Shown here: positions 1 through 64,000 of the stretch, piece after piece
Position numbering within the stretch: position 1 is the first letter of the stretch
Layout: each line of letters starts with the position of its first letter
Assembly (NCBI GenBank): GCA_035530075.1
Contig: DATKVM010000005.1
Span: 231,006-295,005, forward strand
DNA: 64,000 nucleotides
Reading direction: 5' to 3'
Source of the DNA: Patescibacteria group bacterium
GTDB lineage: Bacteria; Patescibacteriota; Microgenomatia; UM-FILTER-40-11
The notes under the pieces: model-generated
Told to the model about the DNA's origin: nothing
Database searches by the model: none
What the model saw: the letters and a program-made list of their open reading frames with translations, nothing else
Made by a program: the position numbers and the translations under genes

Positions 1-131
1 AGGCGGGCGGTTTTGCCACTTCTGTCGGCGATGTCCCTCCGGCCGATGACCCGGCTTCGCGGCCGGATTATAATCCGGGTTTTTCCCCGGCCTTTGCCGC
101 TTTTTCCTTTGGGGCGCCCCACCGGAAAGGG

Positions 132-1070
132 ATGAGCCAATATGGCGCTTACGGCCGGGCCAAATCGGGGCAGTCGGCCGAAGAAATTCTTAAGGCTTAT
201 TACGGTGGGGGAATCGAAATTAAAAAAGACTACTCAACGAGTATTAATATCCGGGTTCAAGGTTATGGCACGGTTGATATTGAAACTTATGTGAAACGAA
301 TTTATGAAATGCCTGGTTCCTGGGGAGATAGTGGTGGCTTTGAAGCCTTAAAAGCTCAGGCAGTGGCGGCCCGCTCTTACGCTCTGGCTTATACCAATAA
401 CGGCGCTGGCTCAATTTGCGCTACCGAAAGTTGTCAGGTTTACAAACCGGCCAATAAAGGCGGCAAATGGGACGAAGCCGTTAATGCTACGCGCGGTTGG
501 GTGCTTATTGCCGGCGGCAAGCCCTTTTCTGCTTGGTATGCCTCGACAGCTGGTGGTTACACCTTTTCTTACAGTCACAATGGCCATAGTACTCCCGGTT
601 TGTGGGATACGCCTAACGGCAGAAATGGCTGGACCAGTGAGGCTTATGAAAAGACAGCTGGCTCCCCCTGGTTTTACAAGGCCTGGTACCGAACCCGCTC
701 AGGCGACTCCTACGGCCGCTCTCATCCTTGGCTGAACGAGGAGGAATTTTGTGACATTCTCAACGCCATTTTAATTTACAAAAATGATTCGGGGGCGAAA
801 ACTCATCTTTCGCCGATTGATGCTAATATTCCGGAAACTTGGAGTATGAGTCAAGTGAGAGAAGAGGCAGCCAAACGCGGCGGACCGATTACCAGCGTGT
901 CCAGCCTAGAAGTCATTTATTCCAACGATGGCTATACGGCCAAAGTGATTTTCCAAACCAACAAGAGCAAACAAGAGTTTACGGGGGAAGAGTTTAAGGC
1001 TATTTTTAACCTGCGCACGCCCGGAGCGATCGGCATTAAATCCAGCCTTTTTAATTTGATGAGAAAATAA
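132..1070 (+). CDS. SpoIID/LytB-domain protein; may continue upstream, since the frame is open back to the window edge
   Basis: 312-aa ORF. The segment 'GWVLIAGGKPFSAWYASTAGGYTFS' and its overall composition resemble SpoIID/LytB amidase-enhancer domains. There is no in-frame stop between position 3 and the ATG at 132. Confidence 0.55.
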   Translation: MSQYGAYGRAKSGQSAEEILKAYYGGGIEIKKDYSTSINIRVQGYGTVDIETYVKRIYEMPGSWGDSGGFEALKAQAVAARSYALAYTNNGAGSICATESCQVYKPANKGGKWDEAVNATRGWVLIAGGKPFSAWYASTAGGYTFSYSHNGHSTPGLWDTPNGRNGWTSEAYEKTAGSPWFYKAWYRTRSGDSYGRSHPWLNEEEFCDILNAILIYKNDSGAKTHLSPIDANIPETWSMSQVREEAAKRGGPITSVSSLEVIYSNDGYTAKVIFQTNKSKQEFTGEEFKAIFNLRTPGAIGIKSSLFNLMRK

Positions 1071-1080
1071 GCTATAATTA
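1071..1080 (+). promoter_or_regulatory. -10-like box 'gcTATAATta' upstream of the 1116 gene
   Basis: The same gcTATAATt motif recurs just upstream of tRNA-Ser(GCU) (5566-5575) and tRNA-Arg(GCG) (8123-8132). Confidence 0.3.
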
Positions 1081-1115
1081 AGGGTGTAAGAGCAGGGGAA
1101 GGGAGTTATCTAAGA

Positions 1116-1775
1116 ATGTCTGAGCTTTATTCTGCTAAGTCTGCTACCAGAACCGAAAAAGCCGAACCGGCCGAAAAGCCAAATAAAAAGCGCGACTTTT
1201 TACCCGACCATCAGGGTAGTTCCCTTTCTTCCCTTTGGGTTCTTCCCAGTAAGGCTGTTCGTTTTGAGACCCAAGAGCCGGAAGAAGAGATATTGATGAT
1301 TTTAAGGGCTCACTGGGTGACCAATATCCTTTGGTTTCTGTTGGCAACAATTTTGTTTTTTGCCCCCTTTTTGCTTCGCTTTTTCCCTCTTTTAGATTCC
1401 TTCCCCGTCCGTTTTCAGTTAATGTTTGTGGTTGTTTGGTATATGGTTTTGGCGATGTACGTTTTTGAGCGCTTCTTGTCTTGGTTTTTTAACCTCACCC
1501 TCATTACTGACGAGCGGATTATTGATGTTGATTTTTTGAATTTAACGACGAAGAAAGTTTCCGACGCTGATATTGATAAAATTCAGGATGTTAGTTTTAC
1601 TAACGCCGGCGCGGTGGGGGCAATTTTTAATTACGGCGATGTTTTAGTCCAAACGGCGGCGGAAATTGTTGAATTTATTTTTGAAAAGGTTCCTAACCCG
1701 GCCGGAGTGGCTAATGTTCTTCAACGATTAAGAACTGAAGAAAAAATCGAGGCCATTGAAGGCCGAGTAAGGTAG
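1116..1775 (+). CDS. Membrane protein with a C-terminal bacterial PH-like (YdbT-like) domain; hypothetical
   Basis: 219-aa ORF with predicted TM helices ('ILWFLLATILFFAPFLL', 'MFVVVWYMVLAMYVF') followed by a soluble domain. Function unknown. Confidence 0.4.
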   Translation: MSELYSAKSATRTEKAEPAEKPNKKRDFLPDHQGSSLSSLWVLPSKAVRFETQEPEEEILMILRAHWVTNILWFLLATILFFAPFLLRFFPLLDSFPVRFQLMFVVVWYMVLAMYVFERFLSWFFNLTLITDERIIDVDFLNLTTKKVSDADIDKIQDVSFTNAGAVGAIFNYGDVLVQTAAEIVEFIFEKVPNPAGVANVLQRLRTEEKIEAIEGRVR

Positions 1776-1800
1776 CCAGGCTAATAGAAAGAAGCAGATA

Positions 1801-2031
1801 ATGGAAGAGTTTATTCATCAGCTTTTGCATTTTAATTTTTGGAGTTTCGGCAAGTTCTTTATTCTCGTGGGTTTAGGAGTTTACTTGGTGTTCTCCTTTG
1901 TGGTTGTTCGCCAAGTGAAACTGATGACCCAGGTTGTTTCGGGGATTCTCACTAATTCTTTGCGAGTCGTGGCCTGGCTCTTATTTTTGTTTTCGATAAT
2001 TGTTTTTATTTTTACCCTGCTATTTTTCTAG
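1801..2031 (+). CDS. Small two-TM membrane protein (hypothetical)
   Basis: 76-aa hydrophobic ORF lying between two same-strand genes. Confidence 0.3.
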   Translation: MEEFIHQLLHFNFWSFGKFFILVGLGVYLVFSFVVVRQVKLMTQVVSGILTNSLRVVAWLLFLFSIIVFIFTLLFF

Positions 2032-2037
2032 TCCTAA

Positions 2038-3924
2038 ATGAAGCCGACTTTTACCCTTCAAATTGCCAAGATAGTTGGCACTCCCAGCGATGGCTTTTGG
2101 TCCCAAGTTCATACCTTTTCTCCGGAAGAGGAGGGAAAAAAAGAAAAGCGGGGCGATTTGCTGACGGTTCTCGTGATTACGGGGGTGCCGGCCGGAGTGG
2201 AATCAGTCGCTGCGGGCCGGGAAATTTTAAGCCGGCTTCATCAGGAATACTACGAAAACCTTTCTGGAAGCGCTTTCGAAAGATTATCGACGGCGGTCAA
2301 AAGATTGGGAGAAGAAAACGAAAATTTGGAATTAATTGCCGCTGTCCTTTTGAACCAAGCCCTTTATTTGACGATTTATGGCGATGGCCGGATTTTCCTT
2401 AAACGAGGAGAAAAGGCGGGGATTCTTTTAAAAGGCGACGGTGGGTTAAAAACGGCCAGTGGTCTCTTGGAAGCAAACGACCTTTTGGTTCTTGGTTCTC
2501 AGCGGTTTTTTGAGGCAGTTGGTGACGGCGTCCTTAAAGCCAGTCTCGAAAGCGGTTCTGCCACGGAAGCGGTAGAAACTTTGGCCCCAATAGTTTTGGG
2601 GCGCAGCGATATGTCAGCCGCGGCGGCCATATTAGCTTGCGCTCGGAAGGAGGAGGAATTGTCAATTCAGCCGGTTATGCCTGAAGAAGAAAAGTCAGTG
2701 GCCTCGCCAGTTCCGGTTAAAGAAGGAAAAAGTGTCTTGGCTTTACCTCTAAAAGAGAAGTTTTTAGGCTCGTTGCGCCTTAAGTTTCTTCACCGCCGAC
2801 GCTCGTCAATATTTGTCCGCTCAGCGGCCGCGGAAAGGAAAAAACGCCTTTATTTTCTGATCTCGCTTGTTCTCTTGTTCCTTTTAGGCACGAGTTTAAT
2901 TTTGGGGGTGCACCGGAAAGCCGAAACCGACAAACGGGCGCAAGCGGGTCAACTGGTCAAACAAGCAGAAGAAAAACTGAATCAAGGAAAAACTCTTTTT
3001 GCTAGCCAACCTTCGGAGGGAAGAGTTCTGGGTGAAGAGGCGCAACGGTTGACAGAAGAAGCGTTGACTTTAAGCCCTGAGGGTAATGAAGAGGCGACCT
3101 TTCTTAAAGAAGAAGTGAAAAAGTTTTTGTCTTCCTTGGGTCGGGAAGTTGCTTTAGCTGAGCCGGCGGTTTTTATGGACCTAAACATTATTGATGATGA
3201 GGCCAGTGGGGTGGCTTTGGGCCTGGCGGAGGAAAACTTAGTTGTTCTAGATAAGACTAAAAAGAAAATTTATCTTTTGAGCGTGGAAAAAAGGTCTCAG
3301 ACGGTGATTGATTTGGCGGGCGAGCAGGGAAATTTGCTGGTGGCGGTCGATAAAAAGGCCTTTGTTCTGGCCGAAGATGGGATATATGCCGTTAATCTTC
3401 TCCAAAAATCCGCCAGCCTCAAGGTTGAGAAAGACGAGGCTTGGCAGGAAATCGTTGGCTTGGGTACCTTTGTCGGCAACCTTTATCTTTTGGACAAAGG
3501 CGCCGGTAATATTTGGCGCTATTTGGCGACCGATGAAGGTTTTGGGGTTCGGAAAAGTTGGTTTTTAGGCGCCCCGCCTGACCTTTCTCAAAGCGTTTCG
3601 TTGGCGGTTGATGGGGTCATTTGGGTGCTTAAAAAAGAGGGGATTAGCAAGTTTAACTTAGGTAAAGAAGAAAATTTTGTCTTAAACCGGATGCCGGAAA
3701 GCTTTTTGGACCCGGCTAAAATCTTTACTTCGGCTGAGGCGGAAAATCTTTACGTTTTGGATAAAGGGAGAGGGAAGATTTACGTCATTGCCAAAAACGG
3801 CGATTTTAAGGCCGCCTATGCTTGGGACGGCTTTAAAAACGCTCAAGATTTAGTGGCAGTTGAGAGTTTGAAGAAACTTTTTGTTCTCTCGGGAACGAAA
3901 ATTTACACCATAGACCTAAAATGA
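2038..3924 (+). CDS. Large hypothetical protein with a central TM segment; the N-terminal region is weakly PP2C/SpoIIE-like
   Basis: 628-aa ORF with a TM segment 'LYFLISLVLLFLLGTSLILGV' mid-protein. Its stop codon (3922-3924) lies 2 nt from the tmRNA 3' end on the opposite strand. Confidence 0.5.
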   Translation: MKPTFTLQIAKIVGTPSDGFWSQVHTFSPEEEGKKEKRGDLLTVLVITGVPAGVESVAAGREILSRLHQEYYENLSGSAFERLSTAVKRLGEENENLELIAAVLLNQALYLTIYGDGRIFLKRGEKAGILLKGDGGLKTASGLLEANDLLVLGSQRFFEAVGDGVLKASLESGSATEAVETLAPIVLGRSDMSAAAAILACARKEEELSIQPVMPEEEKSVASPVPVKEGKSVLALPLKEKFLGSLRLKFLHRRRSSIFVRSAAAERKKRLYFLISLVLLFLLGTSLILGVHRKAETDKRAQAGQLVKQAEEKLNQGKTLFASQPSEGRVLGEEAQRLTEEALTLSPEGNEEATFLKEEVKKFLSSLGREVALAEPAVFMDLNIIDDEASGVALGLAEENLVVLDKTKKKIYLLSVEKRSQTVIDLAGEQGNLLVAVDKKAFVLAEDGIYAVNLLQKSASLKVEKDEAWQEIVGLGTFVGNLYLLDKGAGNIWRYLATDEGFGVRKSWFLGAPPDLSQSVSLAVDGVIWVLKKEGISKFNLGKEENFVLNRMPESFLDPAKIFTSAEAENLYVLDKGRGKIYVIAKNGDFKAAYAWDGFKNAQDLVAVESLKKLFVLSGTKIYTIDLK

Positions 3925-3925
3925 T

Positions 3926-4301
3926 TGGTGGAGATGTCCGGAATTGAACCGGAGTCCGAAAAATACTTCTTAAAACTTCTACAAGCTTAGGCTGACTTTA
4001 AATCCTTCAACCTGTTCCGTCAGCCAGGAAGGTTGAAGGCCGCCAAACTTGGGCTTGAGTATTAGGAGTTTGGCAACCCTAACACCGGCGTCTTGTCTTT
4101 GTTCACACCTTTAAGCTTCCGACAAGCAAGAAACCTTAAAGATGCCTGTTACGCTAAAGAAGCGTAGTTAAACGCAAAATTAACGTCAGGGGAAGCGTAT
4201 GTATCATTAGCTTCTATTTTTTTTGACCCTGTTTTACTTCTCTTAGTCAAAGAAGGCTTGCTGTTTTAAAAGAGCCTTTTCCGTCGAGACCAGTCATCCC
4301 C
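3926..4301 (-). ncRNA. ssrA: tmRNA (ssrA)
   Basis: The minus strand reads 5'-GGGGATGACTGGTCTCGACGG...GGTTCAATTCCGGACATCTCCACCA-3'. This gives a tRNA-Ala-like acceptor (GGGGATG / CATCTCC+ACCA) and a T-arm GGTTCAATTCC. The partner gene smpB is directly adjacent. An internal reading frame (complement of 4149-4211) would encode the tag ANDTYASPDVNFAFNYASLA followed by a stop. Confidence 0.8.
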
Positions 4302-4381
4302 TTAAATGTCCCTACTTCTTTCCCCTGGGTTCGGTTGTTACCGCGCGTAATTTACGATTTTGGCGGCTGGTTGTCAAGCCC

Positions 4382-4819
4382 CTAATGCGAGGCTAGTTCC
4401 AACTCCGCTTCGCGGGCCAAATCTCGCCGGCGGAGAGCTTCCTTTTTCTCCCACTGTTTCCGAGGCTTTGCCAAGGCTATTTCCAGCTTGATTTGGATGC
4501 CCCGATTATACCAAGAAAGAGGCACCAAAATCAACTTTTTTTGCTTCATCTTGCTGGTCAAAGCCAGCAATTCCCGACGGTGTAAAAGGAGCTTTCGGGT
4601 CCGCTTGGGGTCAATTTTGCGGCTGTCAGCATAGGCGTAAGGGTGAATGTGAGCGTTGAGCAAAAACGCCTCCCCCCCGACGAACTTAATATAGGCTTCA
4701 TCCAAGGAAGCCTGGCCGACAAAAAGTGATTTCACTTCCGGACCAGTTAAGACCACGCCTGCTTCAAACCTATCGAAAACCTCATAGTTTAAACCGGCCT
4801 TTCGGTTAATAATCTTCAT
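4382..4819 (-). CDS. smpB: SsrA-binding protein SmpB
   Basis: 145-aa ORF with typical SmpB length and sequence ('GPEVKSLFVGQASLDEAYIKF...LLLHRRELLALTSKMKQKKLILVPLSWY'), adjacent to the tmRNA. Confidence 0.9.
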   Translation of the reverse strand: MKIINRKAGLNYEVFDRFEAGVVLTGPEVKSLFVGQASLDEAYIKFVGGEAFLLNAHIHPYAYADSRKIDPKRTRKLLLHRRELLALTSKMKQKKLILVPLSWYNRGIQIKLEIALAKPRKQWEKKEALRRRDLAREAELELASH

Positions 4820-4855
4820 ACGCCTATTTTATCACTCCAGTGTTAAACTAAGGCA

Positions 4856-5548
4856 GTGACTTTCTTGGACGCTTTTTTCCCTCGACGCTGTCTTGGCTGC
4901 GGCCAGACCGGAGGCTATTTTTGCCCTTCTTGCTTACCCAAGATAAAGAGAGTGACCCAAATTTGCCCGGTTTGCGAGCGGCCTTCGCCTTTTGGCCAAA
5001 CCCATCCCCGCTGTTATTCCCGCCCTTCCTTAACGGGCTTAATTTCTTTCTTTGTTTATGAGGGGATAATTAGAAAAGCTATTCATCGGTTGAAATACCG
5101 GCAGGTGACCGATTTACTTGAGGAGCTTTGGCAGATAGTAACCCAAGAACTAGGAGGAAGGGCGGAGGAGCTTAGCGGCTTTCATCAATTTCTTAAAGAA
5201 AAACCCGCCGTTATTCCCGTTCCGCTTTTTTGGTACAAGGAAAATTTACGTGGTTTTAACCAGTCTAGCCTAATAGGGGAAAGACTGGCAGAAAGGTGTA
5301 ATTTAACCTTTTTGAGCAACTTTCTTATTCGCCAAAAGATGACTTCTACCCAGACCAAACTTAACCCGAAAGAACGACAAAAGAATGTTGGCAACGCTTT
5401 TATCATCAACCCCGACTACTCACTACCGATTGCTGACTGCATATTGATAGATGATGTCTGGACGACCGGGGCTACTCTAAAGACCGCTGGTAGTGTTTTG
5501 AAGAGGGCGGGGACAAAAAATGTTTGGGGGTTGACTTTGGCTCGGTAG
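4856..5548 (+). CDS. comF: ComF-family protein (double zinc ribbon plus phosphoribosyltransferase domain)
   Basis: An N-terminal CxxC...CxxC ribbon ('CLGCGQ...CPSC...CPVC') is followed by a C-terminal PRTase motif ('ILIDDVWTTGATL'). Confidence 0.75.
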   Translation: MTFLDAFFPRRCLGCGQTGGYFCPSCLPKIKRVTQICPVCERPSPFGQTHPRCYSRPSLTGLISFFVYEGIIRKAIHRLKYRQVTDLLEELWQIVTQELGGRAEELSGFHQFLKEKPAVIPVPLFWYKENLRGFNQSSLIGERLAERCNLTFLSNFLIRQKMTSTQTKLNPKERQKNVGNAFIINPDYSLPIADCILIDDVWTTGATLKTAGSVLKRAGTKNVWGLTLAR

Positions 5549-5584
5549 CAAACCCAGGCTAAATTCGCTATAATTAGAGCACAA

Positions 5585-5666
5585 GGAGAGTGGGCCGGGC
5601 GGCAAGGCACAAGTTTGCTAAACTTGCTTCCGAAAGGAAGGGTGGGTTCGACTCCCACACTCTCCG
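5585..5666 (+). tRNA. tRNA-Ser(GCU), type II with a long variable arm
   Basis: The cloverleaf can be drawn by hand. Acceptor GGAGAGT/ACTCTCC; anticodon stem CAAGT/ACTTG with loop TTGCTAA (anticodon GCT); variable hairpin CTTCCgaaaGGAAG; T-arm GTGGG-TTCGACT-CCCAC. Confidence 0.85.
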
Positions 5667-5669
5667 CAC

Positions 5670-5986
5670 GTGAATTTTAGCCAACTAAGATCTTTCTCCA
5701 AGCGGGAACACTCTCGCCTTTTGAATTTTTATAACTTCAAGAGGAGAGAACAATTAAAACATCTTGTTTGTCTAAAGATCGGAGAAGAGCTTGGGGAACT
5801 AATGGAAGAGGTATTGTCGCTGGAAAAGATTCAGAGAAAAGAGAAGCTTGAGGGTGGAAGAATAAGGTTGGCAACGAAATTGCGGATGTAATTTTAACGG
5901 CGATATTGCTGGCGGAAAATTTAGGAATTGATTTAGAGGAAGAATTAGAAAAAGGGGTTGCGAAAAGAAATAAAAGAAAATATTAA
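5670..5986 (+). pseudogene. MazG/YpjD-like nucleotide pyrophosphohydrolase split by a frameshift
   Basis: Frame A (5670-5891) carries the EExGE helix ('IGEELGELMEEV') and then stops. The next frame continues with 'VGNEIADVILTAILLAENLGIDLEEELEKGVAKRNKRKY*', the usual second half of MazG-like proteins. The frame switches near 5860-5870. Confidence 0.5.
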
Positions 5987-6005
5987 GGAGGAGAGTCAAG
6001 TTTTT

Positions 6006-6087
6006 GGAGGGTGGGCAGGACGGTAATGCGCTGGTCTTGAAAACCAGTGTCCGTAAGGACTAACAGGTTCGACTCCTGTACCCTCCG
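6006..6087 (+). tRNA. tRNA-Ser(UGA)
   Basis: Acceptor GGAGGGT/ACCCTCC; anticodon stem CTGGT/ACCAG with loop CTTGAAA (anticodon TGA); long variable arm; T-arm ACAGG-TTCGACT-CCTGT. Confidence 0.85.
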
Positions 6088-6088
6088 C

Positions 6089-6724
6089 ATGATCAAACTC
6101 TGCCCTCGATGCAGCCGTCAATTTAAGACAAGAGTAACAACGCAAAAATTTTGTTCTTCATTGGGCGCCAATCGCTTTAACAGAAATGGACTCAAGAAGG
6201 TTGACCTTCCCAACAAATCAGAAGAATTGGCCGAATTAGTGGGAATTATTTTAGGTGACGGAGACCTAAATAGATATCAACTGAGGATTACTCTCAATTC
6301 AATTGTGGACAAGGAATATCTCGTCGAAGTCGAGAATCTTTTAAAAAGGCTGTTCGGGGATATAAAGGTTTTCAAGATAAAAAGGCGGGGAGAAGGGTGC
6401 ACGGTAGTTGGGGTATCTTCAGTCGAGATTGTAAATTTCTTAAAAGGAATGAGCGTCGCTTCAAGAAAGCCAAAAGTTCCTGGTTGGATTTTTTTAAAAA
6501 GAGAATACGGGAATAATATTCTGTTGACTTTTGTGAGAGATGTTTTTAACAAATTGGGGTATAGTTCCACCCAGTCTTTAATAAAGAATTTATATTTGAG
6601 CAACGATCGGGAAATTGATAAATATAGAAAACTAGTTGGTTTTCGCAACCAAAAGCTAGAAAGAAAAAGTTTGATAAGAAATTATTCAGACTACTTAGTT
6701 CTTTACAATAAACGCCAGCAATAG
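6089..6724 (+). CDS. Free-standing LAGLIDADG homing endonuclease with an N-terminal zinc ribbon
   Basis: The motif 'LAELVGIILGDGDLN' is a canonical LAGLIDADG block. The N-terminus has 'CPRCSRQ' plus later Cys residues. The start codon sits 1 nt after the tRNA-Ser(UGA) 3' end. The upstream in-frame extension (6047) overlaps the tRNA and is rejected. Confidence 0.7.
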   Translation: MIKLCPRCSRQFKTRVTTQKFCSSLGANRFNRNGLKKVDLPNKSEELAELVGIILGDGDLNRYQLRITLNSIVDKEYLVEVENLLKRLFGDIKVFKIKRRGEGCTVVGVSSVEIVNFLKGMSVASRKPKVPGWIFLKREYGNNILLTFVRDVFNKLGYSSTQSLIKNLYLSNDREIDKYRKLVGFRNQKLERKSLIRNYSDYLVLYNKRQQ

Positions 6725-6778
6725 ATTATCAAGAACGCAGGTTAGAATCTCGCCCTCTCCGCCCTTCGACTTCGCTCA

Positions 6779-6837
6779 GGGCTATAGCCCTTTTTTGTCC
6801 AGGGCTTCAGCCCTTTTTCGCTCAGGGCTATAGCCTT
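6779..6837. terminator. Three tandem GC hairpins (GGGCTATAGCCC, GGGCTTCAGCCC, GGGCTATAGCC), each followed by a T-run
   Basis: Short palindromes with 3'-T tracts are visible directly. They lie between the LAGLIDADG gene and the methyltransferase gene. Confidence 0.4.
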
Positions 6838-6878
6838 TGCTTGCTTTCTTCCTCGGACGCCCCTTATCTTAAAGAGTA

Positions 6879-7484
6879 ATGAATTTTAGTCCTCAGGATA
6901 GAAAAAGAATTGGCGATTATTATCGGCAGCGTCTTGACCGCTATGGAGTTGATAGTGCCGAAGCTTTAAGCTGGTCCAGTCAGCAGGCTCAGCAGATTCG
7001 TTTCCAAGTCCTAACTCAAGTAGGGGATTTGCGCGGCAAGAGCATTTTGGACGTTGGTAGCGGGCTAGGGGATCTTTACGCTCTTTTACAAAAAACGGTC
7101 GGTGAATTTGATTATTTGGGGGTCGATTTGGTGCCGGATTTAGTGACGGTGGCCAGAGCCAAATATCCTCAAGCTCAGTTTGAGAATAGAGATATCCTTG
7201 ATTTTAATGACCGAAAATTCGACTACGTGCTCTCTTCTGGAGCAATGTCCTTCAAGGTTCCCCAGCATTTTGATAAATATTTCGCCATGATTAGAAAAAT
7301 GTTTTCTTTGGCTCGTTTAGGATTGGCCTTCAATATGCTCGACCAGCGGGGGCATATCGATAATGAGCTTTATGCTGCTTATAATCCGTCAGAAATTGAG
7401 GCTTTTTGTCGGACTCTGACGCCAAAAGTGAAGCTAATTACTCATTATTCTCCTCAAGATTTCACTCTCCTTTTGCATCCCTAA
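6879..7484 (+). CDS. Class I SAM-dependent methyltransferase
   Basis: Motif I 'ILDVGSGLGDL' plus acidic residue 'GVDLVPD'. 201 aa. Confidence 0.7.
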   Translation: MNFSPQDRKRIGDYYRQRLDRYGVDSAEALSWSSQQAQQIRFQVLTQVGDLRGKSILDVGSGLGDLYALLQKTVGEFDYLGVDLVPDLVTVARAKYPQAQFENRDILDFNDRKFDYVLSSGAMSFKVPQHFDKYFAMIRKMFSLARLGLAFNMLDQRGHIDNELYAAYNPSEIEAFCRTLTPKVKLITHYSPQDFTLLLHP

Positions 7485-7514
7485 AAAATTTCTTAATTTG
7501 CTTTTCTTTAAGGG

Positions 7515-8105
7515 GTGTTTTATTCTAAAAGTATGGTTGAGGAAGGCTTACCAGCGGCTTCTCCGATTGAGGTTATCCCCTCTAAGGAATTACGGATTTT
7601 ATACTCCTGGAACGCTCCTTCTCGTCCCTTTAAGAAACGGGATCGGGAATTTTGGGCAACGGTAGTGGCGATTGTTTTTTTAGTCGCCTTGATTTTGTTT
7701 TTTGTTAAAGAGTGGTTTTTAATTGCCGCGATTATTGCTCTGACTTTCGTTTATTATGTCCTCTCGACGGTTGAACCGGAAATGACCAGCTATAAATTGA
7801 CTAATCGTGGTTTGGTTTATGCCGGCGAAACTCATCCTTGGGAGAATATCAGTCAGTTTTGGCTAGCCGAGAAATACGGTCAGCGGGTGATTAACTTTGA
7901 ATTAAGAAGTGGCTTACTTGGTAGACTGACTTTATTGGTCGGGGAGGGAGAAGAAGCAGAAATCAGAGGGATTTTACTTAAATACTTGACCGAAGAGGAG
8001 GCTAAACCCAGTTTTTTAGATAGAGCGGCCGATTGGCTCCAAAAAAAGGTTCCCCTAGAGAGTGAAAAGAAAGAAGGTCTTCCTACTCCGCCTTCGGCTG
8101 CCTGA
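7515..8105 (+). CDS. Membrane protein (hypothetical)
   Basis: 196 aa with two adjacent TM helices ('WATVVAIVFLVALILFFV', 'FLIAAIIALTFVYYVL') and a soluble tail. Confidence 0.4.
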   Translation: MFYSKSMVEEGLPAASPIEVIPSKELRILYSWNAPSRPFKKRDREFWATVVAIVFLVALILFFVKEWFLIAAIIALTFVYYVLSTVEPEMTSYKLTNRGLVYAGETHPWENISQFWLAEKYGQRVINFELRSGLLGRLTLLVGEGEEAEIRGILLKYLTEEEAKPSFLDRAADWLQKKVPLESEKKEGLPTPPSAA

Positions 8106-8139
8106 ACTTTGAGGCTACTTTTTGCTATAATTAGGCCAC

Positions 8140-8216
8140 GCGCTCATAGTTTAACGGATAAAATGCCAGGTTGCGGACCTGGAGACTTGGAGGTTCGATT
8201 CCTCCTGGGCGCACCA
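8140..8216 (+). tRNA. tRNA-Arg(GCG), CCA encoded
   Basis: Acceptor GCGCTCA/TGGGCGC; D-stem GTTT/AAAT with loop AACGGATA; anticodon stem CCAGG/CCTGG with loop TTGCGGA (anticodon GCG); T-arm GGAGG-TTCGATT-CCTCC; 3' ACCA. Confidence 0.75.
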
Positions 8217-8399
8217 TTAGAAGTTAAAAGTCCAAAGTGCAGAGTTAAAAGTTAGAAAGAACGGGTTTCAGGTTCGGCAGGAAGCAAGAAGTTGGTAGAA
8301 GGGAATATAAATTAATCTTCGAGGCGAACCCAGCGAAGATCTCGAAGATTACCTTGAAGGAAGATTTTTGCAAAGAAACCCTCGGTTTCTTTGCTAGAT

Positions 8400-8484
8400 G
8401 GAAAGGTGCAGGAGTGGTTGAACTGGCCGCTCTCGAAAAGCGGTAGGGCGCAAGCTCTCGTGGGTTCGAATCCCACCCTTTCCG
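8400..8484 (+). tRNA. tRNA-Ser(CGA)
   Basis: Acceptor GGAAAGG/CCTTTCC; anticodon stem CCGCT/AGCGG with loop CTCGAAA (anticodon CGA); long variable arm; T-arm GTGGG-TTCGAAT-CCCAC. Confidence 0.85.
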
Positions 8485-8494
8485 CTCTGAGCTT

Positions 8495-8583
8495 GCGCCT
8501 GTAGTTTAACGGATAAGCATAGCTTGATGTTCGCAGGCTCACATTAAGCATAGCTTGATTCTCGCCAGCTAAGCTGGCTCAAA
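8495..8583 (+). repeat. tRNA-Arg 5'-fragment remnant plus two 15-bp direct repeats (TAAGCATAGCTTGAT)
   Basis: 8495-8516 'gcgcctgtagtttaacggataa' mirrors the 5' acceptor and D-arm of tRNA-Arg(GCG) ('gcgctcatagtttaacggataa'), but no matching 3' half follows. The sequence 'taagcatagcttgat' occurs at 8514-8528 and again at 8545-8559. A hairpin GCCAGCtaaGCTGGC sits at 8564-8578. Confidence 0.45.
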
Positions 8584-8611
8584 TTAAAGCGTCAGGTTCT
8601 CGCCCGCTTAT

Positions 8612-8683
8612 GCCTTTGTAGCTTAACGGATAGAGCGCCGGCCTCCGGAGCCGGAAATGCCAGTTCAATTCTGGCCAGAGGCA
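8612..8683 (+). tRNA. tRNA-Arg(CCG)
   Basis: Acceptor GCCTTTG/CAGAGGC; D-stem GCTT/GAGC with loop AACGGATA; anticodon stem CCGGC/GCCGG with loop CTCCGGA (anticodon CCG); T-arm GCCAG-TTCAATT-CTGGC. No encoded CCA. Confidence 0.8.
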
Positions 8684-8685
8684 CT

Positions 8686-9192
8686 GTGGTTAGACAGTAT
8701 TCTGCCGGCGGGGTGGTTTTCAAAAAAGAAGATGGCCAGACTCTTTGGCTTTTGATCCAGCCTGCCCGCATTGCTACGCAAAGCGTTGCAGGTGAGCCGG
8801 CCGGCAAAGACGAGTTCCATAAACGAATTCGCTGGCAACTGCCTAAGGGTTGGATTAATGAGGGTGAAAAAACCGAAGCGGCGGCGATACGGGAAGTGGC
8901 TGAGGAGGGGGGAGTTAAGGCAAAAATTATCTCCAAGATAGACTCGATAAAGATTTTCTTCAGCAATACCTTTGAAGGCAAGCCCGAGGAAAAAATTTTA
9001 AAAACCATTGCTTTTTATTTAATGGAATATTTGGGAGAAAAGGCTAATGGCCATGATGAGGAAGTAGCTGAAGTGGCTTGGCTGCCTTTTGAAGAAGCCA
9101 AAGGAAGGCTGACTTTTAAAAGTGAAAAAGAAGTTTTAACCAAAGCCAAAGAGATTTTAGAAAATCCACTACCGCAACAAGCACTTTTTTAA
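8686..9192 (+). CDS. Nudix hydrolase
   Basis: GTG start 2 nt after the tRNA-Arg. Nudix box 'GWINEGEKTEAAAIREVAEEGGV' (Gx5Ex7REUxEExGU). Confidence 0.75.
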   Translation: MVRQYSAGGVVFKKEDGQTLWLLIQPARIATQSVAGEPAGKDEFHKRIRWQLPKGWINEGEKTEAAAIREVAEEGGVKAKIISKIDSIKIFFSNTFEGKPEEKILKTIAFYLMEYLGEKANGHDEEVAEVAWLPFEEAKGRLTFKSEKEVLTKAKEILENPLPQQALF

Positions 9193-9233
9193 GCTCGCAA
9201 TTTGCCTCAAAATCAAGTAAAATAGGCATATCC

Positions 9234-9268
9234 GGAGAGGTCGCATAAGCAAGCTTGACCGACCTCTC
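9234..9268 (+). repeat. Duplicated 5' fragment of tRNA-Ser(GGA) forming a hairpin (GGAGAGGTCG...CGACCTCTC) around 'ATAAGCAAGCTTGAC'
   Basis: 9234-9247 'ggagaggtcgcata' equals the first 14 nt of the tRNA at 9278. The junction motif AGCAAGCTTGA resembles AGCATAGCTTGA in the 8495-8583 remnant. Confidence 0.4.
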
Positions 9269-9277
9269 TTGATATTC

Positions 9278-9364
9278 GGAGAGGTCGCATAGTGGTCGAG
9301 TGCACGCGCTTGGAGAGCGCGCAGGGCCGAGAGGCTCTCGCGGGTTCGAATCCCGCTCTCTCCG
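9278..9364 (+). tRNA. tRNA-Ser(GGA)
   Basis: Acceptor GGAGAGG/TCTCTCC (one G-U pair); anticodon stem CGCGC/GCGCG with loop TTGGAGA (anticodon GGA); long variable arm; T-arm GCGGG-TTCGAAT-CCCGC. Confidence 0.8.
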
Positions 9365-9447
9365 CAACGCGGAAATAGGGATATGAAGAACCTTAAATTT
9401 ACCAATCTGGCAATGTTTATTATCTTTTTGGGCCGACTTTAGGAAAA

Positions 9448-9843
9448 ATGGATAAGGAGCGAGAAGTCAGTTTAAGAGGCCATCATTTACACAGTTTCTC
9501 CGACTATGTGGCCTATCGAGATGCTGGTTGGGGGACTGATCCAATCGAAGACGCAAGGTCGTTGGGTTATGGCGAAGATTTTGTTCAAGCGAAGCAAGAG
9601 ATTTATGCTCAAATTTATGATGAATATGAGCAGACACGGGTTTCGATTGTTGATGGTCTTGATACCCAGTGTCAAAGAAATTGCTTAAAAAAGAATCCTG
9701 ATGTTTGTCTGGGGCCCAAAAGCGGAGGAATTGATGCTTCTGCCGCCAGTCTTTTTGGCTTTCAAGTTGGGCAGGCCTATCCAGCGAAAGCTCTTATCAA
9801 TGCCTGCAGGCGGAGGCGCCCTAGTGCAGAACCGATTCCCTGA
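9448..9843 (+). CDS. Hypothetical protein
   Basis: 131-aa ORF on the same strand as the downstream dnaG. No recognisable motif. Confidence 0.35.
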   Translation: MDKEREVSLRGHHLHSFSDYVAYRDAGWGTDPIEDARSLGYGEDFVQAKQEIYAQIYDEYEQTRVSIVDGLDTQCQRNCLKKNPDVCLGPKSGGIDASAASLFGFQVGQAYPAKALINACRRRRPSAEPIP

Positions 9844-9892
9844 TGCTCTGCTAGGCTCGTTTTAATTCTTCTTCTGATATAATCAGGCTAGA

Positions 9893-11713
9893 ATGGATCA
9901 AATAGAAGAAATCCGCTCAAAAATTGATTTAGTCCAATTTATCTCCGAGTTTCTCCCCTTGAAAAAAGCCGGTCGGAATTTTAAAGGTCTTTGTCCCTTC
10001 CATGCGGAAAAGACCCCTTCATTTATGGTTTCGCCCGAGCGGCAGATTTGGCACTGCTTTGGCTGTGGAGCCGGTGGTGATGTCTTCGGTTTCTTGATGC
10101 AAATGGAAAGGATTGAGTTTGGCGAAGCCCTGCGGCTTTTGGCCAAAAAGACCGGTATTACTCTACAAAGCTACCAGCCGACCAAATCGGAGTCTGAAAA
10201 AGAAAAGCTTTTCCAAGCCAATCATTTAGCGGCCGAGTTTTTCCATTATTTACTCCTTAATCACAAAATCGGAGATAAAGCTTTAAGCTACATTCTCCAG
10301 CGGGGGATTAGTAAAGACTCGCTTTCCCTTTTTAAAATCGGTTACGCCCCGCCAATGTGGGATGGTTTGCAGAAGTTTTTAGTTGGCAAAAAGAATTTTG
10401 CTCCGGCCGATTTAGAAAAAGCCGGCTTAACCATTCGGGGTTCACGATCCGGTTTTTATGACCGCTTCCGCAACCGGTTAATGTTTCCTCTTTTGGACCA
10501 CCGGGGTAATGTCACTGGTTTTGCTGGCAGGGTGCTTCCAGAGGGAAAAGAAGCCCGCCTGCCATCGCCTGCGGCCCGCCCGCCTAGCTTCGCAACGCGA
10601 AACGGGCAGGCTCAGGCTGCTGGCGGGCAGGCGAAGTATGTCAATACTCCGGAAACCCTCATTTATCACAAGAGCGAACTTTTGTATCCGCTCCAAATTA
10701 CTAAGGAGGCAATTAAAAAAGAAAATGCTGTCGTTGTGGTTGAGGGGGAACTGGACGCGATTTCGTCCTACCAAATTGGGATTGAAAATGTGGTCGCCAT
10801 TAAAGGCTCAGCCTTGACCGACGCCCAAGCACGGCTTTTAAAACGTTTTGCCGAAAATTTAATTCTCTCTTTAGACGCGGACGCCGCGGGAGATATGGCT
10901 TCTCGGCGGGGGATTGAAATTGCCGATGGTTTGGGCTTAAACATTAAAGTCGTTTCTCTGGAAAAGTATAAAGACCCGGATGAAGCGGCTCAAAAAGAAC
11001 CGGAATATCTGAAAAAGCAGTTGGCCAAGGCCGAAAATATTTACGATTTCTTTATTAACTCCGCCTTTAAGCGCTTGCGGGGCCAAACGGCGGAAGAAAA
11101 AAAGAAAATCGGTCAGGAAATTATCCCGATATTAGGCAAAATTGAGGATCAAATTATGAAAGATGTTTTTATTAAAAAGTTGGCTGATCGGTTAGGAGTG
11201 AACGAGGAATCGATTATTTTGCAGATTGAGAAATTCCTTTTTAAAACTCCGTCGGTTCCCAAAACTTCTTCTCCGCCGGAGATTCGTCAGCGGCGGGAAA
11301 TTTTGGAAGAGTATTTCTTGGCGCTGCTTTTCCAGAGCAAAGAAACGGAAACTCTCCTTAAGGAAAAAGGTTTACTCTCTTTGCCCTTAAGCCTGAAGCT
11401 GATTAAGGCTTTGGCAGACTATTTGACGGAAAAAAAGAAATTCTCCAGCCGATTCTTCTTTAAAGCCTTACCGGGAGAACTGCGCGAGGGGTTTGACCGG
11501 CTGTATTTAGTCGATTTCGGCGAGCGGATTGAGGAGCCCGATTGGGTGGCTAAAGAAATTCAAAAAACCAAAGCCCAGTTGGAAACTTTAAAAATTAAAG
11601 AAGAGCTTCGGGCGATTTGGCAGGCGCTTCGTCAAAATCCAGCGGCAGAAGAAGAAAGCCGCCAAAAAATTCTGCGCTTGACCCAAAAACTCTCCGCTCT
11701 GGAAAAGGCCTAA
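9893..11713 (+). CDS. dnaG: DNA primase DnaG
   Basis: N-terminal zinc-binding 'CPFHAEKTPSF...WHCFGCGAGGD' followed by the TOPRIM region 'VVVEGELDAIS'. The gene carries a ~30-aa Pro/Ala/Gly-rich in-frame segment (10552-10634) that is locally GC-rich and palindromic. Confidence 0.9.
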   Translation: MDQIEEIRSKIDLVQFISEFLPLKKAGRNFKGLCPFHAEKTPSFMVSPERQIWHCFGCGAGGDVFGFLMQMERIEFGEALRLLAKKTGITLQSYQPTKSESEKEKLFQANHLAAEFFHYLLLNHKIGDKALSYILQRGISKDSLSLFKIGYAPPMWDGLQKFLVGKKNFAPADLEKAGLTIRGSRSGFYDRFRNRLMFPLLDHRGNVTGFAGRVLPEGKEARLPSPAARPPSFATRNGQAQAAGGQAKYVNTPETLIYHKSELLYPLQITKEAIKKENAVVVVEGELDAISSYQIGIENVVAIKGSALTDAQARLLKRFAENLILSLDADAAGDMASRRGIEIADGLGLNIKVVSLEKYKDPDEAAQKEPEYLKKQLAKAENIYDFFINSAFKRLRGQTAEEKKKIGQEIIPILGKIEDQIMKDVFIKKLADRLGVNEESIILQIEKFLFKTPSVPKTSSPPEIRQRREILEEYFLALLFQSKETETLLKEKGLLSLPLSLKLIKALADYLTEKKKFSSRFFFKALPGELREGFDRLYLVDFGERIEEPDWVAKEIQKTKAQLETLKIKEELRAIWQALRQNPAAEEESRQKILRLTQKLSALEKA

Positions 11714-11755
11714 CCACTGCTTTAAATTTAAGCTTAATTGAGGTAAAATTAAGGT

Positions 11756-12883
11756 ATGAAAAAGGCGGACAGCAAAGAAGAGGCAAAGACAACTAAGCCG
11801 GCGACGGTGGATACCAAAGCCGTCAAAAAACTTTTTGAAAAAGGAAAGAAGGAAGGTTTCATTACTCAGGAAGAAGTTTTAACTGTTTTTCCCTTTGCGG
11901 AAGACTACTTAGAAGAACTGGATGAATTTTACTCCAAAGTTATTGATGAGGGGATTGACATTTTTGAGAGTATCAGCGAAGAGGAGCTTAAAGAGACGGA
12001 GCGGATGGCAAAGGATTTTGCCCGGGAGATTGAAGTTTTATCCGCGCTTGAAGCTCCCTCGGTGGCCGATCCCGTCCGGATGTATCTGCGAGAAATCGGT
12101 CGCATTCCGCTTCTGACTGCGGCAGAAGAAATCGATTTGGCCCAGAGAATCGAAAAAGGCGATATGGCTGCCAAAAAGAAATTAACCGAGTCTAACTTGA
12201 GACTGGTGGTTTCTATCGCTAAGCGCTATGTTGGCCGAGGTTTAACCTTGCTAGATTTAATTCAAGAAGGTAATCAAGGCCTAATTCGGGCGGTGGAAAA
12301 ATATGATTGGCGAAGAGGTTATAAATTTTCTACTTATGCCACTTGGTGGATTCGCCAGGCAATTACCCGGGCGATTGCCGACCAAGCCAGAACGATTAGG
12401 GTTCCCGTTCATATGGTTGAGACGATTAACAAGCTAATGCGCACTTCTCGCAAGCTAATGCAGGAGTTGGGGCGTGACCCAACGCCGGAAGAAATCGGCA
12501 AGATAATGGAGATTTCCGCCACCAAAGTTCGGGAAATTTTGAAAATTGCCCAGGGAACAACTTCCTTGGAGGCGCCGGTGGGAGATGAAGAAGACTCTTT
12601 GCTGGGGGATTTTATTGCCGATACTGCGCCTTCACCGTACGACACCGCCTCCAAGCAGCTTTTAAAAGACAATATTAGGGAAGTTTTGGAAACTCTTTCT
12701 CCGAGAGAAGCCAAGGTTTTGGTCTATCGATTTGGTTTAGAGGGCGGCAGGCCAATGACTTTGGAAGAGGTGGGTAAAAAGTTTGGGGTGACTCGGGAGC
12801 GAATCAGGCAAATAGAAGCCAAAGCCTTAAGAAAACTTAAACATCCTTCGAGAAGGAAGAAACTGCAGGATTATTTGGAGTAA
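11756..12883 (+). CDS. rpoD: RNA polymerase primary sigma factor (sigma-70 family)
   Basis: Region 2 '[37 protein letters not shown]' and region 4 '[27 protein letters not shown]'. dnaG-rpoD gene order is classic. Confidence 0.9.
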
Positions 12884-13645
12884 TCATTCCCAACGGCCTT
12901 TGACTAAAGCCTCAATCGGATGAATGGATTTTTCCAGTTTAAGGTCGGAAAAGATTTCGGCCGTCTCCAGGGTTTCTTTTTGTGGCTGAAGCCTAATGCC
13001 CAATTCCTTAATATAGTTTTGAGCCGCCGGAATGAATAAAATTTGGGTCCCGATGTAGTTTAAAAATTGCGGTAAGTCCCGGGAAATAAAACGGCGGTTA
13101 TCAAATTCCTTTTGCAGGTTCTCCGGATAGCGGGCCTCTTGGGCTTCTTCTAAACCAACTCCTGCTGGAGTAGGCTGGTTAGGATTTTTGACGCTTAAGA
13201 TGTAGCTGGCTTGCTTTTCAATATTTAAGTCTTTCTGAACCGGGCCTAAGGTTTCCGGCAATTCCAAAGCAAAAACCAAATGGTCGTGCCTATCGTGTTT
13301 TGCCAAAGCATAAACGCCCTCTCCCGCCGGCCGGCCCGGGCCGCGGAAGCGCTCGCCCCTGGTCGCGGTTTGGTATTTTTCCGGGTCAAAAGTATTTTCA
13401 ATTGCTTCGGCTGAAGGATTAACATCTTCGACAAAAGCCCAATAAGCCTCGCCCCGCTGCCTAATCGGGGGCAGTTTTTTGTGACCAATAATTAAAAGCC
13501 GATATTGGTTTTGGTCAAGGGGGTGCATGACCAAATAGAAACGCTCCACCTCGGCCAGACCGGTCACTTTTTCTTCTTGAACCCGGGGAGCATAGATAAA
13601 ATAAATTTCTCCCTTTTCCAAAATTTTGGCTGGCCGCTTTTCCAT
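12884..13645 (-). CDS. Hypothetical protein
   Basis: 253-aa ORF, convergent with rpoD. No motif I can name. Confidence 0.4.
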   Translation of the reverse strand: MEKRPAKILEKGEIYFIYAPRVQEEKVTGLAEVERFYLVMHPLDQNQYRLLIIGHKKLPPIRQRGEAYWAFVEDVNPSAEAIENTFDPEKYQTATRGERFRGPGRPAGEGVYALAKHDRHDHLVFALELPETLGPVQKDLNIEKQASYILSVKNPNQPTPAGVGLEEAQEARYPENLQKEFDNRRFISRDLPQFLNYIGTQILFIPAAQNYIKELGIRLQPQKETLETAEIFSDLKLEKSIHPIEALVKGRWE

Positions 13646-13731
13646 AAACGAAAATTATGAGGATCTTTGATGAAGAATTCTTTAAGTTTGCTTAAGAAAT
13701 GGGCAAGAGAAGGGGAAACGAGTGCTGATTA

Positions 13732-14142
13732 CTAACGCCAATTTTCTCGGTTTTGATACATCCAGTTGGTTACGTTACCTCTCTCGCACCACTGAATGGC
13801 TTTTTTCAATTCATATTGGCTAAGAGTCTGAGAAAGAGACTCCTTCGGGGGAATTTTACCAGAATAGAAGCTTTGTAAAACCGGTAGGGCTCGTTTATCG
13901 GCCAATTGACCTAGTGTCCAAATGGCCGTGTTTCTTTCTCGGAAAGTCTTTTCGTCAGACTGCAGAAGTTTGGTAAGCGAGTTAACGCAGTCTTCTTTGT
14001 ATTCCTTTTGGGCCTTTAAGCAGGTGACCTTTACTTTCTGATAAATTACTCCAAGGGTATATAAGAAAAAAATCAAGGCGAGAGTAGTAACAAAGATAGT
14101 TGAAGCCAAGATAATCTTTTTAAGATTTGCCATCCTCTTCAT
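13732..14142 (-). CDS. Membrane-anchored hypothetical protein
   Basis: 136 aa with one N-terminal TM helix ('IILASTIFVTTLALIFFLYTLGVIY'). Its stop abuts the arsM-like gene. Confidence 0.4.
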   Translation of the reverse strand: MKRMANLKKIILASTIFVTTLALIFFLYTLGVIYQKVKVTCLKAQKEYKEDCVNSLTKLLQSDEKTFRERNTAIWTLGQLADKRALPVLQSFYSGKIPPKESLSQTLSQYELKKAIQWCERGNVTNWMYQNRENWR

Positions 14143-14143
14143 G

Positions 14144-14896
14144 CTAACTATATTTAACCGCCGAAAAAGTAATACTTAGTCCGTAATCTGGTAAAAACGC
14201 CGGTATCTCTTTATGAATTGTGATATCTGTAAACCCTGCTTTTTCCAAGAGTTTCAAATAGTCTTGTTTAAGAATGGCGCCGCTGATACAGCCGACTAAA
14301 AGTTCCTTATCATTTTTCAAGTCGTCCGGCAACGGTTTGGTTAAAACAACATCGGAGACCATCAGTCTTCCCCCTGGTTTTAATACCCGGGATATCTCTT
14401 TAAAAACCCTTTCTTTATTGGGAGCCAAGTTGATGACGCAATTGGAGATGACCGCATTAACCGAGTTGTCTTCAACCGGCAGCTCTTCAATATCACCCTT
14501 CCTAAATTCAACATTAGTAAAACCGCCTTTTGTGGCGTTGTTTCTTGCTTTTATAAGCATCTCCTCTGTCATGTCAACCCCAATAACCTTGCCTGTCTTA
14601 CCGACTTTACGAGCGGCCAGAAAACAATCAAAACCCGCTCCTGAACCTAAATCCAAAACCACTTCGCCGGTCCTTAAAGAAGCAATCGCGAGCGGATTGC
14701 CACAGCCAAGACCAAGATTGGAGCCCGCCGGAGCTTGGTTCATTTCGTTTTGGGAATAACCCATTTGTCCGGACTGTTTTTGAACAGTTAGGTTAGAATC
14801 GCAACCGCAACTCCCGCACCCGCAGCTGCCGGAAGATTTGGCGATATCGGCATACGATTTCTTAACCAGCTTTTTAATTGTTTCCGATTTCTTCAT
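14144..14896 (-). CDS. arsM: Arsenite S-adenosylmethionine methyltransferase ArsM-like
   Basis: Motif I '[20 protein letters not shown]'. The ArsM/AS3MT-characteristic segments '[29 protein letters not shown]' and 'VGCISGAIL' are present, together with a Cys-rich N-terminus ('CGCGSCGCD'). Confidence 0.65.
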
Positions 14897-14947
14897 GATT
14901 CAATTTTAACACGAGCTGGAAGCAAAAACGATACCTGCGCCAGGCGT

Positions 14948-15024
14948 GTCTAACAAATAAATCATTTGGTCATGTTGGCAGGAGAGAGAAGGGGTGGGAA
15001 AAGTTAGATTAAGAAAATACAGCC
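14948..15024 (+). repeat. Island repeat copy R1 (degenerate)
   Basis: '...ggcaggagagagaaggggtgggaaaagttagattaagaaaatacagcc' matches the right half of the consensus CAAGTTTAGACCTAATTGGTGGGCGAGGGGAGGGTTGGGAGAAGTTAGATTAAGAAAATTCAGCC. Confidence 0.6.
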
Positions 15025-15143
15025 ACGCAATGGAAAATACCAGAAATTATTTACGATGAAGAAATTGAGGCTAAAAGATTTGCCCCCCCCAAAGTTGCGA
15101 TTGTAAAATGATGCCTCTATAATCCCTCTCATTATGGTAGAAG

Positions 15144-15446
15144 GTGACAGGCGGTACCAATATGGGGAGCAGTTTTAGGAGATATTCAACAAAGAGGCTT
15201 GAAGCAATAGTGCGCCAAGCACAAGAAGTTCTGGATGAAAGAGACCTAACTAGAAATGGCCTGTTAATAGAAAGATTTCTGGAGATTCACAATCCAGCTA
15301 GGGGGTGTCAAGTCCAACAAAATAAAGAGCATAGACGGAGCGGTTTTTTCGATTGTGATGGTATTGAACACTCGGTTGAGGTGACTGGCTATTCTTGTCA
15401 AACTCACGGGACCAGTAGCGAAAGACGTTTTGGTGAAATTAATTAA
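15144..15446 (+). CDS. Hypothetical small protein
   Basis: 100-aa ORF inside the island. Confidence 0.3.
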   Translation: MTGGTNMGSSFRRYSTKRLEAIVRQAQEVLDERDLTRNGLLIERFLEIHNPARGCQVQQNKEHRRSGFFDCDGIEHSVEVTGYSCQTHGTSSERRFGEIN

Positions 15447-15477
15447 GCCGATCTCCAATCCTTATCCCTTCAAGTAG

Positions 15478-16374
15478 CTAAAGCATTCCGCCTTTTAACA
15501 GCCTGAACTCCTTTTTAGTTTCCCAGATATTTTTTAGTTGGTCAAAATTATCATCCGGTTTCTGCATTAACCTTGCTAGATTATCTATTTCACCTAATTG
15601 CTCCTCTGATAATTTGTCAAACTTACCAAAATGAGTTATTTGGGGAGTGTGGTGGTAAATAATTTCATCATTCATCAAGCAGTGGAAGTCATAAAAGAGT
15701 TCCCAGGAAATTGCGATTAATCCTCCGTTGCCGCCGGCATTCCAAAAGTGCTGGCCATCGATTTTACCGCTTCGTACTGCCAGCCAGGCATCAGGCGAAA
15801 AGTCAAAAGTTCCTTCCGGAATATCGTAAGGATCAAATTTTAAATACCCTTCGATACTCCCGTCAACGTCAATGGTTACCCACCTGGACTCTTTTTCATT
15901 CCAATATTGATTTAGCCAGTGGTCATCGCTTTTACCGCCCGGTAAGCCATCTACATTGAAGTAGGGAGAAAATCCCGAACGCACACGAGCCGGAATACCT
16001 TTTATCTTTAACAAAGAAGCCATTAAGATTGAGGTAGATCTACAAGTTAGGACTAACTTATTTTCCGCTTCTCTGTCTAGTACTAATCCTCTTGAATCCC
16101 TTCTAAACAGTTCCGCCAACATGGCGGAAGCGGTTATAAACACATCGTCTTCAGGTTGCCTGGTCCAGGGCACTCTGGTTGTGTCTCCATATCTTAAATC
16201 TGCGTTCGAACCGGTATTACCATTTTTCAAAGTCATTCGATGCATGAGTTGTTTTCTAACCAAGAGCCCGATTTCCCTAATATTGTCCGGTAAAGACTTT
16301 TGGAGAATGTCTTGGTAAAGACCCGGGTTGGTATACTGACTAAATTGAAGATAAAAACTTATTATTTTTTTCAT
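15478..16374 (-). CDS. Transglutaminase-like superfamily protein
   Basis: 298 aa. Putative Cys/His/Asp arrangement ('LTCRSTSILMASLL...', '...DDHWLNQYW...', 'IDVDGS'). Confidence 0.5.
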   Translation of the reverse strand: MKKIISFYLQFSQYTNPGLYQDILQKSLPDNIREIGLLVRKQLMHRMTLKNGNTGSNADLRYGDTTRVPWTRQPEDDVFITASAMLAELFRRDSRGLVLDREAENKLVLTCRSTSILMASLLKIKGIPARVRSGFSPYFNVDGLPGGKSDDHWLNQYWNEKESRWVTIDVDGSIEGYLKFDPYDIPEGTFDFSPDAWLAVRSGKIDGQHFWNAGGNGGLIAISWELFYDFHCLMNDEIIYHHTPQITHFGKFDKLSEEQLGEIDNLARLMQKPDDNFDQLKNIWETKKEFRLLKGGML

Positions 16375-16417
16375 CCACTCTCATTTTATCAAATTAAAGC
16401 AACATCTTTATTTTTGG

Positions 16418-16460
16418 TCAGATTAAAAAAATTCAGCCCCCATCCTGGATGAAGTTCGAA
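16418..16460 (+). repeat. Island repeat copy R2 (right-end fragment, ...AGATTAAAAAAATTCAGCCCCCATCCTGGATGAAGTTCGAAC)
   Basis: Near-identical to the right end of R4 (22391-22437). Confidence 0.6.
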
Positions 16461-16461
16461 C

Positions 16462-16767
16462 TTATTTTTTGGCTCCGAAGAAACCGAAGAATCCAAAAAA
16501 ACCAAAAAGTCCAGTGCTGCCCCCTAATCCCAATAAGCCAAACAATCCTATCCAGCCAAGCTTCCACAAATCCCTTGGTTTGCCCTTTCTAATATAATTG
16601 ATTGTATTTTGAACGACTGAAATCACAAATCCAAGAGCAAATATAAAGGTTAGAAGGAAAAATACTGGTTCTTCAATTTTGGAGACACCATAAATAGCGT
16701 TATGCAAAACAATAGAAAGTATGGTCAGCCCGAACAAAATATAGTTTCTTTTTGTTTGTTTTTCCAT
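16462..16767 (-). CDS. Small membrane protein with a Gly/Phe-rich tail (GLFGFFGFFGFFG)
   Basis: 101 aa and two TM helices. Last gene of the minus-strand operon. Confidence 0.4.
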   Translation of the reverse strand: MEKQTKRNYILFGLTILSIVLHNAIYGVSKIEEPVFFLLTFIFALGFVISVVQNTINYIRKGKPRDLWKLGWIGLFGLLGLGGSTGLFGFFGFFGFFGAKK

Positions 16768-16795
16768 ATTATTTATTCTACCAGAAAACTGTCTT

Positions 16796-17797
16796 CTAGG
16801 TATTTTTAATTAAACTCCAAGTGGCATATTCTTCAGGAGTTAAGGTCGGCTCTTTGGCGGATTTTTGGCGGTAAGACCGCTCGAAGTGGGGGACCAGAAT
16901 ATCTTTCTCATAGGATTTAATAATGACGGGATGAATATAGTAGGTGCGGCAGACTTTCTTGGTATTGCCAAGCTGGGTTGAGACTTCGGCCACCACTTCA
17001 GAGAGATTGTTTTTTAAATCCGCCTCGGAAAGCGCCTTGCCTTTTTTATACAGCCAGTCTCCGGCTAAAACGCTGCCGCCCCAGGTGCGAAAATCTTTAG
17101 CGGAAAAATCTGCTCCCGTATGAGTTTGCAAGTAATTGTTCACCTCGGCTGCGTCGACCACTTGCCGGTTATTATTTTCGTCTAAATACTGAAACACTTG
17201 ATAGCCGGGAAGGTCAATGCAGGCCTTAATCGTTCTGGCCACTCGGGGATGATTGACCCCCAGTTCATGAAAGACCCCGCTTTTACCTTCAAAGCTAAAG
17301 GTCATCGTATTGCCTTCAACCTCAATATGCTTTTTGCGCATGGTGGTTAGGCCGTAGGACTGGTTTTCTTCGGCGTAGGTTTGATTGCCCACCCGGATAA
17401 AAGTGTGCTCCAAAAGCCAGACGACCGTGGCAACGACGCGATTTTGAGTTAGAGAGTGTTCTCGCATATGGCCGCTGACGACTTCGCGCAGGGCGGGGAG
17501 CCGCTCGCCAAAAGCTACCATTTGGTCAAACTTTTTTTCTTGGTTGCGCTTAATCCACTCGGGGTGATAAATATATTGTTTGCGGCCGGCTGCGTCCACG
17601 CCAATCGCCTGAACATAATCGTCGGGGTCTGAGCTAACAACCACCTCGGTCCAGGCGGGGGGAATGGCCAACGCGGCTAAACGCTCGGCCGCCGTTTTGG
17701 AAACCGGCTTGCCTTTTTCATCGATAAACCCAAAGCCATTACCTCTCTTAACCCGCCGCCAAGGAAGTTCTGTATCTTTCCGATAATGAATTGTCAC
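16796..17797 (-). CDS. DNA topoisomerase IB (poxvirus/bacterial type)
   Basis: 'AIPPAWTEV...AIGVDAAGRKQYIYHPEW' and the C-terminal 'LGNTKKVCRTYYIHP' match bacterial TopIB motifs, including the catalytic Tyr region. Confidence 0.7.
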   Translation of the reverse strand: MTIHYRKDTELPWRRVKRGNGFGFIDEKGKPVSKTAAERLAALAIPPAWTEVVVSSDPDDYVQAIGVDAAGRKQYIYHPEWIKRNQEKKFDQMVAFGERLPALREVVSGHMREHSLTQNRVVATVVWLLEHTFIRVGNQTYAEENQSYGLTTMRKKHIEVEGNTMTFSFEGKSGVFHELGVNHPRVARTIKACIDLPGYQVFQYLDENNNRQVVDAAEVNNYLQTHTGADFSAKDFRTWGGSVLAGDWLYKKGKALSEADLKNNLSEVVAEVSTQLGNTKKVCRTYYIHPVIIKSYEKDILVPHFERSYRQKSAKEPTLTPEEYATWSLIKNT

Positions 17798-17835
17798 CAG
17801 TATATTGTAGCAAAACTAGAGGGTAGATAAAGAAA

Positions 17836-18465
17836 CTAACTTAACCATTTTGTAAGTTGTTGGCCGATTTTCGTCACCAAATCATGAGCACCAGATAAAT
17901 TAGCTGCAATACCAACCGCTGACCATGCCGCTTGGATAATTTTTTTTGTTGGATTGGGTTTAATTAGTTGGGCTTTAATCACCTCAATATCTCCAACAAG
18001 ATTTCTTTTTTCTTCATCAGATAACTGGGCTTCTTTAATGATGCCTATCAATTTGTCCAGATCGTTTATAGAACTTCCACTTGCCTGAGAGATAGTCCCA
18101 TATTGATGGCCCGAGACAAAGATCACATTTGCCCCTTCTTCAGCCTCAATTGTGACAGAAGATAAGGCTTTTTGGGAAAATTTCGAATCTTCAAATAACC
18201 GAATGCCTTTATTAGATATCCTTATTTCTTGAAACAAAATAGATTGTCCTGTTAGTTTCACCCGTTCATTCCTAGTGTCAATGTATTTCTCGCCAATCAA
18301 GTAATCAATATTATTCTTAATCCTAATTCTATCTAACTCTGCAGAGCGTAAATCGCCAATCACTTTTTCTGAAGTAGTCCACTGAGCCCTTGATTTGTTG
18401 AAGTCATAAAGATATCTAAGGATTTTTTCTTTTACTTCGTCTTCGGAAAGAGTATTCGAGTCCAT
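17836..18465 (-). CDS. Hypothetical protein (operon member)
   Basis: 209 aa. Stop/start 2 nt from the upstream gene. Confidence 0.4.
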   Translation of the reverse strand: MDSNTLSEDEVKEKILRYLYDFNKSRAQWTTSEKVIGDLRSAELDRIRIKNNIDYLIGEKYIDTRNERVKLTGQSILFQEIRISNKGIRLFEDSKFSQKALSSVTIEAEEGANVIFVSGHQYGTISQASGSSINDLDKLIGIIKEAQLSDEEKRNLVGDIEVIKAQLIKPNPTKKIIQAAWSAVGIAANLSGAHDLVTKIGQQLTKWLS

Positions 18466-18466
18466 A

Positions 18467-18880
18467 TTAAATCAAATCATTTTCTAAACCATACTTTATT
18501 GCTTTGAGCGAAGCTCGTGCACTTTCCAAATCCTCTTTATATGCCTCGGCGTCTCTTGCATCATTTCCTTCCGAATCCCCAATTGTGTAAACCCCAGATC
18601 TATAATCCAATCTCTCAAAATTCTGATAGTATTTGGAATTGGTAGTTATAAGGTTATCGAGAATCATTAATGTCTCTTCGCGCCACTGCCGAAGGAGATC
18701 GTAATCGACTTTTCCAAGTAGTTGGTCTATAAGGTCGATTTTTGAATCAAGTAGAGTTATCTTATCTTTTTTATCCATTTGTTTAATTTCTTTGAGTGAG
18801 CTTTTGCTCCGCGAGCCTAAGATTAATATAACCTTTGACTTCACTCCAATTATACTCGCTTTACAAGATTTGAGGTACAT
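18467..18880 (-). CDS. Hypothetical protein (operon member; the real start may be the internal Met, giving ~100 aa)
   Basis: 137-aa ORF. Predicted coiled-coil content. Confidence 0.35.
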   Translation of the reverse strand: MYLKSCKASIIGVKSKVILILGSRSKSSLKEIKQMDKKDKITLLDSKIDLIDQLLGKVDYDLLRQWREETLMILDNLITTNSKYYQNFERLDYRSGVYTIGDSEGNDARDAEAYKEDLESARASLKAIKYGLENDLI

Positions 18881-18925
18881 CGGAGAGATGAGGCAAAGGC
18901 GGGAAGAAATTAAAAAAATTAGCGC

Positions 18926-20347
18926 TCATTCATCTTTAATTCCAACATAAAACCTGCCGGTGGCGACACAAACACCCTTATTTATGGCATAGCAATCAAC
19001 CCAATGCATACCTGGGTATTGGGTGTGTTCTTCTTTAAAGTCTGAGTCTCCCTCGCAAAAATGAAATTCGTTTCCTCTCCAACCGCCTATGCGTGCCATT
19101 TCTAATGCCGGAAGTCCATTATTAACCACTAACCACCTTATTTCATCATATACAAGTCCATTAATATCTGGTGAAAAATATAAGGAATATTCCTTGCTAA
19201 GATATTCTCCTGAAGTCATTGACCTTGTGCCATTAAGTACCTCAAGTTGAAACTTAGAAAATGGTTTTGGAATATTCTTGAAAGAAGGAGGATTTTTAAC
19301 CTTTTCTGAGCGCTTGACCTTGCAGGAAACGTTAATTTTTGAGGGGTTAGGAGCAAAAGGCCATGGCGGATTAGCAATGAGACTCTCCCTCAAAGCAGAA
19401 TATACTTCTTCTCTTTCTTCCTCTGGCATGTTTATAAATTCACCTAATGCTTTGGAGGCAAAATCCACGGCTAATTTTCTTTGCACTCCCGTTTTATCTT
19501 CATTCAAATAACTGTCCACAAAAATATTGCTCTCTGCCATATCTGGTATTGCTGGTTTCTCTAGCCATTGCCCCATATTCTTAAGGAAATAACAAACTGC
19601 ATCATAAAAATTAATACCTTTATTCTGGGCAAAGATGTTTGTGATAACTAGCTCAAGATGAAAGGATTTCAGCTCAAACTCGGTTAATCCGGCATTACAC
19701 GACTTTTTCCAAACTTTAGCAAACTTGACGGATTTTCTATAACTAGGATTTGAATTTAAATTTAAAGCTTGTTTGATGTAGCCTTTGGGGTCAGACAAAA
19801 TCCAGGGAATTTTCCCCCCACTAACGCTATATTTCTTGGCCCAATTGCCCCGGTGCATTTTCTGGATTTCTGGAACCAAATAAATATCGTCTCCATACCT
19901 GTTTTTTCTTCCAGATTTTAAAGCGGGAACAACATCTATGGAAAAACCCTTTTCTTTTGGAAAAGCGATGCTAACTGAGTGTGTTTGGTCTGCGTCAATT
20001 TCTACTTCTTCTCCTATTTTACGATAACCTTCGGCCAAAATTGAAGCTAAGCTTTGTAATGGGTCTTTAACATCAAAATAGAAGGGTTCACCTTGCTTAG
20101 CGCTTGAAAAAAGCTTACTTCCGGTTACTTGAAAAGCTTCAGGTAATACCCATATTATGTCAAGGTCGTGAACGGGGGTTACTGAAGTTTCTCTAACATA
20201 TGAACCGCTTTGAAAAATTTCATTCCCAGGTAATATCTCTTGAAGGTCGCTGTAATGTTTTGAAATAACTTCTCTTTCCTCCGCCGGGGGCGATAAATAC
20301 TTGCGACAAAACTCCTCTAAGGTGGTATTAACTTCGTCTTGGTTCAT
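18926..20347 (-). CDS. cGAS/DncV-like nucleotidyltransferase (CD-NTase/SMODS-type Pol-beta NTase) with a ~300-aa C-terminal domain of unknown function
   Basis: 'QSGSYVRETSVTPVHDLDIIWVLP' fits GS-x9-[DE]hDh. The third acidic residue lies in 'FSIDVVPAL' about 75 residues later. This spacing and context match CD-NTase, OAS and SMODS cores. The gene overlaps the upstream TM-protein gene by 20 nt. Confidence 0.55.
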   Translation of the reverse strand: MNQDEVNTTLEEFCRKYLSPPAEEREVISKHYSDLQEILPGNEIFQSGSYVRETSVTPVHDLDIIWVLPEAFQVTGSKLFSSAKQGEPFYFDVKDPLQSLASILAEGYRKIGEEVEIDADQTHSVSIAFPKEKGFSIDVVPALKSGRKNRYGDDIYLVPEIQKMHRGNWAKKYSVSGGKIPWILSDPKGYIKQALNLNSNPSYRKSVKFAKVWKKSCNAGLTEFELKSFHLELVITNIFAQNKGINFYDAVCYFLKNMGQWLEKPAIPDMAESNIFVDSYLNEDKTGVQRKLAVDFASKALGEFINMPEEEREEVYSALRESLIANPPWPFAPNPSKINVSCKVKRSEKVKNPPSFKNIPKPFSKFQLEVLNGTRSMTSGEYLSKEYSLYFSPDINGLVYDEIRWLVVNNGLPALEMARIGGWRGNEFHFCEGDSDFKEEHTQYPGMHWVDCYAINKGVCVATGRFYVGIKDE

Positions 20348-20918
20348 ATCGGTACGAGGACATAATGGAAAAAATATCGCTCACTAAGCGAAGTGGCATG
20401 CTTGATAGAGCATACCATTTGTAATCTTTAATTATTTCCTTATGTTTATCGTCAAGTTGGTAGCCTATTTCAAAGGTATAAATAATTAAGGGTTTATCGG
20501 CTCGCTTGACCATTTGAAAAAAATCGTCAAAGTCATTCATTCCCCTATGGTATCCCAGTATTATAATGCCAGCTTCATCAATATCTTTCTGGTCAATAGC
20601 ATGGAAATCGGTTACAACTCCTTTAGAGACATTAAAATAGCCTGAACTCTTAAGAACGCCAAGTTCCCGTTCCATGTCTTTTGTTCCGCCATCAGTTCTT
20701 TTTCCCCCGGGCGGACAAAAAATAAAAACCTTTTTGCCTAAATTCTTCCCAAGTCTCCAAAAAACTTTGGCCGAACGACTGAAGATAACAATATACCCCA
20801 CAAAGACCAATAAAAGACCGCCAGCGGCTTTTAAAATATCCCAGAGGCTAAGGATGGTAGCAACATTGTTGATGTTCGTATCGGTTTCCATTTTGCCTGT
20901 CAAATAAGTGCTTGACAT
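20328..20918 (-). CDS. N-terminally TM-anchored protein with a Rossmann-like alpha/beta domain (possibly TIR-like or SLOG-like); candidate effector
   Basis: TM helix 'LLLVFVGYIVIFS', then 'KKVFIFCPPGGKRTDGG...IIILGYHRG...KPLIIYTFE', which alternates beta and alpha elements. First gene of the operon, separated from divergent lexA by 30 bp. Confidence 0.4.
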   Translation of the reverse strand: MSSTYLTGKMETDTNINNVATILSLWDILKAAGGLLLVFVGYIVIFSRSAKVFWRLGKNLGKKVFIFCPPGGKRTDGGTKDMERELGVLKSSGYFNVSKGVVTDFHAIDQKDIDEAGIIILGYHRGMNDFDDFFQMVKRADKPLIIYTFEIGYQLDDKHKEIIKDYKWYALSSMPLRLVSDIFSIMSSYRYEPRRS

Positions 20919-20948
20919 TATTGTAGATATACCATAAACTTACTATAG

Positions 20949-21545
20949 ATGCAAGAGGTAAAACCATTAACAGAGCGCCAAAAACTTGTTCTTAGTTTCA
21001 TAGCCACTTTCTTAAAGGAAAAAGGGTTTTCTCCTTCACTTAAAGAAATTGCCCGTTTTATTGAAACCGATAACCTCAGTTCGGCCCAATATTTTGTTAA
21101 AGAACTTGAGGAGAAGGGATATTTAAGGAAGAATGCCAATAAATCAAGGGGCATTGCTCCAATTCCTATTCGGTCTTCCATCCCCTTACTTGGATATATT
21201 GCGGCAGGGAAACCCATTGACCCCATGGAGAACCCGGAGGAGATTTCTGTTCCCTCAAGTATTACGATTGATACTCGTTATCCTCATTATGCCCTCAAGG
21301 TTAAAGGCGATAGCATGATTGATATGGGAATCTTAAACGGCGATATCGTTATAATTAAACATCAACTAACTGCGGATAATGGGGATGTCGTAGTCGCCGT
21401 TACAGAACACGGAGCAACACTGAAAATCCTGAAAAAAAGTGGCAGTAAAGTTCTTTTAGAACCGAGGAATAAAAACTATCAAACTATCTATCCTAAACAA
21501 TTGGAAATCAGAGGGAAATTTGTTGGGCTAATAAGAGGAGAATGA
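20949..21545 (+). CDS. lexA: LexA repressor
   Basis: N-terminal winged-helix domain. Ala-Gly cleavage site 'IAAGKP', catalytic Ser in 'KGDSMID' and Lys in 'GATLKIL'. 198 aa. Confidence 0.85.
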   Translation: MQEVKPLTERQKLVLSFIATFLKEKGFSPSLKEIARFIETDNLSSAQYFVKELEEKGYLRKNANKSRGIAPIPIRSSIPLLGYIAAGKPIDPMENPEEISVPSSITIDTRYPHYALKVKGDSMIDMGILNGDIVIIKHQLTADNGDVVVAVTEHGATLKILKKSGSKVLLEPRNKNYQTIYPKQLEIRGKFVGLIRGE

Positions 21546-21661
21546 GTTGGTTTTACCAGTCTTACCCAGTGGTAAGTATAGTGAAAGCCCATTTGTTCCC
21601 ACGCGTGGACTCCCTTCGGTTCCCTCAGGGCAAGCCCTTAGGAAACTCAGGGTAAACTTCA

Positions 21662-21780
21662 CGCCTTCCAGACCTAACAAGCCTGCCTGCCGGTGGGCAA
21701 GTTTAGACCTAATTGTTGGGCGAGGGGGTGAAAGAAGTTAGATTAAGAAAATTTAGCTTGCTCTGAAACGACTTTCGAAC
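21662..21780 (+). repeat. Island repeat copy R3 (extended form with a CCTGCCTGCCGG left arm)
   Basis: '...ccttccagacctaacaagcctgcctgccggtgggcaagtttagacctaattgttgggcgagggggtgaaagaagttagattaagaaaatttagc...gactttcgaac'. Confidence 0.6.
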
Positions 21781-21781
21781 T

Positions 21782-22303
21782 TTAAACATTTCGGGCTTGT
21801 AACTTTGGTAATAGCGCCTTGTATCGTTTAATTTTGGTTTGTTTAGTTAACATGGCGTATCTGGGCGAAGGAGATGGTAGGCAAATCAACTCTATCTTAG
21901 TGTATTGTTGGATTATATCCTTGAACTGTCTTTTAAACATTTTTTCTACATGGCGACTGGTGAAAAAGATTTTCTCGATAGTATGGTTTTTGAGGATAGT
22001 TGTGACCCCATTAGTGTTATAGACGATATTAAATAAGTTTATATCTAAATTACTATTTTTCTTTCTTTCGCAGGATAAGATTATATCTACTAGTGCCATC
22101 TTTAGTTGTACAAAAAGCCCTTGCTGCCTTTCTTTAGTACTGAAGTCGGAACTATAAACTTCTTCCATGATTGGCCAGAACTGATTGCGACCGTTTGCAT
22201 AAAACCAGTCGTAAGGACTTGAGGGTTTAGTTACAAAACTTCCCAGCATTAAATACTTTACTTTCTCAGGAACAAAGTCTCCAAACGGATGCGTTTCAAC
22301 CAT
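21782..22303 (-). CDS. UDG-superfamily DNA glycosylase (MUG/TDG family-2-like)
   Basis: 'MLGSFVTKPSSPYDWFYANGRNQFW' parallels the MUG/TDG motif GINPG...NHFW. The C-terminal 'LPSPSPRYA' parallels the TDG motif MPSSSAR. Confidence 0.5.
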   Translation of the reverse strand: MVETHPFGDFVPEKVKYLMLGSFVTKPSSPYDWFYANGRNQFWPIMEEVYSSDFSTKERQQGLFVQLKMALVDIILSCERKKNSNLDINLFNIVYNTNGVTTILKNHTIEKIFFTSRHVEKMFKRQFKDIIQQYTKIELICLPSPSPRYAMLTKQTKIKRYKALLPKLQARNV

Positions 22304-22340
22304 GGGAATATTATACTGTAGTTCGAGTCCACGCCGGGTT

Positions 22341-22437
22341 CAGTGTAACAAGTTTAGACCTGATTGGTGGGCGAGGGGAAGGTTAGGAGAAGTTAGATTA
22401 AGAAAATTCAGCCCCCATCATGGACGAAGTTCGAACT
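22341..22437 (+). repeat. Island repeat copy R4 (near-consensus)
   Basis: 'cagtgtaacaagtttagacctgattggtgggcgaggggaaggttaggagaagttagattaagaaaattcagcccccatcatggacgaagttcgaac'. Confidence 0.7.
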
Positions 22438-22445
22438 AGTTTAGC

Positions 22446-23048
22446 TTAAGGATTGAAGTTTTGGGCCTTTTCAAAAATCTCAGAAAGTAAATGATAATAA
22501 CTTTTCGCTTCTTCTTTTACTTCTGGCAGAGAAATAATTGCTATTTTTTCCTCTAATTTCTGCTTAGCATATCTTAGTAAATCCTCAAATGCCATTCCTC
22601 TTTTACCTAAAGAAGAAATAAAGGCAAATACTCCTCTTGGGTGAAGAAATTTAAAGCAATCAGCATTAGCGCAGATTTCTGCCTCAATACTGGGATATTT
22701 CTTCATACCGTGGTGACTTGAAATACAATCTGAAATTTCTTTAATAATCTTTTTATCTAAATCTAAGGGTCTTATTGCTAATAAAGTTGCCTTAAGGGAC
22801 ATTTGAACATGGTCTTTCATTCTATTATTCAGGAAAGCTTCTCCCATTTTCAGGTCCATAAAATTCAGACAGGCTAAAATAAAATCTTCATTTGCCTTGT
22901 AGGCTTTCGCCAATTCTTTCCCATAGGCTAAACAAATTTTATGGTTTTCTATTGGAGGTATATCTGTCTTTTCAACCTCCTTTTTTAGAAGTTTTTCAGA
23001 AATTTCTAAGAGATTTTTGTTAAAATCATTCATACCCAATTTTATCAT
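22446..23048 (-). CDS. Putative HD-superfamily hydrolase (weak call)
   Basis: 200 aa with spaced His/Asp residues (HKICLAY, MDLKMGE, KDHVQMS, SSHHG, NADCF). The assignment is uncertain. Confidence 0.3.
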   Translation of the reverse strand: MIKLGMNDFNKNLLEISEKLLKKEVEKTDIPPIENHKICLAYGKELAKAYKANEDFILACLNFMDLKMGEAFLNNRMKDHVQMSLKATLLAIRPLDLDKKIIKEISDCISSHHGMKKYPSIEAEICANADCFKFLHPRGVFAFISSLGKRGMAFEDLLRYAKQKLEEKIAIISLPEVKEEAKSYYHLLSEIFEKAQNFNP

Positions 23049-23090
23049 AAACTAAAAAGCCCAATTTTAAGGGCTTTCTGAAGCTAGCTC

Positions 23091-23208
23091 CGTAATCCTA
23101 GGATTAATCTTGCCTGCCGGTTGCATGTCGCCAAAGGCTTTCGCCGACGGCACGCAGGCAAGTTTAGACCTAATTGGTGGGCGGGGGGAGGGTTGGGAGG
23201 AGTTTGGA
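23091..23208 (+). repeat. Island repeat copy R5
   Basis: Left arm 'cgtaatcctaggattaatcttgcctgccgg' matches the left arm of R12. Core 'caagtttagacctaattggtgggcggggggagggttgggaggagtt'. Confidence 0.65.
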
Positions 23209-23382
23209 TCTCCAAAGACAACTACCAGTCGTCGCTGGGCAGTTCTCTTAACATATCTGAACGACCCGACTCAAATCCTTCTTGCCGGCCAAAGAAAAAA
23301 TGTTTCCATGACTCAACAATATTTCCAATATTTCCACTCCCGGAGTGGAATAGTTCTCGCACTGAAGCTAAACAACGCTCCG

Positions 23383-23628
23383 CTAGCGATGAGAAGGCTT
23401 TTCTAAACCCAGTGCGACTTGACGAGCGCAATTATCTCTGTGACCCAACTCCTGGTCGCCTCTGCACCAAGGGCACCTTGGATAAACATTAGCCTCATTC
23501 ACATATGTCATGACGAACTCGACTTGCTGTAGTGCCCCTCGCAACAATGTTATTTGTTCTTCTGGAGACATCGATATCTCTCCCCCCGGTGAACCGCCTT
23601 CTTTTTCCCTTTTAACCATCCTTTCCAC
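23383..23628 (-). CDS. Hypothetical small Cys-containing protein (CPWC)
   Basis: 81-aa ORF in an otherwise ORF-poor 0.5-kb stretch between R5 and R6. Coding status is uncertain. Confidence 0.25.
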   Translation of the reverse strand: MERMVKREKEGGSPGGEISMSPEEQITLLRGALQQVEFVMTYVNEANVYPRCPWCRGDQELGHRDNCARQVALGLEKPSHR

Positions 23629-23702
23629 CTCCCTCTAGGCAGAGATTAAGAACAATTCATCCTAAATCTACTCTTTCTGCTTATTATTGTCAAAAAATTC
23701 CT

Positions 23703-23760
23703 TTTTAGACCCAATTGGTGGGCGAGGGGAGGGTTGGAAGAGGTTAGATTAGAAATTCAA
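23703..23760 (+). repeat. Island repeat copy R6
   Basis: 'tttagacccaattggtgggcgaggggagggttggaagaggttagattagaaattcaa'. Confidence 0.65.
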
Positions 23761-23895
23761 CTCCTCAATCTTGAGATTATTATAGTAACAATCGAGAAAG
23801 TATTAAAGGCTTTTGAGAACGTTATCCAAATGGAGTTGGTAAGGGTCAGGTGGGAAGAAATCCAAAGATTTCAAATTAAATCCACTTCTGTTTAA

Positions 23896-24660
23896 TCAAG
23901 GTTTCCTTGCGACAATAACTACTCTATGTCTTGGGAATTTAATTCCCTTCTTTGTCCTAAACTTCGCCACATATTTCTCTAAGAATTTCATATCTTTCTC
24001 GGAATCAAAATCTTCAAATATGGGAACTCCTTGTAAAAATAGGTCTAAATCTTCATAAGAAGCATAGTATTCGTCATAGAAATAATCTTGAGCAAAGATG
24101 ATTTCAAACCCTGCGTCTTTAAGCTCCCATTTATCCTCTTCTAGTCTCGAAGCATTCCACTCTTTATATCCTTGACCACGACCAAATATTTCTTTAATTG
24201 ATTGACAGTCTTTTTCTCCAATGTTTATACCAACAAAGTAACCACCTGATTTTAATAGTCTATGAAACTCGGAAAAAGGTGTCGGGCCGCGACGACTAAA
24301 TATTAAATCAAAAGATTTATCGGAAAATGATGTTTTGCTGGCATCCTGCAGTTCAAAAATAACATTTTTGACTTGTAAAATATTTTGCTTTTGCCTGGCA
24401 ATTTTTAATAATCCTTTGGATATGTCAATTCCTGCGATACTTAAAAAATATTTTGCTATTTGGAAAGCAAACTTTCCGTCACCGCATCCAGCGTCGAGAG
24501 CAATTTTGTTTTTATTTGCCAAACCAAGTAGTTTTTTCTTAAAAATTTTCTCAGGATCTCCATTCGGATATTCGGAAAGGTGTTCTACATGACTTTTACC
24601 AAAGGCGTATCCACCGAATTTCTTAGCCACTTTATCGTAGAAGTTTGATGACATAAGCAT
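23896..24660 (-). CDS. Class I SAM-dependent methyltransferase
   Basis: Motif I 'ALDAGCGDGKFAFQ' and post-I acidic 'GIDIS'. 254 aa. Confidence 0.65.
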   Translation of the reverse strand: MLMSSNFYDKVAKKFGGYAFGKSHVEHLSEYPNGDPEKIFKKKLLGLANKNKIALDAGCGDGKFAFQIAKYFLSIAGIDISKGLLKIARQKQNILQVKNVIFELQDASKTSFSDKSFDLIFSRRGPTPFSEFHRLLKSGGYFVGINIGEKDCQSIKEIFGRGQGYKEWNASRLEEDKWELKDAGFEIIFAQDYFYDEYYASYEDLDLFLQGVPIFEDFDSEKDMKFLEKYVAKFRTKKGIKFPRHRVVIVARKP

Positions 24661-24789
24661 ATTTTACTACTCTTTTAGACCTCACGTCTGACTGTTTTTA
24701 CCCCGCTATTGGATTCAAAACATACGATTTAGTTTTCTAACACAGACTTTTTCTAAGTGGCTTTAGAAAAATAGTCTTTTATAGCTTTG

Positions 24790-24869
24790 CACCTTCCAGG
24801 CCTAACAAGTTTAGACCTAATTGGTGGGCGAGGGGAGAGTTGGGAAAAGTTAGATTAAGAAAATTCAGT
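24790..24869 (+). repeat. Island repeat copy R7 (near-consensus)
   Basis: 'caccttccaggcctaacaagtttagacctaattggtgggcgaggggagagttgggaaaagttagattaagaaaattcag'. Confidence 0.7.
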
Positions 24870-25011
24870 TCACACTGAGTCCTTCGATAGACTCAGGGTA
24901 AATTTATCGAAGTGCCCGCCGGATGGAACGATTTTTTAACCTTAAGCTGGGTTGAGTCCGTCAAGTTTCATCCTATTGAACTATCGCAACTTCCTTCTAT
25001 AAAATAAGTAT

Positions 25012-25545
25012 TTATTTTTTTAATTCCTTAGTAGTACTTCCTTGCTCCAATAATCGGAAAATATCTAAGACGTAATCCGGCCAAATCCATTCAATGAATT
25101 TAACTCCGTTATTTTCTTCAACCGCTTGGATTATCTTAGAAAGAGGAACATTGTCTCGGGCAAGTCCTTGTTTTTCTAAATCAAGAATTTCTTCCAGTGT
25201 GAACCACTCAACAGTCTTTATTTCTTCCTCCAATCTATTGCCGAGCCTTTCAAAACCTTCTCCGTAAAAGACAAAACTTAAAAGATAAATCGTGTTATTT
25301 AAAGTTCCCTGGACAACCGTGCCTAGACGAACAATGTTAGTTTTACCTCCCGTTTCTTCAACCAATTCTCGTTTGGCTGCTTCCGCGACACTCTCTTCTT
25401 TATTTACCTCGCCATGGGGAAAAGTCCACTTGCCCTTGGAGTGAGTATTGATATGACCATAAACTTTATCGGTCGCTTCCTGAACCAGTAGATATTTACC
25501 ATTATCTTTGACCAGGCAATTAGCCAAAATTATTGGGCGTATCAT
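25012..25545 (-). CDS. Nudix hydrolase
   Basis: Nudix box 'GEVNKEESVAEAAKRELVEETGG'. 177 aa. Confidence 0.7.
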   Translation of the reverse strand: MIRPIILANCLVKDNGKYLLVQEATDKVYGHINTHSKGKWTFPHGEVNKEESVAEAAKRELVEETGGKTNIVRLGTVVQGTLNNTIYLLSFVFYGEGFERLGNRLEEEIKTVEWFTLEEILDLEKQGLARDNVPLSKIIQAVEENNGVKFIEWIWPDYVLDIFRLLEQGSTTKELKK

Positions 25546-25675
25546 TTAAGTAGATTATAGCAAATGTTCGAATCCTGTCTGGGGTATAAAGTTATTAGGA
25601 TAATATTTGAGGCTAAAAAAATTTGCTCCTCTATCTAGACACTATACGAACTAGAGAGTGGGTTAGTAGTTTTTT

Positions 25676-26485
25676 ATGCTAAAAATTATCACTTCATCTA
25701 ATAAAATGGGGTTAAAGAGCATTAGTTTATTATATAATGTACCTATGCTTGATGAAGAGGAAGCCGTTGTAATTACAGTAGAAGAGGAAGATTGGCAAAC
25801 TCGATATTTTAAAGAAAAAGGTAAGCCTACACAAGAAAGAACAGTAATTATTCAAGGACATGTAATAAATATTGTTAATTACGATCACGAATTTGTTTTT
25901 ACAGGAACTCATTTAAAAGAGCTCCAAGAATTTGTTACAAGAGCTAAAGAACTTAATCCTAATTTATTAAGAAACTTTAAAAAAATAGTTTTTGGTGATA
26001 CCCAACCTCCCAGTAGATACAATGACGAAGAAAAACATCCTTTTAATGGGACGACACTTATCTCAGAAGATGGCGTGTGGTTTCATAAACGAGGTCAAAG
26101 AACTGATATTAGACATCGCACAGGTGATACTTCTAATTTTCAAGGAACACTAGCTCATGAAGTCATACACCTAAGCGAGAATCAAGTAGAACATCGGTGG
26201 AGAAAGGATTTTGAATGGCACTACTGTTCTGAATTTCAAAATGAATGGGAACAAACAGAAAATAAGGGTATATGGAGAAATAAGACAAATGGACGGAAGG
26301 CATTGGAAGGTCAATTTACCAAACATCCTGAGCGGTGCGTTACAGATTATGGAAGAATGACATGGGATGATGATTATGCTGATAGTGGTGTAGTGGCAGT
26401 ATTTAATCCTCAAAGACTACAAACTATTTGCCCTCAAAAATTAGAAGTAATTAGACAAGTAGGAAAAGAACCTGAAGTTGCTTAA
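25676..26485 (+). CDS. Hypothetical protein with an HExxH motif (possible zincin-like metallopeptidase); noticeably AT-rich
   Basis: 'LAHEVIHLSE' in a 269-aa ORF. Codon usage is more AT-rich than the flanking genes. Confidence 0.35.
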   Translation: MLKIITSSNKMGLKSISLLYNVPMLDEEEAVVITVEEEDWQTRYFKEKGKPTQERTVIIQGHVINIVNYDHEFVFTGTHLKELQEFVTRAKELNPNLLRNFKKIVFGDTQPPSRYNDEEKHPFNGTTLISEDGVWFHKRGQRTDIRHRTGDTSNFQGTLAHEVIHLSENQVEHRWRKDFEWHYCSEFQNEWEQTENKGIWRNKTNGRKALEGQFTKHPERCVTDYGRMTWDDDYADSGVVAVFNPQRLQTICPQKLEVIRQVGKEPEVA

Positions 26486-26520
26486 CATATCAATTAGCTT
26501 GATGTGAGGTTTTGTTTTCT

Positions 26521-26556
26521 CCCCCGTGTGGGCTCGAACCACGAACCAATCGCTTA
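26521..26556 (-). other. att-like partial duplicate of the tRNA-Asn(GUU) 3' half (T-arm and acceptor)
   Basis: 'cccccgtgtgggctcgaaccacgaaccaatcgctta' is nearly identical to 31773-31808 of the intact tRNA-Asn ('cccccgcgtggattcgaaccacgaaccgatcgctta'). The match ends at the anticodon stem. Confidence 0.55.
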
Positions 26557-26559
26557 TGG

Positions 26560-26635
26560 TTTCACACCTCCCAAGTGTAACAGCCTGCCTACTGGTAGAC
26601 AAGTTTAGACCTAATTGGTGGGCGAAGGGAGGAAC
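26560..26635 (+). repeat. Island repeat copy R8 (truncated at its right end by the GNAT gene)
   Basis: 'ttcacacctcccaagtgtaacagcctgcctactggtagacaagtttagacctaattggtgggcgaagggagg'. Confidence 0.65.
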
Positions 26636-26641
26636 AAAGAA

Positions 26642-27106
26642 TTACTTCTTAGTTAATTTTTTGATAAAGTGCACCAAAGTTGAATGCTCTGTAAATCCTA
26701 ACTTCTTATGAAATTCAATACTTTCCTTATTCCAGTCCCAAGTGTCTGAACCCATTTCTTTACACCCCTTTGTCTTTGCCCATTCTTCAGCCTTCCTGAT
26801 TAATTCTTTGGCAATTCCTCTTTTGCGATATTTCTCTTTAACGTACAAGCCCTCAAGGTAACCAACAGGGTACTCATTTGCGCCTGGAATATGTTCTTCC
26901 TTAATTGAAGCGCTCACAAAAGCTACAAGAAGATGATCTTCTTTGCCGACAAATACGATATCTCTATCCGATCGCAAGATTCGGTTAAATTCTTCTTTTA
27001 TTTCCTTTTCCGAATGTTTTGGCCAAAGCAACAATCCCATTTTAACTAACTCTTCGAAATCTTCGTTGTTTGCCTTGACAATATTCATCATCTTTGATTC
27101 TATCAA
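26642..27106 (-). CDS. GNAT family N-acetyltransferase
   Basis: Acetyl-CoA binding region 'VKEKYRKRGIAKELIRKAEEWAKTKG'. 154 aa. Confidence 0.7.
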   Translation of the reverse strand: MIESKMMNIVKANNEDFEELVKMGLLLWPKHSEKEIKEEFNRILRSDRDIVFVGKEDHLLVAFVSASIKEEHIPGANEYPVGYLEGLYVKEKYRKRGIAKELIRKAEEWAKTKGCKEMGSDTWDWNKESIEFHKKLGFTEHSTLVHFIKKLTKK

Positions 27107-27127
27107 GAATCGCCTGTTCTTCCAAAA

Positions 27128-27176
27128 AAGGTGGGCGAGGGGAGAATTGAGAGAAGGTGGATTAAGAAAATTCAGC
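27128..27176 (+). repeat. Island repeat copy R9 (right half)
   Basis: 'ggtgggcgaggggagaattgagagaaggtggattaagaaaattcagccc'. Confidence 0.65.
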
Positions 27177-27265
27177 CCCGGTGGTAGGATTCGAACCTAC
27201 AACCTTTCACTAACAGGGAGCCGCGCTCCCTCCGCCAGTTGGCGGATCACTACGCCGGAATATCC
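27176..27265 (-). other. tRNA-like fragment (T-arm GTAGG-TTCGAAT-CCTAC plus an Asn-like anticodon loop rc CTGTTAG); no complete cloverleaf
   Basis: The reverse complement contains 'aggttgtaggttcgaatcctaccaccgg'. I could not find a matching 5' acceptor strand within 90 nt, so this is probably a pseudo-tRNA or att remnant. Confidence 0.35.
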
Positions 27266-27397
27266 CCATAATAGCAAGTTTAAGGCCAAAGGGCCAGGGT
27301 AAATTTGCTAGGCAAAAAAGAACTCTAGCCTGGTCTTAAACTGACTCTCTTGGTATCGCCAGAAAAAAGGCGTATGCTAAAGTGAAGGAGAATACAT

Positions 27398-28894
27398 ATG
27401 GAAGAACAAGAGAATGCCCCCGAGATATTGAGTAGTGATGTTCAGCCAACGGTGCCACTGCCTTCAAACAAGCCTGTTCTCAAGCCAAGTTTACCCTTAG
27501 TAATTCTTATAATAGTTTTTTTGATTTCCTTAATCACTCTTGCCGTCTTTTTTCTAAGTAAGCGCTTGGATTTTTTTAATACGCGAATAGCTATTCCCAC
27601 AAATTCTTCCCAGGGAAGTCCCTCTCCTTCAGTTCCCCAAGAACTGGATATTCAGAAAGATATTCAAAGCCGTGAGCATTTGAATGACCAGAAAAACATT
27701 AGCCCTGGCGATATTGTTTCCTCAGGGTTTATTGACCCTTCACTTTTTACTAAAAAAACATCCTCGTCTTCGGTACTAGAGTTAGTTAAAAAAGCCCATG
27801 CTCAAGAAGTAAAACAGGTCCCGGCTTTATTTTATGTTAAAAACAAAACCCAAATTGCGGTATTGGACTTATTTAGTAACCAGGAATATCTATTGCTTGA
27901 CTTGAAAGATTTTAGCAGCATTTCTGTTAACAGCGGCACCGTAATCTCTAAACAATATTTTGTCAATAAGTCCAAACAAGTCGTGTTTCAATTAATGGAA
28001 AAGCTAGTGGATGATAAATATAAAACCTCTTTTCAGGTTTATGACATTAGGTCTCAGAGTTTGAAAGAAGTTGTTTCAACCACCGGCGGAAGCGGGGACC
28101 CGGCTAATTGGAATGGTTTTAGTATTTCGCCGGATGAACATTCCCTTTTCATACTTTATGTTAATCCCTACGAGAGCGATCCCTTTGCTGATGTTGCCAA
28201 TAAGGTAGTGGAGAATCCAGGTTATTTTGATAATACTTATTTTTTCTTTAATCTTGATGATGGTTCTTTAAAAAAATTTAAATTGGACGAAAGACTGACG
28301 GGTATGATTAACTTTCAATGGTCTTCAGATAGCAACTCTGTTCTTCTTTTGTACAGCCGCACTTACGAAACTCCATCCTCTTTAGTTCTGTTCTCAGTTT
28401 CCCCGTTGGCTGTCAAAGAAATTCTTTTTCAAGGATCTGGCTCCGAAAGAGATCTGGTAAAGGGTCAATATTTTCCTGACCTTAAAAAGATATTTTACAT
28501 TTCGACAGGGTCAAATAAAGAAGAAAGTACTTTTTCGGAAAGGCACTTTGGTTATCTGAACCTCGCCAGCCAAAATTTTAATGACGTTATTGAGCCTGGC
28601 TATGAAGTGACCCAGTTTGTGTTTGATTTTAATAAGGGTTTTGTGGTTAATACTCAGGTCCATAGCGAAAGCCAAACCAGCAGCAAAGCTCTTAATTATT
28701 ACGATTTAAGTACTGGTAAGGTAACTAAAATTATCGAAGGGGCATTTAATATTCTTGGTTTTAATGGAGATTATCGCCATTTGTTAGTGAGTAGTTTGAA
28801 CGGATCAAGGTCGGATTTATATGACCTGGATATTGAAACTGGACAAACCAACTATCTTACAACAACCCAAGCTGCTATACCTTATCAGTTTTAA
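27398..28894 (+). CDS. Hypothetical secreted or membrane-anchored protein (N-terminal TM helix, beta-rich C-terminus)
   Basis: 498 aa. TM helix 'LPLVILIIVFLISLITLAVFFL'. No catalytic motif seen. Confidence 0.4.
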   Translation: MEEQENAPEILSSDVQPTVPLPSNKPVLKPSLPLVILIIVFLISLITLAVFFLSKRLDFFNTRIAIPTNSSQGSPSPSVPQELDIQKDIQSREHLNDQKNISPGDIVSSGFIDPSLFTKKTSSSSVLELVKKAHAQEVKQVPALFYVKNKTQIAVLDLFSNQEYLLLDLKDFSSISVNSGTVISKQYFVNKSKQVVFQLMEKLVDDKYKTSFQVYDIRSQSLKEVVSTTGGSGDPANWNGFSISPDEHSLFILYVNPYESDPFADVANKVVENPGYFDNTYFFFNLDDGSLKKFKLDERLTGMINFQWSSDSNSVLLLYSRTYETPSSLVLFSVSPLAVKEILFQGSGSERDLVKGQYFPDLKKIFYISTGSNKEESTFSERHFGYLNLASQNFNDVIEPGYEVTQFVFDFNKGFVVNTQVHSESQTSSKALNYYDLSTGKVTKIIEGAFNILGFNGDYRHLLVSSLNGSRSDLYDLDIETGQTNYLTTTQAAIPYQF

Positions 28895-29000
28895 GCCGGC
28901 ATAACTACACAAAAAAGCTGATAGTCAACTATGGCTTTGTAATCCTGGTATTAATCCAACTAACATTATACCAAGCATTATCAAGGCTTTCCAAAATTCC

Positions 29001-29057
29001 GTGGGGTAGAGTAGGCGAAAGAAAGATTAAAGAAGTTAAATTAAGAAAATTCAGCCC
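29001..29057 (+). repeat. Island repeat copy R10 (degenerate)
   Basis: 'gtggggtagagtaggcgaaagaaagattaaagaagttaaattaagaaaattcagccc'. Confidence 0.5.
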
Positions 29058-29165
29058 AAGAACCGGACACCATATTATTTCCACTCCCGGAGTGGAATAA
29101 CATAACCTCACACCTTCCAGGGGCAATCTGAATTTAAAAATCAGGGAGAAGTGACCTCAAGATAG

Positions 29166-29468
29166 TTAAGGGACTTGGGGACTTTCTTCATCCATCATCT
29201 CAGCCGCAAATGAAAGTATTGACCTTCTAGAAGCATTATCACCTTCCGGCAAATTCTGAAGAACGGCAATAAATCCCAGTAGATTTTTCCTAAATCTTTC
29301 AGCAATCTGAGCGTTGGTATAAGTACCTATTTCTAGCTGATCTGCCGGAACCTCCGGTAGCCCTGCCGCTTTAAAAGCTGCCTCAACAAAGGCTGACCAT
29401 AAAGTTTCTGGATCTATTAGATCTCTTTCTCCTGAGGCCATATGCCTACAAAATATATTAAAAACCAA
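29166..29468 (-). CDS. Hypothetical protein
   Basis: 100-aa ORF between R10 and R11. Confidence 0.3.
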   Translation of the reverse strand: MVFNIFCRHMASGERDLIDPETLWSAFVEAAFKAAGLPEVPADQLEIGTYTNAQIAERFRKNLLGFIAVLQNLPEGDNASRRSILSFAAEMMDEESPQVP

Positions 29469-29520
29469 AGCTTGTCAACTATAGGCAAAAGCCCTATGGT
29501 CCTGGTATTGCTGGTTCGTC

Positions 29521-29614
29521 CCTGCCTGCCGGGGTACAACCCAGGCTTCACACCTCAGGTGTAACAGGTAATGGATTTAGGCCTAATTGGCGGGTGAGGG
29601 GAGGATTGGGAGCT
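29521..29614 (+). repeat. Island repeat copy R11 (left-arm-rich form)
   Basis: 'cctgcctgccggggtacaacccaggcttcacacctcaggtgtaacaggtaatggatttaggcctaattggcgggtgaggggaggattgggag'. Confidence 0.6.
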
Positions 29615-29623
29615 GAACATTAG

Positions 29624-30301
29624 TTACCAGATAAAAGGGACGAGACGGTACTTTACCCGTTTACAATAGTCGTTGTAACCTGGTAAATCACGTAGCAATA
29701 CTTCTTCCTCGTTCAGTGCTCGGATAATAACGACTCCACATATGGGTAGAAAAGCCACTAAAGCCCAATAAGAACCAAGCGCCAGAGGAGTAAATAAAAA
29801 AAGAGGGATAACGCCCGCGTACATCGGGTGTCTGACAAGAGCGTAAGGACCGGTATCGATGACCTTTTGTCCTTCAAAAACCTCGACCGTCCGCCCAGCA
29901 AAGGCATTTTCTTTAAAAGCAAGAAATACCAGATAATAAGCAAAAACAATTATGATGTTGGAAACAATTACTAACCATAAAGGGACGTTGGACCAACCAA
30001 AACGATAGTCCAGTCCCGGAATTAAAAAACCTAAAAAGAAAATTATACCTGTTAATTTAATAATTAAATCCTGTTTGGCTTCTTTCTCTTTAAACATCAT
30101 CCTCCGCTTCAAAAACGCTGGAGACTTTTGGAGAAAATAGAGCGAAAGAAAGAGTGAGCAAGAAAGGATTATGGCGATAAAAATCCACCCCTGCCAATAC
30201 CTAAGGGAGCCTGCAGGCAAAAAAAGCATTGACGCCAGGACTACAAATGCCAAAGGATACAACAGAAGAATTTTACTTCTCATTTTTGCCATTTTATTCA
30301 T
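29624..30301 (-). CDS. Isoprenylcysteine carboxyl methyltransferase (ICMT)/phospholipid methyltransferase family membrane protein
   Basis: Multi-TM protein with 'ALVRHPMYAGVIPLFLF' (RHPxY motif). 225 aa. Confidence 0.6.
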   Translation of the reverse strand: MNKMAKMRSKILLLYPLAFVVLASMLFLPAGSLRYWQGWIFIAIILSCSLFLSLYFLQKSPAFLKRRMMFKEKEAKQDLIIKLTGIIFFLGFLIPGLDYRFGWSNVPLWLVIVSNIIIVFAYYLVFLAFKENAFAGRTVEVFEGQKVIDTGPYALVRHPMYAGVIPLFLFTPLALGSYWALVAFLPICGVVIIRALNEEEVLLRDLPGYNDYCKRVKYRLVPFIW

Positions 30302-30321
30302 ATTTATATTATATAACGCTT

Positions 30322-30381
30322 CGTAATCCTAGGATTAATCTTGCCGGTCGGCAGGTTGGGATTAGATTAAGAAAATTCAGC
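30322..30381 (+). repeat. Island repeat copy R12
   Basis: 'cgtaatcctaggattaatcttgccggtcggcaggttgggattagattaagaaaattcagc'. Confidence 0.6.
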
Positions 30382-30448
30382 GGATATCCTGAGTTCACCC
30401 CGAAACAAACTCAACAGTTGCCGGCATAAATTAACACCCGCCTTAAAA

Positions 30449-30700
30449 ATGCTGGGCTTGAGGGTCTTACTTGACGAGGCGGGGGTAAGAGAATTTAGGG
30501 AAATGACCAAACGATACGGTAGCTCTGCTTGGTATAGTCTGAATAAGGAAATGAAGGGGTTTGGAAATGCCGATGAGGTTACTGTGTTTTCGCTATTGAA
30601 AAAGCAGATAACCGATTTTGAGCCGTTAAAACTGGTTGCAAATCAAGGTATAATGTTAAATAATGATAAATATGAAAGCAGAACAATACTACACGATTGA
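30449..30700 (+). CDS. Hypothetical protein
   Basis: 83-aa ORF directly upstream of the excisionase-like gene and overlapping it. Confidence 0.3.
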   Translation: MLGLRVLLDEAGVREFREMTKRYGSSAWYSLNKEMKGFGNADEVTVFSLLKKQITDFEPLKLVANQGIMLNNDKYESRTILHD

Positions 30701-30848
30701 AGAAGTAGCCAAGCTACTGAAAGTAGCATATCTGACAGTTTACCGTTGGATACAAGCTGGCAAGCTCACAGCTTATAAGGCTGGTAAACAGTATCGGATA
30801 AAAGGAAACGACCTAAATAAATTCTTAGAGAAAAAGAATACAAAATGA
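30663..30848 (+). CDS. Excisionase/AlpA-family helix-turn-helix DNA-binding protein
   Basis: 'YTIEEVAKLLKVAYLTVYRWIQAGKLTAYKAGKQYRIKGNDLNKFL' is the typical Xis-type HTH-plus-wing pattern. 61 aa. Confidence 0.6.
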   Translation: MINMKAEQYYTIEEVAKLLKVAYLTVYRWIQAGKLTAYKAGKQYRIKGNDLNKFLEKKNTK

Positions 30849-31348
30849 GCAAAATAAAGAAACTAAACCAAATAGCAAAACTTACGAAGAAATTGAGCAA
30901 AGAAGGTAAAAAAACGGCTCTAATCACAGGTTGCTTTGATATTGTGCATATAGGGCATATACAACTTTTTAGGTTTGCAAAGAAAAATGCCGATGTGGTT
31001 ATAGTAGGTTTGGATAACGACAAATCAATTAGACTTTCAAAAGGTATAAAACGACCAGTCAATAACCTTGAATATCGTTGTCAAACCATTGCTGAATTGG
31101 AAAGTGTTGATTATGTTTTTCCAATTGAAGATACCATAACATTTAACACTTCTGATGCAGACGAAATTCACATAGTGATGTTACAGAAAATTAAACCAGA
31201 CCTCTTGATTACAAATCCTATTGCAGATAAATACTGGAAAGATAAGCAGAAACGAGCGAAAGAATTAGGAATAAAGTTTTTACCAATAACTCGTCAAAAA
31301 ATGACATCATCAACGGAAATTATAGACAAGTTGCTTTCAGAAATATGA
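30845..31348 (+). CDS. Cytidylyltransferase-like nucleotidyltransferase (HxGH motif)
   Basis: 'ALITGCFDIVHIGHIQLF' carries the HxGH signature of the cytidylyltransferase/adenylyltransferase Rossmann family. 167 aa. Confidence 0.55.
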   Translation: MSKIKKLNQIAKLTKKLSKEGKKTALITGCFDIVHIGHIQLFRFAKKNADVVIVGLDNDKSIRLSKGIKRPVNNLEYRCQTIAELESVDYVFPIEDTITFNTSDADEIHIVMLQKIKPDLLITNPIADKYWKDKQKRAKELGIKFLPITRQKMTSSTEIIDKLLSEI

Positions 31349-31810
31349 TAAAAGCAGTTATTTTAGCCAGAGTATCAACGCTCAAACAGGAAAAAGAGGG
31401 ACTATCTCTCAAGGATATTCAACTCCCCGAACTTAGGGATTATGCCGTCAAAAGAGATTTTGAAGTAGTCAAAGAGTATTACTGAGAGCTACTATGAGGA
31501 AAAACGAAAAGAGTATCGGGCAAAACAGAAGGAAATTGAGAACAAAATGGCTAAGCTACGATTTGCCGACGAGGAATACTATATAACCTCAGAATACCTG
31601 CTAAAACTGGCTTCTAACGCAAGTAAACTGTTTGAAAGTTCTGAAGCACACGGAAAACGGCTACTTTTGAAGATGACACTTCAGAACTTGGAGCTAAAGG
31701 GTAAAAAAGCCCGATATGACTGGACAAAACCCTTTGACAAGATTGCTTTTTACGCCTCTCGTCAAGTTCAGCTCCCCCGCGTGGATTCGAACCACGAACC
31801 GATCGCTTAA
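31345..31810 (+). pseudogene. Serine recombinase remnant: a 46-aa catalytic N-terminus (ARVST) then a stop, followed by an out-of-frame C-terminal tail
   Basis: 31345-31485 encodes 'MIKAVILARVSTLKQ...' (resolvase catalytic Ser motif) and ends at a TGA. A second open frame runs from about 31480 to 31810 ('...EKRKEYRAKQKEIENKMAKLRFADEEYYITSEYLLKL...'). Its 3' end overlaps the tRNA-Asn 3' end. The total is far shorter than a functional recombinase. Confidence 0.5.
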
Positions 31811-31843
31811 CAGGCGAGCGCTCTACCGTTGAGCTACAGGGGA
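31772..31843 (-). tRNA. tRNA-Asn(GUU)
   Basis: Minus strand: acceptor TCCCCTG/CGGGGGA; D-stem GCTC/GAGC; anticodon loop CTGTTAA (anticodon GTT) with a 4-bp stem plus one mismatch; T-arm CGTGG-TTCGAAT-CCACG. Confidence 0.75.
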
Positions 31844-31906
31844 AAATACTTAATTTCCAATTCCCAATGACCAATTTGAAGTCAGCGTTGCTGACAAAAT
31901 CAAGCT

Positions 31907-32437
31907 TTGCTTATTTCCAAACTTATTATAGCAACTTTTGGCCTTGAACTCCAGGGAAAATTTGGTTCATGGTATTATTACTTTATGGAGCTTTGGCAGA
32001 AGATAGTTCTTTTGGTTTATGCGCTCATAAACCTGGTCGTCTTTGCTAGAGGCTTTTATGAATGCAAGGTCAAGAAAAACGCTTACGGCCTTACCCGCCC
32101 CCTCTTTTTTTTAGGCGTCTTTGCTTGGGGAGACGCCGTTGTTTTTTGTTTATTTTGGCTGTTTTCCTCCATCGTTGTCCTGCTTCTTAATGATTGGTAT
32201 TTATTCCTCCTTATTGTTTCCGTCTTCTGGGTTGTCAGAAGTTTAGGGGAGACAATTTATTGGTTTAATCAGCAATTTTCTAAGAGTCTGCCTTGGAATA
32301 AACCGGAAAAGTTGCCGTTCTATTCTATTTTCCATAACGATTCTGTCTGGTTTATCCATCAGATCATTTGGCAGTGTACCACCGTCGTCTCAACCATACT
32401 TTCCCTTTATTTTGGCCGGTTGTGGCTGTTAAATTAA
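31907..32437 (+). CDS. Polytopic membrane protein (hypothetical)
   Basis: 176 aa with about five TM helices. Confidence 0.4.
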   Translation: MLISKLIIATFGLELQGKFGSWYYYFMELWQKIVLLVYALINLVVFARGFYECKVKKNAYGLTRPLFFLGVFAWGDAVVFCLFWLFSSIVVLLLNDWYLFLLIVSVFWVVRSLGETIYWFNQQFSKSLPWNKPEKLPFYSIFHNDSVWFIHQIIWQCTTVVSTILSLYFGRLWLLN

Positions 32438-33582
32438 ACTCTTAGCTTTTTTTGGACTGCTTCGACTACTTTTCCCACACTGACCGAAGCCGCGGTCGGC
32501 TCCTCATTATGGACCACGGTTCCGCCGAAAGGCCCATAAATGGCCGGATTAAAAAGTTTGCCGGCAGCGACCACCACGCTTTTTAGCCCCAGGCCCGGGG
32601 CCAAGTGCGTTCCCGCCATACTTTCCAAACCAACCAAGACTGTCTTTTTTTTGGGAAAGCATTGTAAAAGAGCCGCATATTGAGCGAGGGACAGTGAGGG
32701 AAGAAGGGTAAAAGAACCTGCCTTTTTGGTACACTCACTGGCTATTTCTTGAGTTAGCCGGGGATGGTCTACTCCCTGGGTCAGAAAAACTCGACCAAAA
32801 CTGGATAAAGATTTTATTAATAAAACCCATTTTGAAAGCGGCCAGGATTTTTCCTTAAAATGAAGTGCGTGAGCGTCAGGATGAATAATAAAATTAAAGG
32901 AGTCTGTCTTTCCTAATTTAGTAAAGACCTTAGCCGCTGCCTTTTGGTCTTTTTGAGAAAGACCAATGGAGGAGTGGGGCGGCCGTTTGAATTGACGAAT
33001 ATCATAAAGCACTTCCCAGAGAATTTGTGCCCGATGTAGCTGATGCAGGGGGATTTCATGGAAAGAGAGCTTCTTTTCCGGATCTTGATTAAAAAAACTA
33101 GCCGGGACCGTGCTATTGTAACGGGGAACAATTTTGACAATTTCTCCCAGCCTAAAAGCCTCTTTTTTCGTTTTTCCGTTCGGCCCTTTTTGGAAATGAA
33201 GAACAATTTTGTTTTTTTCTTGGCCCCAGTCAGTAAGGATATTGTGCTGGCCCAGAAGCTCCCGGCAGCGCGACCACTCCAGGATTAATTTTTGCGGGTA
33301 GCGCTGAATCAAGGCGTCGGTTAAATAACTGTCACAAATCGTGTCGCCCAAAAAGCCCTCGGTCTTGCGCAAATCAACTACCATAACTTTGGCTTTGGCA
33401 AAAAGCTTCTGATTTTCTTGCCGGAATTTGAGGAGCGCCGCTTTTTCCTCTTGGTTAAAAAGGGCTTGAAAGGCAAGCGACCTTTCCGGCAAAGTTAGCC
33501 AAACGGCTGGAAGGGTAAGGATTTTTGTCCCTTCAGGGCGGTCTTTTTTGGCCATCTTAAGAGTAGAATAGCATATGCCCAA
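32434..33582 (-). CDS. Glycosyltransferase family 9 (heptosyltransferase-like)
   Basis: C-terminal 'LVGLESMAGTHLAPGLGLKSVVVAAG...GPFG' is typical of GT9 ADP-heptose transferases. 382 aa. Confidence 0.6.
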   Translation of the reverse strand: MGICYSTLKMAKKDRPEGTKILTLPAVWLTLPERSLAFQALFNQEEKAALLKFRQENQKLFAKAKVMVVDLRKTEGFLGDTICDSYLTDALIQRYPQKLILEWSRCRELLGQHNILTDWGQEKNKIVLHFQKGPNGKTKKEAFRLGEIVKIVPRYNSTVPASFFNQDPEKKLSFHEIPLHQLHRAQILWEVLYDIRQFKRPPHSSIGLSQKDQKAAAKVFTKLGKTDSFNFIIHPDAHALHFKEKSWPLSKWVLLIKSLSSFGRVFLTQGVDHPRLTQEIASECTKKAGSFTLLPSLSLAQYAALLQCFPKKKTVLVGLESMAGTHLAPGLGLKSVVVAAGKLFNPAIYGPFGGTVVHNEEPTAASVSVGKVVEAVQKKLRV

Positions 33583-33683
33583 AAGGGGCGCAACGGTTAA
33601 GTGATTTTTATTACCAACCTCTCCTTACCTTAATCTTACTCTGCTTTTAGCAACCCTTAAATTTTTATTGGCAAAGTAGGGGG

Positions 33684-34145
33684 ATGGTCGCCGCTAAAGA
33701 ACCAGCCAAAGCTGCAGTTGAGAAGCTGCCTCAATGTCTTAATCAGTCCCAGCTCTCGCTTCTGACGCAAAAAACGCCGTCCCAGTTTGTTAAAAGGCGG
33801 CCGGGGCCGGGCGGAGTAGAACTGGATTATGTCGAAATCGGTTATGTGGTTAATCTTTTAAATCAAGTTTTTGGTTGGGATTGGGACTTTCACATCTTGG
33901 ATCAGCAAATCGGCCGCACTCAAGTTTGGGTTAGGGGAGAGCTGGCGGTTCGGGCCAAAGATTGCCTCATTACCAAATCCCAGTATGGTGGAGCGGAAAT
34001 CCGCTTTAACCGAACTACCGGCGAGGTATTAAGTATTGCCGATGATCTAAAGTCAGCCGTTTCCGATTGCCTTAAGAAATGTGCTTCACTTTTGGGTGTC
34101 GCCGGAGATATTTATTGGCCGAATTTGGATAACTGGGAGCGATAG
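33684..34145 (+). CDS. Rad52/Rad22-family single-strand annealing protein (N-terminal domain only)
   Basis: 'RRPGPGGVELDYVEIGYVVNLLNQVFGWDWDFHI' parallels the Rad52 signature (R.G.GG..L.Y.E...V...AN..FGF.GWS). 153 aa. Confidence 0.55.
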   Translation: MVAAKEPAKAAVEKLPQCLNQSQLSLLTQKTPSQFVKRRPGPGGVELDYVEIGYVVNLLNQVFGWDWDFHILDQQIGRTQVWVRGELAVRAKDCLITKSQYGGAEIRFNRTTGEVLSIADDLKSAVSDCLKKCASLLGVAGDIYWPNLDNWER

Positions 34146-34270
34146 CATTGCTTCATTGTTTCATGGTTTCATTGCTTTTATGAGCTAATAACAATTGAAC
34201 AATCGAGCAATGAAACAATTCCGGTAGCCCATATAACAGGCTTAACTATTTTGGAAATAATAGGAAAACT

Positions 34271-35746
34271 ATGGCCCAAGGTGATGTTTATGCTCCCGAT
34301 TTTCCTCGGAACAGTATCTGGCTTAACAGTCAAAGACCGCTTACCTTAGCTGACTTGCGGGGCCAGGTGGTTTTGCTGGACTTTTGGACTTATTGCTGTG
34401 TTAACTGCCTTCATATTCTCCCTGACCTAAAGTATCTGGAAGAAAGATATCGGCAGGAGCCTTTCTTAGTGATTGGGGTTCATTCGGCCAAGTTTTTTAA
34501 TGAGCAGAATATTAAGAACATTCAATCGGCCATCGAACGCTATGAAATCAAGCACCCGGTGGTGGTCGACAATAACCATATTATTTGGGAATCTTACGGC
34601 ATTTCCGCCTGGCCCAGCTTTGTTTTAATTGACGCCGCCGGCCGAATCCGGGGGGCCCTTTCCGGCGAAGGTCACCGCTTGAAACTGGATACCGTCATTG
34701 GCCAGCTCTTAGAAGAGGGGAGAAGCGAGGGAATTTCTGCTCCCGGTCCTCTTTTAGTAACGGAAAAGATTGTTTGCCAAGAAACCACCCTCTCTTTTCC
34801 GGGGAAAATTACTCTGGATGAGGTAGGCAAACATCTTTTTGTCGCCGATTCTAATCATCATCGGATTCTCCTTTGTCATTTTCATTCTCCTACTCAAGCC
34901 CATCTGCTTTCGGTAATTGGCTCGGGAGAAAGGGGGAATAAAGACGGCTCTTTTGCCGAGGCTTCTTTTTGCCAACCCCAGGGACTTTGTTTAGTGGATA
35001 ACTTCCTTTATGTTTGCGATAGCGGTAATCACCTTTTACGGCGAGTGGATTTAGAAAACCAAACGGTTAAAACTATCACGCCGGCCGGTCGCTTGCGTTC
35101 CCCTTGGGATTTAGATTATGCGGAGGGCTATCTTTATGTTGCGGTTGCGGGGAGCCATCAAATTTGGAGCTATCATTTGGCGGATTCTTCTTTAGCAGTT
35201 TTTGCCGGCAGCGGGATAGAAAATTTACTGGACGGCAATCTTTTTGCCGCTCACTTAGCTCAACCCAGCGGCTTGAGCGTCAACGAGGAGAGAATTTATT
35301 TTGTTGATAGTGAGGCTTCCGCTTTGCGGATGATTGATTTACGGACTGATGAGGTTACCACTCTTATTGGCCGGGGACTTTTTGATTTTGGTTATCGTGA
35401 CGGCCCTTTCGGTCAAGCCCTCTTGCAACACCCGCAAGGGATTTTTGCCGCTCAGGAGAAAATTTATTTGGCGGATACTTATAATCAGGCGATTCGAGAA
35501 GCAAATTTAGTCAAAAGAGAGATTACGACCTTAGTTGGTCGAGAAGAAAACGCTCGTCTTTGCTTAGCCGACAGTCAAGCTTGTGAAATTTTGCCTTTAT
35601 TCGAACCTAATGATGTTAAACTCAAAAGCCCTTTTCTCTATCTTGCCGATACTAATAACCATTTAATTCGGGCTTTCAATCTTTCAAAGGGCGAGCTGTC
35701 GACCGTTGAGCTAAGCACCGCTCCTTTTCTAACTCGCCCTCGCTAA
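34271..35746 (+). CDS. Thioredoxin-like (TlpA/redoxin CxxC) domain fused to NHL-repeat beta-propeller
   Basis: 'VVLLDFWTYCCVNCLHILP' (CxxC) and a C-terminus with repeated 'LYVADSGNHLIR'-type NHL motifs. 491 aa. Confidence 0.65.
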   Translation: MAQGDVYAPDFPRNSIWLNSQRPLTLADLRGQVVLLDFWTYCCVNCLHILPDLKYLEERYRQEPFLVIGVHSAKFFNEQNIKNIQSAIERYEIKHPVVVDNNHIIWESYGISAWPSFVLIDAAGRIRGALSGEGHRLKLDTVIGQLLEEGRSEGISAPGPLLVTEKIVCQETTLSFPGKITLDEVGKHLFVADSNHHRILLCHFHSPTQAHLLSVIGSGERGNKDGSFAEASFCQPQGLCLVDNFLYVCDSGNHLLRRVDLENQTVKTITPAGRLRSPWDLDYAEGYLYVAVAGSHQIWSYHLADSSLAVFAGSGIENLLDGNLFAAHLAQPSGLSVNEERIYFVDSEASALRMIDLRTDEVTTLIGRGLFDFGYRDGPFGQALLQHPQGIFAAQEKIYLADTYNQAIREANLVKREITTLVGREENARLCLADSQACEILPLFEPNDVKLKSPFLYLADTNNHLIRAFNLSKGELSTVELSTAPFLTRPR

Positions 35747-35865
35747 CTTACAGGACTCATACCTGACTTTTACGGTGTCTTTAAGCCTAGGGAATAAATT
35801 TTTCCTAAGTAGCTGGAGTGATTTTAGCTGTAAATTCAACTACAAAAAGGGGGAGGTGAAGATTA

Positions 35866-36084
35866 ATGGATAGATTGAATTTCCTTGATTGGCTGTCTAT
35901 AATTTTAGTTATTATTGGGGCGCTCAATTGGGGATCCATTGGCCTTTTTGATTATAGCTTTGTCGCCGCCATTTTTGGGATAATGACGACAATTACTCGG
36001 GTAATTTATATCTTGGTTGGTCTGGCCGGTCTTTATATTATCTTTGCTTCCCCCGGTTGGACCAGACATCGGGGGGGTAGTTAA
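35866..36084 (+). CDS. DUF378-family small membrane protein
   Basis: 'LDWLSIILVIIGALNWGSIGLFDYSFVAAIFG' matches the DUF378 pattern. Confidence 0.5.
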   Translation: MDRLNFLDWLSIILVIIGALNWGSIGLFDYSFVAAIFGIMTTITRVIYILVGLAGLYIIFASPGWTRHRGGS

Positions 36085-36090
36085 AATAAA

Positions 36091-36360
36091 GTGAATAATT
36101 GGTCTCAGCCACTAAGTTTTCTTGGGCCGATACTTTTTTGGTTGGTCTTAATTTGGTCTCTGATTTGGAAGGGTTTGGCTTTTTGGAAAGCGGTTGTCAA
36201 GCATCAGGTTCTTTGGTTCGGGATTTTCTTGGGAGTTAATACTTTAGGGATATTGGAGATTCTATATCTTTTCTGGTTAGCCCGTTTCCCGATTATTGAT
36301 AATGAAAAAGTTTTAGGTTTCTTGAACGATCGGGTTGGCGAGAAAGTGAAAACCGCCTAA
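36091..36360 (+). CDS. Small membrane protein (hypothetical)
   Basis: 89 aa, two TM helices. Confidence 0.35.
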   Translation: MNNWSQPLSFLGPILFWLVLIWSLIWKGLAFWKAVVKHQVLWFGIFLGVNTLGILEILYLFWLARFPIIDNEKVLGFLNDRVGEKVKTA

Positions 36361-36504
36361 TTTCTTTCTATCTTTCGTCTTGCTCGCACTATTTTAGACG
36401 AACCCTTGGAGATTTCGGTAACGATGAGTTCATTATGGAGGTTCAGGAGAGTATTTGCGATTGGTATTGCCAGCGGAAAAGAGTCATTATAAACTGGATA
36501 CTTA

Positions 36505-38046
36505 ATGGTTAAGGCGAAAGGCTTTGATACCGAGAAGTACTTAACCCTTCAGAAGAAGGCAATTGAAGAAAGGTTAAGTCATTTTTCCGGCCGGCTCTAT
36601 TTGGAATTTGGCGGCAAACTCCTTGACGATTTCCACGCGGCTCGAACTCTACCCGGCTATGATCCCAATGCCAAACTGATGCTTTTACAGAGTTTAAAGA
36701 AAGACTTGGGAGTTTTGTATTGCATCTCGGCTAAACAATTAAGTAATGGTAAGGTCAGGGGGGATTGGGGAGTAGGCTATGACTTGGCCACGATTAAGAT
36801 TTTGGAAGATTTGGAGAAATACCACCTGCTTCTTTTAGGCGTCGTCATTAACCGTTTTGAAGGCGAAGCGGAAGCCAATAACTTCGAGCGGCGGCTAAAG
36901 AGAATGGGGGTTAAAGTTTATAAACGCCGGGAGATTAAGGGTTACCCTAACAATTTGGCTTTAATTTTGAGTGGCGAAGGTTATGGCGGTGACGATTATA
37001 TTCCAACCGACAAGGTGTTGGTAGTGGTCTGGGGAGCCGGCCCAGGGGCCGGCAAGCTCTCGACTTGTCTGGGCCAAATTTATAATGATAACCAGAGAGG
37101 GATTGATTCAGGCTATGCTAAGTTTGAGACCTTCCCCGTTTGGGATTTACCCCTTGAGCACCCCATTAACGTTGCCTACGAAGCGTCAACCGCGGATTTA
37201 GGCGACTTTAATGTAATCGATACTTTTCATCTTCAGGCTTATAAGAAGGTGGCGGTGAACTATAATCGCGACGTTGAGTCTTTCCCTATCATTCGAACTA
37301 TTTTTAGCCAGATTACTAGTCACAAAAGTTATTCCCGCGAATATCGTTCACCTACTGATATGGGTTTCAATGTGTTGAGGCGGGGGATAATTAATGACAA
37401 AGTGGTCAGGGAGGCCGCCAAAAGAGAAATTAACTTCTACCTTTTTCGGTATCGGGAAGAGTATAAAAAGGGTTTAGTCTCAGAGAAGATTTTGGAGCGA
37501 ATGGCTAACCTGATGCACCGCGTCGGCATAAAGGAAGATTTTTTCCCAACGGTTCCCGCCGCCCGACAGGCTAGGGAAGGGGCTAGGAGAAAGAGAGGTA
37601 GGGGGGAGAAAGGGATTTATTGCGGAGCGGCGATTGAGCTGCCTTCTGGCTTAATTATCACTGGCAAGAACTCTCCCTCTCTTCATGCCGAAGCGGCGGT
37701 AATTCTTAATGCCATTAAAACTTTGGCCAGGGTTGACGACGAGTTTGAACTAATTTCCTTTTCCGTGATTAAGTCAATAAACAATCTTAAAGAGCAAATC
37801 GGGGAGCCATCACTTAGCTTAAATTGTTCTGAGGCACTCTTGGCGTTGGCTGTCTCCTCTCAAACTAATCCCTTAGCCAAGAAGGCGCAAAAATTTCTCT
37901 CGGTGCTGCGAGGTTGTTTCCTACACACCACCCACCGCCCGGCTACGGCTGATGAGGGGATATTTAGAAAGCTAGGGATTTGGGTTTCCACTGACGGCCT
38001 GGTAGAGAAAGTTGGCCGGACGGCGGCGGATGAGATTAACGGCTAA
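36505..38046 (+). CDS. UPF0371/DUF1846-family protein
   Basis: N-terminal 'EKYLTLQKKAIEERLSHFSGRLYLEFGGKLLDDFHAARTLPGYDPNAK' resembles UPF0371 proteins as I remember them from Firmicutes. 513 aa. Confidence 0.45.
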   Translation: MVKAKGFDTEKYLTLQKKAIEERLSHFSGRLYLEFGGKLLDDFHAARTLPGYDPNAKLMLLQSLKKDLGVLYCISAKQLSNGKVRGDWGVGYDLATIKILEDLEKYHLLLLGVVINRFEGEAEANNFERRLKRMGVKVYKRREIKGYPNNLALILSGEGYGGDDYIPTDKVLVVVWGAGPGAGKLSTCLGQIYNDNQRGIDSGYAKFETFPVWDLPLEHPINVAYEASTADLGDFNVIDTFHLQAYKKVAVNYNRDVESFPIIRTIFSQITSHKSYSREYRSPTDMGFNVLRRGIINDKVVREAAKREINFYLFRYREEYKKGLVSEKILERMANLMHRVGIKEDFFPTVPAARQAREGARRKRGRGEKGIYCGAAIELPSGLIITGKNSPSLHAEAAVILNAIKTLARVDDEFELISFSVIKSINNLKEQIGEPSLSLNCSEALLALAVSSQTNPLAKKAQKFLSVLRGCFLHTTHRPATADEGIFRKLGIWVSTDGLVEKVGRTAADEING

Positions 38047-38123
38047 GGGTGTTTTGCTTGATTCTTACCTTCTCCTTGCTCCCTTTTAACCACCTTGTTA
38101 ATCAAGGTTTCTAGCCTTAGTGG

Positions 38124-38774
38124 ATGAGGATGATTTTTTTGGTGACAACCTTACTACTTTTGGTGGGTTTGGGAGCGGTGGCAGTCCACAACTTCTGGGG
38201 CGAAAAGACCCTGGTCGATATCCAAATTCTCCCCGACCAATTAACTCCGGTGGCAACCCCGGCAGTTTCCTTAATGCCGACCCTGGAAGTAACCGTTACC
38301 GCCGACTGGAAAACATTTAAAAGTGAAGACCAAAGTTTTCGCTTCCGTTATCCGCCTGCTTGGCAAATAGTGGAAACCTCGCCGTTATCACCACAAAGTG
38401 GGAAGAATTTTTTGGGGGTCGTCGTGCAATCATGGGCTTTGACCAATTTTCCTCCAGAAAGCAATTCGCCCGCAGAAGAAACGGTTAAAATCGATTTTGA
38501 AATTTCCACTGAAGGTAAAAAAGAATCGTTGGGGAGCTTACTCGATTGTGACAGTCCCAATATTATCGAGTGTAAAAACCTCGACATTAATGGTGTGACC
38601 TACAAGAAAATGGTGACCAAAAATCAAAAAGGGGCGGAAAATGTTGTTTTAGCGACAGTGAAAGACGACCGAATCTACCGCATCTCTGGCACTGTTAATA
38701 TTGAGAAAAATGAAAGCGGCAAGCGGCAAATGGAAGAAGTAATGGGTACTTTTGAAATCTTGCAGTCCAGCTGA
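38124..38774 (+). CDS. Hypothetical secreted protein
   Basis: 216 aa with an N-terminal signal/TM ('MRMIFLVTTLLLLVGLGAVAV'). Confidence 0.4.
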   Translation: MRMIFLVTTLLLLVGLGAVAVHNFWGEKTLVDIQILPDQLTPVATPAVSLMPTLEVTVTADWKTFKSEDQSFRFRYPPAWQIVETSPLSPQSGKNFLGVVVQSWALTNFPPESNSPAEETVKIDFEISTEGKKESLGSLLDCDSPNIIECKNLDINGVTYKKMVTKNQKGAENVVLATVKDDRIYRISGTVNIEKNESGKRQMEEVMGTFEILQSS

Positions 38775-38858
38775 GCTTTTCTTTCCGGATTAAGTCTTTC
38801 TCGTCGACCAAAGAAGATGCCGTCTTTCCGGCATCCTCTTTAGATGGTAGCTCTTTGG

Positions 38859-39281
38859 TTAGTAACCCCGTCCGCCTCCTCTGGGTGCCGGCGGTGCTGC
38901 TTCTTCCAAACGGCGACCGGGTTCTTCAACCACAATATCGCTGTTTACATCCACGACCCCTCGGCTCCAAAAAGCGTCAGCGTAAACTAGGGGTTTACTG
39001 CGTCGATTGCGAACCGTCCCTGAAAGGTTAACTACCCCGTTTCTGACATCAATCCGAATGGCATTGACATCGCTTTGGGGAATATAAGGATCAGCGGCAA
39101 CGGTATCGGCCACCAAGTCCTTAATCTCGTTATCTTCCAAGATTAAATCGCGGTTATAATCATAAAGGTCGGTGTAATCAAAGCCGTAAGGATAACCGGC
39201 GCCTCCCCACGGTGGTCCCCATGGGCCAGACGCCCAAGGCCCCATTCCTCCCCCCCAATAACCTGGATACATCTGCCTCAC
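38859..39281 (-). CDS. BON-domain protein with a Trp/Gly/Pro-rich N-terminus
   Basis: 'IRIDVRNGVVNLSGTVRNRRSK' is BON-like. N-terminus 'YPGYWGGGMGPWASGPWGPPWGGAGYPYG'. Confidence 0.45.
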   Translation of the reverse strand: MRQMYPGYWGGGMGPWASGPWGPPWGGAGYPYGFDYTDLYDYNRDLILEDNEIKDLVADTVAADPYIPQSDVNAIRIDVRNGVVNLSGTVRNRRSKPLVYADAFWSRGVVDVNSDIVVEEPGRRLEEAAPPAPRGGGRGY

Positions 39282-39379
39282 CTCCTTCCTGGTTAGACTA
39301 AAGACAAACTAACATTGGGCTTTTAAGCGCCTTTGATAAGGCGGTAAGAGCTGGGTAAGAGATTTTGAAAGTAAAGCAT

Positions 39380-39751
39380 TTAGATTAGATGGGCTAACTT
39401 AATCTCATTGCGGACATCGGCGATGCCCACCGCTTCCAGGGCGTTTAGGTAAGCTTGAACTTTGCTTTGCCGATAGCGGACAGTCCCGCTAAGACGGGCG
39501 ATTTTATCTTGGACATCGACCGTGATTTTCTCTTTATCCGGTCGAGGAATTCGGGGATCATCATAAAGGCTGGCAATAATATTTTGTCTTAAATCTTCAT
39601 CATCCAAAAGCTGTAAATCAAGGGCGCTGTAATTAGAGCAGGTCCCTTCCGGATAAGAGTTAAAGGGAAAGGAATATAAATGAGCGGCGGGTGGGGGCCA
39701 GACCCACGAGGGACCGGGATAGCCCCAATATCCCCAATGATAACCAATCAT
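39380..39751 (-). CDS. BON-domain protein paralog (start at internal Met 'MIGYHWGYWGYPGPSW')
   Basis: 'ITVDVQDKIARLSGTVRYRQSK' is BON-like with a similar aromatic/Gly/Pro N-terminus. The longer upstream extension to 40030 overlaps the GH5 gene and is rejected. Confidence 0.45.
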   Translation of the reverse strand: MIGYHWGYWGYPGPSWVWPPPAAHLYSFPFNSYPEGTCSNYSALDLQLLDDEDLRQNIIASLYDDPRIPRPDKEKITVDVQDKIARLSGTVRYRQSKVQAYLNALEAVGIADVRNEIKLAHLI

Positions 39752-39902
39752 TACTCTCTCCTTTCCGTCTTTAAGACTAGCAAGCTTACCCAGAGGCAGA
39801 GTGAGGGGAGGGTAAGACTTAAGTAAGGGCTTGGGAAAAAGAGACAAAAATTGGGAAGTTCTATGCTTGACAGAAGAAATTGAAGTGCTACAATGCCGTT
39901 CA

Positions 39903-41513
39903 TCAATGTTTGGCAAGGAAAATTCCGACTGCCCGGGAAAAGAAAAGACTAACCTCCGGGCCAGACAAATTAGGACCTTAATTATTGTCTTCCTGCTGGC
40001 CCTCGTTGTGGCCGGGAAACTTTCCGCCATTGAGGCGGCCGGTCCTTATTCTCCCTCTGAGGTGCCTTTGGGTCGAACTATCCCCGCTTTAGCTCAAACC
40101 GAGCGAAAGCTTAATCTTTGGCAGAGGGATTTAGCGTTAGAATTTCCTCAAGTGAAAAGTAATCTCCAGACAGAATTAAGCGCTTTCTCGATTAATGCTC
40201 GCCAACGGCTTAAATCCTTGTTTGATCAACTTTCTGAGCGTTTTTTCCAGCGGTTTCTCGAAAAAGCTTCCCCCCGGCTGATTATTGTGAATCCCAACCC
40301 GGAGCCAACCCCATTACCGATTTCATTAACGCCGACGCCGACCTATGCTATCTCGCCAACGCCAACGCCGACAGTTACGCCAACGGTCGTGCCGACAACT
40401 ACTCCTGTCGCTCCGACGCCGACGGTGACCCCGATCCTGCCAACCGCCAGTCCTAACCAAGCGCCAGTTCCGGTTAGTGGGTATAGCGTCTCCGGAGGAG
40501 TGATTAAGGGAAATGGCCAGCCAATTGCCTTAAATGGTGTAAACTGGTTTGGTTTTGAAACGGCTAATAATGTGGTGCATGGTCTCTGGTCGCGTAATTA
40601 TAAGGAAATGATTGGTCAGATGAAGGAAGCGGGTTTCAATGCCCTGCGGATTCCCTTTTGTCCAAACACTCTTACCAACGGCAGTGTTTCCGGTATCGAT
40701 TATAGTCAAAATCCGGACTTGGAAGGCCTGGGGAGCTTGGAAATATTAGATAAGATTGCGGAGGAGCTTAATCGTCAAGGAATGTATTTCGTCTTAGACC
40801 ACCACCGGCCGGATTGTAACGCCATTTCCGAGCTACCCACTACTGGTAGTTATTCAGAATCAGCTTGGATTGCCGACTTAGTCACAATGGCCAAACGCTA
40901 TCAGAGATTTCCTAACTTTTTTGGGATGGATTTAAAGAACGAACCTCACGGGGCGGCTACTTGGGGTACCGGTGACGGGACTGATTGGAAACTGGCGGCA
41001 GAGAAAGCCGGTCGGGCGGTCTTGGCCGCCGACCCCAATATTCTAATTTTCGTCGAGGGAATCCAGAATAATTCTTCTTGCTCCGACAATTCAATTGCTC
41101 ATTGGTGGGGTGGCAATTTGGAACCGCAGGCTTGTTATCCGATTGACCTGCCGACAGAAAAGCTTGTTCTTTCCCCCCACGCTTACGGCCCAGATGTTTA
41201 TCCCCAAGACTATTTTAATGCCGCCAACTTTCCCAATAATTTACCTGCGATTTGGGAAAAGCACTTTGGCTTTTTAGCGGGAAAATATGCCTTGGCGATT
41301 GGAGAATGGGGAGGACGATATCAAGGCAAAGACGCTGTTTGGCAAAATGCCTTCGTTGATTATTTGGCCAAAAAGGGTATTTGCAATAGTTTTTATTGGA
41401 GTTGGAACCCTAATTCGGGTGACACGGGTGGAGTTTTACAGGATGACTGGCGAACTCTGCGCCAAGATAAGGTTGAGATGCTGCGTAATTATGCCAACCG
41501 CTGTCAGCCATAA
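39903..41513 (+). CDS. Glycoside hydrolase family 5 (cellulase-like) with signal/TM and a Pro/Thr-rich linker
   Basis: Linker 'PTPTYAISPTPTPTVTPTVVPTTTPVAPTPTVTP'. Catalytic region 'MDLKNEPHG' (acid/base NEP) and 'AIGEWGG' (nucleophile). The start is chosen at Met 'MFGKENS' to avoid overlap. Confidence 0.7.
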   Translation, partial: SMFGKENSDCPGKEKTNLRARQIRTLIIVFLLALVVAGKLSAIEAAGPYSPSEVPLGRTIPALAQTERKLNLWQRDLALEFPQVKSNLQTELSAFSINARQRLKSLFDQLSERFFQRFLEKASPRLIIVNPNPEPTPLPISLTPTPTYAISPTPTPTVTPTVVPTTTPVAPTPTVTPILPTASPNQAPVPVSGYSVSGGVIKGNGQPIALNGVNWFGFETANNVVHGLWSRNYKEMIGQMKEAGFNALRIPFCPNTLTNGSVSGIDYSQNPDLEGLGSLEILDKIAEELNRQGMYFVLDHHRPDCNAISELPTTGSYSESAWIADLVTMAKRYQRFPNFFGMDLKNEPHGAATWGTGDGTDWKLAAEKAGRAVLAADPNILIFVEGIQNNSSCSDNSIAHWWGGNLEPQACYPIDLPTEKLVLSPHAYGPDVYPQDYFNAANFPNNLPAIWEKHFGFLAGKYALAIGEWGGRYQGKDAVWQNAFVDYLAKKGICNSFYWSWNPNSGDTGGVLQDDWRTLRQDKVEMLRNYANRCQP

Positions 41514-41580
41514 GCCTTTTCTCGCCCGATTCTTACCCTCCTCTTACTTTCGCTTGTCTTTTCTTCTTTAGTCTTTAACG

Positions 41581-41820
41581 ATGACGTCTTTGGATGTTCT
41601 TTACTATGCTTTAGCGGGAGGGTTTTTAGTCTTTGTCGGTTTTGTTTCTTTTGTTCTTTATCGGCTAGGAATAGCCCTGATAACCCTTAATCAGGTCCTG
41701 GGAGAGATAGAAGATGTTATGCGGGACATTGATGCCGCTAAAAACTTCCTGAAAGTGGGGGTTTTAGGAATGATTGGTCGGATTTTAGGTGGCGGGCAGA
41801 AAGGAGGTGGCGGTCGATGA
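41581..41820 (+). CDS. Small membrane protein (hypothetical)
   Basis: 79 aa; overlaps the next ORF by 4 nt. Confidence 0.35.
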   Translation: MTSLDVLYYALAGGFLVFVGFVSFVLYRLGIALITLNQVLGEIEDVMRDIDAAKNFLKVGVLGMIGRILGGGQKGGGGR

Positions 41821-42086
41821 GCGATTATCGTCAAGGAGGGAAAAATGGAGGAGGGATGCTGATAACTCTTCTGGTCGGTATGGCGCTGGGGGCGGCAGCC
41901 GTGGTTTTGAGCAACCGAGAAATGCGAGAGGAGTTAATGGGCCGACTCGAGGATTTGAGGAAGAGAGGAGAGCGTAAAGTCGAAGAAGCAAAAAAAGAGC
42001 TGGAGGAAGCAGGCGCTAAAGGTCGGAAAAAGGCGGCGGAAGAGTTAGAAAAAGCTAAAAAAGAAGCTGGGTCTCCCCGGCACTGA
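41817..42086 (+). CDS. YtxH/DUF948-like small protein (TM plus charged coiled-coil)
   Basis: 'MLITLLVGMALGAAAVVL' followed by a Lys/Glu-rich helix. Confidence 0.4.
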   Translation: MSDYRQGGKNGGGMLITLLVGMALGAAAVVLSNREMREELMGRLEDLRKRGERKVEEAKKELEEAGAKGRKKAAEELEKAKKEAGSPRH

Positions 42087-42167
42087 TTTTGCAATTTACG
42101 GCTGACGGTCGCGAAATTTGGCCTGATAAGCTATACTACGGCATCGTCTACATATTGACGGCGCATT

Positions 42168-43634
42168 ATGGTTAATCCTGTTTCTTCCCGAAAAGAGAAA
42201 TTCTCTCTCCCTTCTTCCCAGAAAGCGGAAGAACGCTTTTTTTTGGCTCAAGAACTTTCTCTTGACGGTTTTGCCATTCTTCGGCCCAAACGTCAGAACG
42301 GGAAAATCATTGATTTTGTTTGGGATTATGCTAATCCAGCGGCTCACCGGTTGTTGCGGCAGAAAAATTTGTTGGGCAAAGATTTCGCGGCCACTTTGCC
42401 CATAACGGAGAAGAGTGGGCTTTTAAGGGACTTTGTCAAAGTGATGGAGTCGAATCAATCCTCTGAGGGGGAGATTGCTTATCGGACGGCTAAAGTCTCT
42501 GGTTGGTTTCAATTAACGGTCATTAAACTGGAAGATCAGCTGGCGCTTTCTTTCCGGGATATTACCGAAAGGAAGCTTTGGGAGGAAAGCTTAAGACAAA
42601 GCGAAGCCCGCTTTAAAATTATTACCGAGTCAAATATGATTGGCCTTTTTTTCTGGGATGAAACGGGGGCGATTCTGGATGCTAATGACGCGTTTTTAAA
42701 AATTCTCGGTTACGACCGAAAAGCTTTCTTCGAGAAAGAGCCCACTTGGCGGGATTTAACTCCTTCGGAATTCTGGGCCGCGGACGAAAAAGCGATGGCG
42801 GAGATGAAGAAAAGCGGTGTCTGCCAGCCTTTTGAAAAGGAACTGCGCCATAAAAAAGATTTCACTATTCCCGTGCTTTTGGGAGCGGCTAGGTTGACGG
42901 CTATTAATTATGAAGGGGTGGCTTTTGTGGTGGATATTAGTGAAAGAAAAGAAATGGAGAAACAACGAGAAATTTTCCTGGGCCACGAACTAAAAACGCC
43001 GTTGGCGGCCATTAAGGGCTTTGCCCAACTAGTGTTTAAGCGATTGGAAAAAACGGCCGACCAGGAAACCCTTTCCTACCTTTCACGGATTAACGGTAAA
43101 GTTGATAGTTTAGCGCAATTAATCAGCGATTTAACTGATTTAACCCGGATTCGGGCTGACCAGCTGGAGTTTCGGGAAGAGGTTTTTGATTTTGACGCCC
43201 TGACTAGAGAAGTAATTGCCGATTGTCAGGCAATCGCGCCTAATCATCAGCTTATCCTGGAAGGGAAGACCAATCAATTTATCTTCGCCGATAAATCCCG
43301 AATTGGTCAAGTGTTGACCAACCTTCTTTCTAATGCTGTTAAATACTCGCCCAGAGCAAAAAAGGTAATTATTCGGCTTAACCGCGATAAGAACCATCTT
43401 CTTGTTTTCATTCAAGATTTCGGCTTCGGTATTTCCCAAGAAGACCAAGAAAAGATTTTTCAGCCCTTTTTTCGCTCCGCCCTTTCCAAAAACGAAGTCA
43501 ATGGAGTAGGGCTGGGCTTATATATTAGCCGCCAGATTGCCCAGCATTACGGAGGAAACCTCTTGGTTAAAAGCCGGCCTCAGGAAGGGACGACCTTCTC
43601 TTTTTCTCTGCCCATAAGGAAAGGTCACGCTTAA
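42168..43634 (+). CDS. Sensor histidine kinase with PAS domains
   Basis: H-box 'LGHELKTPLAAIKGF'. ATPase N/G boxes 'LLSNAVKYSP', 'DFGFGIS', 'GVGLGLYISRQI'. Confidence 0.8.
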   Translation: MVNPVSSRKEKFSLPSSQKAEERFFLAQELSLDGFAILRPKRQNGKIIDFVWDYANPAAHRLLRQKNLLGKDFAATLPITEKSGLLRDFVKVMESNQSSEGEIAYRTAKVSGWFQLTVIKLEDQLALSFRDITERKLWEESLRQSEARFKIITESNMIGLFFWDETGAILDANDAFLKILGYDRKAFFEKEPTWRDLTPSEFWAADEKAMAEMKKSGVCQPFEKELRHKKDFTIPVLLGAARLTAINYEGVAFVVDISERKEMEKQREIFLGHELKTPLAAIKGFAQLVFKRLEKTADQETLSYLSRINGKVDSLAQLISDLTDLTRIRADQLEFREEVFDFDALTREVIADCQAIAPNHQLILEGKTNQFIFADKSRIGQVLTNLLSNAVKYSPRAKKVIIRLNRDKNHLLVFIQDFGFGISQEDQEKIFQPFFRSALSKNEVNGVGLGLYISRQIAQHYGGNLLVKSRPQEGTTFSFSLPIRKGHA

Positions 43635-44302
43635 TCCTGAATCATATAACCAAAGCCGCGAATGGAATGAAGAAGTTTTTTCTTGAAATTCAAATCAATC
43701 TTTTTTCTTAAATAGCCAACGTAAACATCAACTACTCGGGTTTCGATATCCGGTGAAGAATCCCAGAGGCGGCTCAAAATCATGTCCCGCGTTAGAATTC
43801 GGTCTTTGTTAATCATTAAATAGTGAAGGAGTCTAAACTCCTGGGGGGTGAGTTTAATCAGTTTGCCCGCCCTTTTGACTTCGTGATTGGCGGGATTAAG
43901 TTCTAAATCAGCAATTTTCATTTTGGTTTCATTGCCGGGTAAATTTCTCAGCCGGGTTTTAATTCTGGCCAGAAGCTCGTCTCCATCAAAGGGTTTGGTC
44001 ATATAGTCATCTGCTCCTAAATTCAGACCATGGACAACATTAGGCACACCGTCTTTAGCCGTAAGAATAATGATTGGCAAATGCTGATGGTCTTTTTTAA
44101 TTTGGCCACAGACATTCTCGCCATCAATGTCCGGTAGGCCTAAATCAAGGACCACTAAATCCGGAGCCGTTTTTTTGATTAGATTAAGCGCTTCAATTCC
44201 CCTGGTGGCGGTTTGGACTAAATAACCGTGATCGGTTAATAGTTCTTTTAGAAAATCACGTATGTCTTGGTCGTCTTCAACCGCAAGGATACTTTTCATC
44301 AT
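43631..44302 (-). CDS. OmpR/PhoB-family response regulator
   Basis: Receiver 'ILAVEDDQD...LVVLDLGLPDIDG' and a winged-helix C-terminus 'LTPQEFRLLHYLM...RVVDVYVGYLRKKI'. Confidence 0.85.
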   Translation of the reverse strand: MMKSILAVEDDQDIRDFLKELLTDHGYLVQTATRGIEALNLIKKTAPDLVVLDLGLPDIDGENVCGQIKKDHQHLPIIILTAKDGVPNVVHGLNLGADDYMTKPFDGDELLARIKTRLRNLPGNETKMKIADLELNPANHEVKRAGKLIKLTPQEFRLLHYLMINKDRILTRDMILSRLWDSSPDIETRVVDVYVGYLRKKIDLNFKKKLLHSIRGFGYMIQD

Positions 44303-44473
44303 ATTTTTTACTGCTTTAAACGGTTCTCTCTGGCTCGCTGCTGATTATATTACGCTTTCCTGTCGCTTGCAATCTTTATTACAAAGTTCTTACCGAACTC
44401 TTATAAAAACCTCACGCAAGCAAAATATTATCTTCAATTATTACTATAAATGATAGAAAGGGGGTGAAACGAA

Positions 44474-44644
44474 ATGGCCGATAGTGATAAGGGAAGAATT
44501 CAAGAAGAATCGGAAGAAGATGATGCCACTCAACGCTCTTCTAAAGGAAGGGGCTGGTTCGGTGATTCAGCACGACACGCTGAGGCCGGCCGGAAAGGCG
44601 GCTTGGCTCGGAGCCGTAAGTATCACGCCAAAATGGGCGCCTAA
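44474..44644 (+). CDS. KGG-repeat stress-induced small protein (YciG/Con-10-like), not in the supplied ORF track
   Basis: 'MADSDKGRIQEESEEDDATQRSSKGRGWFGDSARHAEAGRKGGLARSRKYHAKMGA' shows the GWFGD...HAEAGRKGG stress-protein repeat. 56 aa. Confidence 0.5.
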   Translation: MADSDKGRIQEESEEDDATQRSSKGRGWFGDSARHAEAGRKGGLARSRKYHAKMGA

Positions 44645-44756
44645 CTAGATAAAAGTTTGCTGTCTCCTTTTCAACAGATAGTCCTTTGGACTATCTGTTT
44701 CGGTTAAAGGGTTTTTCTCCTTGACTCTTCGGGTTTTATTCGGTTAAAGTAAACTA

Positions 44757-44996
44757 ATGACAACCCTGATTAATGAGGAAATTCGGGTGGCGACTATTTT
44801 TGAAAACGGCCAAATCCGGCCAATTGCCTTTTCCTGGCGAAACCGGCGCTATAAAGTTCTTCAGACGGTTTTCTCTTATTCGAAAAACATTGGCCGAGAA
44901 AAAGTTTTCTATTTTTCCGTGGACACGGGTGGGGCGGTTTTTGAATTAGCGTTTAATCGAGAAAAATTCTCGTGGGAGGTAACAAAAGTATTTTAA
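44757..44996 (+). CDS. Hypothetical small protein
   Basis: 79-aa ORF. Confidence 0.3.
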   Translation: MTTLINEEIRVATIFENGQIRPIAFSWRNRRYKVLQTVFSYSKNIGREKVFYFSVDTGGAVFELAFNREKFSWEVTKVF

Positions 44997-45083
44997 TTTA
45001 TAATTACAATTTTTATTGAAAACAGTTTGGTAATTGCGTCATTGTAAATTGATTGTGAATTGAAAATTAGGAATTGAAAATTT

Positions 45084-46325
45084 ATGCAGAAATGCATCCT
45101 GCATCTCGATATGGACTCTTTTTTTGCTTCGGTGGAGCAGCAGGCTAATCCTGGGCTAGTTGGCCGGCCGGTGGGAGTTATCAAAGGGGAGGGCAGAACT
45201 TGCGTTATCGCTGCCTCTCGAGAGGCCAAGAAATTTGGGGTTAAAACTGGCAGCAGCATTTATGACACCAAAAGACTATGCCTGGGGATTGTTTTCGTTC
45301 CGGCCCAAATGGATAAATATTTCGCCGTCTCCCAAAAATTTATGGAGATTTGCTCGGGGTTTTCCCCCGACTTGGAGGTTTTTTCTATTGATGAACTTTT
45401 TTTGGATGTCACGCAAACGGCTTCACTTTTCGGGGGAACTTTTGAACTTTGCCGGGAAATTAAGGCGAAGCTGCGGCGGGAAATAGGCGAATACATTACT
45501 TGCTCAATAGGGATATCTTATAACCGTTTATTGGCCAAATTAGCATCAGCCTTAAAAAAGCCGGACGGGATATTTGAGGTAACTCCGGAGAATCGGGACG
45601 CCGTTTTGTTTTCTCGACGGTTGTCCGATATTTGCGGTCTCGGTTTCCGTCTTGAGCGGCAACTTTTAGCGAAGGGGATTACTAATTTCCAAACGCTTAG
45701 AGCCATTCCTTTGGAATATCTCCAGGCTGCCTTTGGTCCTTTTTGGGCAATTGAATTAAAAAAACTCTCTTATGGAGAAGATGATTCTCTTTTAGTAAGA
45801 ATCGGGGATCCGCCAGCTGGCGGACTCAAAGCAAAGAGTGTTTCGCGGACTTTTACTTTGTATGCCGACACGAAAGATCAAAAGGTAATTAGGGCTACCC
45901 TAAGAAATCTTTGTGAAGAAGCGGCTTTTAAAGCCAGAGAAATGGGGATGGCCGGGCGGGAGGTGGGGATTGCGGTGAGAGGAGACAATTTAGGCGAGGG
46001 AAAACACAAAACTTTAAAATATTTTATTGACTCGGGGAAAGATGTTTTTGAAGTGGCTTGGAAACTTTTTGAGGCAATGGAGTGGCCAAGCTCGATTAGA
46101 TTCCTGGGAGTATGGTTGAGCCTTTTGCAACCGAAAAGCGAGCTAACCTTAAATCTTTTTCCGGAAGAAAAGAGAAAAGAAGCTTTGGTGACGGCAATGG
46201 ACAGAATCAACCGTCGCTTTGGCGAGCTAACTGTTTATCCAGCAGTTTTGCTCCAGGGTTCAATGATCAAAAGTGAAGTCAACGGTTTTTTGGGCGATAA
46301 AGCCTATCGCTTTGGCTGCGGATAA
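45084..46325 (+). CDS. dinB: DNA polymerase IV (Y-family, DinB)
   Basis: 'ILHLDMDSFFASVEQ' catalytic start and later 'SIGISYNRLLAKLAS'. 413 aa. Confidence 0.85.
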   Translation: MQKCILHLDMDSFFASVEQQANPGLVGRPVGVIKGEGRTCVIAASREAKKFGVKTGSSIYDTKRLCLGIVFVPAQMDKYFAVSQKFMEICSGFSPDLEVFSIDELFLDVTQTASLFGGTFELCREIKAKLRREIGEYITCSIGISYNRLLAKLASALKKPDGIFEVTPENRDAVLFSRRLSDICGLGFRLERQLLAKGITNFQTLRAIPLEYLQAAFGPFWAIELKKLSYGEDDSLLVRIGDPPAGGLKAKSVSRTFTLYADTKDQKVIRATLRNLCEEAAFKAREMGMAGREVGIAVRGDNLGEGKHKTLKYFIDSGKDVFEVAWKLFEAMEWPSSIRFLGVWLSLLQPKSELTLNLFPEEKRKEALVTAMDRINRRFGELTVYPAVLLQGSMIKSEVNGFLGDKAYRFGCG

Positions 46326-46599
46326 AACGTTCCGTTTTTCCTACGGATAAAGCTTTTAGGTTTGGTTAGGGGCTACTTTTTCTCCATAAGTGTTGAGGAG
46401 ATGATCGCATGGCAAACCCGTAATCACTAGGTTCACCTGCTTCGATGCCGGCTTCAGTCTCAAAATATGGAGCCATTTTCCCTCCTTAGAATAACTAAAT
46501 TTTAGATATTATAACAATTTGGTTTTATTATAGCGATTTGATTTAAGAATTTTCCAGTAATGGACTGAAATTTAGGTTTGGTGCGGTATAATTACTTCA

Positions 46600-47874
46600 A
46601 TGAAGATTTACTTTTTTGTTTTAGGCACTAATCACACTCTTTCAAAAATTGATATCGTGAATATTCTCCAAAAAAAAAGAGTGAATTTAGAGATTATTGA
46701 GGCTTCGGAAGAAGTGTTAGTGGTTAAAACAGAAGAGCCACTGAATGTCCGGCCGCTAGTGCAGGAACTGGGGAGTGCGGCCAAGATCGGGCAGGTTTTT
46801 AAAAGTTACCCGTTGAAGAATTTCCCGGAAAATTTTTTGGCAGAGGTAGCCCAAGAAGAGTTTAGCCAGTTTTTCCTTCCTCCAGGAATGGAAAATCCTC
46901 GTTTCGGAATAAGTGTTTATGGGGTGGGGGGAAAATTTAAGGAGGTAAACCATACTTTCTTTTTAGTGCCGAAGATTTTAAGGGAAATTAAGGGAAGATT
47001 AGGGGAGATAGGGGTGGAGACTAATTATTTGTCTGTCAAGGAGAAAGAGTTATCCACGGTAATTGTCGACCAAAGGGGACTTTTAGATAAAGGTTTTGAG
47101 CTGGTTTTGGGGGTGGGTGAGGAAGAGGTCTTCGTCGGAAAAACCTTGGCGGTCCAGGATTATGAAGGTTATAGCGCTCGTGATTATGGCCGGCCAGCCA
47201 GAGATCCTCGGTCGGGAATGATTCCGCCGAAACTGGCGAAAATGATGGTTAATCTGGCCCTCAAGGATAAAGACAAACTCTTGCTGGACCCTTTTTGTGG
47301 CAGCGGGACTCTCTTGCAGGAAATGGCCTTGCTTGGTTACCGGAACCTAATTGGCTCGGATTCCAGCGAGAAGTCAATTAGAGATACCGAAACTAATCTT
47401 GACTGGCTTTTTGGCAAATTTGGTTTAAAGAAGGAGGACTATAAGCTAAGGCTTTTTAAGGAGGATGTTCAGAAAATTGCCTCCAAGATAAACTTTAAGA
47501 CCGTTGATGCGATTGTCACCGAGCCATATTTGGGTTCGCCCGGAGCCAAAGCTTTTCATTTGGGGCAGATTGAGAATGAGATTTCAAAACTGGGCAAGCT
47601 TTATCTGGCGGCCTTTGAGGAGTTTCGGAAAGTGCTTCGTGATGATGGGGTAGTGGTGATGATTTTCCCAGTTTTTCGGTTTAAAGGTCAGTTTTTCCCC
47701 CTGAATATTCTGGATAAAATTTCTTCCCTTGGTTTTGAATCAAGAGATTTTATTCCTCAAAAGCCGGAAGGTGGAGGAAAACTGAATCTTAATTTAACTG
47801 CCAGGGGTTCGATAGTTTATTTCCGCCCCGGCCAAACAGTCTCGAGGGAAATTTTTGTCTTAACTAGAAAGTAA
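46600..47874 (+). CDS. Putative RNA methyltransferase (THUMP-like N-terminus plus class I SAM MTase, UPF0020/Trm14-like)
   Basis: 'LLDPFCGSGTLLQEMALLGY' (motif I) and 'IVTEPYLG' (NPPY-like, EPY variant). Confidence 0.55.
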   Translation: MKIYFFVLGTNHTLSKIDIVNILQKKRVNLEIIEASEEVLVVKTEEPLNVRPLVQELGSAAKIGQVFKSYPLKNFPENFLAEVAQEEFSQFFLPPGMENPRFGISVYGVGGKFKEVNHTFFLVPKILREIKGRLGEIGVETNYLSVKEKELSTVIVDQRGLLDKGFELVLGVGEEEVFVGKTLAVQDYEGYSARDYGRPARDPRSGMIPPKLAKMMVNLALKDKDKLLLDPFCGSGTLLQEMALLGYRNLIGSDSSEKSIRDTETNLDWLFGKFGLKKEDYKLRLFKEDVQKIASKINFKTVDAIVTEPYLGSPGAKAFHLGQIENEISKLGKLYLAAFEEFRKVLRDDGVVVMIFPVFRFKGQFFPLNILDKISSLGFESRDFIPQKPEGGGKLNLNLTARGSIVYFRPGQTVSREIFVLTRK

Positions 47875-47918
47875 GTTTTAGGGCCACCGGAGAAAACTGC
47901 TGGCGAATAAATATTTGC

Positions 47919-48995
47919 TTACTTCTGGAATAGAGGGAGGATAAATTTTTTGATTTCTTCACTGGTTAGTTTAGTCATATCGTCGCTCAGGAAGATGTTT
48001 CCTCGGCAACCCTTGATTGTTCTTTGCAGGGAAAGAATCTGATTTTCAGAAAGACCAGTCTGGGGGCTGCAGACGAAAACATCTGGGTCAAGATTCCAAA
48101 ATACCCTGGTAAAAAGACGTTTTTTAACACTATCTGAAACCGCACGAAAAAGATAGGTGTTAATAAGGCGATTTAAAAAAGGAATTCCGTATAAAGACGG
48201 CCTGGTGATATCCGGCCCGATGCGTAGAGAATCAATTGCCCTAAGGGCGGGTAAAAGGGGACAGCCACAGCCGATGGTGTAAACATTGGAGTGTTGCCTT
48301 TTAATCTCCAGAAGAAAATTTCTTAATAACCTAAAAGCTATCCTGGGCTTAATTTTGGGATAGAAATAGGGATAATAGAGAAAGTCCAATTTCAAAAGCT
48401 CAAAGCCAAAATCTTGGGTAAGGGTTTTTATTACCTTTTTTAAATAACTTTCTACCTTTGGTAAACGGATATCCAAGAGGTAATGCTTTTGGGTGACAAG
48501 ATTGTCCCAGAAAGGGTGGCTAAGAGGCTTTCCCTGGTTTTGGATTAACCAGTCAGGATGATTTTGAGCAAGATTGGAGTTGGGATGGACCCAAAAGGGA
48601 GCAATCCACAATCCCGGCTTGAATCCTAGAGTCTTTATTTTTTGAGCAAGAGATTTAAGGCCCGATGGAAACCTTTCTGGCAGAGGTGTCAGCCAGTCGC
48701 CGTGGGAAGCACATCCATCATCGATAAGAATATATTTAATTGGTATTTCCCGGTGTTGTGAGAACCACCGAGATTGGTTTAGAATTTTTTCCTCGTTTAT
48801 ATCATCGCCAAAAGCGTACCAGGAACACCAGCCTTTAGCCGGCGGTTTTAATTTTGACGGTAAGAAGCGGAAGTTTTTGGGAGGGATTTCCACAAAGGGA
48901 GGGGAGTTACATTTCAGCCCTTTTAAGATTAAAAAATTTGAATTACTCCAAGATTGCCAGCCGGTAGAGATAATCTTTTGCCATTCTTTCCGCAT
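47919..48995 (-). CDS. Alpha-galactosidase-like glycoside hydrolase (GH36/melibiase-type)
   Basis: 'KGWCSWYAF' and 'KYILIDDGCASHGDW' resemble melibiase catalytic-domain motifs. 358 aa. Confidence 0.5.
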   Translation of the reverse strand: MRKEWQKIISTGWQSWSNSNFLILKGLKCNSPPFVEIPPKNFRFLPSKLKPPAKGWCSWYAFGDDINEEKILNQSRWFSQHREIPIKYILIDDGCASHGDWLTPLPERFPSGLKSLAQKIKTLGFKPGLWIAPFWVHPNSNLAQNHPDWLIQNQGKPLSHPFWDNLVTQKHYLLDIRLPKVESYLKKVIKTLTQDFGFELLKLDFLYYPYFYPKIKPRIAFRLLRNFLLEIKRQHSNVYTIGCGCPLLPALRAIDSLRIGPDITRPSLYGIPFLNRLINTYLFRAVSDSVKKRLFTRVFWNLDPDVFVCSPQTGLSENQILSLQRTIKGCRGNIFLSDDMTKLTSEEIKKFILPLFQK

Positions 48996-49087
48996 ACAGA
49001 TATTTTACCTGATTTTTTAACATCTAGATAAACTGTTGTTAATTTAAGTATTGACAAGAGAAAAGATATAGATTACCATCTATATTT

Positions 49088-49354
49088 ATGACAGATTTTA
49101 ATATTTGCTGCCCTTTTGCCGTTCCTCAAATGGCAGACCCTTCCCGGCGCAAAATTTATGAACACCTGGCAACTCACGGAGAGAAAACCGTCAATGAGAT
49201 AACCCAGGTAATGAAATTGCGCCAGCCGACGGTTTCCTATCATTTGCGGCAAATGAAAAAAGAGGGGATTTTGACCAGTCGGAAGCAGGGGAGAGAGGTT
49301 TTCTACCGTGTTAAGCTGACTTGTCCCGAAGGCGGGAGTTGTTTTGGACTATAA
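49088..49354 (+). CDS. ArsR/SmtB-family transcriptional regulator
   Basis: HTH 'RRKIYEHLATHGEKTVNEITQVMKLRQPTVSYHLRQM'. Confidence 0.7.
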   Translation: MTDFNICCPFAVPQMADPSRRKIYEHLATHGEKTVNEITQVMKLRQPTVSYHLRQMKKEGILTSRKQGREVFYRVKLTCPEGGSCFGL

Positions 49355-50537
49355 AAAAATGAAAAAAGTCTATTTAGATTATGCCGCTACGACTCCGGTA
49401 AGGCCGGAAGTAGTGGAGGCAATGTGTCCATATTGGACCGAGAAATTCGGTAATCCCTCCAGTATTCACTCTTGGGGCCGAGAAGCGCGGGAGGCAGTAG
49501 AGCAAGCTCGAGCGGCGGTGGCCGCGGTACTGGGAGCCGAACCAAGAGAAGTCATTTTTACTTCCTCAGTGACCACAAGCGATAATTTGGCGATTTTAGG
49601 TGTTGCTCGGGCGGCCGGCAAGGGACATCTTATTACTTCTCAAATTGAGCACCACGCGGCTTTGGATGTTTTCCACGTTTTGGAAAAAGGGGGCTTTGCC
49701 GTCATTTATCTGCCGGTTGGCCCGACCGGCATAGTGGACTTGAAAGCCTTGGAGTCGGCTATTAGGTCGGAAACAATTTTGGTTTCGGTAATGTGGGCTA
49801 ATAATGAAGTGGGGACGGTTGAGCCTTTGGAGGAAATCGTTAAAATTGTCAAAGCGCAAAACCCTAAAACCCATGTTCATACTGACGCGGCCACGATAGT
49901 TGAGTATCTGCCGATTAACGCCAAAAAGTTGGGGGTGGATTTACTTTCCCTGGGGGCCCATAAATTCGGTGGTCCTAAAGGGGTGGGTATTTTGTATCTT
50001 AAGAAAGGCACAAAAATTGACCCGATTACTTATGGCGGCCATCACGAAGAGGGCCTTTGGCCCGGGACAGAGCCAACTCCTCTTATCATTGGTGCCGCTA
50101 AAGCGTTGGAGTTGGCTCAGTTAGAAGTTAGAAGTTCAAAGTTCAAGGTTACAAGGTTGCGAGATAAATTAATCAAAGGGGTGTTGGAAAAAATTCCGGA
50201 GGCTTTCTTGACTGGGGACCCGGTAAAGCGGCTACCGGATATCGCTTCTTTTCGATTCAATGGGGCCGAGGGGGAGGCGATTTTGCTCCGGCTGGATGCT
50301 GAAGGGATTGCCGCTTCTTCCGGCTCAGCTTGCACTTCGGGAGAGCTTAAGCCCTCACATGTTCTTTCGGCGATGGGGATTAAGCCCGAGGAGACCCATG
50401 GTTCGGTGCGATTCTCTTTGGGGAGAGGGACAACGGAAGAGGAAATTGATTATGTCCTTGAAAAACTACCCCTCATTATTAAAGAATTGAGAGCGATTGC
50501 TCCTCAATTATGTGTGGAAACGGAGGAATTACCTTAA
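49344..50537 (+). CDS. Cysteine desulfurase (NifS/IscS class)
   Basis: PLP-lysine region 'SLGAHKFGGPKGVGILY' and active-site 'SSGSACTSG'. Confidence 0.85.
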   Translation: MDYKKMKKVYLDYAATTPVRPEVVEAMCPYWTEKFGNPSSIHSWGREAREAVEQARAAVAAVLGAEPREVIFTSSVTTSDNLAILGVARAAGKGHLITSQIEHHAALDVFHVLEKGGFAVIYLPVGPTGIVDLKALESAIRSETILVSVMWANNEVGTVEPLEEIVKIVKAQNPKTHVHTDAATIVEYLPINAKKLGVDLLSLGAHKFGGPKGVGILYLKKGTKIDPITYGGHHEEGLWPGTEPTPLIIGAAKALELAQLEVRSSKFKVTRLRDKLIKGVLEKIPEAFLTGDPVKRLPDIASFRFNGAEGEAILLRLDAEGIAASSGSACTSGELKPSHVLSAMGIKPEETHGSVRFSLGRGTTEEEIDYVLEKLPLIIKELRAIAPQLCVETEELP

Positions 50538-50538
50538 A

Positions 50539-52011
50539 ATGGCGGATTTAAAAGCTCTTTATTCGGAGAAAGTTTTGGACCATTTCCAACACCCGCGCAA
50601 TATAGGGGAGATGAAAGATCCTGATGGAGTGGGAACGGTGGGTAATCCTGTTTGTGGGGACGTGATGCGACTTTTTATTAAAGTCGGTAAAAAAGATGGC
50701 CAGGAAATTATCAAGGATGCTAAATTTCAAACTCTTGGCTGTTTACCAGATAAAGAAGAAACCGTTCTCGCTAACAGTCAATGGTTAACAATTGGGAGTC
50801 TTATTGGCGGGACGAAAGTTTTAAATGGCGAAGGAAAAGAAACTCTAAGTTCCAATCTTTTTACGAGAAATTATGAAGGCGAACTCCTTACTATAATTCC
50901 TTTTGTTTCTCCTTTTAATTCATTTTCCGTGACGCCGAATCACCCAATATTTTGTCTAAAAAGAAAATCTTTGGTAAAAACCAGGAGAAGTAGCTCTAAA
51001 TGTAGTTGGTTGCGAGTTGATAATGAGGAAGTTACTTCTGCAGACCCAGATTATTCCAGAGCTGATAAGCTTGAGATAGGCGATTATTTGGTTTTTCCTT
51101 ATAGTAACGAAACAATTGATAATAAATTGTTCTCCAAGAGGCTGATGAGACTCTTAGGTTATTACCTTTCTGAAGGTTATATTACAGCCGGAAGTGTGAC
51201 TAATTTTTCCTTTAATTGTAACGAGAGGAATTTAATTGATGAGGTAAGATCATTAGTACTAGGAATTACTAATAAAAAAACTTCAGAACGGACTCGAGGA
51301 AATGTCACAGAAATAAGGTTTTGTTCAAAAAAATGGGCAGATTTTTTTATTTTAAACTGTTCGAGATTGGCAAGAAAAAAGTGCTTGTCTGAAACTCTTC
51401 TTAGGCTACCTTTTAGTAAACAATGGGAGATGGTAAAAGCTTTTATGTTAGACGATGGCGATGTTTATAAAAGGAGACTCAGGGATACTGAAACTTACAG
51501 GATGATTACCACTTCCAGATCATTGGCGATTCAAGTACAGGAAATATTAGTAAGGGGGGGGATCTTTGCGTCAATAAGAGAAATTTTTAAAACCAATTGC
51601 TTTATCGAAGGTCGAAAACTTAAGGACTCCGTTCAGTATTTAGTTTCCTTTAAATTGAAAAAGACAAAAAATAAATTGGTCCGTAAATGCAAAAGTTATT
51701 TTCTTGTTCCAATAAGAGAAATAAAAAGAGAAAAGTTTCAGGGTTTGGTTTATAATTTTCAAGTTTTGGGAGAACCCAATTCATACTTGGTCAAGGGGTT
51801 CGCTGTTCATAATTGTGGGGCAGCCATTGCCACGAGTTCAATCGCTACAGAAATGATTAAAGGCAAGCCATTGTCAGAGGCAATGGAGTTGACTAATCAA
51901 GCAATTACTGAAGCTTTGGGCGGTCTTCCTCCGGTCAAAAGGCACTGCTCTGTCTTAGCCGCCGACGCGGTGAAGAAAGCGATTGCTGATTATGAGAGCA
52001 AAAAGAAATGA
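50539..52011 (+). CDS. iscU: Fe-S cluster scaffold IscU/NifU-like, interrupted by an intein
   Basis: Exteins 'NPVCGDVMRLFIKV...KFQTLG' and 'CGAAIATSSIATEMIKGKPLSEA...RHCSVLAADAVKKAI' together make ~132 aa, a normal IscU length. The insert starts with Cys and ends with His-Asn before the +1 Cys. Confidence 0.8.
   Translation: MADLKALYSEKVLDHFQHPRNIGEMKDPDGVGTVGNPVCGDVMRLFIKVGKKDGQEIIKDAKFQTLGCLPDKEETVLANSQWLTIGSLIGGTKVLNGEGKETLSSNLFTRNYEGELLTIIPFVSPFNSFSVTPNHPIFCLKRKSLVKTRRSSSKCSWLRVDNEEVTSADPDYSRADKLEIGDYLVFPYSNETIDNKLFSKRLMRLLGYYLSEGYITAGSVTNFSFNCNERNLIDEVRSLVLGITNKKTSERTRGNVTEIRFCSKKWADFFILNCSRLARKKCLSETLLRLPFSKQWEMVKAFMLDDGDVYKRRLRDTETYRMITTSRSLAIQVQEILVRGGIFASIREIFKTNCFIEGRKLKDSVQYLVSFKLKKTKNKLVRKCKSYFLVPIREIKREKFQGLVYNFQVLGEPNSYLVKGFAVHNCGAAIATSSIATEMIKGKPLSEAMELTNQAITEALGGLPPVKRHCSVLAADAVKKAIADYESKKK
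50740..51813 (+). mobile_element. Intein (358 aa) with a LAGLIDADG homing-endonuclease domain, inserted at the conserved IscU GCG(S/A)AI site
   Basis: Starts 'CLPDKEET', ends 'GFAVHN', then 'C'. Internal blocks 'LLGYYLSEGYI' and 'FMLDDGDVY' are LAGLIDADG-type. Confidence 0.75.
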
Positions 52012-53615
52012 AAAACCGTTTTGCCATTAAAATTTCCGGGCCAGCCGGAGCAGGGATGATGCAGGCCGGAGAAACCTTAAGCAAGGCCTTAAACCGCTTA
52101 GGTTTTTTTAGCTTAATGTATCCCGAGTATCCTTCGCGGATTCGGGGGGGCGATAATCACGTTCAAGTGGTTTTCTCTTCCCGTCAGTTTCTTTCACCTC
52201 AAGAAAAAGTTAATCTCCTTTTGGCCTTCGGTCTGGACAATTTATTGGCCCATCAGGATGAAGTGATTGAAGGCGGTTTGAATTTTGAAGCTGGTGATAT
52301 TGGTTTGGGAGGAATTGCTGACAAGTTGGGCAATCCCTTAGTGGCCAATAGCGCCGCTTTAGGTTTTCTTTGGGCGGTTTTGGGTTTTGACTTGCCAGTG
52401 TTGAAAGAACAATTGGCCGAAGATTTTGCCGAGAAGAAAACAATTAAGGATCTTAATTTAAAGGCAGCCGTGGCCGGTTTCGAGAAAGCAAAAGATATTT
52501 GGGGGATGGCAAAGGTGAAAACCAAAGGTATTAAGGGGAAGATTAGCAATTTATCCGGCAACGAGGCTTTGACTCAAGGAATTTTGGCGGCTGAATGCAG
52601 TTTTGCCGCCATTTATCCGATGACGCCGATAAATTCGATTTTAAGCATGTTGGCTAAGACTAAGGTGAATTTATTCCGGCCGGAAGATGAAATTGCCGGG
52701 ATAAATGCGGCTATTGGCGCTGCCTATGCTGGTGGCCGAGCAATGGTTGCCACTTCCGGCGGCGGCTTTTCCTTAATGGTAGAAGCCTTGGGGATGGCAG
52801 GGGCTGCCGAAGTTCCGGTGGTAATTGTTGTTGGTCAGCGCACTGGCCCCTCGACAGGCATGGCGACCTTTAGTTCCCAAGCAGACTTAAACTTTGTCAT
52901 TAATGCCGGTCACGGCGAGTTTCCCCGGATAGTGTTGACCCCGGGCGATTTAGAGGAGTCTTATCGGCTAGGAGCCGAAGCTTTTAATTTAGCCGAGCGC
53001 TATCAAGTGCCAGTCATTTTATTGACCGACAAATACTTGGCCGAAAGCTGTTTTAGTCGCCTGAAAGAAATTTTGGATAAAGTGGTGGTTAGAATTGACC
53101 GCGGGAAACTTTTCGACGGCAAAGGAGAGTATCGGCGGTATGCCCTAACTCTTGATGGAATTTCCCCCCGAGCCTTTCCCGGTCAGACCGTTTTTTTGAC
53201 CAACTCCTACGAGCACGATGAATATGGCTTCTCAACGGATGAGGTTGGAATTAGGGAAGAAATGATGGCCAAAAGGGGAAGAAAACTGATTGGGTTAAAG
53301 GGAGGGGTGGAGAAATATGGGGAAGAGGGAGCGGAAACGACTTTGGTCGGTTGGGGTTCGACTAAAGAAATTCTTTTAGATTTCATTACAACTCACCCCG
53401 ACTATAATCTTGTTCATTTTTGGCGGCCCTGGCCCTTTCCAAAAGAAGCGGAGGAAATTCTTCGCCAAGCCAAGAAACTAATCGTGGTTGAAGGGAATTT
53501 TTCCGGGCAGCTGGTAGATTTAATTGAAAAAGAAACCGGTTTAAGGCCAAAAAGAGTTTTGAAAGATAACGGGAGGCCTTTTTATAAGGAAGAATTGGCT
53601 AGGTTACTTAAGTAG
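52008..53615 (+). CDS. korA: 2-oxoacid:ferredoxin oxidoreductase alpha subunit
   Basis: Domain order and motifs ('GNEALTQGILAAECSFAAIYPMTPI') fit OFOR/KorA. The downstream beta subunit overlaps by translational coupling. Confidence 0.7.
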   Translation: MKNRFAIKISGPAGAGMMQAGETLSKALNRLGFFSLMYPEYPSRIRGGDNHVQVVFSSRQFLSPQEKVNLLLAFGLDNLLAHQDEVIEGGLNFEAGDIGLGGIADKLGNPLVANSAALGFLWAVLGFDLPVLKEQLAEDFAEKKTIKDLNLKAAVAGFEKAKDIWGMAKVKTKGIKGKISNLSGNEALTQGILAAECSFAAIYPMTPINSILSMLAKTKVNLFRPEDEIAGINAAIGAAYAGGRAMVATSGGGFSLMVEALGMAGAAEVPVVIVVGQRTGPSTGMATFSSQADLNFVINAGHGEFPRIVLTPGDLEESYRLGAEAFNLAERYQVPVILLTDKYLAESCFSRLKEILDKVVVRIDRGKLFDGKGEYRRYALTLDGISPRAFPGQTVFLTNSYEHDEYGFSTDEVGIREEMMAKRGRKLIGLKGGVEKYGEEGAETTLVGWGSTKEILLDFITTHPDYNLVHFWRPWPFPKEAEEILRQAKKLIVVEGNFSGQLVDLIEKETGLRPKRVLKDNGRPFYKEELARLLK

Positions 53616-53621
53616 CTTAGG

Positions 53622-54344
53622 TTGCTTATGATAGACGAGAAAGCTTTATTTACTTCTCAAGAGCCAACCTGGTGTCCGGGCTGTGGGGCTTACGCTTTTT
53701 TAGCGGCTCTCAAAAAAGCCATCGTAGAAAATAAACTTGAGCCAAAGAATATCGTTTTGACTTATGATATTGGCTGTTCCGCCAATATGGTTAATTTCTT
53801 GAATGTTTGCGGTTTTGCCACTCTGCATGGCCGCTCAATTCCGGTTGCTGTTGGAGCAAAAGTACTTAACCCCAAGCTGACCGTCATTGCTCAGGGAGGA
53901 GAGGGGGGCATTGTCACCGAGGGGGCCAATCATTTAATTCATGCCGCTCAACGAAATGATGACATTACCGTCGTTGTCAATAACAACTATGTCTTCGGCT
54001 TAACTACCGGTCAAGCTTCCGCGGCCACTCCCAAAGGGGCAGTCACTCGCTCTACTCCTCATGGTAATCTCTATGAAGCGCTTTCGGCAATTGATTTGGC
54101 AGCCGTTTCCGGCGGGACTTTCATTGCTCGGGCTTTGGCTTCCAATATTAAAGCGATGGAGGAAATTTTGCGTCAAGCCATTATCCATAAAGGCTTTAGT
54201 TTAGTGGAGGTAATTCAGCCCTGCGTTATTTGGGCTAAGGACTTAATTGTTCCTGGACCGGTTTGGGTGGAGAAACCGTTTATTGATCGCCGGGAGTTCC
54301 TCGGGCAGGCAAATCTCTTCGGAATTCTCTATAATAAAAAGTGA
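53622..54344 (+). CDS. korB: 2-oxoacid:ferredoxin oxidoreductase beta subunit (TPP-binding)
   Basis: 'TWCPGCGAYA' and 'DIGCSANM' TPP-binding motifs. Confidence 0.7.
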   Translation: MLMIDEKALFTSQEPTWCPGCGAYAFLAALKKAIVENKLEPKNIVLTYDIGCSANMVNFLNVCGFATLHGRSIPVAVGAKVLNPKLTVIAQGGEGGIVTEGANHLIHAAQRNDDITVVVNNNYVFGLTTGQASAATPKGAVTRSTPHGNLYEALSAIDLAAVSGGTFIARALASNIKAMEEILRQAIIHKGFSLVEVIQPCVIWAKDLIVPGPVWVEKPFIDRREFLGQANLFGILYNKK

Positions 54345-54345
54345 A

Positions 54346-55074
54346 ATGCCATTTCTGAATGTTCTCATCTTTGGCTCACTGGCTGGCTTGGCCACCCTCT
54401 TGGGGATTTATTTAATTGTTAAGCAAGAAAAATGGGCCCAAAAGAATTTAATTTATCTTATTTCTTTTTCGGCTGGCGTTTTGCTTTCCTTTTCTTTTGT
54501 TCACCTTCTGCCGGAGGCACTTGACCAAAGCAAAGGCGCTCTCTTTATCACTCTAATCTCTTTTTTGGCTTTTTATATTTTGGAACATGCCCTAACGCTT
54601 CACACCTGCGAAGAGGGAGGAGAATGTCCTCCACATGAGACTTTTACTTTGGTTTCGTGGGTCGGGCTTTTTGTCCATTCTCTAATCGACGGAGTGGTTA
54701 TCGGGGCCGGATTTGAAGTTTCCTTTGCTTTAGGGATTCTGTCGACGCTGGCGGTCTTATTGCATGAATTGCCTGAAGGGGTATCCTCAATGGCCATAAT
54801 GCTTTATGGCGGTTATTCGGTTAGAGAAGCCATTAAGTATTCAGTCTGGGTGGCCCTGGCCACTCCTTTTGGGGCGGTTATTTCTTTCCTCCTCTTGGGA
54901 AAAACTAACAGTGGTTTGGTGGGGCTGCTTTTGGCGGTTGCCGCGGGTAGCTTTTTGTATGTGGCTGCTTCAGATTTGATTCCGGAAATTCACAAGAAAA
55001 GCCGAGTCCTAAATATCTTTTTGACTCTTCTGGGGGCCTTAGTTCCCTTCATTGCCAGTCTCTTTTTGAGATAA
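54346..55074 (+). CDS. ZIP-family metal transporter (ZupT-like)
   Basis: 'HELPEG' signature and multiple TM helices. The start is set at Met 'MPFLNV' just after the korB stop. Confidence 0.7.
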   Translation: MPFLNVLIFGSLAGLATLLGIYLIVKQEKWAQKNLIYLISFSAGVLLSFSFVHLLPEALDQSKGALFITLISFLAFYILEHALTLHTCEEGGECPPHETFTLVSWVGLFVHSLIDGVVIGAGFEVSFALGILSTLAVLLHELPEGVSSMAIMLYGGYSVREAIKYSVWVALATPFGAVISFLLLGKTNSGLVGLLLAVAAGSFLYVAASDLIPEIHKKSRVLNIFLTLLGALVPFIASLFLR

Positions 55075-55190
55075 TTTTTTGCTTGCGGACCCTCTTTTCT
55101 TTGGATAAAATTCTGGTCAAGATTGTCCATGGTCTTTTCTCTTTGGGCTGAGATTAAGAACTTGGCAAACTTTGACAGCGGAGGGGTGAA

Positions 55191-55346
55191 ATGAGTTGGG
55201 TAAGAGTCGTTGGGGTGGTAATCGCCGCGGTTGGCGTAGGAGTGCACGTTTACATTGCCAGGAGATATCCTCCAATCAGATGGCTGGTAACGGGGGGTGC
55301 GGTGTTAGAGGCAATTGGAGTAACGGTGCTGGCAGCGACAAGATAA
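55191..55346 (+). CDS. Small membrane protein (51 aa, hypothetical), not in the ORF track
   Basis: 'MSWVRVVGVVIAAVGVGVHVYIARRYPPIRWLVTGGAVLEAIGVTVLAATR'. Confidence 0.3.
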   Translation: MSWVRVVGVVIAAVGVGVHVYIARRYPPIRWLVTGGAVLEAIGVTVLAATR

Positions 55347-55386
55347 CTCCCGAAGGGGGGTCTTTCAAACTTTAGACCCCCCCCTT

Positions 55387-56310
55387 TTACTGGGAAAATT
55401 GCGGTTGAGAATAATCAGCAATATAAATCGCGATTTCTTCATAAGATTTAATATTTTTCCCTTCAAAGACAACTTTGGCAATTTTCCCTTTTTTGGTTTT
55501 CTCACTCCAGGGCTGATCAAAAATAAAGTTGCCCAGAGAATAAAAAATTAAGCCGCTTTGATATTTTTCGGTCGGTTGAGTAACGTGGGGATGATGACCG
55601 ATGATTACTTTTGCTCCGGAATCAATAATTTGGTGAGCCAGGTCTTTTTGCCAGGGCAGAGGCTCTTTTTGATATTCGCCCCCCCAGTGCAAAGAGACAA
55701 CGAGAACATCTACTTTATTCGCATTTTTCTTTACTTCTTCTACCACGGCCGCTTTGGGATAAGTGACTAAGTCAAAGGAAAGAAAACCGAAAGTTAGCTT
55801 GTTAGCAAGATAGCTGGTTAATTGGTTGGATGAAGGAAGGATTCCATTTTTATTTAAAAGCGCGGTGGTTTGGGAAAGTCCTTCTGGCCCGTGATTGAGA
55901 ATGTGATTATTAGCGATTGACAAAACATCAAACCCGGCAAATTTAAGCCCCTCAATGGCCTCTTCCCGACTGCAAAAAATCATTCCGACAGAGGTGGTAG
56001 GGCAATTGTCGATGATTGGTGATTCCAGATTGCCGAAAGTGATATCAGCGGCGGCGATAGTTGAAGCAGTTTTCAGAAAAGGATATTTAAAATCCTGGTA
56101 TTTTAACATTTGGACATTAACCATTCGGCCGAGCATCACGTCTCCAACGGCAATTAGCGTGACAGCTTTTCTTTTAAAAAAAGGAAAGTGAACAGGGGGG
56201 ATGGTTTTGGTGGCGGTGGAGGCAGGAGAAGAGGGGAGTTGACGGATTTGCCAGAATAAAGTCCCACTAAGTAAAAAAAGTAGGCTTAGCAAGAAGAGAA
56301 TCTTTTTCAT
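55387..56310 (-). CDS. CapA/PgsA-family metallophosphoesterase
   Basis: 'VLVVSLHWGGEY...VIIGHHPHVTQP' motifs. N-terminal signal/TM. Confidence 0.65.
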   Translation of the reverse strand: MKKILFLLSLLFLLSGTLFWQIRQLPSSPASTATKTIPPVHFPFFKRKAVTLIAVGDVMLGRMVNVQMLKYQDFKYPFLKTASTIAAADITFGNLESPIIDNCPTTSVGMIFCSREEAIEGLKFAGFDVLSIANNHILNHGPEGLSQTTALLNKNGILPSSNQLTSYLANKLTFGFLSFDLVTYPKAAVVEEVKKNANKVDVLVVSLHWGGEYQKEPLPWQKDLAHQIIDSGAKVIIGHHPHVTQPTEKYQSGLIFYSLGNFIFDQPWSEKTKKGKIAKVVFEGKNIKSYEEIAIYIADYSQPQFSQ

Positions 56311-56335
56311 CTCTCCTTCATTATATAATCAAGCC

Positions 56336-56902
56336 ATGAGGGTATTTGTTGCGATTGAGTTGCCCCAAGACTTAAAAGAAAAAATCTTTGCTTTGGCGGA
56401 GAAAGTAAGTCGGGGGATGGCAATTAAACTGGTAGAGAAAGAAAATCTTCATTTAACCCTGGCTTTTTTGGGGGAAGTTCCCGAAGAAAAAGTTCAAGAG
56501 ATAGTGGGGGTTTTGAGGCCCTCTTTTGCCAAGGCTTCGGAGGGTGAAGGATTAAGAAGAGTGGGTAAAATCTGTCTAAGTTTAGGTAAGTGGGAGCCGT
56601 TTCCCAACAAACAAAGGCCTCACGGAATTTGGATTAATGTTGGTGGAGAGACGGGAAAGCTATTTTCTTTGTACAAAAAAATTATTGATGGGCTTTTGGT
56701 GAGGGGATTTATTTTAGAAGGTGAGGACTTACAGTTTTCGCCTCATATTACCGTTGGTCGGCTTAAAAGTGGGGGAGCCAGGTCTTTGGAAAAAGTATCT
56801 CTGCCAGAAAGCTTTGTGGCGGAGAGAGTGACCCTTTTTGAAAGCCGGCTCACCGAAAAAGGGCCGATATATTCCAAAATTGGCGAATTTGGGGTAAAAT
56901 AA
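56336..56902 (+). CDS. thpR: RNA 2',3'-cyclic phosphodiesterase (LigT/ThpR, 2H family)
   Basis: Two H-x-T/S-x motifs: 'HLTLAFLG' and 'HITVGR'. Confidence 0.75.
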   Translation: MRVFVAIELPQDLKEKIFALAEKVSRGMAIKLVEKENLHLTLAFLGEVPEEKVQEIVGVLRPSFAKASEGEGLRRVGKICLSLGKWEPFPNKQRPHGIWINVGGETGKLFSLYKKIIDGLLVRGFILEGEDLQFSPHITVGRLKSGGARSLEKVSLPESFVAERVTLFESRLTEKGPIYSKIGEFGVK

Positions 56903-56907
56903 GGCCA

Positions 56908-57570
56908 GTGTTAGATTTTACTGTTTTTGTAAACTTCAAGACTTATCCTCAAGGAACTGGGGAAGATGCCATTAGATTAACCCAAATTTGTCAAGCAGTC
57001 AGTCAGGAGAAAAATCTCCCCGTTATCCCTATTGTCCAAGCGGCCGATTTACATTCCGTCAAAGAAGCGGTCAAAATTCCCGTTTGGGTAGAGCACCTCG
57101 ACCCTCAACCGGCCGGTCCTTTTACCGGCTGGACGGTTTTAGAAACCATTTTAGTTGAGGGTAGCAGTGGCGCTTTGCTTAATCACAGCGAACATCCCTT
57201 ATCTCCCGGAACCGTCAGACAAATTATTAACCGGGCTAGAAAACAATCAAAAAAATTCACTCTCATGGTTTGCGCTAAGACCTTGGGCCAAATGGAAAGA
57301 CTGGTAAAACTTAAACCAGATTTTTTAGCTTATGAAATTAGTGAACTGATTGGCGGGAAAGTTGCCATTACCGATTTTGACTCCAAAGCGATTAAACACG
57401 CGGTTGAAATTAGCGGCGAAATCCCTTTAGTGGTTGGGGCAGGAATCCATAAAGCTGAAGATTTGGTCAAGGCCCGTGATCTTGGAGCTAAAGGAGTTTT
57501 AATCTCGTCGGCCGTTGTTTTGGCTAAAGACCCAAAGGAAAAACTAACAGAGTTGTTAAAATTAATTTAA
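56908..57570 (+). CDS. tpiA: Triose-phosphate isomerase (short archaeal-type)
   Basis: 'VNFKTYPQG', 'LLNHSEHPLS' and 'VVGAGI' in a ~220-aa protein. Confidence 0.7.
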   Translation: MLDFTVFVNFKTYPQGTGEDAIRLTQICQAVSQEKNLPVIPIVQAADLHSVKEAVKIPVWVEHLDPQPAGPFTGWTVLETILVEGSSGALLNHSEHPLSPGTVRQIINRARKQSKKFTLMVCAKTLGQMERLVKLKPDFLAYEISELIGGKVAITDFDSKAIKHAVEISGEIPLVVGAGIHKAEDLVKARDLGAKGVLISSAVVLAKDPKEKLTELLKLI

Positions 57571-57593
57571 CTTCTGCCCGGGAGGGTAAAGTC

Positions 57594-58028
57594 ATGATCT
57601 ACCTTGGTGCTGACCATAGAGGTTATGGATTAAAGGAAAAGATTAAAACTTGGCTTAAGGGGTGGGAGTATGAATTTGAGGATTTGGGTAATGATCGCCT
57701 TGATTCGGAGGATGACTATCCTGATTTTGCCATCAAGGTCGCCAAAAAGTTAGGTAAGGAAGGAAATTTTGGGGTTTTGGTTTGTGAATCGGGAGTGGGG
57801 ATGGATATTGTCGCTAACCGATTCCCTAAAGTGCGTTGCGGCTTGGGATTTTCTCAACAGCAAATTCGGCTGGCGAAAAGGGATGATAATATTAACTGTC
57901 TGACATTGGCAGCTGATTTTGTCAGTGATGACGACGCCAAAGCCATTATTCAAATCTTTTTGGAAACCCAATTTTCCAAGGGAGAGAAATACTTAAGAAG
58001 GTTGAAGAAGATTGAAAAGATTAAATGA
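57594..58028 (+). CDS. rpiB: Ribose-5-phosphate isomerase B
   Basis: 'IYLGADHRGYGLKEKI' and 'GVLVCESGVGMDIVANR'. Confidence 0.8.
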   Translation: MIYLGADHRGYGLKEKIKTWLKGWEYEFEDLGNDRLDSEDDYPDFAIKVAKKLGKEGNFGVLVCESGVGMDIVANRFPKVRCGLGFSQQQIRLAKRDDNINCLTLAADFVSDDDAKAIIQIFLETQFSKGEKYLRRLKKIEKIK

Positions 58029-58062
58029 TTGTTTCATTGTTCAATTGTTTCATTGTTAAACG

Positions 58063-59097
58063 GTGATAAAGCTGCCTAAATTAGCCGACTTCGGTTTTAA
58101 AGGGAAAAAAGTTTTAGTCAGAGCGGATTTGGATGCACCCCTCCTTCGTCAAGACTTCGGAGGGCAAGCCCTTATTGAGGATGACGCCCGGATAAAAGAG
58201 TCTCTTCCCACGATAAAATATCTTCTTGAACGCGGCGCTTCGGTGATCCTCATGGGGCATTTGGGAAGGCCAGAGGGGAAGGTGGTTGAAGAACTTCGAA
58301 TGCTTCCTGTAGCCCAGGATCTCAGTTCAAAATTCAAAGTGCAAAGTTCAAAACTACAGTGCAAAGTTCAAAACTTTGATGCTTACAAAATTACTGAAAA
58401 TCTTATTTTATTGGAAAATCTAAGGTTTTACCCAGGGGAGGAGAATAACGATTCGGGATTTGCAAAAGAGTTAGCTTCTTTGGGAGATTTTTATGTGAAC
58501 GAAGCGTTTGCGACCAGCCACCGAGCTCACGCTTCCATTGTTGGAGTTCCCAAACTTCTCCCTCATACGGCCGGGCTACATTTTGCTAGAGAGGTGGAAA
58601 ATCTTTCCAAGATAATTGAAAACTCCCAAAGACCGCTGGTAGTCATTATCGGCGGAACAAAAGCGGAGACGAAGTTGCCAATGTTAGAGGAATTTACTAA
58701 GAAGGCAGATTGGGTTTTAGTGGGCGGAACTCTGGCAAAAGGGAATATCGAAGAAAAGCCGCAGAATGTTTTATCAGCCAACCTAACGAATGATGGTTTT
58801 GATATTAATGAAGAATCAATTGAAAAATTTAGTGGGATTATTAAAGCGGCGGGAACAATAGTTTGGAATGGGCCGATGGGGAAATATGAAGATGAAAAGT
58901 GGGAGGCGGGAACGAGAGAAATTGCCCAAGCGATCACCGACTCGTCAGCCTTTAAGGTTGTTGGTGGGGGAGACACAATTGCCGCCTTGACCAAATTCGG
59001 ACTTCTTGACAAAATGGATTATATAAGCACCGGGGGAGGAGCGATGCTGGAATTCCTGGCTAAAGGAACTTTACCCGGGATTGATGCTCTTAAATGA
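58063..59097 (+). CDS. pgk: Phosphoglycerate kinase
   Basis: 'MGHLGRPEG', 'LLENLRFYPGEE', 'VVGGGDT' and 'STGGGAMLEFL'. Confidence 0.85.
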   Translation: MIKLPKLADFGFKGKKVLVRADLDAPLLRQDFGGQALIEDDARIKESLPTIKYLLERGASVILMGHLGRPEGKVVEELRMLPVAQDLSSKFKVQSSKLQCKVQNFDAYKITENLILLENLRFYPGEENNDSGFAKELASLGDFYVNEAFATSHRAHASIVGVPKLLPHTAGLHFAREVENLSKIIENSQRPLVVIIGGTKAETKLPMLEEFTKKADWVLVGGTLAKGNIEEKPQNVLSANLTNDGFDINEESIEKFSGIIKAAGTIVWNGPMGKYEDEKWEAGTREIAQAITDSSAFKVVGGGDTIAALTKFGLLDKMDYISTGGGAMLEFLAKGTLPGIDALK

Positions 59098-60122
59098 TAA
59101 AACTTGCCATTAACGGTTTTGGGAGAATTGGGAGAATTGCCTTTAGACAGGCACTTTTAGACTTTAAGGACGAAATCGAGGTGGTGGCGATTAATACTTC
59201 CGGCTCGATGGAACCAGAAGGTTGGGCCACGCTTTTAAAATACGATTCGGTTTACCGGACTTTCCCTAAAGAAGTTAAAGTGGCGGAGGCGCAAGGTTCG
59301 CGGGAAATCGGCTCGCTTTTAGTGGAAGGGGAACTTTATCCTTTGCTGGCGGAAAGAGAGCCCCTAAAAATTCCCTGGTTTGCTTATGAGCCGGAGGTGG
59401 TGATTGAGTCGACTGGTGCTTTTCGGAAGGCAGAAGAGGCGGAGAAACATTTAAAAGCAGGCGCTCCGAAGGTAATTATTTCCGCTCCTCCCAAAGGTGA
59501 AGGTGTGCCGATATTTTTAATGGGAGTGAACGAGGGAAGATATAAAAGAGAGCGAATTATTTCCAATGGTTCCTGCACGACCAATTGCGTCGCCCCGATT
59601 GTGAAGCTGGTCAAAGAGAAGTTTGGCATTGAGCAGGCGGCTTTGACGACGATTCACGCTTATACGGCGGATCAGGAATTAGTTGACGGTTCTCATAAGG
59701 ATTTGCGTCGGGCGCGGGCGGCGGCTCAAAATGTTATTCCGACCGAAACCGGGGCGGCTGAGTCGGTAATTGCTATCTTTCCTGATTTGAAAGGTAAATT
59801 TGCCGGCTCATCCATCCGGGTGCCAGTTATTTGCGGTTCTTATTCTGATTTAACTTTCAAGGTCCAAAAAAAGGCGACGATTAACGACCTAAATTCTCTT
59901 TTCCAAAAAGCGGCAGAGGGTAGAATGAAAGGAATCCTAGCTGTTACCAGCGATCCGATTGTTTCGGGTGATATTATTGGCAACCCCGCTTCCTCTATTG
60001 TTGATTTGAATATGACCACGGTGGTAGCGGATGATTTTATCCAAGTAGGCGCTTGGTATGACAATGAATGGGCTTATGCCAAGAGACTTTTAGAAGAAGC
60101 AATTTATATTGCCGAAAAGTAA
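59094..60122 (+). CDS. gap: Glyceraldehyde-3-phosphate dehydrogenase
   Basis: 'INGFGRIGR' and the catalytic 'SNGSCTTNC'. Confidence 0.9.
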   Translation: MIKLAINGFGRIGRIAFRQALLDFKDEIEVVAINTSGSMEPEGWATLLKYDSVYRTFPKEVKVAEAQGSREIGSLLVEGELYPLLAEREPLKIPWFAYEPEVVIESTGAFRKAEEAEKHLKAGAPKVIISAPPKGEGVPIFLMGVNEGRYKRERIISNGSCTTNCVAPIVKLVKEKFGIEQAALTTIHAYTADQELVDGSHKDLRRARAAAQNVIPTETGAAESVIAIFPDLKGKFAGSSIRVPVICGSYSDLTFKVQKKATINDLNSLFQKAAEGRMKGILAVTSDPIVSGDIIGNPASSIVDLNMTTVVADDFIQVGAWYDNEWAYAKRLLEEAIYIAEK

Positions 60123-60761
60123 ATGGCCGAAATTGTTCCCGCAATTCTCACTTCTGAATTTTCCGATTATGCTGAAAAAATGGATTCCCTGGCGGGGATA
60201 ACGAACCGGGTTCAGGTAGATATTATTGACGGTAAATTTGTCAATAATCAGACCATCAGTATGGAATCTTTAAAAAATATAGAAACCAATTTACAAATCG
60301 ATTTGCATCTGATGGTAAAAGAACCGGAAAGATGGGTTAATCGGGCACTGGAAATTTTGCCGGATAGGTTAATTGGTCAAGTAGAAATGATGTTTGATCC
60401 ATTAAAGTTTATCAATGAAACAGTGGGGGGGGGAATGGGAGTGGGCTTGGCCCTGGATTTAGAAACAGCGGTGGAGACAATCTCGGACGAAATTTATCAT
60501 ATGGTGGACTTGGTCCTGGTCTTGGCCGCTAAAGCCGGTTTCAGCGGTCAGGGATTTAATGAGAAAGCGCTCGCAAAAATTGAGAAAATCAGGAAAATTG
60601 TTGGGGACTTAGTCGATGTGGGAGTTGATTGTGGTTTGGATGAGGAAACTATCCCTCTTTGTCAAAAAGCAGGAGCAAATATTTTTTATGTTACTAGTAG
60701 CTTTTGGCAAACTGAAAATTTAGCCAAGAGATATCAAGAGTTGACAAGCCTTATTGCTTAA
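60123..60761 (+). CDS. rpe: Ribulose-phosphate 3-epimerase-like
   Basis: 'IVPAILTSEF...VQVDIIDGKFV' resembles the Rpe N-terminus. 212 aa. Confidence 0.55.
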   Translation: MAEIVPAILTSEFSDYAEKMDSLAGITNRVQVDIIDGKFVNNQTISMESLKNIETNLQIDLHLMVKEPERWVNRALEILPDRLIGQVEMMFDPLKFINETVGGGMGVGLALDLETAVETISDEIYHMVDLVLVLAAKAGFSGQGFNEKALAKIEKIRKIVGDLVDVGVDCGLDEETIPLCQKAGANIFYVTSSFWQTENLAKRYQELTSLIA

Positions 60762-60779
60762 GAGTTTAATTACCAGGAA

Positions 60780-61319
60780 ATGATTAAGAACGTCACTTTT
60801 TTTGGTTCCTCGGAAGTCAAACCCGGTAGTCCGGATTATGATGCGGCTTATCAAACCGCCAAACTTTTGGCCCAGGATGGCTTTCAAATTGTTAATGGGG
60901 GCGGGCCGGGAGTAATGCGGGCCTCCTCTGAAGGAGCAAAAGCTGGGGGTGGGAGAGCGGCGGGGGTTTCTTTTAACCCTAAGGATATGACTCATTTCGA
61001 AGGTCGTGATCCTCAAAATCCTCTGGACCAAGAGATTATCGTTGATGATTATGTTTTAAGAACCCTTAAGCTTTTGGAATTGGGTGACGCCTATTTACTT
61101 TTTAACGGGGGGACGGGAACTATTTCTGAGTTTGGTATGGCTTGGGGCCTGGCCCGACTCTATTTCGGCCATCACAAACCTCTGATTTTATACGGCGCTT
61201 TTTGGCATGAAATTTTGGAAGCTTTTGGCCGCAATATGCTGATTCGACCGGAAGAAGTCAGAGTTTATCGCATTGTCACTACTCCTCAAGAAGTCCTGAC
61301 GGAAATTCGTAAACTTTAA
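60780..61319 (+). CDS. LOG-family (TIGR00730) nucleotide phosphoribohydrolase
   Basis: 'VNGGGPGVMRASSEGA' and 'GGTGTISE' motifs. Confidence 0.65.
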   Translation: MIKNVTFFGSSEVKPGSPDYDAAYQTAKLLAQDGFQIVNGGGPGVMRASSEGAKAGGGRAAGVSFNPKDMTHFEGRDPQNPLDQEIIVDDYVLRTLKLLELGDAYLLFNGGTGTISEFGMAWGLARLYFGHHKPLILYGAFWHEILEAFGRNMLIRPEEVRVYRIVTTPQEVLTEIRKL

Positions 61320-61406
61320 CCAAAAAACTCTTCCATTGCCAAAAAAATCATAACTTTTTCCTTTTGAATTTACCAGAAGAGGAAAAAGTGTTATGATGTT
61401 AATAGA

Positions 61407-62228
61407 ATGATGCCTCTGACTGTTTCTGAACTGGAAGAAAAAAGTAAAAAAATCAGGCGGAGCATCATCGAGATGATTTATCGAGCCGGTTCAGGTCATC
61501 CTGGCGGCAGCCTTTCGGCGACCGATATTTTAGTGGCTCTGTACTTCGGTAATATCTTGAAATTTGATCCCCATTATCCCAAAGCGGAGAAGAGAGATCG
61601 CTTTATTCTCTCTTGTGGTCATGTCTGTCCCGCCTACTACGCCGTCCTGGCCAATTTGGGAGTTTTCAATGAAGGGTTGCTGACAACCTTAAGAGAAAAG
61701 GGTAGTCTCCTTCAAGGGCATCCGTCACTCCTTCATGCTGATTTTTTGGAGACCACCAGCGGTTCTTTAGGACAAGGTCTTTCTTTGGCCGCCGGCAAGG
61801 CTTTGGCTTTAAAACTACGGGGGGAGAAAGAAAAGGTAGTCGTTTTATCTTCTGACGGTGAGCAGAATGAGGGCTCTCACTGGGAGGCGGTTATGTTTGC
61901 GGCTCATCACCGGTTGGACAATCTGAATTTAATTATTGACCAAAACGCTATGCAAATCGGGGGTTGGACCAAGGAAGTTTTAGATCTTCAACCGTTGGTG
62001 GAAAAATATCGTAGTTTTGGTTGGGAGGTTTTCCAAACCAGTGGCCATGAATACTGCCAGCTACTCACGACTTTTAGTAATTTTAATAACCGCCGAAAAA
62101 GCCCCAAGGTAGTTATTTGTCGAACTATCAGGGGCAAGGGAATCTCTTTTATGGAGGGACAGGAAAAGTACCATGCGGCGACTTTGACTGAAGAAGAATA
62201 TCAAAGAGCGGTGGGGGAGCTAGTGTAA
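61407..62228 (+). CDS. tkt: Transketolase, N-terminal (TPP pyrophosphate-binding) subunit
   Basis: 'GSGHPGGSLSATDIL', 'SCGHVCPAYYA' and 'SSDGEQNEGSHWEA'. Split-gene arrangement with the next ORF. Confidence 0.8.
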   Translation: MMPLTVSELEEKSKKIRRSIIEMIYRAGSGHPGGSLSATDILVALYFGNILKFDPHYPKAEKRDRFILSCGHVCPAYYAVLANLGVFNEGLLTTLREKGSLLQGHPSLLHADFLETTSGSLGQGLSLAAGKALALKLRGEKEKVVVLSSDGEQNEGSHWEAVMFAAHHRLDNLNLIIDQNAMQIGGWTKEVLDLQPLVEKYRSFGWEVFQTSGHEYCQLLTTFSNFNNRRKSPKVVICRTIRGKGISFMEGQEKYHAATLTEEEYQRAVGELV

Positions 62229-63161
62229 ATGACCAATGACCGATCGCCAATGGCCAAGTCAATGCGCGATGCCTTTGGGGCGGCAATGTTGGAACTAGGG
62301 AAAGCAAACCCTTCGGTGCTGGCGTTGACAGCCGATTTGGGTCCTTCAGTCAGATTAACCGAATTTGCCCGGGAATTTCCCGAGCGATATTTCAATGTTG
62401 GAGTGGCGGAAGCCAACTTAATCGGTCTGGGGGCAGGGCTAGCCCTAGAAGGCTTTATCCCTTTTTGCGCTTCTTTTGCTGTCTTTGTTTCCGGCCGCTG
62501 TTTCGACCAAATTCGAGTTTCTGTTTGCCAGAATAAAGCTAATGTTAAATTAGTGGGTTCCCACCTTGGTTTTACAAATGCTGGCGACGGGGCGACGGCT
62601 CAAAGTATTGAAGATATTGCTTTAATGCGGACACTGCCTGGAATGACGATTATTTGTCCAGCTGACGCTCGAGAAGTCAAAAAAGCGGTTTTTAAGATGG
62701 CAGAAATTCCTGGGCCAATGTATTTGCGACTTTCTCGGGCAGAAACACCGGTTTTTACTCCGGAAGCGGCAAAGTTCGAAATTGGGCAGGCCCAAGTACT
62801 CCGGGCGGGTAAAAAGGTAACCATTGTTGCTTGCGGCTCCTTAGTTTATGCAGCTTTGGAGGCGGCGGAGAAGATTGACGGAGAAGTAATTAGTCTTTCT
62901 ACAATCAAGCCTTTGGATAAAGAAACGGTTTTGACTTCAGCGAAAAAAACCGGCCGCGTTTTGACTCTGGAGGAACATTCGATTTATGGTGGCATGGGTT
63001 CGGCGGTAGCCGAGTTTCTAAGCCAAGAATATCCGGTGCCGGTAAAAATCATTGGCATCCCTGATGTTTTCGGCGAATCAGCCCGTAGTTACCAAGAACT
63101 ACTTGATAAATATGGCTTGACAACCGAAAATATGGTTAAAATAGCTGATGGCTTTAAATAG
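62229..63161 (+). CDS. tkt: Transketolase, C-terminal (pyrimidine-binding) subunit
   Basis: Adjacent in the same orientation with a 0-nt gap. Typical TK C-terminal domain. Confidence 0.8.
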   Translation: MTNDRSPMAKSMRDAFGAAMLELGKANPSVLALTADLGPSVRLTEFAREFPERYFNVGVAEANLIGLGAGLALEGFIPFCASFAVFVSGRCFDQIRVSVCQNKANVKLVGSHLGFTNAGDGATAQSIEDIALMRTLPGMTIICPADAREVKKAVFKMAEIPGPMYLRLSRAETPVFTPEAAKFEIGQAQVLRAGKKVTIVACGSLVYAALEAAEKIDGEVISLSTIKPLDKETVLTSAKKTGRVLTLEEHSIYGGMGSAVAEFLSQEYPVPVKIIGIPDVFGESARSYQELLDKYGLTTENMVKIADGFK

Positions 63162-63180
63162 CGTCAATCACTCAAATTAA

Positions 63181-64000
63181 ATGAAAGTGGTTGTTACTTC
63201 AAGAATTCCCCGGGTCGGCATCGATGTTTTGGAAGATGCTGGTCTGGAAGTAGTTGGTAACCCCACCGAAAGACTTTTGAGCCTCTCGGAGTTAAAAGAT
63301 TTTGTCAGGGGAGCGGAAGGTATTTTATGTCTTCTCTTGGACAAGATTAACGCCGACGTAATTCAAGCGGCGGGTGAAAACTTAAAAATTATCGCTAATT
63401 ATGGGGTGGGCTATGACAATATTGACGTTGAAGCGGCTCAAAAAAGAGGGATTTTGGTTACAAATACCCCCAGTGAACTTTCTGGTCAGGCCGTGGCGGA
63501 ATACACGATCGCTCTCATCTTTGCCCTCCTTAAACGAATAGTGGAAGGGGATGAATTTGCTCGGCGAGGTAATTTTGGCGGTTGGAAGCCGGAAATTTTC
63601 TTGGGAGAGAATTTAGAAAATAAAACTTTGGGCTTAGTTGGTTTAGGCCAGATTGGTTCCAAAGTGGCCGCTCTGGCCAAGGGTTTAGGGCTGCGAGTAG
63701 TTTACAACAAGAGAAGCCGGGACTTGGAGGCAGAAAAGGCGATGGGAATAGAATATTTGAGCTTGGAAAATCTCCTGCGCGAGTCGGATATTGTTTCTTT
63801 GCATGTGCCATTGAGTAAGGAAACCGAGCACCTTATAAATAGCGAGACTTTGGAGAAAATGAAGGCCAAAACTTATTTAATTAATACCTCTCGAGGTAAA
63901 GTCGTTGACGAAGGTGCTTTAGTTGAAGCTCTTAAAAGCGGTAAGCTGGCGGGGGCGGCTTTGGATGTTTATGAATACGAACCGCAAATTAACCCCGAGC
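63181..64000 (+). CDS. D-isomer-specific 2-hydroxyacid dehydrogenase (PGDH/glycerate dehydrogenase-like), 3' partial
   Basis: NAD-binding 'GLVGLGQIGSKVA' and 'HVPL'. Runs off the window end. Confidence 0.75.
   Translation, partial: MKVVVTSRIPRVGIDVLEDAGLEVVGNPTERLLSLSELKDFVRGAEGILCLLLDKINADVIQAAGENLKIIANYGVGYDNIDVEAAQKRGILVTNTPSELSGQAVAEYTIALIFALLKRIVEGDEFARRGNFGGWKPEIFLGENLENKTLGLVGLGQIGSKVAALAKGLGLRVVYNKRSRDLEAEKAMGIEYLSLENLLRESDIVSLHVPLSKETEHLINSETLEKMKAKTYLINTSRGKVVDEGALVEALKSGKLAGAALDVYEYEPQINPE

What the first reader, a model, noticed from the sequence alone, without database searches (positions are those of the whole stretch)
16462..21545. Repeat-bounded module: lexA divergent from an operon with a TM alpha/beta protein, a cGAS/DncV-like nucleotidyltransferase, two unknown proteins, topoisomerase IB and a small membrane protein
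The 473-aa protein has the Pol-beta NTase signature GS-x9-DhDh ('GSYVRETSVTPVHDLDII') plus a third acidic residue in 'SIDVVPA'. That is the arrangement seen in CD-NTases, SMODS and OAS. It overlaps by 20 nt an upstream gene for a protein with one N-terminal TM helix and a Rossmann-like domain, which resembles the TM-anchored effectors of minimal CBASS-type systems. The rest of the operon does not match any CBASS, Thoeris or Pycsar layout I know. It holds two small unknown proteins, a type IB topoisomerase (rare in bacteria) and a Gly/Phe-rich membrane peptide. The operon start lies 30 bp from a bona fide lexA, so LexA may control a nucleotide second-messenger or abortive-infection module, tying it to the SOS response. 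The whole unit lies between repeat copies R2 and R3, so it may be mobile as a cassette.
Basis: partly seen in the sequence, partly recalled or inferred. Interest (0 to 1): 0.85.

Follow-up and report, generated by a model that had tools for sequence, protein, structure and literature searches.

The report
LexA-linked minimal CBASS in CPR bacterium
The 473-aa enzyme and the membrane protein upstream of it form an ordinary two-gene CBASS anti-phage system in a candidate-phyla-radiation bacterium; the other four "operon" genes are unrelated neighbours, but its head-to-head position next to lexA recurs across phyla and suggests an undescribed LexA (DNA-damage) switch for such systems.

Summary
All seven ORFs exist as described. 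The 473-aa protein is a CD-NTase (SMODS + AGS-C; PADLOC cyclase 7e-72) with invariant GS/DxD/D. The overlapping upstream gene (probably 187 aa) is a 1-TM effector, found directly upstream of the cyclase in at least 44 of 49 related loci. Together they are a known kind of system, a minimal type I CBASS.

The rest of the "operon" is not part of it.
- The two unknowns (really 103 + 209 aa) recur as a pair elsewhere, without CBASS.
- TopIB is a higher-GC gene not linked to the cyclase.
- The small membrane ORF has no detected relative next to the cyclase or TopIB.

The bounding repeats are a dispersed intergenic family, so they define no cassette.

The lexA idea gains support. LexA-family genes sit directly upstream of this CBASS clade in 13 of 49 loci across many phyla, and HTH + IrrE-peptidase pairs (CapH/CapP-like) hold the same slot in 5 more. 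This lexA has about 46 metagenomic orthologs with a conserved 40-nt promoter/operator-like region. Their divergent slot holds various defence systems, and most are followed by restriction-modification genes.

LexA control of the CBASS is inferred, not shown. Interest is moderate.

The parts
18926..20347 (-). CD-NTase (CBASS oligonucleotide cyclase), 473 aa: N-terminal SMODS nucleotidyltransferase domain plus C-terminal AGS-C domain
   Evidence: Pfam SMODS 1.4e-6 and AGS_C 3e-14. PADLOC Cyclase PDLC00785 7.2e-72 over residues 1-471. G48, S49, D61, D63 and D138 are invariant in 33 homologs. The nearest solved relatives are CdnD 6p82 (2e-18) and CdnC 6p80.
20328..20891 (-). 1-TM CBASS effector, probably 187 aa (the longest ORF runs to 20918, 196 aa): an N-terminal TM helix plus a cytoplasmic flavodoxin-like alpha/beta domain. 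It overlaps the cyclase gene by 20 nt.
20912..20951 (+). lexA promoter and candidate LexA operator. The -35 is TTGACA (20912-20917) and the -10 is TAAACT (20935-20940). Three tandem ~10-11-nt units (ATTGTAGATA / TACCATAAAC / TTACTATAGA, 20920-20949) run up to the lexA ATG at 20949. The region lies 21-57 nt from the TM-gene start on the other strand.
   Evidence: Promoter scan 10/12. The same 40-nt architecture is conserved upstream of about 45 lexA orthologs (54-79% protein identity), whereas the sequence beyond it is unrelated between non-redundant loci. A position weight matrix built without the window sequence scores this site 30 bits, and it is the only hit above 8 bits in the 64-kb window. 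Function as an operator is inferred.
20949..21545 (+). lexA: LexA-family repressor (wHTH LexA_DNA_bind + S24 self-cleaving peptidase), 198 aa
   Evidence: Pfam Peptidase_S24 8.5e-25 and LexA_DNA_bind 1.1e-14. TIGR00498 160 bits against a cut-off of 110.95. Full-length match to T. maritima LexA 3k2z at 7.6e-32. The sequence shows 'IAAGKP' (Ala-Gly), 'KGDSM' and 'ATLKIL', which correspond to the cleavage site, Ser and Lys. About 46 orthologs at 54-79% identity in metagenomes.
18806..20780 (-). Recently exchanged segment: the C-terminal two-thirds of the TM gene, the cyclase, and 120 nt of 3' flank. It is 98-99% identical to Shapirobacteria MAG JAGVBK01 (L007).
   Evidence: Sliding identity is 92-100% (mostly 96% or more) over 18885-20784, against 64-81% over 20785-21481 (TM N-terminus, intergenic region, lexA). 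There is no homology beyond 18806 or 21536. rpoD of the two genomes is 76% identical.
18467..18778 (-). p103: small helical protein (the longest ORF is 137 aa, to 18880). It is the first gene of an independent two-gene unit and is not part of the CBASS.
   Evidence: A 103-aa homolog (58% identity, 1e-41) lies directly upstream of the p209 homolog in L126, with no CBASS, TopIB or lexA nearby. Weak PADLOC PDC-S35 hits in both copies (1e-6 and 3e-7). No Pfam hit.
17836..18465 (-). p209: winged-helix (PadR/MarR-like) N-terminal domain plus a C-terminal helical bundle. It is the second gene of the independent pair.
16796..17797 (-). Bacterial type IB topoisomerase, 333 aa. It is a neighbouring gene that shows no linkage to the CBASS.
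   Evidence: Pfam Topoisom_I 3.3e-37 and Top1B_N_bact 2.9e-15. GC is 0.496, against 0.36-0.39 for its neighbours. It appears in 1 of 49 cyclase loci (L009, 68% identity, 2 kb downstream, with different genes in between).
16462..16767 (-). 101-aa predicted membrane ORF with a Gly/Phe-rich tail, unplaced
   Evidence: No family hit in Pfam, NCBIfam, PADLOC or PHROGs. tblastn found it only in contigs of the same organism. The 93-aa ORF after TopIB in L009 looks unrelated on reading and was not compared directly.
16417..16467 (+). On the minus strand it carries a terminator-like hairpin plus T-run (16438-16454).
   Evidence: Repeat family D4/D2, alignment A3, core-motif search, terminator scan.
21680..21757 (+).
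   Evidence: Families D3/D2 and alignment A3. It is one of 8-11 same-strand copies between 14.96 and 30.41 kb. The exact 18-nt core matches only contigs of the same organism (L001, L003) among the 129 loci held.

Best explanation
The core of the finding is a minimal type I CBASS. A CD-NTase (SMODS + AGS-C, 473 aa) is translationally coupled to a single-pass membrane effector (about 187 aa). The effector's cytoplasmic flavodoxin-like domain presumably binds the cyclase's nucleotide product and triggers membrane damage and abortive infection.

This two-gene unit sits head-to-head with lexA in a Microgenomates (CPR) genome. Its start codon lies 57 nt from the lexA ATG and 21 nt from the lexA -35 box. 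Any promoter for the CBASS genes must therefore overlap, or read through, the conserved lexA promoter/operator region.

The most likely mechanism is as follows. LexA bound at this site represses both lexA and the CBASS genes. DNA damage or phage replication intermediates activate RecA, LexA cleaves itself, and the CBASS is derepressed. This would be functionally analogous to the known CapW, CapH/CapP and CapK/CapS switches.

The four genes downstream of the cyclase are unrelated neighbours: the p103-p209 pair, TopIB and the membrane ORF. The repeats are ordinary dispersed intergenic elements.

Shown: the identity of the parts, the conserved effector-cyclase pairing, the recurrent LexA adjacency, the conserved promoter/operator-like region, and the non-conservation of the other genes.

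Inferred: LexA binding at that site, co-repression of the CBASS, the nucleotide product, and the killing mechanism.
For: Cyclase identity.

Effector identity and pairing.
- PADLOC TM/1TM models match.
- A family member lies directly upstream of the cyclase in at least 44 of 49 loci from many phyla.
- The two genes overlap by 20 nt.
- The structure model supports a TM helix plus an alpha/beta domain.

LexA link, seen from the cyclase side.
- A LexA-family gene is the first or second gene upstream of the effector in 13 of 49 loci, and all 13 hits are in that slot. Nine are divergent and four are co-directional; L017, L018 and L050 have gaps of 3 nt or less.
- Six of ten tested pass the LexA equivalog cut-off.
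- HTH_3 + Peptidase_M78 (IrrE/ImmA) pairs, the CapH/CapP architecture, occupy the same slot in L027, L039, L041, L045 and L055.
- With an assumed chance rate of 0.5-2% per locus, 13 of 49 gives P of 1e-11 or less, and 8 of 30 gives P of 1e-7 or less.

LexA link, seen from the LexA side.
- 46 orthologs (54-79% identity) share a 40-nt promoter/operator-like block ending at the ATG.
- The divergent gene starts a median of about 70 nt from the lexA ATG.
- That slot holds CBASS of at least four further types in L058, L067, L068, L072, L084 and L092/L093. The effectors include NucC, SAVED-HNH and 1TM.
- L067 carries a distant 1TM + cyclase pair (28% and 34% identity) 53 nt from lexA, the same geometry as the window.

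Other genes are not part of the system.

Known precedent for DNA-damage control of CBASS: PMC9122588, bioRxiv 10.1101/2022.04.27.489752, PMC13373217.
Against: - No LexA binding has been shown, and the operator is inferred only from conservation. Part of that conservation is simply the lexA -35 and -10 boxes.
- The position weight matrix finds no second site in about 570 kb of related sequence (the window plus about 508 kb of loci), so regulon-wide use of the motif is unverified. No recA or uvrA gene lies in the window.
- No convincing sigma-70 promoter for the minus-strand genes was found between 20892 and 20960. There is only a TACAAT -10-like hexamer with a poor -35 (and reading).
- Most lexA orthologs (about 80%) have no CBASS next to them. 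Both flanks of these lexA genes are hypervariable and rich in defence genes. Adjacency could therefore reflect an integration hotspot rather than regulation.
- lexA diverges at the genome background rate while the CBASS was recently swapped, so the two are not inherited as one tight unit.
- E. coli transcriptome data show defence expression negatively correlated with recA (bioRxiv 10.64898/2025.12.14.694197).
Confidence: 0.6

Rival explanations
1. Hotspot, not regulation. lexA in these CPR genomes merely flanks a defence-island integration hotspot. The CBASS, like the RM, Gabija-like, Lamassu-like and other systems found there, is expressed and controlled on its own, and LexA has no influence on it.
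For: - Both flanks of the lexA orthologs are hypervariable and filled with unrelated defence genes.
- Only 6-7 of about 30 non-redundant orthologs carry a CBASS.
- The CBASS allele was recently exchanged independently of lexA.
- The window's locus lies in a 17-kb low-GC, repeat-rich stretch (0.393 against 0.45) next to tRNA-Asn, which has a duplicated 3' fragment.
- No independent operator copies were found.
Against: - The geometry is very tight. Divergent genes start a median of about 70 nt from the lexA ATG, which leaves no room for a promoter outside the conserved block.
- Downstream RM genes start 0-56 nt after the lexA stop codon, which looks like an operon.
- In KSB1/Deferribacteres, Zixibacteria and Peregrinibacteria (L017, L018, L050) the LexA-family gene is the first gene of the CBASS operon, with gaps of 3 nt or less; in Acidobacteriota (L016) it lies co-directionally 212 nt upstream.
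- CapH/CapP-like repressor pairs occupy the same slot in sister loci.
Confidence: 0.25
2. One novel six-gene system. TM protein, CD-NTase, two unknown proteins, TopIB and the small membrane protein act together as a new nucleotide-signalling defence operon under LexA.
For: - The six genes are co-directional and tightly spaced, with gaps of -20, 147 (or 45), 1, 38 and 28 nt.
- No clear terminator was found between them on the minus strand.
- The two unknown proteins have weak hits to PADLOC defence-candidate families.
Against: - None of p103, p209 or mem101 occurs in any of 49 cyclase-clade loci. TopIB occurs once, 2 kb away, with other genes in between.
- The closest relative (98% cyclase identity) shares only lexA-TM-cyclase, and homology stops 120 nt past the cyclase stop codon.
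- p103-p209 recur as a pair in a different context.
- TopIB has a different GC content.
Confidence: 0.04
3. The lexA here is not the cell's SOS master regulator. It would be a LexA-family paralog dedicated to controlling defence genes, a 'universal defence regulator' like CapW/BrxR, and the real SOS LexA, if any, lies elsewhere in the genome.
For: - Of about 26 non-redundant ortholog loci with downstream sequence, about 21 have an RM or methyltransferase gene directly after lexA. The divergent slot is usually a defence gene too.
- No conserved housekeeping synteny is seen on either side.
- LexA next to the orthologous CBASS in Woesebacteria (L008, L009) is only 32% identical, while TopIB, TM and cyclase are 59-68% identical.
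Against: - It scores as a LexA equivalog (160 bits against a cut-off of 110.95).
- Its divergence from L007 matches the genome background.
- No second lexA lies in the 64-kb window, although that covers only a small part of the genome.
- Whole genomes could not be searched here.
Confidence: 0.3
4. The NTase is an MNT-type antitoxin or a housekeeping Pol-beta-family enzyme rather than a signalling cyclase.
For: The GS-x9-DxD signature is generic to the Pol-beta NTase superfamily.
Against: - At E of 0.1 or better, Pfam reports only SMODS and AGS_C.
- A PADLOC cyclase model matches full length at 7e-72.
- The nearest solved structures are CdnD and CdnC.
- No HEPN partner is present, and a TM effector partner is conserved.
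Confidence: 0.01

Closest known systems
Type I CBASS (two-gene: CD-NTase plus transmembrane effector)
   Same: It has a CD-NTase with GS/DxD/D residues, a directly adjacent and overlapping effector gene with an N-terminal TM helix, and no Cap2/Cap3, HORMA/TRIP13 or other ancillary genes. PADLOC 'Cyclase' and 'Effector 1TM' models both match.
   Different: The cyclase scores far below the NCBIfam CBASS_cyclase_a/b equivalog cut-offs (58 and 44 bits against 200). It therefore belongs to a clade poorly covered by those models, found mostly in CPR and other uncultured phyla. The effector's soluble domain is a small flavodoxin-like fold (REC/TIR/DNPH1-like), not SAVED or a beta-barrel. The effector's best PADLOC hit is a type III CRISPR-associated TM family, C3a59.
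CapH/CapP, CapW and CapK/CapS: DNA-damage-responsive transcriptional switches encoded upstream of CBASS operons (bioRxiv 10.1101/2022.04.27.489752; PMC9122588; PMC11662680; PMC13373217)
   Same: A repressor gene lies immediately upstream of the CBASS, usually divergent, and its inactivation is coupled to DNA damage. In sister loci of this same cyclase clade the slot is filled by HTH_3 + Peptidase_M78 pairs with the CapH/CapP architecture. Like those regulators, the LexA orthologs are found beside many kinds of defence system.
   Different: Here the repressor is a single LexA-family protein (wHTH + S24 self-cleaving peptidase). It would sense damage through RecA filaments rather than through direct ssDNA binding by a WYL domain, an M78 peptidase or a kinase. 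Full-text searches found no paper describing LexA-family regulators of CBASS. Regulation here is inferred, not measured.
Canonical LexA/SOS autoregulated loci with a divergent damage-inducible gene (established knowledge, for example lexA-yneA in Bacillus subtilis; LexA motif diversity reviewed in PMC8565304)
   Same: The gene is a LexA equivalog. A conserved operator-like block overlaps its own -10 box and start site. The divergent neighbour shares the control region.
   Different: The divergent and downstream neighbours are immune systems (CBASS, RM and others) rather than repair or cell-division genes. The candidate operator is a run of three ~11-nt direct units rather than a classic palindrome. 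No further regulon sites could be found.
Bacterial topoisomerase IB (Pfam Topoisom_I + Top1B_N_bact)
   Same: The 333-aa protein has both domains.
   Different: Nothing unusual was found. It is 68% identical to a Woesebacteria ortholog and is not linked to the cyclase in other genomes.

Membership tests
CBASS (type I) | CD-NTase/SMODS nucleotidyltransferase with GS ... [DE]h[DE] ... [DE] catalytic residues | tested here: met
   Pfam SMODS 29.0 bits (cut-off 26.5) and AGS_C 53.5 bits. PADLOC Cyclase 7.2e-72, full length. G48, S49, D61, D63 and D138 are invariant.
CBASS (type I) | Effector gene adjacent to the cyclase in the same operon | tested here: met
   The genes overlap by 20 nt. PADLOC 'Effector 1TM' 1.8e-5 and TM family C3a59 2e-24. 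The adjacency is conserved in at least 44 of 49 loci.
CBASS (type I) | No ancillary Cap2/Cap3 (E1/E2/JAB), HORMA/TRIP13 or QueC/TGT/OGG genes (this separates type I from types II-IV) | tested here: met
   The PADLOC scan of all seven proteins gives no such hits. The Pfam scan likewise gives none.
CBASS (type I) | NCBIfam CBASS_cyclase_a/b equivalog score above the cut-off | tested here: not met
   57.7 and 44.4 bits against a cut-off of 200. The protein is related to those two curated subfamilies but is not a member of them.
CBASS (type I) | Synthesis of a cyclic oligonucleotide that activates the effector, and phage protection by abortive infection | not testable with these tools
   This needs biochemistry and phage challenge.
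LexA | N-terminal LexA-type winged HTH plus C-terminal S24 peptidase | tested here: met
   Pfam LexA_DNA_bind 1.1e-14 and Peptidase_S24 8.5e-25. Full-length alignment to T. maritima LexA 3k2z at 7.6e-32.
LexA | Score above the curated LexA equivalog cut-off | tested here: met
   TIGR00498 160.3 bits against 110.95.
LexA | Ala-Gly cleavage site and Ser/Lys catalytic dyad | tested here: met
   Read directly from the translation: 'GYIAAGKP', 'KGDSMIDM' and 'GATLKILKK'. 'KGDSMID' aligns to 'KGESMIE' and 'IAAG' to 'IRAG' of T. maritima LexA. The residue roles are assigned by homology.
LexA | Autoregulatory operator in its own promoter | tested here: inconclusive
   A 40-nt block (-35, three ~11-nt units, -10, ATG) is conserved across about 45 orthologs with otherwise unrelated upstream DNA. 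Binding was not tested, and no second site was found.
LexA | Controls an SOS regulon (recA, repair or translesion genes) and is the genome's SOS repressor | not testable with these tools
   Only 64 kb of this genome is available.
CapH/CapP or CapW regulators | HTH repressor plus M78 (IrrE/ImmA-like) peptidase, or wHTH-WYL-WCX protein, encoded upstream of the CBASS | tested here: not met
   The window has neither. Sister loci L027, L039 and L045 do have HTH_3 + Peptidase_M78 in that slot by Pfam; L041 and L055 were assigned by homology to them.
   The protein is 473 aa with SMODS + AGS_C only. There are no HEPN hits in the neighbours.
Bacterial topoisomerase IB | Topoisom_I catalytic core plus bacterial TopIB N-terminal domain | tested here: met
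   Pfam 3.3e-37 and 2.9e-15.

The most novel reading that the evidence does not exclude
In Microgenomates (CPR) bacteria, LexA would be the hub of a hypervariable immune island. Restriction-modification genes would be co-transcribed downstream of lexA. A swappable slot divergent from lexA would hold at least five different CBASS types as well as Gabija-, Lamassu-, PARIS/Septu-like and candidate systems. All of these would share one conserved LexA promoter/operator, so RecA-triggered LexA self-cleavage would license the cell's immune arsenal. More broadly, LexA-family proteins would be a fourth, RecA-dependent class of CBASS transcriptional switch alongside CapW, CapH/CapP and CapK/CapS, found from CPR to Acidobacteriota, Zixibacteria and KSB1.
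Probability: 0.4. Interest if true: 0.75.

Novelty: new variant of a known kind. Interest (0 to 1): 0.55.

Why it matters
The CBASS itself is ordinary, but its coupling to LexA would matter for two reasons.

First, how abortive-infection systems are kept silent and then licensed is an open question. Three DNA-damage-linked regulator classes have recently been described for CBASS. A LexA-family switch would tie CBASS, and apparently RM and other systems, directly to the classical RecA/LexA SOS pathway. It is testable with simple EMSA and reporter experiments on a defined 40-nt site.

Second, CPR bacteria have tiny genomes and are thought to be poor in defence systems and regulators. A single conserved regulator fronting a swappable defence slot would be an economical design for such genomes. 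It would also be a practical genomic beacon for finding new defence genes in uncultured lineages.

Tried and rejected
- **Six-gene operon as one system:** rejected by the neighbourhood survey of 49 cyclase loci and by the L007 comparison.
- **Repeats as cassette ends:** rejected. The family is dispersed, with 8-11 copies, and the exchanged DNA is not bounded by it. Rfam has no match to the repeats.
- **Phage-borne CBASS or phage repressor:** there is 1 viral-contig hit for the cyclase clade and none for LexA.
- **Cam1/CARF-like identity of the TM effector:** not supported. Sequence and profile searches of the PDB found nothing. The fold searches gave only generic flavodoxin-like hits (REC, TIR, DNPH1/MilB), so the ligand-binding class is unresolved.
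- **Classical LexA boxes:** inspection of 20892-20951 found no classical palindromic box (for example CTGT-N8-ACAG or GAAC-N4-GTTC), only tandem direct units. The paper on the Patescibacteria SOS network (PMID 28618189) is not in the library.
- **Other LexA targets:** a position-weight-matrix scan found no second site in about 570 kb (the window plus about 508 kb of loci), and no recA or uvrA gene is in the window.
- **Sigma-70 promoter for the TM operon:** none reached the scanner's threshold.
- **p103/p209 function:** only weak PADLOC candidate-family hits and a wHTH fold were found, with no function. The AFDB fold library was unavailable.
- **Literature on LexA-regulated CBASS or lexA-anchored defence islands:** nothing relevant was found.

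Full report
**What is in the sequence.**
- On the minus strand: a 196-aa ORF (20328-20918), a 473-aa ORF (18926-20347, overlapping the former by 20 nt), 137-aa (18467-18880), 209-aa (17836-18465), 333-aa (16796-17797) and 101-aa (16462-16767) ORFs.
- On the plus strand: lexA (20949-21545).

Exact-protein look-ups and homolog names place the organism in the CPR/Patescibacteria, class Microgenomates. The same locus is on seven metagenome contigs. The nearest named genome is a Shapirobacteria/Microgenomates MAG.

**The nucleotidyltransferase and the TM protein are a type I CBASS.**
- The 473-aa protein matches Pfam SMODS and AGS_C. It matches a PADLOC oligonucleotide-cyclase model end to end at 7e-72, and NCBIfam CBASS cyclase models well below their cut-offs.
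- In an alignment of 33 homologs, G48, S49, D61, D63 and D138 are invariant.
- Its nearest solved relatives are CdnD and CdnC.
- The upstream protein matches a PADLOC transmembrane family (C3a59, 2e-24) and the CBASS 'Effector 1TM' model.
- Its AlphaFold model (pLDDT 82) is a long N-terminal helix (residues 3-51) that contains the hydrophobic TM segment, followed by a five-stranded flavodoxin-like alpha/beta domain. That domain resembles receiver, TIR and DNPH1/MilB-type nucleotide-binding folds only generically.
- Its probable start is Met10 (20891), as in its homologs.
- I surveyed 49 loci encoding relatives of the cyclase in one-genome-per-species bacterial and archaeal assemblies. A member of this TM family lies directly upstream of the cyclase in at least 44 of them, across many phyla.
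- Three other loci (L016, L025, L044) carry a related soluble 232-240-aa protein in its place; the L016 copy matches DUF6602.
- No Cap2/Cap3, HORMA/TRIP13 or other ancillary genes are present.

This is therefore a standard minimal CBASS, not a layout outside known types.

**The other four genes are not part of it.**
- None of the 137-aa, 209-aa or 101-aa proteins is found in any of the 49 loci. TopIB occurs once (L009, Woesebacteria), 2 kb downstream, with different genes in between.
- The closest relative (L007, cyclase 98% identical) shares only window 18806-21536, which is lexA, the TM gene, the cyclase and 120 nt of 3' flank. Its flanking genes are different.
- The 137-aa ORF is best read as 103 aa from Met35. 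A 103-aa homolog (58% identity) sits immediately before a 207-aa homolog of the 209-aa protein (53%) in another Shapirobacteria contig, without CBASS, TopIB or lexA.
- That pair is therefore an independent two-gene unit. The 209-aa protein models as a PadR/MarR-like winged helix plus a helical bundle. Both proteins give only weak hits to PADLOC candidate families PDC-S35 and PDC-M14B. Their function stays open.
- TopIB is a normal bacterial TopIB. Its GC is 0.50, against 0.36-0.39 around it.

**The repeats.** The "R2" and "R3" copies belong to a dispersed repeat with a ~75-nt core.
- The 18-nt core occurs 8 times with at most 1 mismatch (0.2 expected), and there are 11 longer copies.
- All copies are on the plus strand between 14.96 and 30.41 kb, in most intergenic gaps of 21.5-30.4 kb.
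- The exact 18-nt core matches only contigs of the same organism among the 129 loci held.
- The family has no Rfam match.
- The copy at 16417 carries a terminator-like hairpin on the minus strand.

The repeats do not define a cassette.

**A recent exchange of the CBASS allele.** Window and L007 are 92-100% identical (mostly 96% or more) from 18885 to 20784. From 20785 to 21481 (TM N-terminus, intergenic region, lexA) they are only 64-81% identical. That is close to the 76% seen for rpoD. The effector-cyclase DNA was therefore recently exchanged between lineages by recombination into a pre-existing lexA-adjacent locus, while lexA itself is long resident.

**The lexA link, from the cyclase side.**
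- A profile of LexA-like neighbours finds a LexA-family gene in 13 of the 49 loci, always as the first or second gene upstream of the effector.
- The taxa are Microgenomates (3 loci), Parcubacteria, Moraniibacteria, Saccharibacteria (3 loci), Peregrinibacteria, Termititenax, Acidobacteriota, KSB1/Deferribacteres and Zixibacteria.
- Nine are divergent and four are co-directional; L017, L018 and L050 have gaps of 3 nt or less.
- Six of ten tested pass the LexA equivalog cut-off.
- In five further loci the same slot holds an HTH_3 protein plus a Peptidase_M78 (IrrE/ImmA-like) protein. That is the architecture of the known CBASS regulators CapH/CapP (bioRxiv 10.1101/2022.04.27.489752).
- With a generous assumed chance rate of 0.5-2% per locus, 13 of 49, or 8 of 30 after collapsing lineages, is far beyond chance (the null rate is my assumption).

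**The lexA link, from the LexA side.**
- A metagenome scan with the window's LexA returned 69 loci. Of these, 46 are orthologs at 54-79% identity.
- They share a strikingly conserved 40-nt block ending at the ATG: TTGACA, a 17-nt spacer, TAAAnT, and three tandem ~11-nt units of the type TAYCATAAA. The DNA further upstream is unrelated between non-redundant loci.
- A weight matrix built without the window's sequence scores window 20920-20949 at 30 bits. That is the only hit above 8 bits in the 64 kb.
- The block implies a nearly leaderless lexA mRNA and is the obvious candidate for the autoregulatory operator. Binding is untested, and no second site was found in about 570 kb of related DNA (the window plus about 508 kb of loci).
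- In these loci a divergent gene starts a median of about 70 nt from the lexA ATG.
- Only one ortholog (L067) has a TM + cyclase pair like the window's. It is only 28% and 34% identical, yet it starts 53 nt from lexA, the same geometry.
- The same slot holds other CBASS: short cyclases in L058 and L084, a NucC effector in L084, SAVED-HNH with a cyclase in L072, and a further cyclase family in L068 and L092/L093.
- It also holds GajB-like helicases, AriA/PtuA/OLD-like ATPases, a PDC-S46 protein (9e-266), LmuA-like and Ppl-like proteins, and Schlafen/AlbA_2.
- Directly downstream of lexA (0-56 nt), about 21 of 26 non-redundant loci carry Eco57I-like RM, C5 or N4/N6 methyltransferase genes. L007 has an N4/N6 methyltransferase there. 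The window does not.
- Neither the cyclase clade nor this LexA is common on viral contigs.

**Interpretation.** The best-supported reading is a minimal type I CBASS placed in the divergent slot of a LexA-family repressor gene. Its start codon is 21 nt from the lexA -35 box. Transcription of the CBASS genes must therefore begin within, or pass through, the conserved LexA control region. RecA-stimulated LexA self-cleavage would then derepress it.

This parallels the known DNA-damage switches of CBASS: CapW, CapH/CapP and CapK/CapS (PMC9122588, PMC11662680, PMC13373217). It would use the classical SOS sensor instead. I found no description of this in the searchable literature.

Shown:
- the identity of the parts;
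- the conserved effector-cyclase pairing;
- the recurrent LexA adjacency;
- the conserved control block.

Inferred:
- LexA binding at that block;
- co-repression of the CBASS;
- the nucleotide product;
- the killing mechanism.

The main rival is that lexA merely flanks a defence-island hotspot. The window's locus does lie in a 17-kb low-GC, repeat-rich stretch next to tRNA-Asn, which has a duplicated 3' fragment. Operon-like spacing and the co-directional LexA-effector-cyclase operons in other phyla argue against pure coincidence.

Whether this LexA is the cell's SOS master regulator or a dedicated defence regulator could not be decided from 64 kb.

**Verdict.** The CBASS is a new member of a known kind. 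The LexA coupling, and the lexA-centred defence island in Microgenomates, is a plausible new regulatory variant worth testing. Interest is moderate (0.55).

Noticed in passing
L058-L099 (metagenome loci with lexA orthologs); compare window 20949-21545: Orthologs of this lexA are almost always followed, within 0-56 nt and on the same strand, by restriction-modification or DNA methyltransferase genes (Eco57I-like type IIG, C5 or N4/N6). They are preceded by a divergent defence gene of variable type. lexA looks like the fixed anchor of a hypervariable defence island.
   Followed up: partly
window 14957-30411: A dispersed repeat with a ~75-nt core (consensus ...CAAGTTTAGACCTAATTGGTGGGCGAGGGGAGGGTTGGGAGAAGTTAGATTAAGAAAATTCAGCC...) has 8-11 copies, all on the + strand. 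They lie in intergenic gaps, including most gaps of 21.5-30.4 kb. The exact 18-nt core matches only contigs of the same organism among the loci held, and the family has no Rfam match. The copy at 16417 has a terminator-like hairpin on the minus strand.
   Followed up: partly
window 26519-26556 and 31771-31843: A 38-nt copy (89% identity) of the 3' end of tRNA-Asn (31771-31843, minus strand) lies 5.2 kb away. This is a possible att-site duplication from an integrated element.
   Followed up: no
window 14900-31700: This stretch has lower GC (0.393) than the flanks (0.446-0.456). It holds the CBASS, lexA, the repeat family and many small unannotated genes. TopIB (0.496) stands out inside it.
   Followed up: partly
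L126 3237-7773: The p103/p209 homolog pair sits inside a run of seven co-directional genes (192, 232, 376, 103, 207, 148 and 210 aa). None of them has a Pfam hit. This may be a larger uncharacterised module in Shapirobacteria.
   Followed up: partly
L017 8977-9753, L024 8998-9792 and similar loci: Relatives with a short cyclase (about 340 aa, no AGS-C) are followed by a 240-275-aa gene with a Cys/His-rich C-terminal motif. It could be a split-off partner that replaces the fused AGS-C domain.
   Followed up: no
L016 7266-7988, L025 4263-4982, L044 2893-3591: In these three cyclase loci the TM effector is replaced by a related soluble 232-240-aa protein with PD-(D/E)xK-like motifs; the L016 copy matches DUF6602 (6e-31). 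Two of the three loci (L016, L044) also have a LexA-family gene upstream.
   Followed up: partly
window 21782-22303 (minus strand): A 173-aa protein convergent with lexA resembles DNA-deoxyinosine glycosylase (TIGR04274). It scores 70 bits, below the cut-off of 80.
   Followed up: no
L008, L009, L014, L017, L018, L044, L048, L050, L052: 130 nt upstream of the LexA-like genes: Each LexA-family gene next to a CBASS has its own short direct or inverted repeats just upstream. Examples are TACACTATATGTGTA in L017, ACTTTAGGTA twice in L052, and ATAACATTA twice in L044. These may be lineage-specific operators. They were seen by eye only.
   Followed up: no
window 3926-4301 and 5585-9365: A tmRNA gene and a cluster of six tRNA genes (four Ser, two Arg) lie upstream of dnaG/rpoD-like genes (9893-12883). 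This shows that the window is chromosomal.
   Followed up: no

Follow-up and report, generated by a model that had tools for sequence, protein, structure and literature searches.

Remnant of a small serine-recombinase element beside tRNA-Asn in a Patescibacteria genome, and a recurrent deletion endpoint in its family

In the window analysed here (a stretch of 64,000 nucleotides of Patescibacteria DNA), a serine recombinase gene runs into the 3' end of a tRNA-Asn gene, and a copy of one half of this tRNA lies 5.3 kb away. Do the two tRNA sequences mark the ends of one integrated element, or did they arise separately? Our results favour separate origins. At a probability of roughly 0.7, the region 21.5-31.8 kb would be a genomic island anchored at tRNA-Asn, in which elements integrated one after another and then decayed. 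The most recent layer (about 30,382-31,810) would be the stump of a small integrative plasmid-like element, and the half-tRNA copy a separate, older scar.

The features of the region are:

21546-30381, no strand assigned: about 10 small gene units in an array, with a repeat of 66-110 nt between them (repeat search); its content differs between strains
26519-26556, plus strand: displaced copy of the 3' half of tRNA-Asn, positions 36-73 (direct-repeat search)
30357-30381, plus strand: right-hand module of the repeat family (GATTAAGAAAATTCAG), abutting the P' remnant and resembling the chromosomal left arm of attL in the related locus L087
30382-30429, plus strand: remnant of the P' arm, translated as GYPEFTPKQTQQLPA and a stop, which matches the extension "...EYPEFT.KQTQQLL" after the recombinase tail in relatives (P0068, P0100, P0077)
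30449-30700, plus strand: orf83, the C-terminal 83 codons of the 390-aa protein in the family backbone (homology to family backbones), the remainder deleted
30663-30848, plus strand: HTH_17 gene of excisionase type, belonging to the conserved family backbone (PF12728, E 8.9e-17; PHROG excisionase families)
30845-31348, plus strand: cytidylyltransferase-like cargo gene in the variable cargo slot (Pfam CTP_transf_like, E 3.5e-15; PHROG 7878)
31345-31479, plus strand: residues 1-45 of a large serine recombinase (LSR), its N-terminal stub, with the catalytic serine motif ARVST (tblastn, 95.6% identity to L007)
31475-31483, plus strand: deletion junction AGT/ATTACT (the slash marks the bond, here and below) with a 3-nt AGT microhomology and 1,037 nt missing; its right endpoint is a family-wide hotspot
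31475-31810, plus strand: C-terminal tail of the LSR, residues 390-491, in another reading frame than the stub (tblastn, frame translations)
31771-31843, minus strand: tRNA-Asn(GUU), anticodon GTT, intact and without encoded CCA (ARAGORN; Rfam tRNA, 65.3 bits)

The element stump at tRNA-Asn

Compared by tblastn with the intact 491-aa LSR of locus L007, the window recombinase is an LSR cut down to residues 1-45 and 390-491. The stub begins MIKAVILARVST..., and its called ORF ends at 31485. Just the first third of the resolvase catalytic domain remains in it, and the 46-aa stub alone gave no match in Pfam. The tail matches L007 over 31475-31780 with 82% identity and has about 160 homologues. Its stop codon (31808-31810) lies 40 nt inside tRNA-Asn, and its last 13 codons are antisense to the tRNA. 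The first-pass annotation had described an internally deleted serine recombinase with an out-of-frame tail, overlapping the 3' end of a tRNA-Asn(GUU) at the island edge, and all of this was confirmed. Its suggested comparison with an intact homologue sets the deletion at 1,037 nt of a 1,473-nt gene, and this gap causes the frameshift between stub and tail. Residues 46-389 are deleted, and the window contains neither the PF07508 Recombinase domain nor the PF13408 zinc ribbon. With both downstream domains lost, the gene is a pseudogene of its family.

The two genes before the recombinase had been annotated as an AlpA/Xis-like HTH gene and a cytidylyltransferase-like gene, in agreement with the profile matches listed above. 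HTH_17 homologues were found upstream of the LSR in 17 loci. Judged from the sequence, only about 30,382-31,810 of the window belongs to the LSR element, which is thus a 1.4-kb stump. Of the points that count against our explanation, two concern the stump. Its left boundary at 30,382 falls in a shortened P' arm and is no clean attL; neither the CTCC core to be expected there nor the initial ~50 nt of P' is present. In addition, the window tail ends ...CAAGTTCAG/CTCC versus ...CAAGCTTGG/CTCC in the family, which is not fully explained.

The window copy has lost the left 3-4 kb of its backbone together with the 1,037 nt of the recombinase gene, and after these losses it cannot move on its own. 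The earlier view of an element fixed in place is uncertain, since the stump retains the recombinase-proximal arm and the core, and an intact relative might therefore mobilise it in trans.

The intact element family and its att site

By homology, the stump belongs to a very common, undescribed family of small plasmid-like Patescibacteria elements, which appear to insert at the very tip of tRNA genes. Intact members are 7-10 kb long, with the order P' arm, orf347, orf54, SpoVG, 390-aa protein, HTH_17, one cargo module and an LSR of ~490 aa, and the backbone genes are conserved upstream of intact LSRs. The cargo slot of other members holds Erm-like, BglII, HinfI or type I restriction-modification genes. 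The intact LSR of the relative L006 contains Resolvase, Recombinase (PF07508) and Zn_ribbon_recom (PF13408) domains. In intact elements the last codons of the LSR are antisense to the tRNA 3' end, and the LSR tail abuts an antisense tRNA 3' end in about 30 loci (mostly Asn, also Gln, His and Arg). L034 and L029 contain tandem copies. A single backbone protein without annotation retrieves >2,600 protein clusters, mostly on contigs of 1.5-10 kb.

The 390-aa protein gave no family or fold match in Pfam, PHROGs, NCBIfam, PDB sequences or Foldseek against the PDB, and tblastn against phages and plasmids returned nothing; it matches only three unnamed viral models. A motif resemblance to gene II/Rep_trans-type initiators found no support in any of these searches.

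Nine attL/attR pairs (L006, L007, L009, L015, L023, L043, L085, L087, L089) have only CTCC(CCC) in common. Moreover, a circular 9.2-kb contig with a 75-nt terminal overlap (L011) carries attP ...CAAGCTTGGCTCCCCCTAAAGGAC..., and the attP sequence matched to an intact LSR (L007 or the L011 circle) is TCTCGTCAAGCTTGGCTCCCCCTAAAGGACTT. From the nine pairs and the circular attP we infer an att core TGGCTCCCCC of 4-10 bp, which is the antisense of the ...GGGGGAGCCA tip of the tRNA. By the same attL/attR/attP comparisons, the core CTCCCCC of the window lies at 31772-31778, at the 3' tip of tRNA-Asn. The LSR would exchange strands inside this short core at the extreme 3' end of the tRNA. Such an exchange would leave the tRNA intact and duplicate only 4-10 bp, so that no long tRNA repeat would arise; none (40 nt, up to 9 mismatches) was found within 10 kb upstream of intact elements. 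A candidate attP made of a tail, a tRNA half and CA..hairpin..TGGACTATCTCATC was rejected, as these sequences are actually tRNA-Asn genes with group I introns.

Large serine integrases of phages and ICEs (phiC31, Bxb1, A118 and TnpX type) have short att sites with minimal shared identity, and the classical ones target protein-coding genes or intergenic sites. The family resembles them in the Resolvase, Recombinase and zinc-ribbon architecture, in its apparently short att sites, and in a small HTH gene that accompanies the recombinase and might serve as its directionality factor. Unlike them, it targets the tRNA 3' terminus, and its attP lies within the recombinase's own 3' coding end. The element is ordinary in kind; the element family and its deletion hotspot are new.

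A deletion hotspot in the recombinase gene

The authentic hotspot site is GGTAGT/ATTACT, codons Ser-Ile-Thr 389-391. In 26 tail-only loci from 26 genomes, the break falls at one identical bond with the pattern ...GGNGR/ATTACT.... Before the bond, G stands at position -2 in all 26 loci, at -4 in 24 and at -5 in 21, compared with a background frequency of 0.18 for G. The partner motif and the authentic site are unlike at position -1. Of 120 protein clusters, 44 begin their homology at the hotspot; ahead of it stand 40 different, unrelated sequences. The left partners of the junctions map to six separate positions within genes of the element itself, on the same strand, and what is retained always extends from the hotspot across att to the left genes. 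Since deletions in many independent genomes end at this site, our results suggested that some site-specific process yields recombinase-less derivatives.

Several simpler accounts were rejected. Plain microhomology deletion fits the window (AGT) but fails in 22 loci with a differing position -1. An attP inside the recombinase gene at the hotspot, with splitting as in SSV1, is contradicted by intact integrated copies without a second tail and by the real attL/attR at the tRNA tip. The sequence TAGTATTAC at the hotspot is not a circovirus-type nonanucleotide origin, since the break is T4/A5 rather than T7/A8, the left parent in the window lacks ATT, and there is no stem-loop.

It is possible, though unlikely, that the LSR tail is kept for its own use, as a small protein or as an arm for movement in trans, and that an element-encoded nicking or replication protein makes the boundary at GGTAGT/ATTACT and at GGNGR look-alikes. 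The tail ORFs are uninterrupted in nearly all of the 26 tail-only loci, and the junction MYYWRR/IT recurs with different downstream arms; the constant extent of the retained part and the existence of a circular form argue in the same direction. Against this, the 390-aa protein matches no replication initiator by sequence or fold, and the partner motif is unlike the authentic site at -1. A search for a conserved hairpin at the hotspot found none. With the circular form, but with neither this hairpin nor an HUH/Rep_trans match of the 390-aa protein, the element does not resemble a rolling-circle replicon. We consider it rather improbable that GGNGR/ATTACT is the cut or strand-transfer site of an element-encoded enzyme which routinely makes recombinase-less, trans-mobilisable mini-elements or cassettes, in which case the array would be a serine-recombinase cassette platform, functionally integron-like.

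The half-tRNA copy and the cassette array

The copy at 26519-26556 matches 31772-31809 in direct orientation at 34 of 38 positions, with a chance expectation in 64 kb of ~1e-11 by our own estimate. The duplicate noted in the first-pass annotation is thus present and adjoins a member of the repeat family as described, with a length of 38 nt, not 36. It spans from the acceptor end to anticodon-loop position 36 (the fragment begins at T36) and includes a T-stem mismatch. When the far end of the element was examined, this direct repeat was found to fall outside the element backbone.

Over window 24668-29606, with the half-tRNA copy included, the sister-strain contig L091 shows 99.4% identity; beyond this stretch it has different cassettes and a tRNA-Asn without LSR. 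This tRNA-Asn is 95.6% identical to that of the window, with an encoded CCA and no adjoining recombinase. Because L091 has the half-tRNA copy without an LSR element at tRNA-Asn, the copy is independent of the LSR element and probably an older scar. The empty tRNA-Asn site for which a comparison of relatives had been proposed may be this one, where tRNA-Asn is unoccupied; both flanks differ from those of the window, so that allelism is not proven. L091 comes from a metagenome, diverges on the right side of the tRNA as well and could be a second locus, which counts against our explanation. The 269-aa ORF of L091 is unrelated to orf269 of the window.

The scar may go back to an earlier event in which the crossover, or a break, fell in the anticodon loop. 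The anticodon loop is a classical crossover site of tRNA-targeting integrases, and P4-like islands with tyrosine integrases use anticodon-loop or T-loop crossover. The 38-nt copy, with one end at the acceptor terminus and the other in the anticodon loop, has the textbook footprint of such islands. Unlike them, the window has no tyrosine recombinase, and the adjoining recombinase is of serine type and uses another sublocation of the tRNA; no recombinase able to produce the anticodon-loop scar was found in the window, which likewise counts against our explanation. A doubtful alternative is that the copy is not an att scar but the 3' exon of a former intron-containing tRNA-Asn gene. The similarity stops exactly between positions 35 and 36, where tRNA-Asn in L012, L019, L032, L038, L055 and L070 carries a group I intron (between U35 and U36; RF00028, 65-105 bits). 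However, the DNA beside the fragment is unlike those introns and lacks the terminal G, Rfam detects no intron in window 15-40 kb at E<=1, and a break in the anticodon loop is also the classical crossover position of integrases.

The repeat that separates the gene units lies at about 21680, 22331, 23141, 23697, 24790, 26560, 27110, 29031, 29547 and 30357, with partial copies at 15007 and 16421. Half-repeats bracket single genes; those at 29547/30357, for example, enclose the PEMT gene. A further cassette swap, located inside a repeat, was seen in L076. The repeats are not group I intron debris, having no similarity to the relatives' introns and no Rfam match. The array resembles an integron in its mostly single-gene units, recurring spacer sequence, nearby recombinase gene and cassette differences between strains. 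Unlike an integron, it has no IntI and no folded attC, its repeat is conserved in sequence rather than in structure, and its gene orientations are mixed. RYYYAAC- and GTTRRRY-like motifs are visible, but there is no conserved hairpin (for an attC-like fold RNAalifold gave 3 pairs, -1.3 kcal/mol), and the island ORFs include no tyrosine recombinase or IntI; an integron was therefore rejected.

It is likewise improbable that the units at 21.5-30.4 kb are cassettes captured singly by a serine recombinase at att-like sites, as an analogue of the integron. The right module of the repeat, ...GATTAAGAAAATTCAG/CCCC, does resemble the L087 attL arm and core, ...GATTAAGACAAGTTCAG/CTCCCCC, strain differences break inside repeats, and half-repeats flank single genes. 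Nevertheless, IntI and an attC-like hairpin are missing, the repeat is present in the window genome only among 68 related loci, homologous recombination between 66-nt repeats explains the swaps equally well, and the resident recombinase is dead.

Very unlikely, and largely refuted, is the original proposal, in which the window serine recombinase inserted one element of 5.3 kb (26,557-31,771) into the tRNA-Asn anticodon loop, with 26521-26556 and the tRNA as attL and attR. In its favour, the 38-nt repeat does exist in the correct orientation, and an intact tRNA adjoins the recombinase. Against it, nine pairs and one circle place a core of only 4-10 bp at the tRNA tip, the conserved backbone sets the left end near 30,382 (~30.38 kb), L091 carries the repeat and the distal cassettes without the recombinase element, and the interval between half-tRNA copy and tRNA holds the same repeat-bounded cassettes as the DNA outside.

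The serial-integration island that we favour has a counterpart in the tycheposons and tRNA islands of Prochlorococcus, small cargo-carrying integrative elements beside tRNA genes, a minority of which use LSRs; there, new arrivals push older ones inward, leaving fragmented integrases and partial tRNAs, and subpopulations are heterogeneous (bioRxiv 10.1101/2020.12.28.424599). The window and the L034/L029 tandems similarly show serial integration at one tRNA, decayed remnants and strain-level variation. The family differs from tycheposons in its Patescibacteria hosts and in a backbone of SpoVG and the 390-aa protein where tycheposons have primase/helicase modules. It further differs in an att core of no more than 4-10 bp, situated at the tip of the tRNA, and in a recombinase ORF that extends into the tRNA gene.

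As a tool for genome engineering, a serine integrase that has a defined 10-bp core at the tRNA tip and attP in its own coding end would be a candidate, and the recurrent deletion endpoint is a clean signature of a DNA-processing activity, open to testing. Patescibacteria (CPR) have tiny genomes and are usually described as poor in mobile elements. If an element-encoded enzyme does act at the hotspot, these bacteria would possess a cassette platform parallel to the integron. Elements of the family bring restriction-modification systems, an rRNA methylase, Abi and sugar-nucleotide genes into tRNA-linked islands, and with such cargo they may serve Patescibacteria as a main route for gene flow and for the turnover of defences.

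The decayed element at tRNA-Asn(GUU)

The following features were found at the tRNA-Asn end of the island.

30382-30429: remnant of the P' arm (the element side of the left junction), whose translation, GYPEFTPKQTQQLPA and a stop, is a remnant of the third type of recombinase C-terminal extension
30449-30700: orf83, the final 83 codons of a 390-aa protein
30663-30848: HTH_17 protein ORF with excisionase-type PHROG matches
30845-31348: cytidylyltransferase-like ORF
31771-31843, minus strand: intact tRNA-Asn(GUU), called by ARAGORN and Rfam

The window recombinase was compared with the intact 491-aa homologue of locus L007. Residues 1-45 are kept (95.6% identity), and the tail corresponds to residues 390-491 (82% identity) in another reading frame, its ORF stopping 40 nt within tRNA-Asn. 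The deletion amounts to 1,037 nt of the 1,473-nt gene, and AGT is common to both sides at the joint. These results confirmed the first-pass annotation of a decayed element with an excisionase-type HTH gene and an internally deleted serine recombinase at tRNA-Asn, and sized the deletion against an intact homologue as it had proposed. The P' remnant ends about 20 nt upstream of orf83, and because an extension remnant lies just there, the window copy probably comprises only ~30,382-31,810. The copy lacks the recombinase core, ~3.5 kb of backbone on the left and the first ~50 nt of the P' arm. Taken alone, the element is a decayed mobile element of an ordinary kind.

The tail end at 31760-31778 reads CAAGTTCAG followed by CTCC, with Gln replacing a near-invariant Trp, and 16 nt in this region match the attL chromosomal arm of L087 exactly. 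The window tRNA-Asn lacks an encoded CCA.

The element family and its attachment core

Searches with the two surviving recombinase pieces returned 161 proteins, and all 120 of the matches listed were short proteins that aligned with the tail only. Scanning one genome per species yielded 68 loci. About 19 of them carry an intact recombinase gene (~490-570 aa; Resolvase, Recombinase and zinc-ribbon domains), and in about 30 of the 68 an antisense tRNA 3' end directly follows the recombinase tail. This tRNA is Asn in most cases, and also Gln, His or Arg; the conserved tail codons ...TGG CTC CCC are the antisense of its ...GGGGAGCCA. Upstream of intact recombinases the backbone is conserved, with a ~350-aa ORF, a 54-aa ORF, a SpoVG-like gene, the 390-aa protein, HTH_17 and one cargo module. 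Among the cargo were an Erm-like methylase, BglII, HinfI or type I restriction-modification systems, and AbiEii. For the 390-aa protein, comparison with Pfam, PHROGs, NCBIfam and PDB sequences found no match; its AlphaFold model (pLDDT 72.7) gave no match in the PDB comparison, and its structural matches were three unnamed viral models only. Its family exceeds 2,600 clusters, mostly from 1.5-10 kb contigs.

The recombinases of L009, L011 and L012 are mosaic relative to that of L007: the catalytic domain (residues 1-150) is just 10-50% identical and the zinc-ribbon region plus tail 80-90%, which implies probable domain swapping between lineages. In L029, four recombinase-tail remnants lie inside 7 kb of one genome (3513-3711, 5730-5800, 9173-9300 and 10001-10411), and in one of them an N-terminal stub is fused to the tail's far end. 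They are stacked decayed copies of this family.

Both ends were recovered for nine integrated copies (L006, L007, L009, L015, L023, L043, L085, L087 and L089). The left junction runs from flank through CTCC(CCC) to TAAAGGACTTATTCTGCAAC..., and the right from ...CAAGCTTGG through CTCC... to the tRNA. Element sizes range from 7.3 to 9.7 kb. Contig L011 (9230 bp) belongs to a 'Saccharibacteria' MAG; its two ends overlap by 75 nt, and the whole contig is therefore a circular copy of ~9.15 kb. In its attP the recombinase gene continues uninterrupted across ...CAAGCTTGGCTCCCCCTAAAGGAC... Because of the nine junction pairs and this circular attP, the identity common to attP and tRNA appears to be TGGCTCCCCC at most. 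The DNA past the core codes for recombinase C-terminal extensions (LKDLFCN..., SPNLT... or ERWYDF...EYPEFT.KQTQQLL), which were found in many homologues.

The half-tRNA copy and the cassette island

The region left of the element contains the following features.

21546-30381: array of ~10 gene units with a 66-110-nt repeat family
26519-26556: direct copy of the tRNA-Asn 3' half, matching 31772-31809 at 34/38 positions
27170-27260, 22405-22440 and 16437-16470, minus strand: tRNA-like 3' fragments
15007-15022 and 16421-16436: partial copies of the island repeat

The duplicated tRNA 3' half is thus real, and covers 38 nt rather than the 36 first described. Its reading together with tRNA-Asn as attL and attR of the element did not hold: the family core is 4-10 bp at the tRNA tip, and no intact element had a 40-nt tRNA-half repeat (≤9 mismatches) in the 10 kb on its upstream side. 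The comparison also took in contigs of this population from other samples. The sister-strain contig L091 is 99.4% identical to window 24,668-29,606, half-tRNA copy included. The tRNA-Asn at its end encodes CCA and has no recombinase element. Because L091 has the copy, yet its tRNA-Asn lacks the element, the copy is probably independent of the serine-recombinase element.

The copy begins at the acceptor end and reaches position 36 of the anticodon loop, with one T-stem mismatch, and its identity ends exactly at the U35/U36 bond, where a group I intron sits in relatives. Rfam places this intron at anticodon-loop positions 35/36 of tRNA-Asn(GUU) in several Patescibacteria, in genes missed by ARAGORN.

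Intron-bearing tRNA-Asn genes
L012: 10340-10588
L032: 10341-10558
L070: 10341-10623
L038: 10340-10574
L019: 9034-9283
L055: 284-478

The DNA beside the window copy had no likeness to these introns. In 11 loci, a tail, tRNA 3' half and CA..hairpin..TGGACTATCTCATC had been read as attP; this was rejected, as Rfam identified intron-bearing tRNA-Asn genes.

From LexA to the element (21.5-30.4 kb), about ten small gene units (methyltransferase, NUDIX, GNAT, PEMT and unknowns) are spaced by the repeat, ...CTTCACRCCTTCCAGRCCTAAC..AAGTTTAGACCTAATTGGTGGGCGAGGGGAGGGTTGGGAGAAGTTAGATTAAGAAAATTCAG, whose half-copies lie on both sides of single genes. The repeat was not found in the 68 related loci, and no conserved fold was found in it; at its right end it is similar to the attL chromosomal arm of L087. 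The tRNA-like fragments (T-arm and acceptor strand) directly follow the ...AAAATTCAG end of several copies, and neither ARAGORN nor Rfam called a tRNA there. A perfect 24-nt repeat with the palindrome TTCCACTCCCGGAGTGGAA occurs in two different cassettes (23329-23352 and 29076-29099). The island holds no tyrosine recombinase. A CBASS-like SMODS/AGS_C nucleotidyltransferase gene and an overlapping 196-aa partner gene (18926-20918) adjoin LexA, and 16796-17797 encodes a topoisomerase IB. A tmRNA gene and a six-tRNA cluster (Ser x4, Arg x2) occupy 3926-4301 and 5585-9365; L032, L038 and L049 have similar clusters, likewise at a few kb's distance from tail remnants.

L076 equals the window up to 23,199, within a repeat, with a different cassette beyond. 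L091 departs inside the repeat at 29,6xx, and other cassettes follow. Because these contigs differ from the window, the island is likely a strain-variable mosaic. The window arrangement was found in L002, which shares one sample with L091.

The closest architecture is that of tRNA-anchored islands built by tycheposons, in which newer integrations displace older elements inward and fragmented integrases and partial tRNAs remain; a minority of tycheposons use large serine recombinases (bioRxiv 10.1101/2020.12.28.424599). The present family differs in host and backbone, in its 4-10 bp core at the tRNA tip, and in an attP within the recombinase coding end.

A deletion hotspot in the recombinase gene

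In 26 loci including the window, recombinase homology starts at one nucleotide, the first of ATTACT (Ile-Thr 390-391), and the DNA 5' of this joint is unrelated from locus to locus. G stands at -2 in 26/26, at -4 in 24/26 and at -5 in 21/26 (background G frequency 0.18); intact genes have GGTAGT just 5' of ATTACT. Homology starts at this point in 44 of 120 protein clusters, with 40 different sequences upstream. The recognisable partners are genes that share both element and strand with the recombinase.

Hotspot partners
orf347: residue 135 or 254
orf54: residue 42
SpoVG: residue 25 or 44
390-aa protein: residue 40
recombinase: residue 45

Because these partners are varied same-strand points in the element's own genes, the junctions represent repeated independent deletions with one end fixed. 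No hairpin was found at the hotspot, and no nickase was identified for it. The hotspot junction was also seen with different downstream arms, which suggests that recombinase-deleted derivatives may still recombine at the att core. In conclusion, the element family revealed here and its precise deletion hotspot are worth following up.

What the first reader, a model, noticed from the sequence alone, without database searches (positions are those of the whole stretch)
50740..51813. Intein with LAGLIDADG endonuclease inside the Fe-S scaffold gene iscU
The IscU reading frame is interrupted exactly at the conserved GCG(S/A)AI motif by a 358-aa insert. The insert begins with Cys, ends with His-Asn and is followed by Cys, and contains LAGLIDADG blocks ('LLGYYLSEGYI', 'FMLDDGDVY'). 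The exteins splice conceptually to a normal ~132-aa IscU. Inteins are well known in SufB of some lineages. An IscU/NifU-site intein is less familiar to me and would mark a distinct insertion site.
Basis: partly seen in the sequence, partly recalled or inferred. Interest (0 to 1): 0.65.

Follow-up and report, generated by a model that had tools for sequence, protein, structure and literature searches.

The report
Homing intein inside the IscU gene
A self-splicing, mobile protein element (an intein carrying its own DNA-cutting enzyme) interrupts the iron-sulfur scaffold gene iscU just before one of the cysteines that hold the cluster; the element is an ordinary kind, but I found no published description of this host gene and site, and it turns out to be widespread in uncultivated microbes.

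Summary
ORF 50539-52011 (+) encodes a 490-aa NifU/IscU-type scaffold interrupted by a 358-aa in-frame insert (50740-51813). The insert starts with Cys, has block B TxxH, two LAGLIDADG motifs, ends His-Asn and is followed by Cys. Removing it gives a 132-aa IscU that aligns without gaps, at 93% identity, to an intein-free IscU in a syntenic locus, and to solved IscU structures. At least 120 protein clusters carry the same-site intein (47-72% intein identity). Across these homologs (120 aligned in full, 110 over the intein) C1, T65, H68, H357, N358 and C+1 are invariant and length is fixed at 356-364 aa. The AlphaFold model (pLDDT 94.6) matches endonuclease-containing inteins (TliVMA, PI-SceI, PI-PkoII). 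It is a canonical class-1 intein with a homing endonuclease, and the +1 nucleophile is the second Fe-S ligand cysteine. New context: its nearest relatives are inteins in SufB and in the beta subunit of 2-oxoacid:ferredoxin oxidoreductase, all at Gly|Cys-x-Ala sites. Some IscU homologs carry a second intein before the first ligand cysteine. A closer relative lacks the intein. I found no paper describing IscU/NifU inteins. Verdict: real, a new member of a known kind, moderately interesting. Splicing and homing are inferred, not shown.

The parts
49088..49354 (+). ArsR/SmtB-family HTH regulator, first gene of the cluster
   Evidence: Pfam HTH_20/HTH_5. The same gene precedes nifS-iscU in syntenic loci L005 and L091.
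49344..50537 (+). NifS-type cysteine desulfurase. Its stop codon lies one base before the iscU start (translational coupling).
   Evidence: Pfam Aminotran_5 E 1.4e-76. Best NCBIfam model is TIGR03402 FeS_nifS, 485.5 bits, below its 530.75 cut-off. Sequence read.
50539..50739 (+). IscU N-extein (67 aa), ending ...KFQTLG. Contains the first ligand motif GNPVCGD.
   Evidence: NifU_N Pfam stretch. Gapless alignment to intein-free P0121 and to PDB 4eb5.
50740..51813 (+). Intein, 358 aa (41.3 kDa), class 1, with an embedded LAGLIDADG homing endonuclease
   Evidence: AlphaFold2 pLDDT 94.6 / pTM 0.91. Foldseek top hits are 7qsu (E 9e-20), 1vde, 2cw7 and 1dq3. GC is 0.346 against 0.454 in the exteins.
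50740..51120 (+). N-terminal part of the splicing (HINT) domain, residues ~1-127 (boundary approximate). Block A Cys1 at 50740-50742. Block B T65-x-x-H68 at 50932-50943.
   Evidence: All-beta secondary structure in the model. C1, T65 and H68 are invariant in 110/110.
51121..51657 (+). LAGLIDADG endonuclease domain, residues ~128-306 (boundaries approximate). Motif 1 LLGYYLSEG at 51151-51177 (E145). Motif 2 VKAFMLDDG at 51433-51459 (D239). The window copy has a unique G238D at 51451-51453.
   Evidence: PF14528. PI-PkoII alignment over residues 133-263. I-DmoI and I-Tsp061I fold matches. Conservation counts.
51658..51813 (+). C-terminal part of the splicing domain, residues ~307-358. Blocks F/G read VYNFQV...NSYLVKGFAVHN. 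His357-Asn358 at 51808-51813.
   Evidence: Pfam Intein_splicing partial match to profile positions 81-155. N339, Y349, L350, G353, F354, H357 and N358 are invariant.
51814..52011 (+). IscU C-extein (65 aa plus stop). It starts with Cys+1 (51814-51816), the second Fe-S ligand Cys, in CGAAIATSS. It also contains LPPVK and the His-Cys of the third ligand.
   Evidence: NifU_N profile positions 56-125. C+1 aligns to Cys58 of 4eb5 chain numbering. C+1 is invariant in 120/120.
52008..54344 (+). 2-oxoacid:ferredoxin oxidoreductase alpha (52008-53615) and beta (53622-54344) subunits. The alpha start overlaps the iscU stop (ATGA). The beta subunit contains an unoccupied DIG|CSA site of the kind invaded by a related intein elsewhere.
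   Evidence: TIGR03710 at 501 bits, above cut-off, and beta-subunit models. Site comparison. Related PFOR-beta intein P0249.

Best explanation
The 1074-bp insert is a canonical class-1 intein with an embedded two-motif LAGLIDADG homing endonuclease. It sits in the NifU/IscU-type Fe-S scaffold gene of a nifS-iscU operon. The operon probably belongs to a Patescibacteria (CPR) bacterium, judging by the names attached to the closest extein homologs.

Inferred mechanism:
1. The 55.4-kDa precursor is translated as one chain.
2. Cys1 attacks the Gly67-Cys68 peptide bond (N-S acyl shift, assisted by block B Thr65/His68).
3. The thioester is passed to Cys+1 (transesterification).
4. Asn358, helped by His357, cyclises and releases the 41.3-kDa intein.
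5. An S-N shift leaves a native Gly-Cys bond. The product is a 14.1-kDa IscU with the motif TLGCGAAIA.

Cys+1 is the second of the three cluster-ligand cysteines, and the insert splits the fold. The scaffold therefore cannot work until splicing has happened.

At the DNA level the endonuclease is expected to cut intein-free iscU alleles across the GGN|TGY junction, so that repair copies the intein in (homing). This would explain its patchy distribution.

What is shown: the anatomy, the conservation, the fold, a clean empty site in a close relative, and relatedness to SufB and PFOR-beta inteins. What is inferred: that splicing occurs, that the endonuclease of this particular copy is active, and that spread is by homing.
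For: - Junctions and frame: read on the sequence.
- Family hits: NifU_N split in two and LAGLIDADG_3 above its cut-off. The only NCBIfam hits of the insert are intein-containing models (Tes intein, PolII, DnaB).
- Breadth: 120 cluster representatives (48-72% overall identity to the window protein) carry the same-site insert.
- Catalytic residues: G-1, C1, H, N and C+1 are 120/120. T65 and H68 are 110/110. E145 is 109/110, G146 110/110, D239 108/110, G240 109/110.
- Length: 356-364 aa in all 120, so the endonuclease is retained under selection.
- Fold: AlphaFold2 model pLDDT 94.6, pTM 0.91. Best PDB folds are endonuclease-containing inteins: TliVMA 7qsu (E 9e-20), PI-SceI, PI-PkoII and PI-PfuI. 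Single-chain LAGLIDADG enzymes (I-DmoI) follow.
- Splice product: the spliced extein is gapless against the intein-free 132-aa P0121 (93%). It scores 186.9 bits in one stretch on TIGR03419, against 170.9 bits in two stretches for the precursor. It aligns to IscU 4eb5 and 7c8m with no gap at the junction.
- Empty site: in syntenic L005, the blastn alignment to the window breaks exactly at the intein boundaries.
- Patchy distribution: L005 (no intein) is the closer relative (NifS 85.7%, OFOR alpha 79%). L091 (with intein) is more distant (74%, 61%).
- Decoupled histories: pairwise intein and extein identities correlate weakly (r = 0.44). Some pairs have 95% extein with 53% intein identity, others 82% with 92%.
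- Composition: intein GC 0.346 and GC3 0.29, against 0.454 and 0.43 in the exteins.
- No RNA intron: Rfam finds none in the region.
Against: - No experiment shows splicing or DNA cleavage.
- Pfam Intein_splicing scores only 19.8 bits (cut-off 35.8) on this copy, although it passes in several homologs.
- The usually acidic block F residue is Asn339 in 110/110. The usual block F His position is Asn/Ser. This is a trait of the clade, shared with nearly all the SufB, PFOR-beta and other related inteins compared.
- This copy has Asp where 109/110 relatives have Gly, next to the catalytic Asp of LAGLIDADG motif 2 (G238D). The nearest intein relative, P0002, has D239N. The endonuclease of this lineage may therefore be weakened or decaying.
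- No close relative of the intein was found in viral contigs (30% identity at best). No near-identical intein-free allele of the same population was found. Ongoing homing is therefore not demonstrated.
Confidence: 0.9

Rival explanations
1. The intein is not only selfish. It has been co-opted as a post-translational switch. Both splicing nucleophiles are thiols, and Cys+1 is a cluster ligand. Splicing, and hence the supply of active IscU, would then respond to redox state, metal ions (Zn, Fe, Cu) or persulfide load. This is analogous to what has been proposed for the M. tuberculosis SufB intein. It adds to the best explanation rather than excluding it.
For: - The nearest intein relatives sit in SufB and PFOR-beta, also directly before functional cysteines.
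[quoted passage not shown] 2015, cited in PMC8891592).
- Some IscU homologs carry inteins before both the first and the second ligand Cys.
- The IscU-site inteins have two extra conserved cysteines, C88 and C195, in at least 90% of 110 sequences. They are absent at the aligned positions of the SufB inteins compared.
Against: - Endonuclease catalytic residues are conserved in 108-109 of 110 sequences.
- The distribution is patchy, and a closer relative does well without the intein.
- Both facts are what a purely selfish homing element predicts. Any intein with Cys+1 must sit before a conserved Cys.
- No data on splicing conditions exist.
Confidence: 0.12
2. The insert is a dead intein remnant that no longer splices. 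The gene is then a pseudogene, or it encodes a permanently interrupted protein with another role.
For: Weak Intein_splicing Pfam score. Asn instead of Asp in block F. G238D in the endonuclease.
Against: - All residues needed for the four splicing steps are present here and invariant across 110-120 homologs down to 47% intein identity.
- The frame is intact.
- The exteins remain 93% identical to an intein-free IscU, with all three Cys ligands, Asp, His and LPPVK kept.
- The gene is translationally coupled within a conserved nifS-iscU-OFOR operon.
- The block F Asn is shared by nearly all of the related inteins compared, including the SufB ones.
Confidence: 0.03
3. The insert is removed at the RNA level (a group I or II intron carrying a LAGLIDADG ORF), or it is an assembly chimera.
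For: LAGLIDADG ORFs are common in group I introns. The GC content drops sharply inside the insert.
Against: - The insert is in frame with both exteins and is flanked by HINT-domain halves with Cys1 and His-Asn-Cys.
- Rfam finds no intron in the window.
- The identical protein was read on 8 contigs, and the 4 places shown come from 4 different samples. More than 100 diverged homologs keep the same junctions.
Confidence: 0.01

Closest known systems
SufB (Pps1) inteins, e.g. the 359-aa Mycobacterium tuberculosis SufB intein
   Same: - Host role: also an Fe-S assembly scaffold.
- Almost the same size and the same layout: class 1, Cys1, block B His (His67 in Mtu, His68 here), C-terminal Asn and Cys+1, with an intact LAGLIDADG domain (PMC8891592).
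- SufB inteins from metagenomes and MAGs are, together with a PFOR-beta intein, the nearest non-IscU relatives of this intein. They are 31-39% identical over all 358 residues (E 1e-44 to 1e-57).
- They share near-identical termini: CLPxxE... at the start and ...SYLVKGFAVHN|C at the end.
- The insertion site has the same Gly|Cys-x-Ala form.
- In an NJ tree, the IscU, PFOR-beta and SufB inteins separate from ten other related inteins with 98% bootstrap support.
   Different: - The host protein is different and non-homologous (IscU/NifU_N rather than SufBD).
- The site differs (TLG|CGAA rather than HYVEG|CTAP).
- The IscU-site inteins form their own clade (bootstrap 90 for the core) and carry clade-specific conserved Cys88 and Cys195.
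- I could not compare directly with the M. tuberculosis sequence. That it belongs to the same site is inferred from the conserved His at position -5 reported in PMC8891592 and seen in the HY[IV]EG|C flanks.
Endonuclease-containing inteins with solved structures (TliVMA/PhoVMA 7qsu/7qst, PI-SceI 1vde, PI-PkoII 2cw7, PI-PfuI 1dq3)
   Same: Same two-domain architecture: a HINT splicing domain interrupted by a two-motif LAGLIDADG endonuclease. Foldseek E 9e-20 to 1.5e-12, TM 0.57-0.67. PI-PkoII is also the best sequence match in the PDB (E 0.006).
   Different: Sequence identity is only 10-16%. The hosts differ (V-ATPase, DNA polymerase, ribonucleotide reductase). Block F has Asn rather than Asp.
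Intein-free NifU/IscU scaffolds (A. fulgidus IscU 4eb5, Methanothrix IscU 7c8m, clostridial-type NifU TIGR03419)
   Same: The spliced exteins are a full-length member. E 1.1e-47 to 4eb5 with no gap at the splice junction. All ligand residues and LPPVK are present. TIGR03419 is covered over positions 1-120 of 121.
   Different: The gene here needs protein splicing to produce that protein. The TIGR03419 score of 186.9 bits is just under the 187.9 equivalog cut-off.
Second IscU intein site ('site a', before the first ligand Cys), seen only in homologs
   Same: Same host protein and same logic: the +1 nucleophile is an Fe-S ligand Cys (GNPV|C...LHN|CGD). Ten of the 120 homologs carry both inteins. 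Pfam Intein_splicing scores 72 bits in P0244.
   Different: Mostly mini-inteins of 144-159 aa without an endonuclease. One full-length example is P0336. The site is not occupied in this window.

Membership tests
Intein (class 1, HINT-fold protein-splicing element) | Nucleophile (Cys/Ser) as first residue | tested here: met
   Cys1 at 50740-50742. Invariant in 120/120 homologs.
Intein (class 1, HINT-fold protein-splicing element) | Block B Thr-x-x-His | tested here: met
   T65-P-N-H68 at 50932-50943. T65 and H68 are invariant in 110/110.
Intein (class 1, HINT-fold protein-splicing element) | C-terminal His-Asn followed by a Cys/Ser/Thr as first C-extein residue | tested here: met
   H357-N358 | C+1 at 51808-51816. 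All three are 120/120.
Intein (class 1, HINT-fold protein-splicing element) | HINT fold of the splicing domain | tested here: met
   AlphaFold2 pLDDT 94.6. The top 16 Foldseek PDB hits are all inteins. By sequence alone, Pfam Intein_splicing is sub-threshold here (19.8 against 35.8 bits), but it is recorded for many homologs.
Intein (class 1, HINT-fold protein-splicing element) | In-frame insertion at a conserved site of a conserved host protein, whose removal restores an uninterrupted homolog | tested here: met
   The 132-aa splice product is gapless against the intein-free P0121 (93%) and has no gap at the splice junction against 4eb5. The DNA alignment to the empty-site locus L005 breaks exactly at the boundaries.
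Intein (class 1, HINT-fold protein-splicing element) | Auxiliary, not defining: acidic block F residue (Asp) and block F His | tested here: not met
   Asn339 in 110/110. The His position is Asn in 92/110 and His in 13/110. The same VYN/VFN motif occurs in nearly all the related SufB, PFOR-beta and other inteins compared. It is therefore a trait of this clade, not a sign of decay in this copy.
Intein (class 1, HINT-fold protein-splicing element) | Autocatalytic excision with extein ligation | not testable with these tools
   Needs expression or proteomics.
LAGLIDADG homing endonuclease (single-chain, two-motif) | Two LAGLIDADG motifs, each ending in an acidic residue followed by Gly | tested here: met
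   LLGYYLSEG (E145-G146) and VKAFMLDDG (D239-G240). Conserved in 108-110 of 110. PF14528 at 36.3 bits, above the 22.5 cut-off. Caveat: G238D is unique to this copy.
LAGLIDADG homing endonuclease (single-chain, two-motif) | Pseudo-dimeric alpha-beta-beta-alpha-beta-beta-alpha fold | tested here: met
   The secondary-structure order in the model over residues 133-305 fits this. Foldseek matches I-Tsp061I and I-DmoI at E 4e-7 to 1e-5.
LAGLIDADG homing endonuclease (single-chain, two-motif) | Site-specific cleavage of the intein-free allele, and homing | not testable with these tools
   Indirect evidence only. There is presence/absence among close relatives and intein and extein divergence are decoupled. 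At least 120 metagenomic contigs carry an unoccupied KFQTLGCGAAIAT site.
IscU / NifU N-terminal-domain Fe-S scaffold (host protein) | NifU_N domain with three ligand Cys, the Asp after the first Cys, and His-Cys at the third site | tested here: met
   PF01592 E 5.7e-43. GNPVCGD, G|CGAAIA and KRHCS align to 4eb5 Cys33/Cys58/Cys102 by chain numbering. That these are the ligands is established knowledge, not tested here.
IscU / NifU N-terminal-domain Fe-S scaffold (host protein) | NCBIfam equivalog cut-off for clostridial-type NifU (TIGR03419) | tested here: inconclusive
   The spliced sequence scores 186.9 bits against a cut-off of 187.9. The precursor scores 170.9 bits in two stretches.
SufB (Pps1) intein allele | Insertion in SufB at HY[VI]EG|CTAP | tested here: not met
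   The host is IscU and the site is TLG|CGAA. The intein is a relative (31-39% identity) of that allele, not a member of it.
Bacterial intein-like (BIL) / other Hint domains | Hint domain in a variable, non-conserved protein, usually without a +1 nucleophile or without ligation | tested here: not met
   The host is a highly conserved protein. Canonical HN|C is present and a precise splice product is predicted.

The most novel reading that the evidence does not exclude
A single intein lineage (IscU site b, PFOR-beta, SufB; Gly|Cys-x-Ala sites) has specialised on cysteines that bind or relay Fe-S clusters. In IscU it works as a conditional splicing switch. The thiol chemistry of Cys1/Cys+1, possibly with the clade-specific Cys88/Cys195, would make release of active scaffold depend on redox state, metal or sulfide availability. 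Streamlined organisms, which have few regulators, would thereby gain post-translational control of Fe-S biogenesis.
Probability: 0.1. Interest if true: 0.7.

Novelty: new member of a known kind. Interest (0 to 1): 0.4.

Why it matters
- It adds the ISC/NIF-type scaffold IscU to the list of intein hosts, at two sites, each directly before a cluster-ligand cysteine. The IscU inteins share ancestry with the well-studied SufB inteins and with inteins in a 2-oxoacid:ferredoxin oxidoreductase subunit. This points to an intein lineage that has moved between non-homologous Fe-S proteins through similar Gly|Cys-x-Ala target sites.
- For annotation: public records call these roughly 490-aa proteins 'iron-sulfur cluster assembly scaffold protein' or 'hypothetical' and do not flag the intein. 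The interruption also lowers the equivalog model score.
- For intein biology and engineering: the family offers many natural variants of a Cys1/Cys+1 intein with a Gly at -1. It also offers a natural system to test whether splicing is coupled to redox or metal status in Fe-S biogenesis.
- It does not change any concept. It is a canonical intein.

Tried and rejected
- Genome-collection scan. These were still useful: a Woesearchaeota NifU with a same-site intein, and SufB inteins in Gottesmanbacteria and Steroidobacteraceae. The scan gave no taxonomic census.
- Viral contigs. Only distant inteins were found (30% identity at best) and none in IscU. There is no support for a phage vector.
- Metagenome scan for unoccupied sites. 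The best match is 76% DNA identity to the window exteins, worse than L005 (84%). It could not show an intein-free allele in the same population.
- Cluster-member look-up for organism names. No names were returned.
The Topilina 2015 paper and the supplements of Novikova 2016 are not held.
- The extein search did not list intein-containing proteins at all, not even the query's own precursor. It cannot be used to estimate what fraction of IscU genes carry the intein.
- The first tree script timed out. The tree was redone as a fast NJ tree with 100 bootstraps and is only indicative.
- Considered and rejected: group I/II intron (in frame, HINT halves, no Rfam hit), BIL domain, assembly chimera, dead remnant.
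- Not attempted: dN/dS for the intein. The nearest DNA relative has 68% amino-acid identity, so synonymous sites are saturated.
Full report
**1. The observation**

One ORF runs from 50497 to 52011 on the + strand (likely start ATG 50539). Reading the DNA gives these positions:
- Insert start: TGT at 50740.
- Insert end: CAT-AAT at 51808-51813.
- Next codon: TGT at 51814-51816.

The insert is 1074 nt (358 codons), in frame and free of stops.

Pfam finds the NifU_N domain (E 5.7e-43) in two stretches on either side of the insert. It finds LAGLIDADG_3 inside it at 36.3 bits (cut-off 22.5). The generic Intein_splicing model scores only 19.8 bits (cut-off 35.8). The only NCBIfam matches of the insert are to intein-containing models: Tes intein, PolII large subunit and DnaB. 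The best PDB sequence match is the intein endonuclease PI-PkoII, over the LAGLIDADG region.

**2. The exteins**

Joining 50539-50739 to 51814-52008 gives a 132-aa protein.
- It is 93% identical, without gaps, to a 132-aa intein-free IscU (P0121). It is 82-89% identical to several other intein-free IscU proteins of 131-147 aa.
- It aligns to solved IscU structures with no gap at the splice junction: A. fulgidus 4eb5 (E 1.1e-47) and Methanothrix 7c8m.
- By that alignment the three cysteines correspond to Cys33/Cys58/Cys102 of 4eb5. These are the cluster ligands according to established knowledge of IscU. The +1 residue of the intein is therefore the second ligand cysteine.
- The spliced sequence covers TIGR03419 (clostridial-type NifU) over positions 1-120 of 121 in one stretch, at 186.9 bits. 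The precursor gives 170.9 bits in two stretches. The cut-off is 187.9.

The gene sits in a tight operon:
- An ArsR-type regulator comes first.
- NifS follows; its stop codon lies one base before the iscU ATG.
- iscU is next.
- The 2-oxoacid:ferredoxin oxidoreductase alpha and beta subunits follow; the iscU stop overlaps the alpha start.

**3. The insert in relatives**

A search of 5.8 billion protein clusters returned 444 hits at E ≤ 1e-5. The best 120 are all 474-650 aa, and all have both NifU_N and LAGLIDADG_3 on record.

Conservation across these homologs:
- G-1, Cys1, His, Asn and Cys+1 are invariant in 120/120.
- T65 and H68 (block B) are invariant in the 110-sequence intein alignment.
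- The LAGLIDADG acidic residues are E145 in 109/110 and D239 in 108/110. Their following glycines are 110/110 and 109/110.
- Intein length is 356-364 aa in every case, although mean intein identity to the window is only 54%.

This is the signature of purifying selection on both the splicing function and the endonuclease.

An AlphaFold2 model built on this alignment has pLDDT 94.6 and pTM 0.91. The best PDB folds are all endonuclease-containing inteins: TliVMA (E 9e-20), PI-SceI, PhoVMA, PI-PkoII and PI-PfuI. Single-chain LAGLIDADG enzymes such as I-DmoI follow.

Deviations from the textbook intein:
- The block F residue is Asn339 rather than Asp, in 110/110. The same VYN/VFN motif occurs in nearly all the related inteins compared, including those in SufB. 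It is a clade trait.
- The window copy has two unusual substitutions at otherwise ≥95%-conserved columns, G238D and F313L. This is within the family's range of 0-5. G238D lies next to the catalytic Asp of motif 2.
- The nearest intein relative, P0002, has D239N. The endonuclease in this sub-lineage may be weakening.

**4. Mobility**

The identical protein was read on 8 contigs, and the 4 places shown come from 4 different samples.

Two syntenic loci were recovered:

| Locus | IscU protein | Intein | Intein identity to window | NifS identity to window | OFOR alpha identity to window |
|---|---|---|---|---|---|
| L005 | P0121 | none | n/a | 85.7% | 79% |
| L091 | P0002 | present | 68% | 74% | 61% |

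- The closer relative lacks the intein. The DNA alignment of L005 to the window stops and restarts exactly at 50739/51814.
- No intein-containing homolog has more than 82% extein identity to the window. Intein-free ones reach 93%.
- Across 7140 homolog pairs, intein and extein identities correlate only weakly (r = 0.44). Some pairs have 95% extein with 53% intein identity. Others have 82% extein with 92% intein identity.
- The intein is AT-richer than its host gene: GC 0.346 and GC3 0.29, against 0.454 and 0.43. The same holds in L091.

These facts fit a horizontally moving homing element with gains and/or precise losses. They do not prove current activity.

Two further searches gave no support for ongoing spread. 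Viral contigs hold only distant inteins.

**5. Wider family**

An exhaustive HMMER search of 1.84 billion representatives with the intein alone gave 2540 hits at E ≤ 1e-3 and 20 at E ≤ 1e-30. After the IscU inteins, the best full-length matches (31-39% identity over residues 1-358) are inteins in other host proteins:
- SufB, at HY[VI]EG|CTAP.
- The beta subunit of pyruvate/2-oxoacid:ferredoxin oxidoreductase, at GIG|CGS.
- A site reading CAT|CDAP. From memory this is the thioredoxin-reductase active-site motif; I did not test this.

All of these start CLPxxE and end SYL(V/A)(K/R)GF(A/V)xHN|C.

The His at position -5 of the SufB site matches the conserved 'His-5' described for the 359-aa M. tuberculosis SufB intein. 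That intein has Cys1, His67, Asn359 and Cys+1 (PMC8891592).

At the DNA level the IscU, SufB and OFOR-beta sites share GGN|TGY NNN GCN, that is Gly|Cys-x-Ala.

A quick NJ tree (100 bootstraps) shows the following:
- The IscU-site inteins form a clade. Support is 90% for a core of 13 sequences and 57% when an archaeal pair is included.
- The window groups with P0002, P0004 and P0007 at 100%.
- The IscU, PFOR-beta and SufB inteins together separate from ten other related inteins at 98%.

A Woesearchaeota MAG has a same-site intein in a longer NifU (37% identity, L006). Gottesmanbacteria and Steroidobacteraceae MAGs have the SufB version.

Named records differ by type:
- Intein-containing IscU: the only two named records are Omnitrophica MAGs.
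- The window's closest named intein-free exteins: mostly Patescibacteria or Microgenomates MAGs, plus one record labelled Clostridia.

The window is therefore probably from a CPR bacterium. That assignment rests on names only.

**6. A second IscU site**

Ten of the 120 homologs, and also P0244, are 624-650 aa. They carry an additional 144-159-aa mini-intein at GNPV|C...LHN|CGD, directly before the first ligand cysteine. Pfam Intein_splicing scores 72 bits in P0244. P0336 has a full-length intein at that site, and P0260 has a Ser1 intein at site b. The window has only site b.

**7. Mechanism**

The best explanation is standard class-1 protein splicing:
1. An N-S acyl shift at Gly67-Cys68.
2. 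Transesterification to Cys+1.
3. Cyclisation of Asn358.
4. An S-N shift.

This yields a 14.1-kDa IscU and a free 41.3-kDa intein (masses). Homing then occurs by endonuclease cleavage of empty alleles. The chemistry is inferred from the residues and the fold; nothing here demonstrates it. The insert separates the first ligand Cys from the second and third, so the precursor should be inactive as a scaffold (inference).

A regulatory role through redox- or metal-conditional splicing, as proposed for the SufB intein, is possible. It is not needed to explain the data. I give it about 0.1.

**8. Novelty**

Six full-text searches found no paper describing an intein in IscU or NifU. The searches paired 'intein' or 'inteins' with: IscU; NifU; Patescibacteria; candidate phyla radiation; 'iron-sulfur cluster assembly scaffold'; Omnitroph*.

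The main text of the large survey by Novikova et al. mentions SufB only in its reference list, and its supplements are not held. From memory, InBase lists Pps1/SufB but no NifU/IscU allele; I could not check this.

The sequences themselves are public. They are annotated simply as scaffold or hypothetical proteins.

I therefore rate this a new member (a new host gene and site) of a thoroughly known kind of element. The added observations are the link to SufB and PFOR-beta inteins, the two sites at ligand cysteines, and the wide distribution in uncultivated lineages. Together they give it moderate interest.

Noticed in passing
homologs P0082, P0086, P0097, P0099, P0100, P0103, P0110, P0117-P0119, P0244 (not in the window; equivalent window site 50652|50653, before the TGT of GNPVCGD): A second intein site in IscU. 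A 144-159-aa mini-intein (C...LHN|C) lies directly before the first Fe-S ligand Cys, so these proteins carry two inteins. P0336 has a full-length, endonuclease-containing intein at that site.
   Followed up: partly
P0248-P0257, P0274, P0276, L007, L008 (SufB); P0249, P0261 (OFOR/PFOR beta); P0268 (CAT|CDAP site); window 53622-54344 holds an unoccupied DIG|CSA site: The nearest relatives of the IscU intein sit in SufB, in the beta subunit of 2-oxoacid:ferredoxin oxidoreductase, and at a thioredoxin-reductase-like CATC site. All are at (Gly/Thr)|Cys-x-Ala. This suggests jumps between non-homologous proteins through similar target sites.
   Followed up: partly
L006:3001-4092 (Candidatus Woesearchaeota MAG JACPCE010000024.1): A DPANN archaeon carries a same-site intein (37% identity) in a longer NifU with a C-terminal extension. 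The allele therefore crosses the bacteria/archaea boundary.
   Followed up: partly
window 51451-51453 (intein residue 238); also P0002 residue 239: The window copy has Asp where 109/110 relatives have Gly, next to the catalytic Asp of LAGLIDADG motif 2. Its nearest intein relative has the catalytic Asp changed to Asn. The endonuclease may be decaying in this sub-lineage.
   Followed up: partly
window 51001-51003 (intein Cys88) and 51322-51324 (Cys195): Two cysteines are conserved in at least 90% of the 110 IscU-site inteins but are absent at the aligned positions of the SufB inteins compared. Cys195 is also present in the PFOR-beta intein P0249. Their role is unknown.
   Followed up: no
window 49088-49354 vs L005 and L091: The ArsR-type regulator is 86% identical to the more distant locus L091 but only 74% identical to the closer L005. 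This is the opposite of NifS (74% and 86%) and OFOR alpha (61% and 79%). It may reflect recombination or differing constraint.
   Followed up: no
window 53622-54344 and 54247-55074: The OFOR beta subunit is only 240 aa. It matches the beta-subunit profiles only over positions ~5-206 of ~287. Its 3' end overlaps the ORF of a ZIP-family transporter by about 100 nt. The beta subunit may be short or truncated.
   Followed up: no
window 3926-4301 (-); 6006-6087, 8140-8213, 8400-8484, 8612-8683, 9278-9364 (+); 31772-31843 (-): A tmRNA gene (145.8 bits) and six tRNA genes, four of them clustered within 1.3 kb. No rRNA or intron families were found in the window.
   Followed up: no
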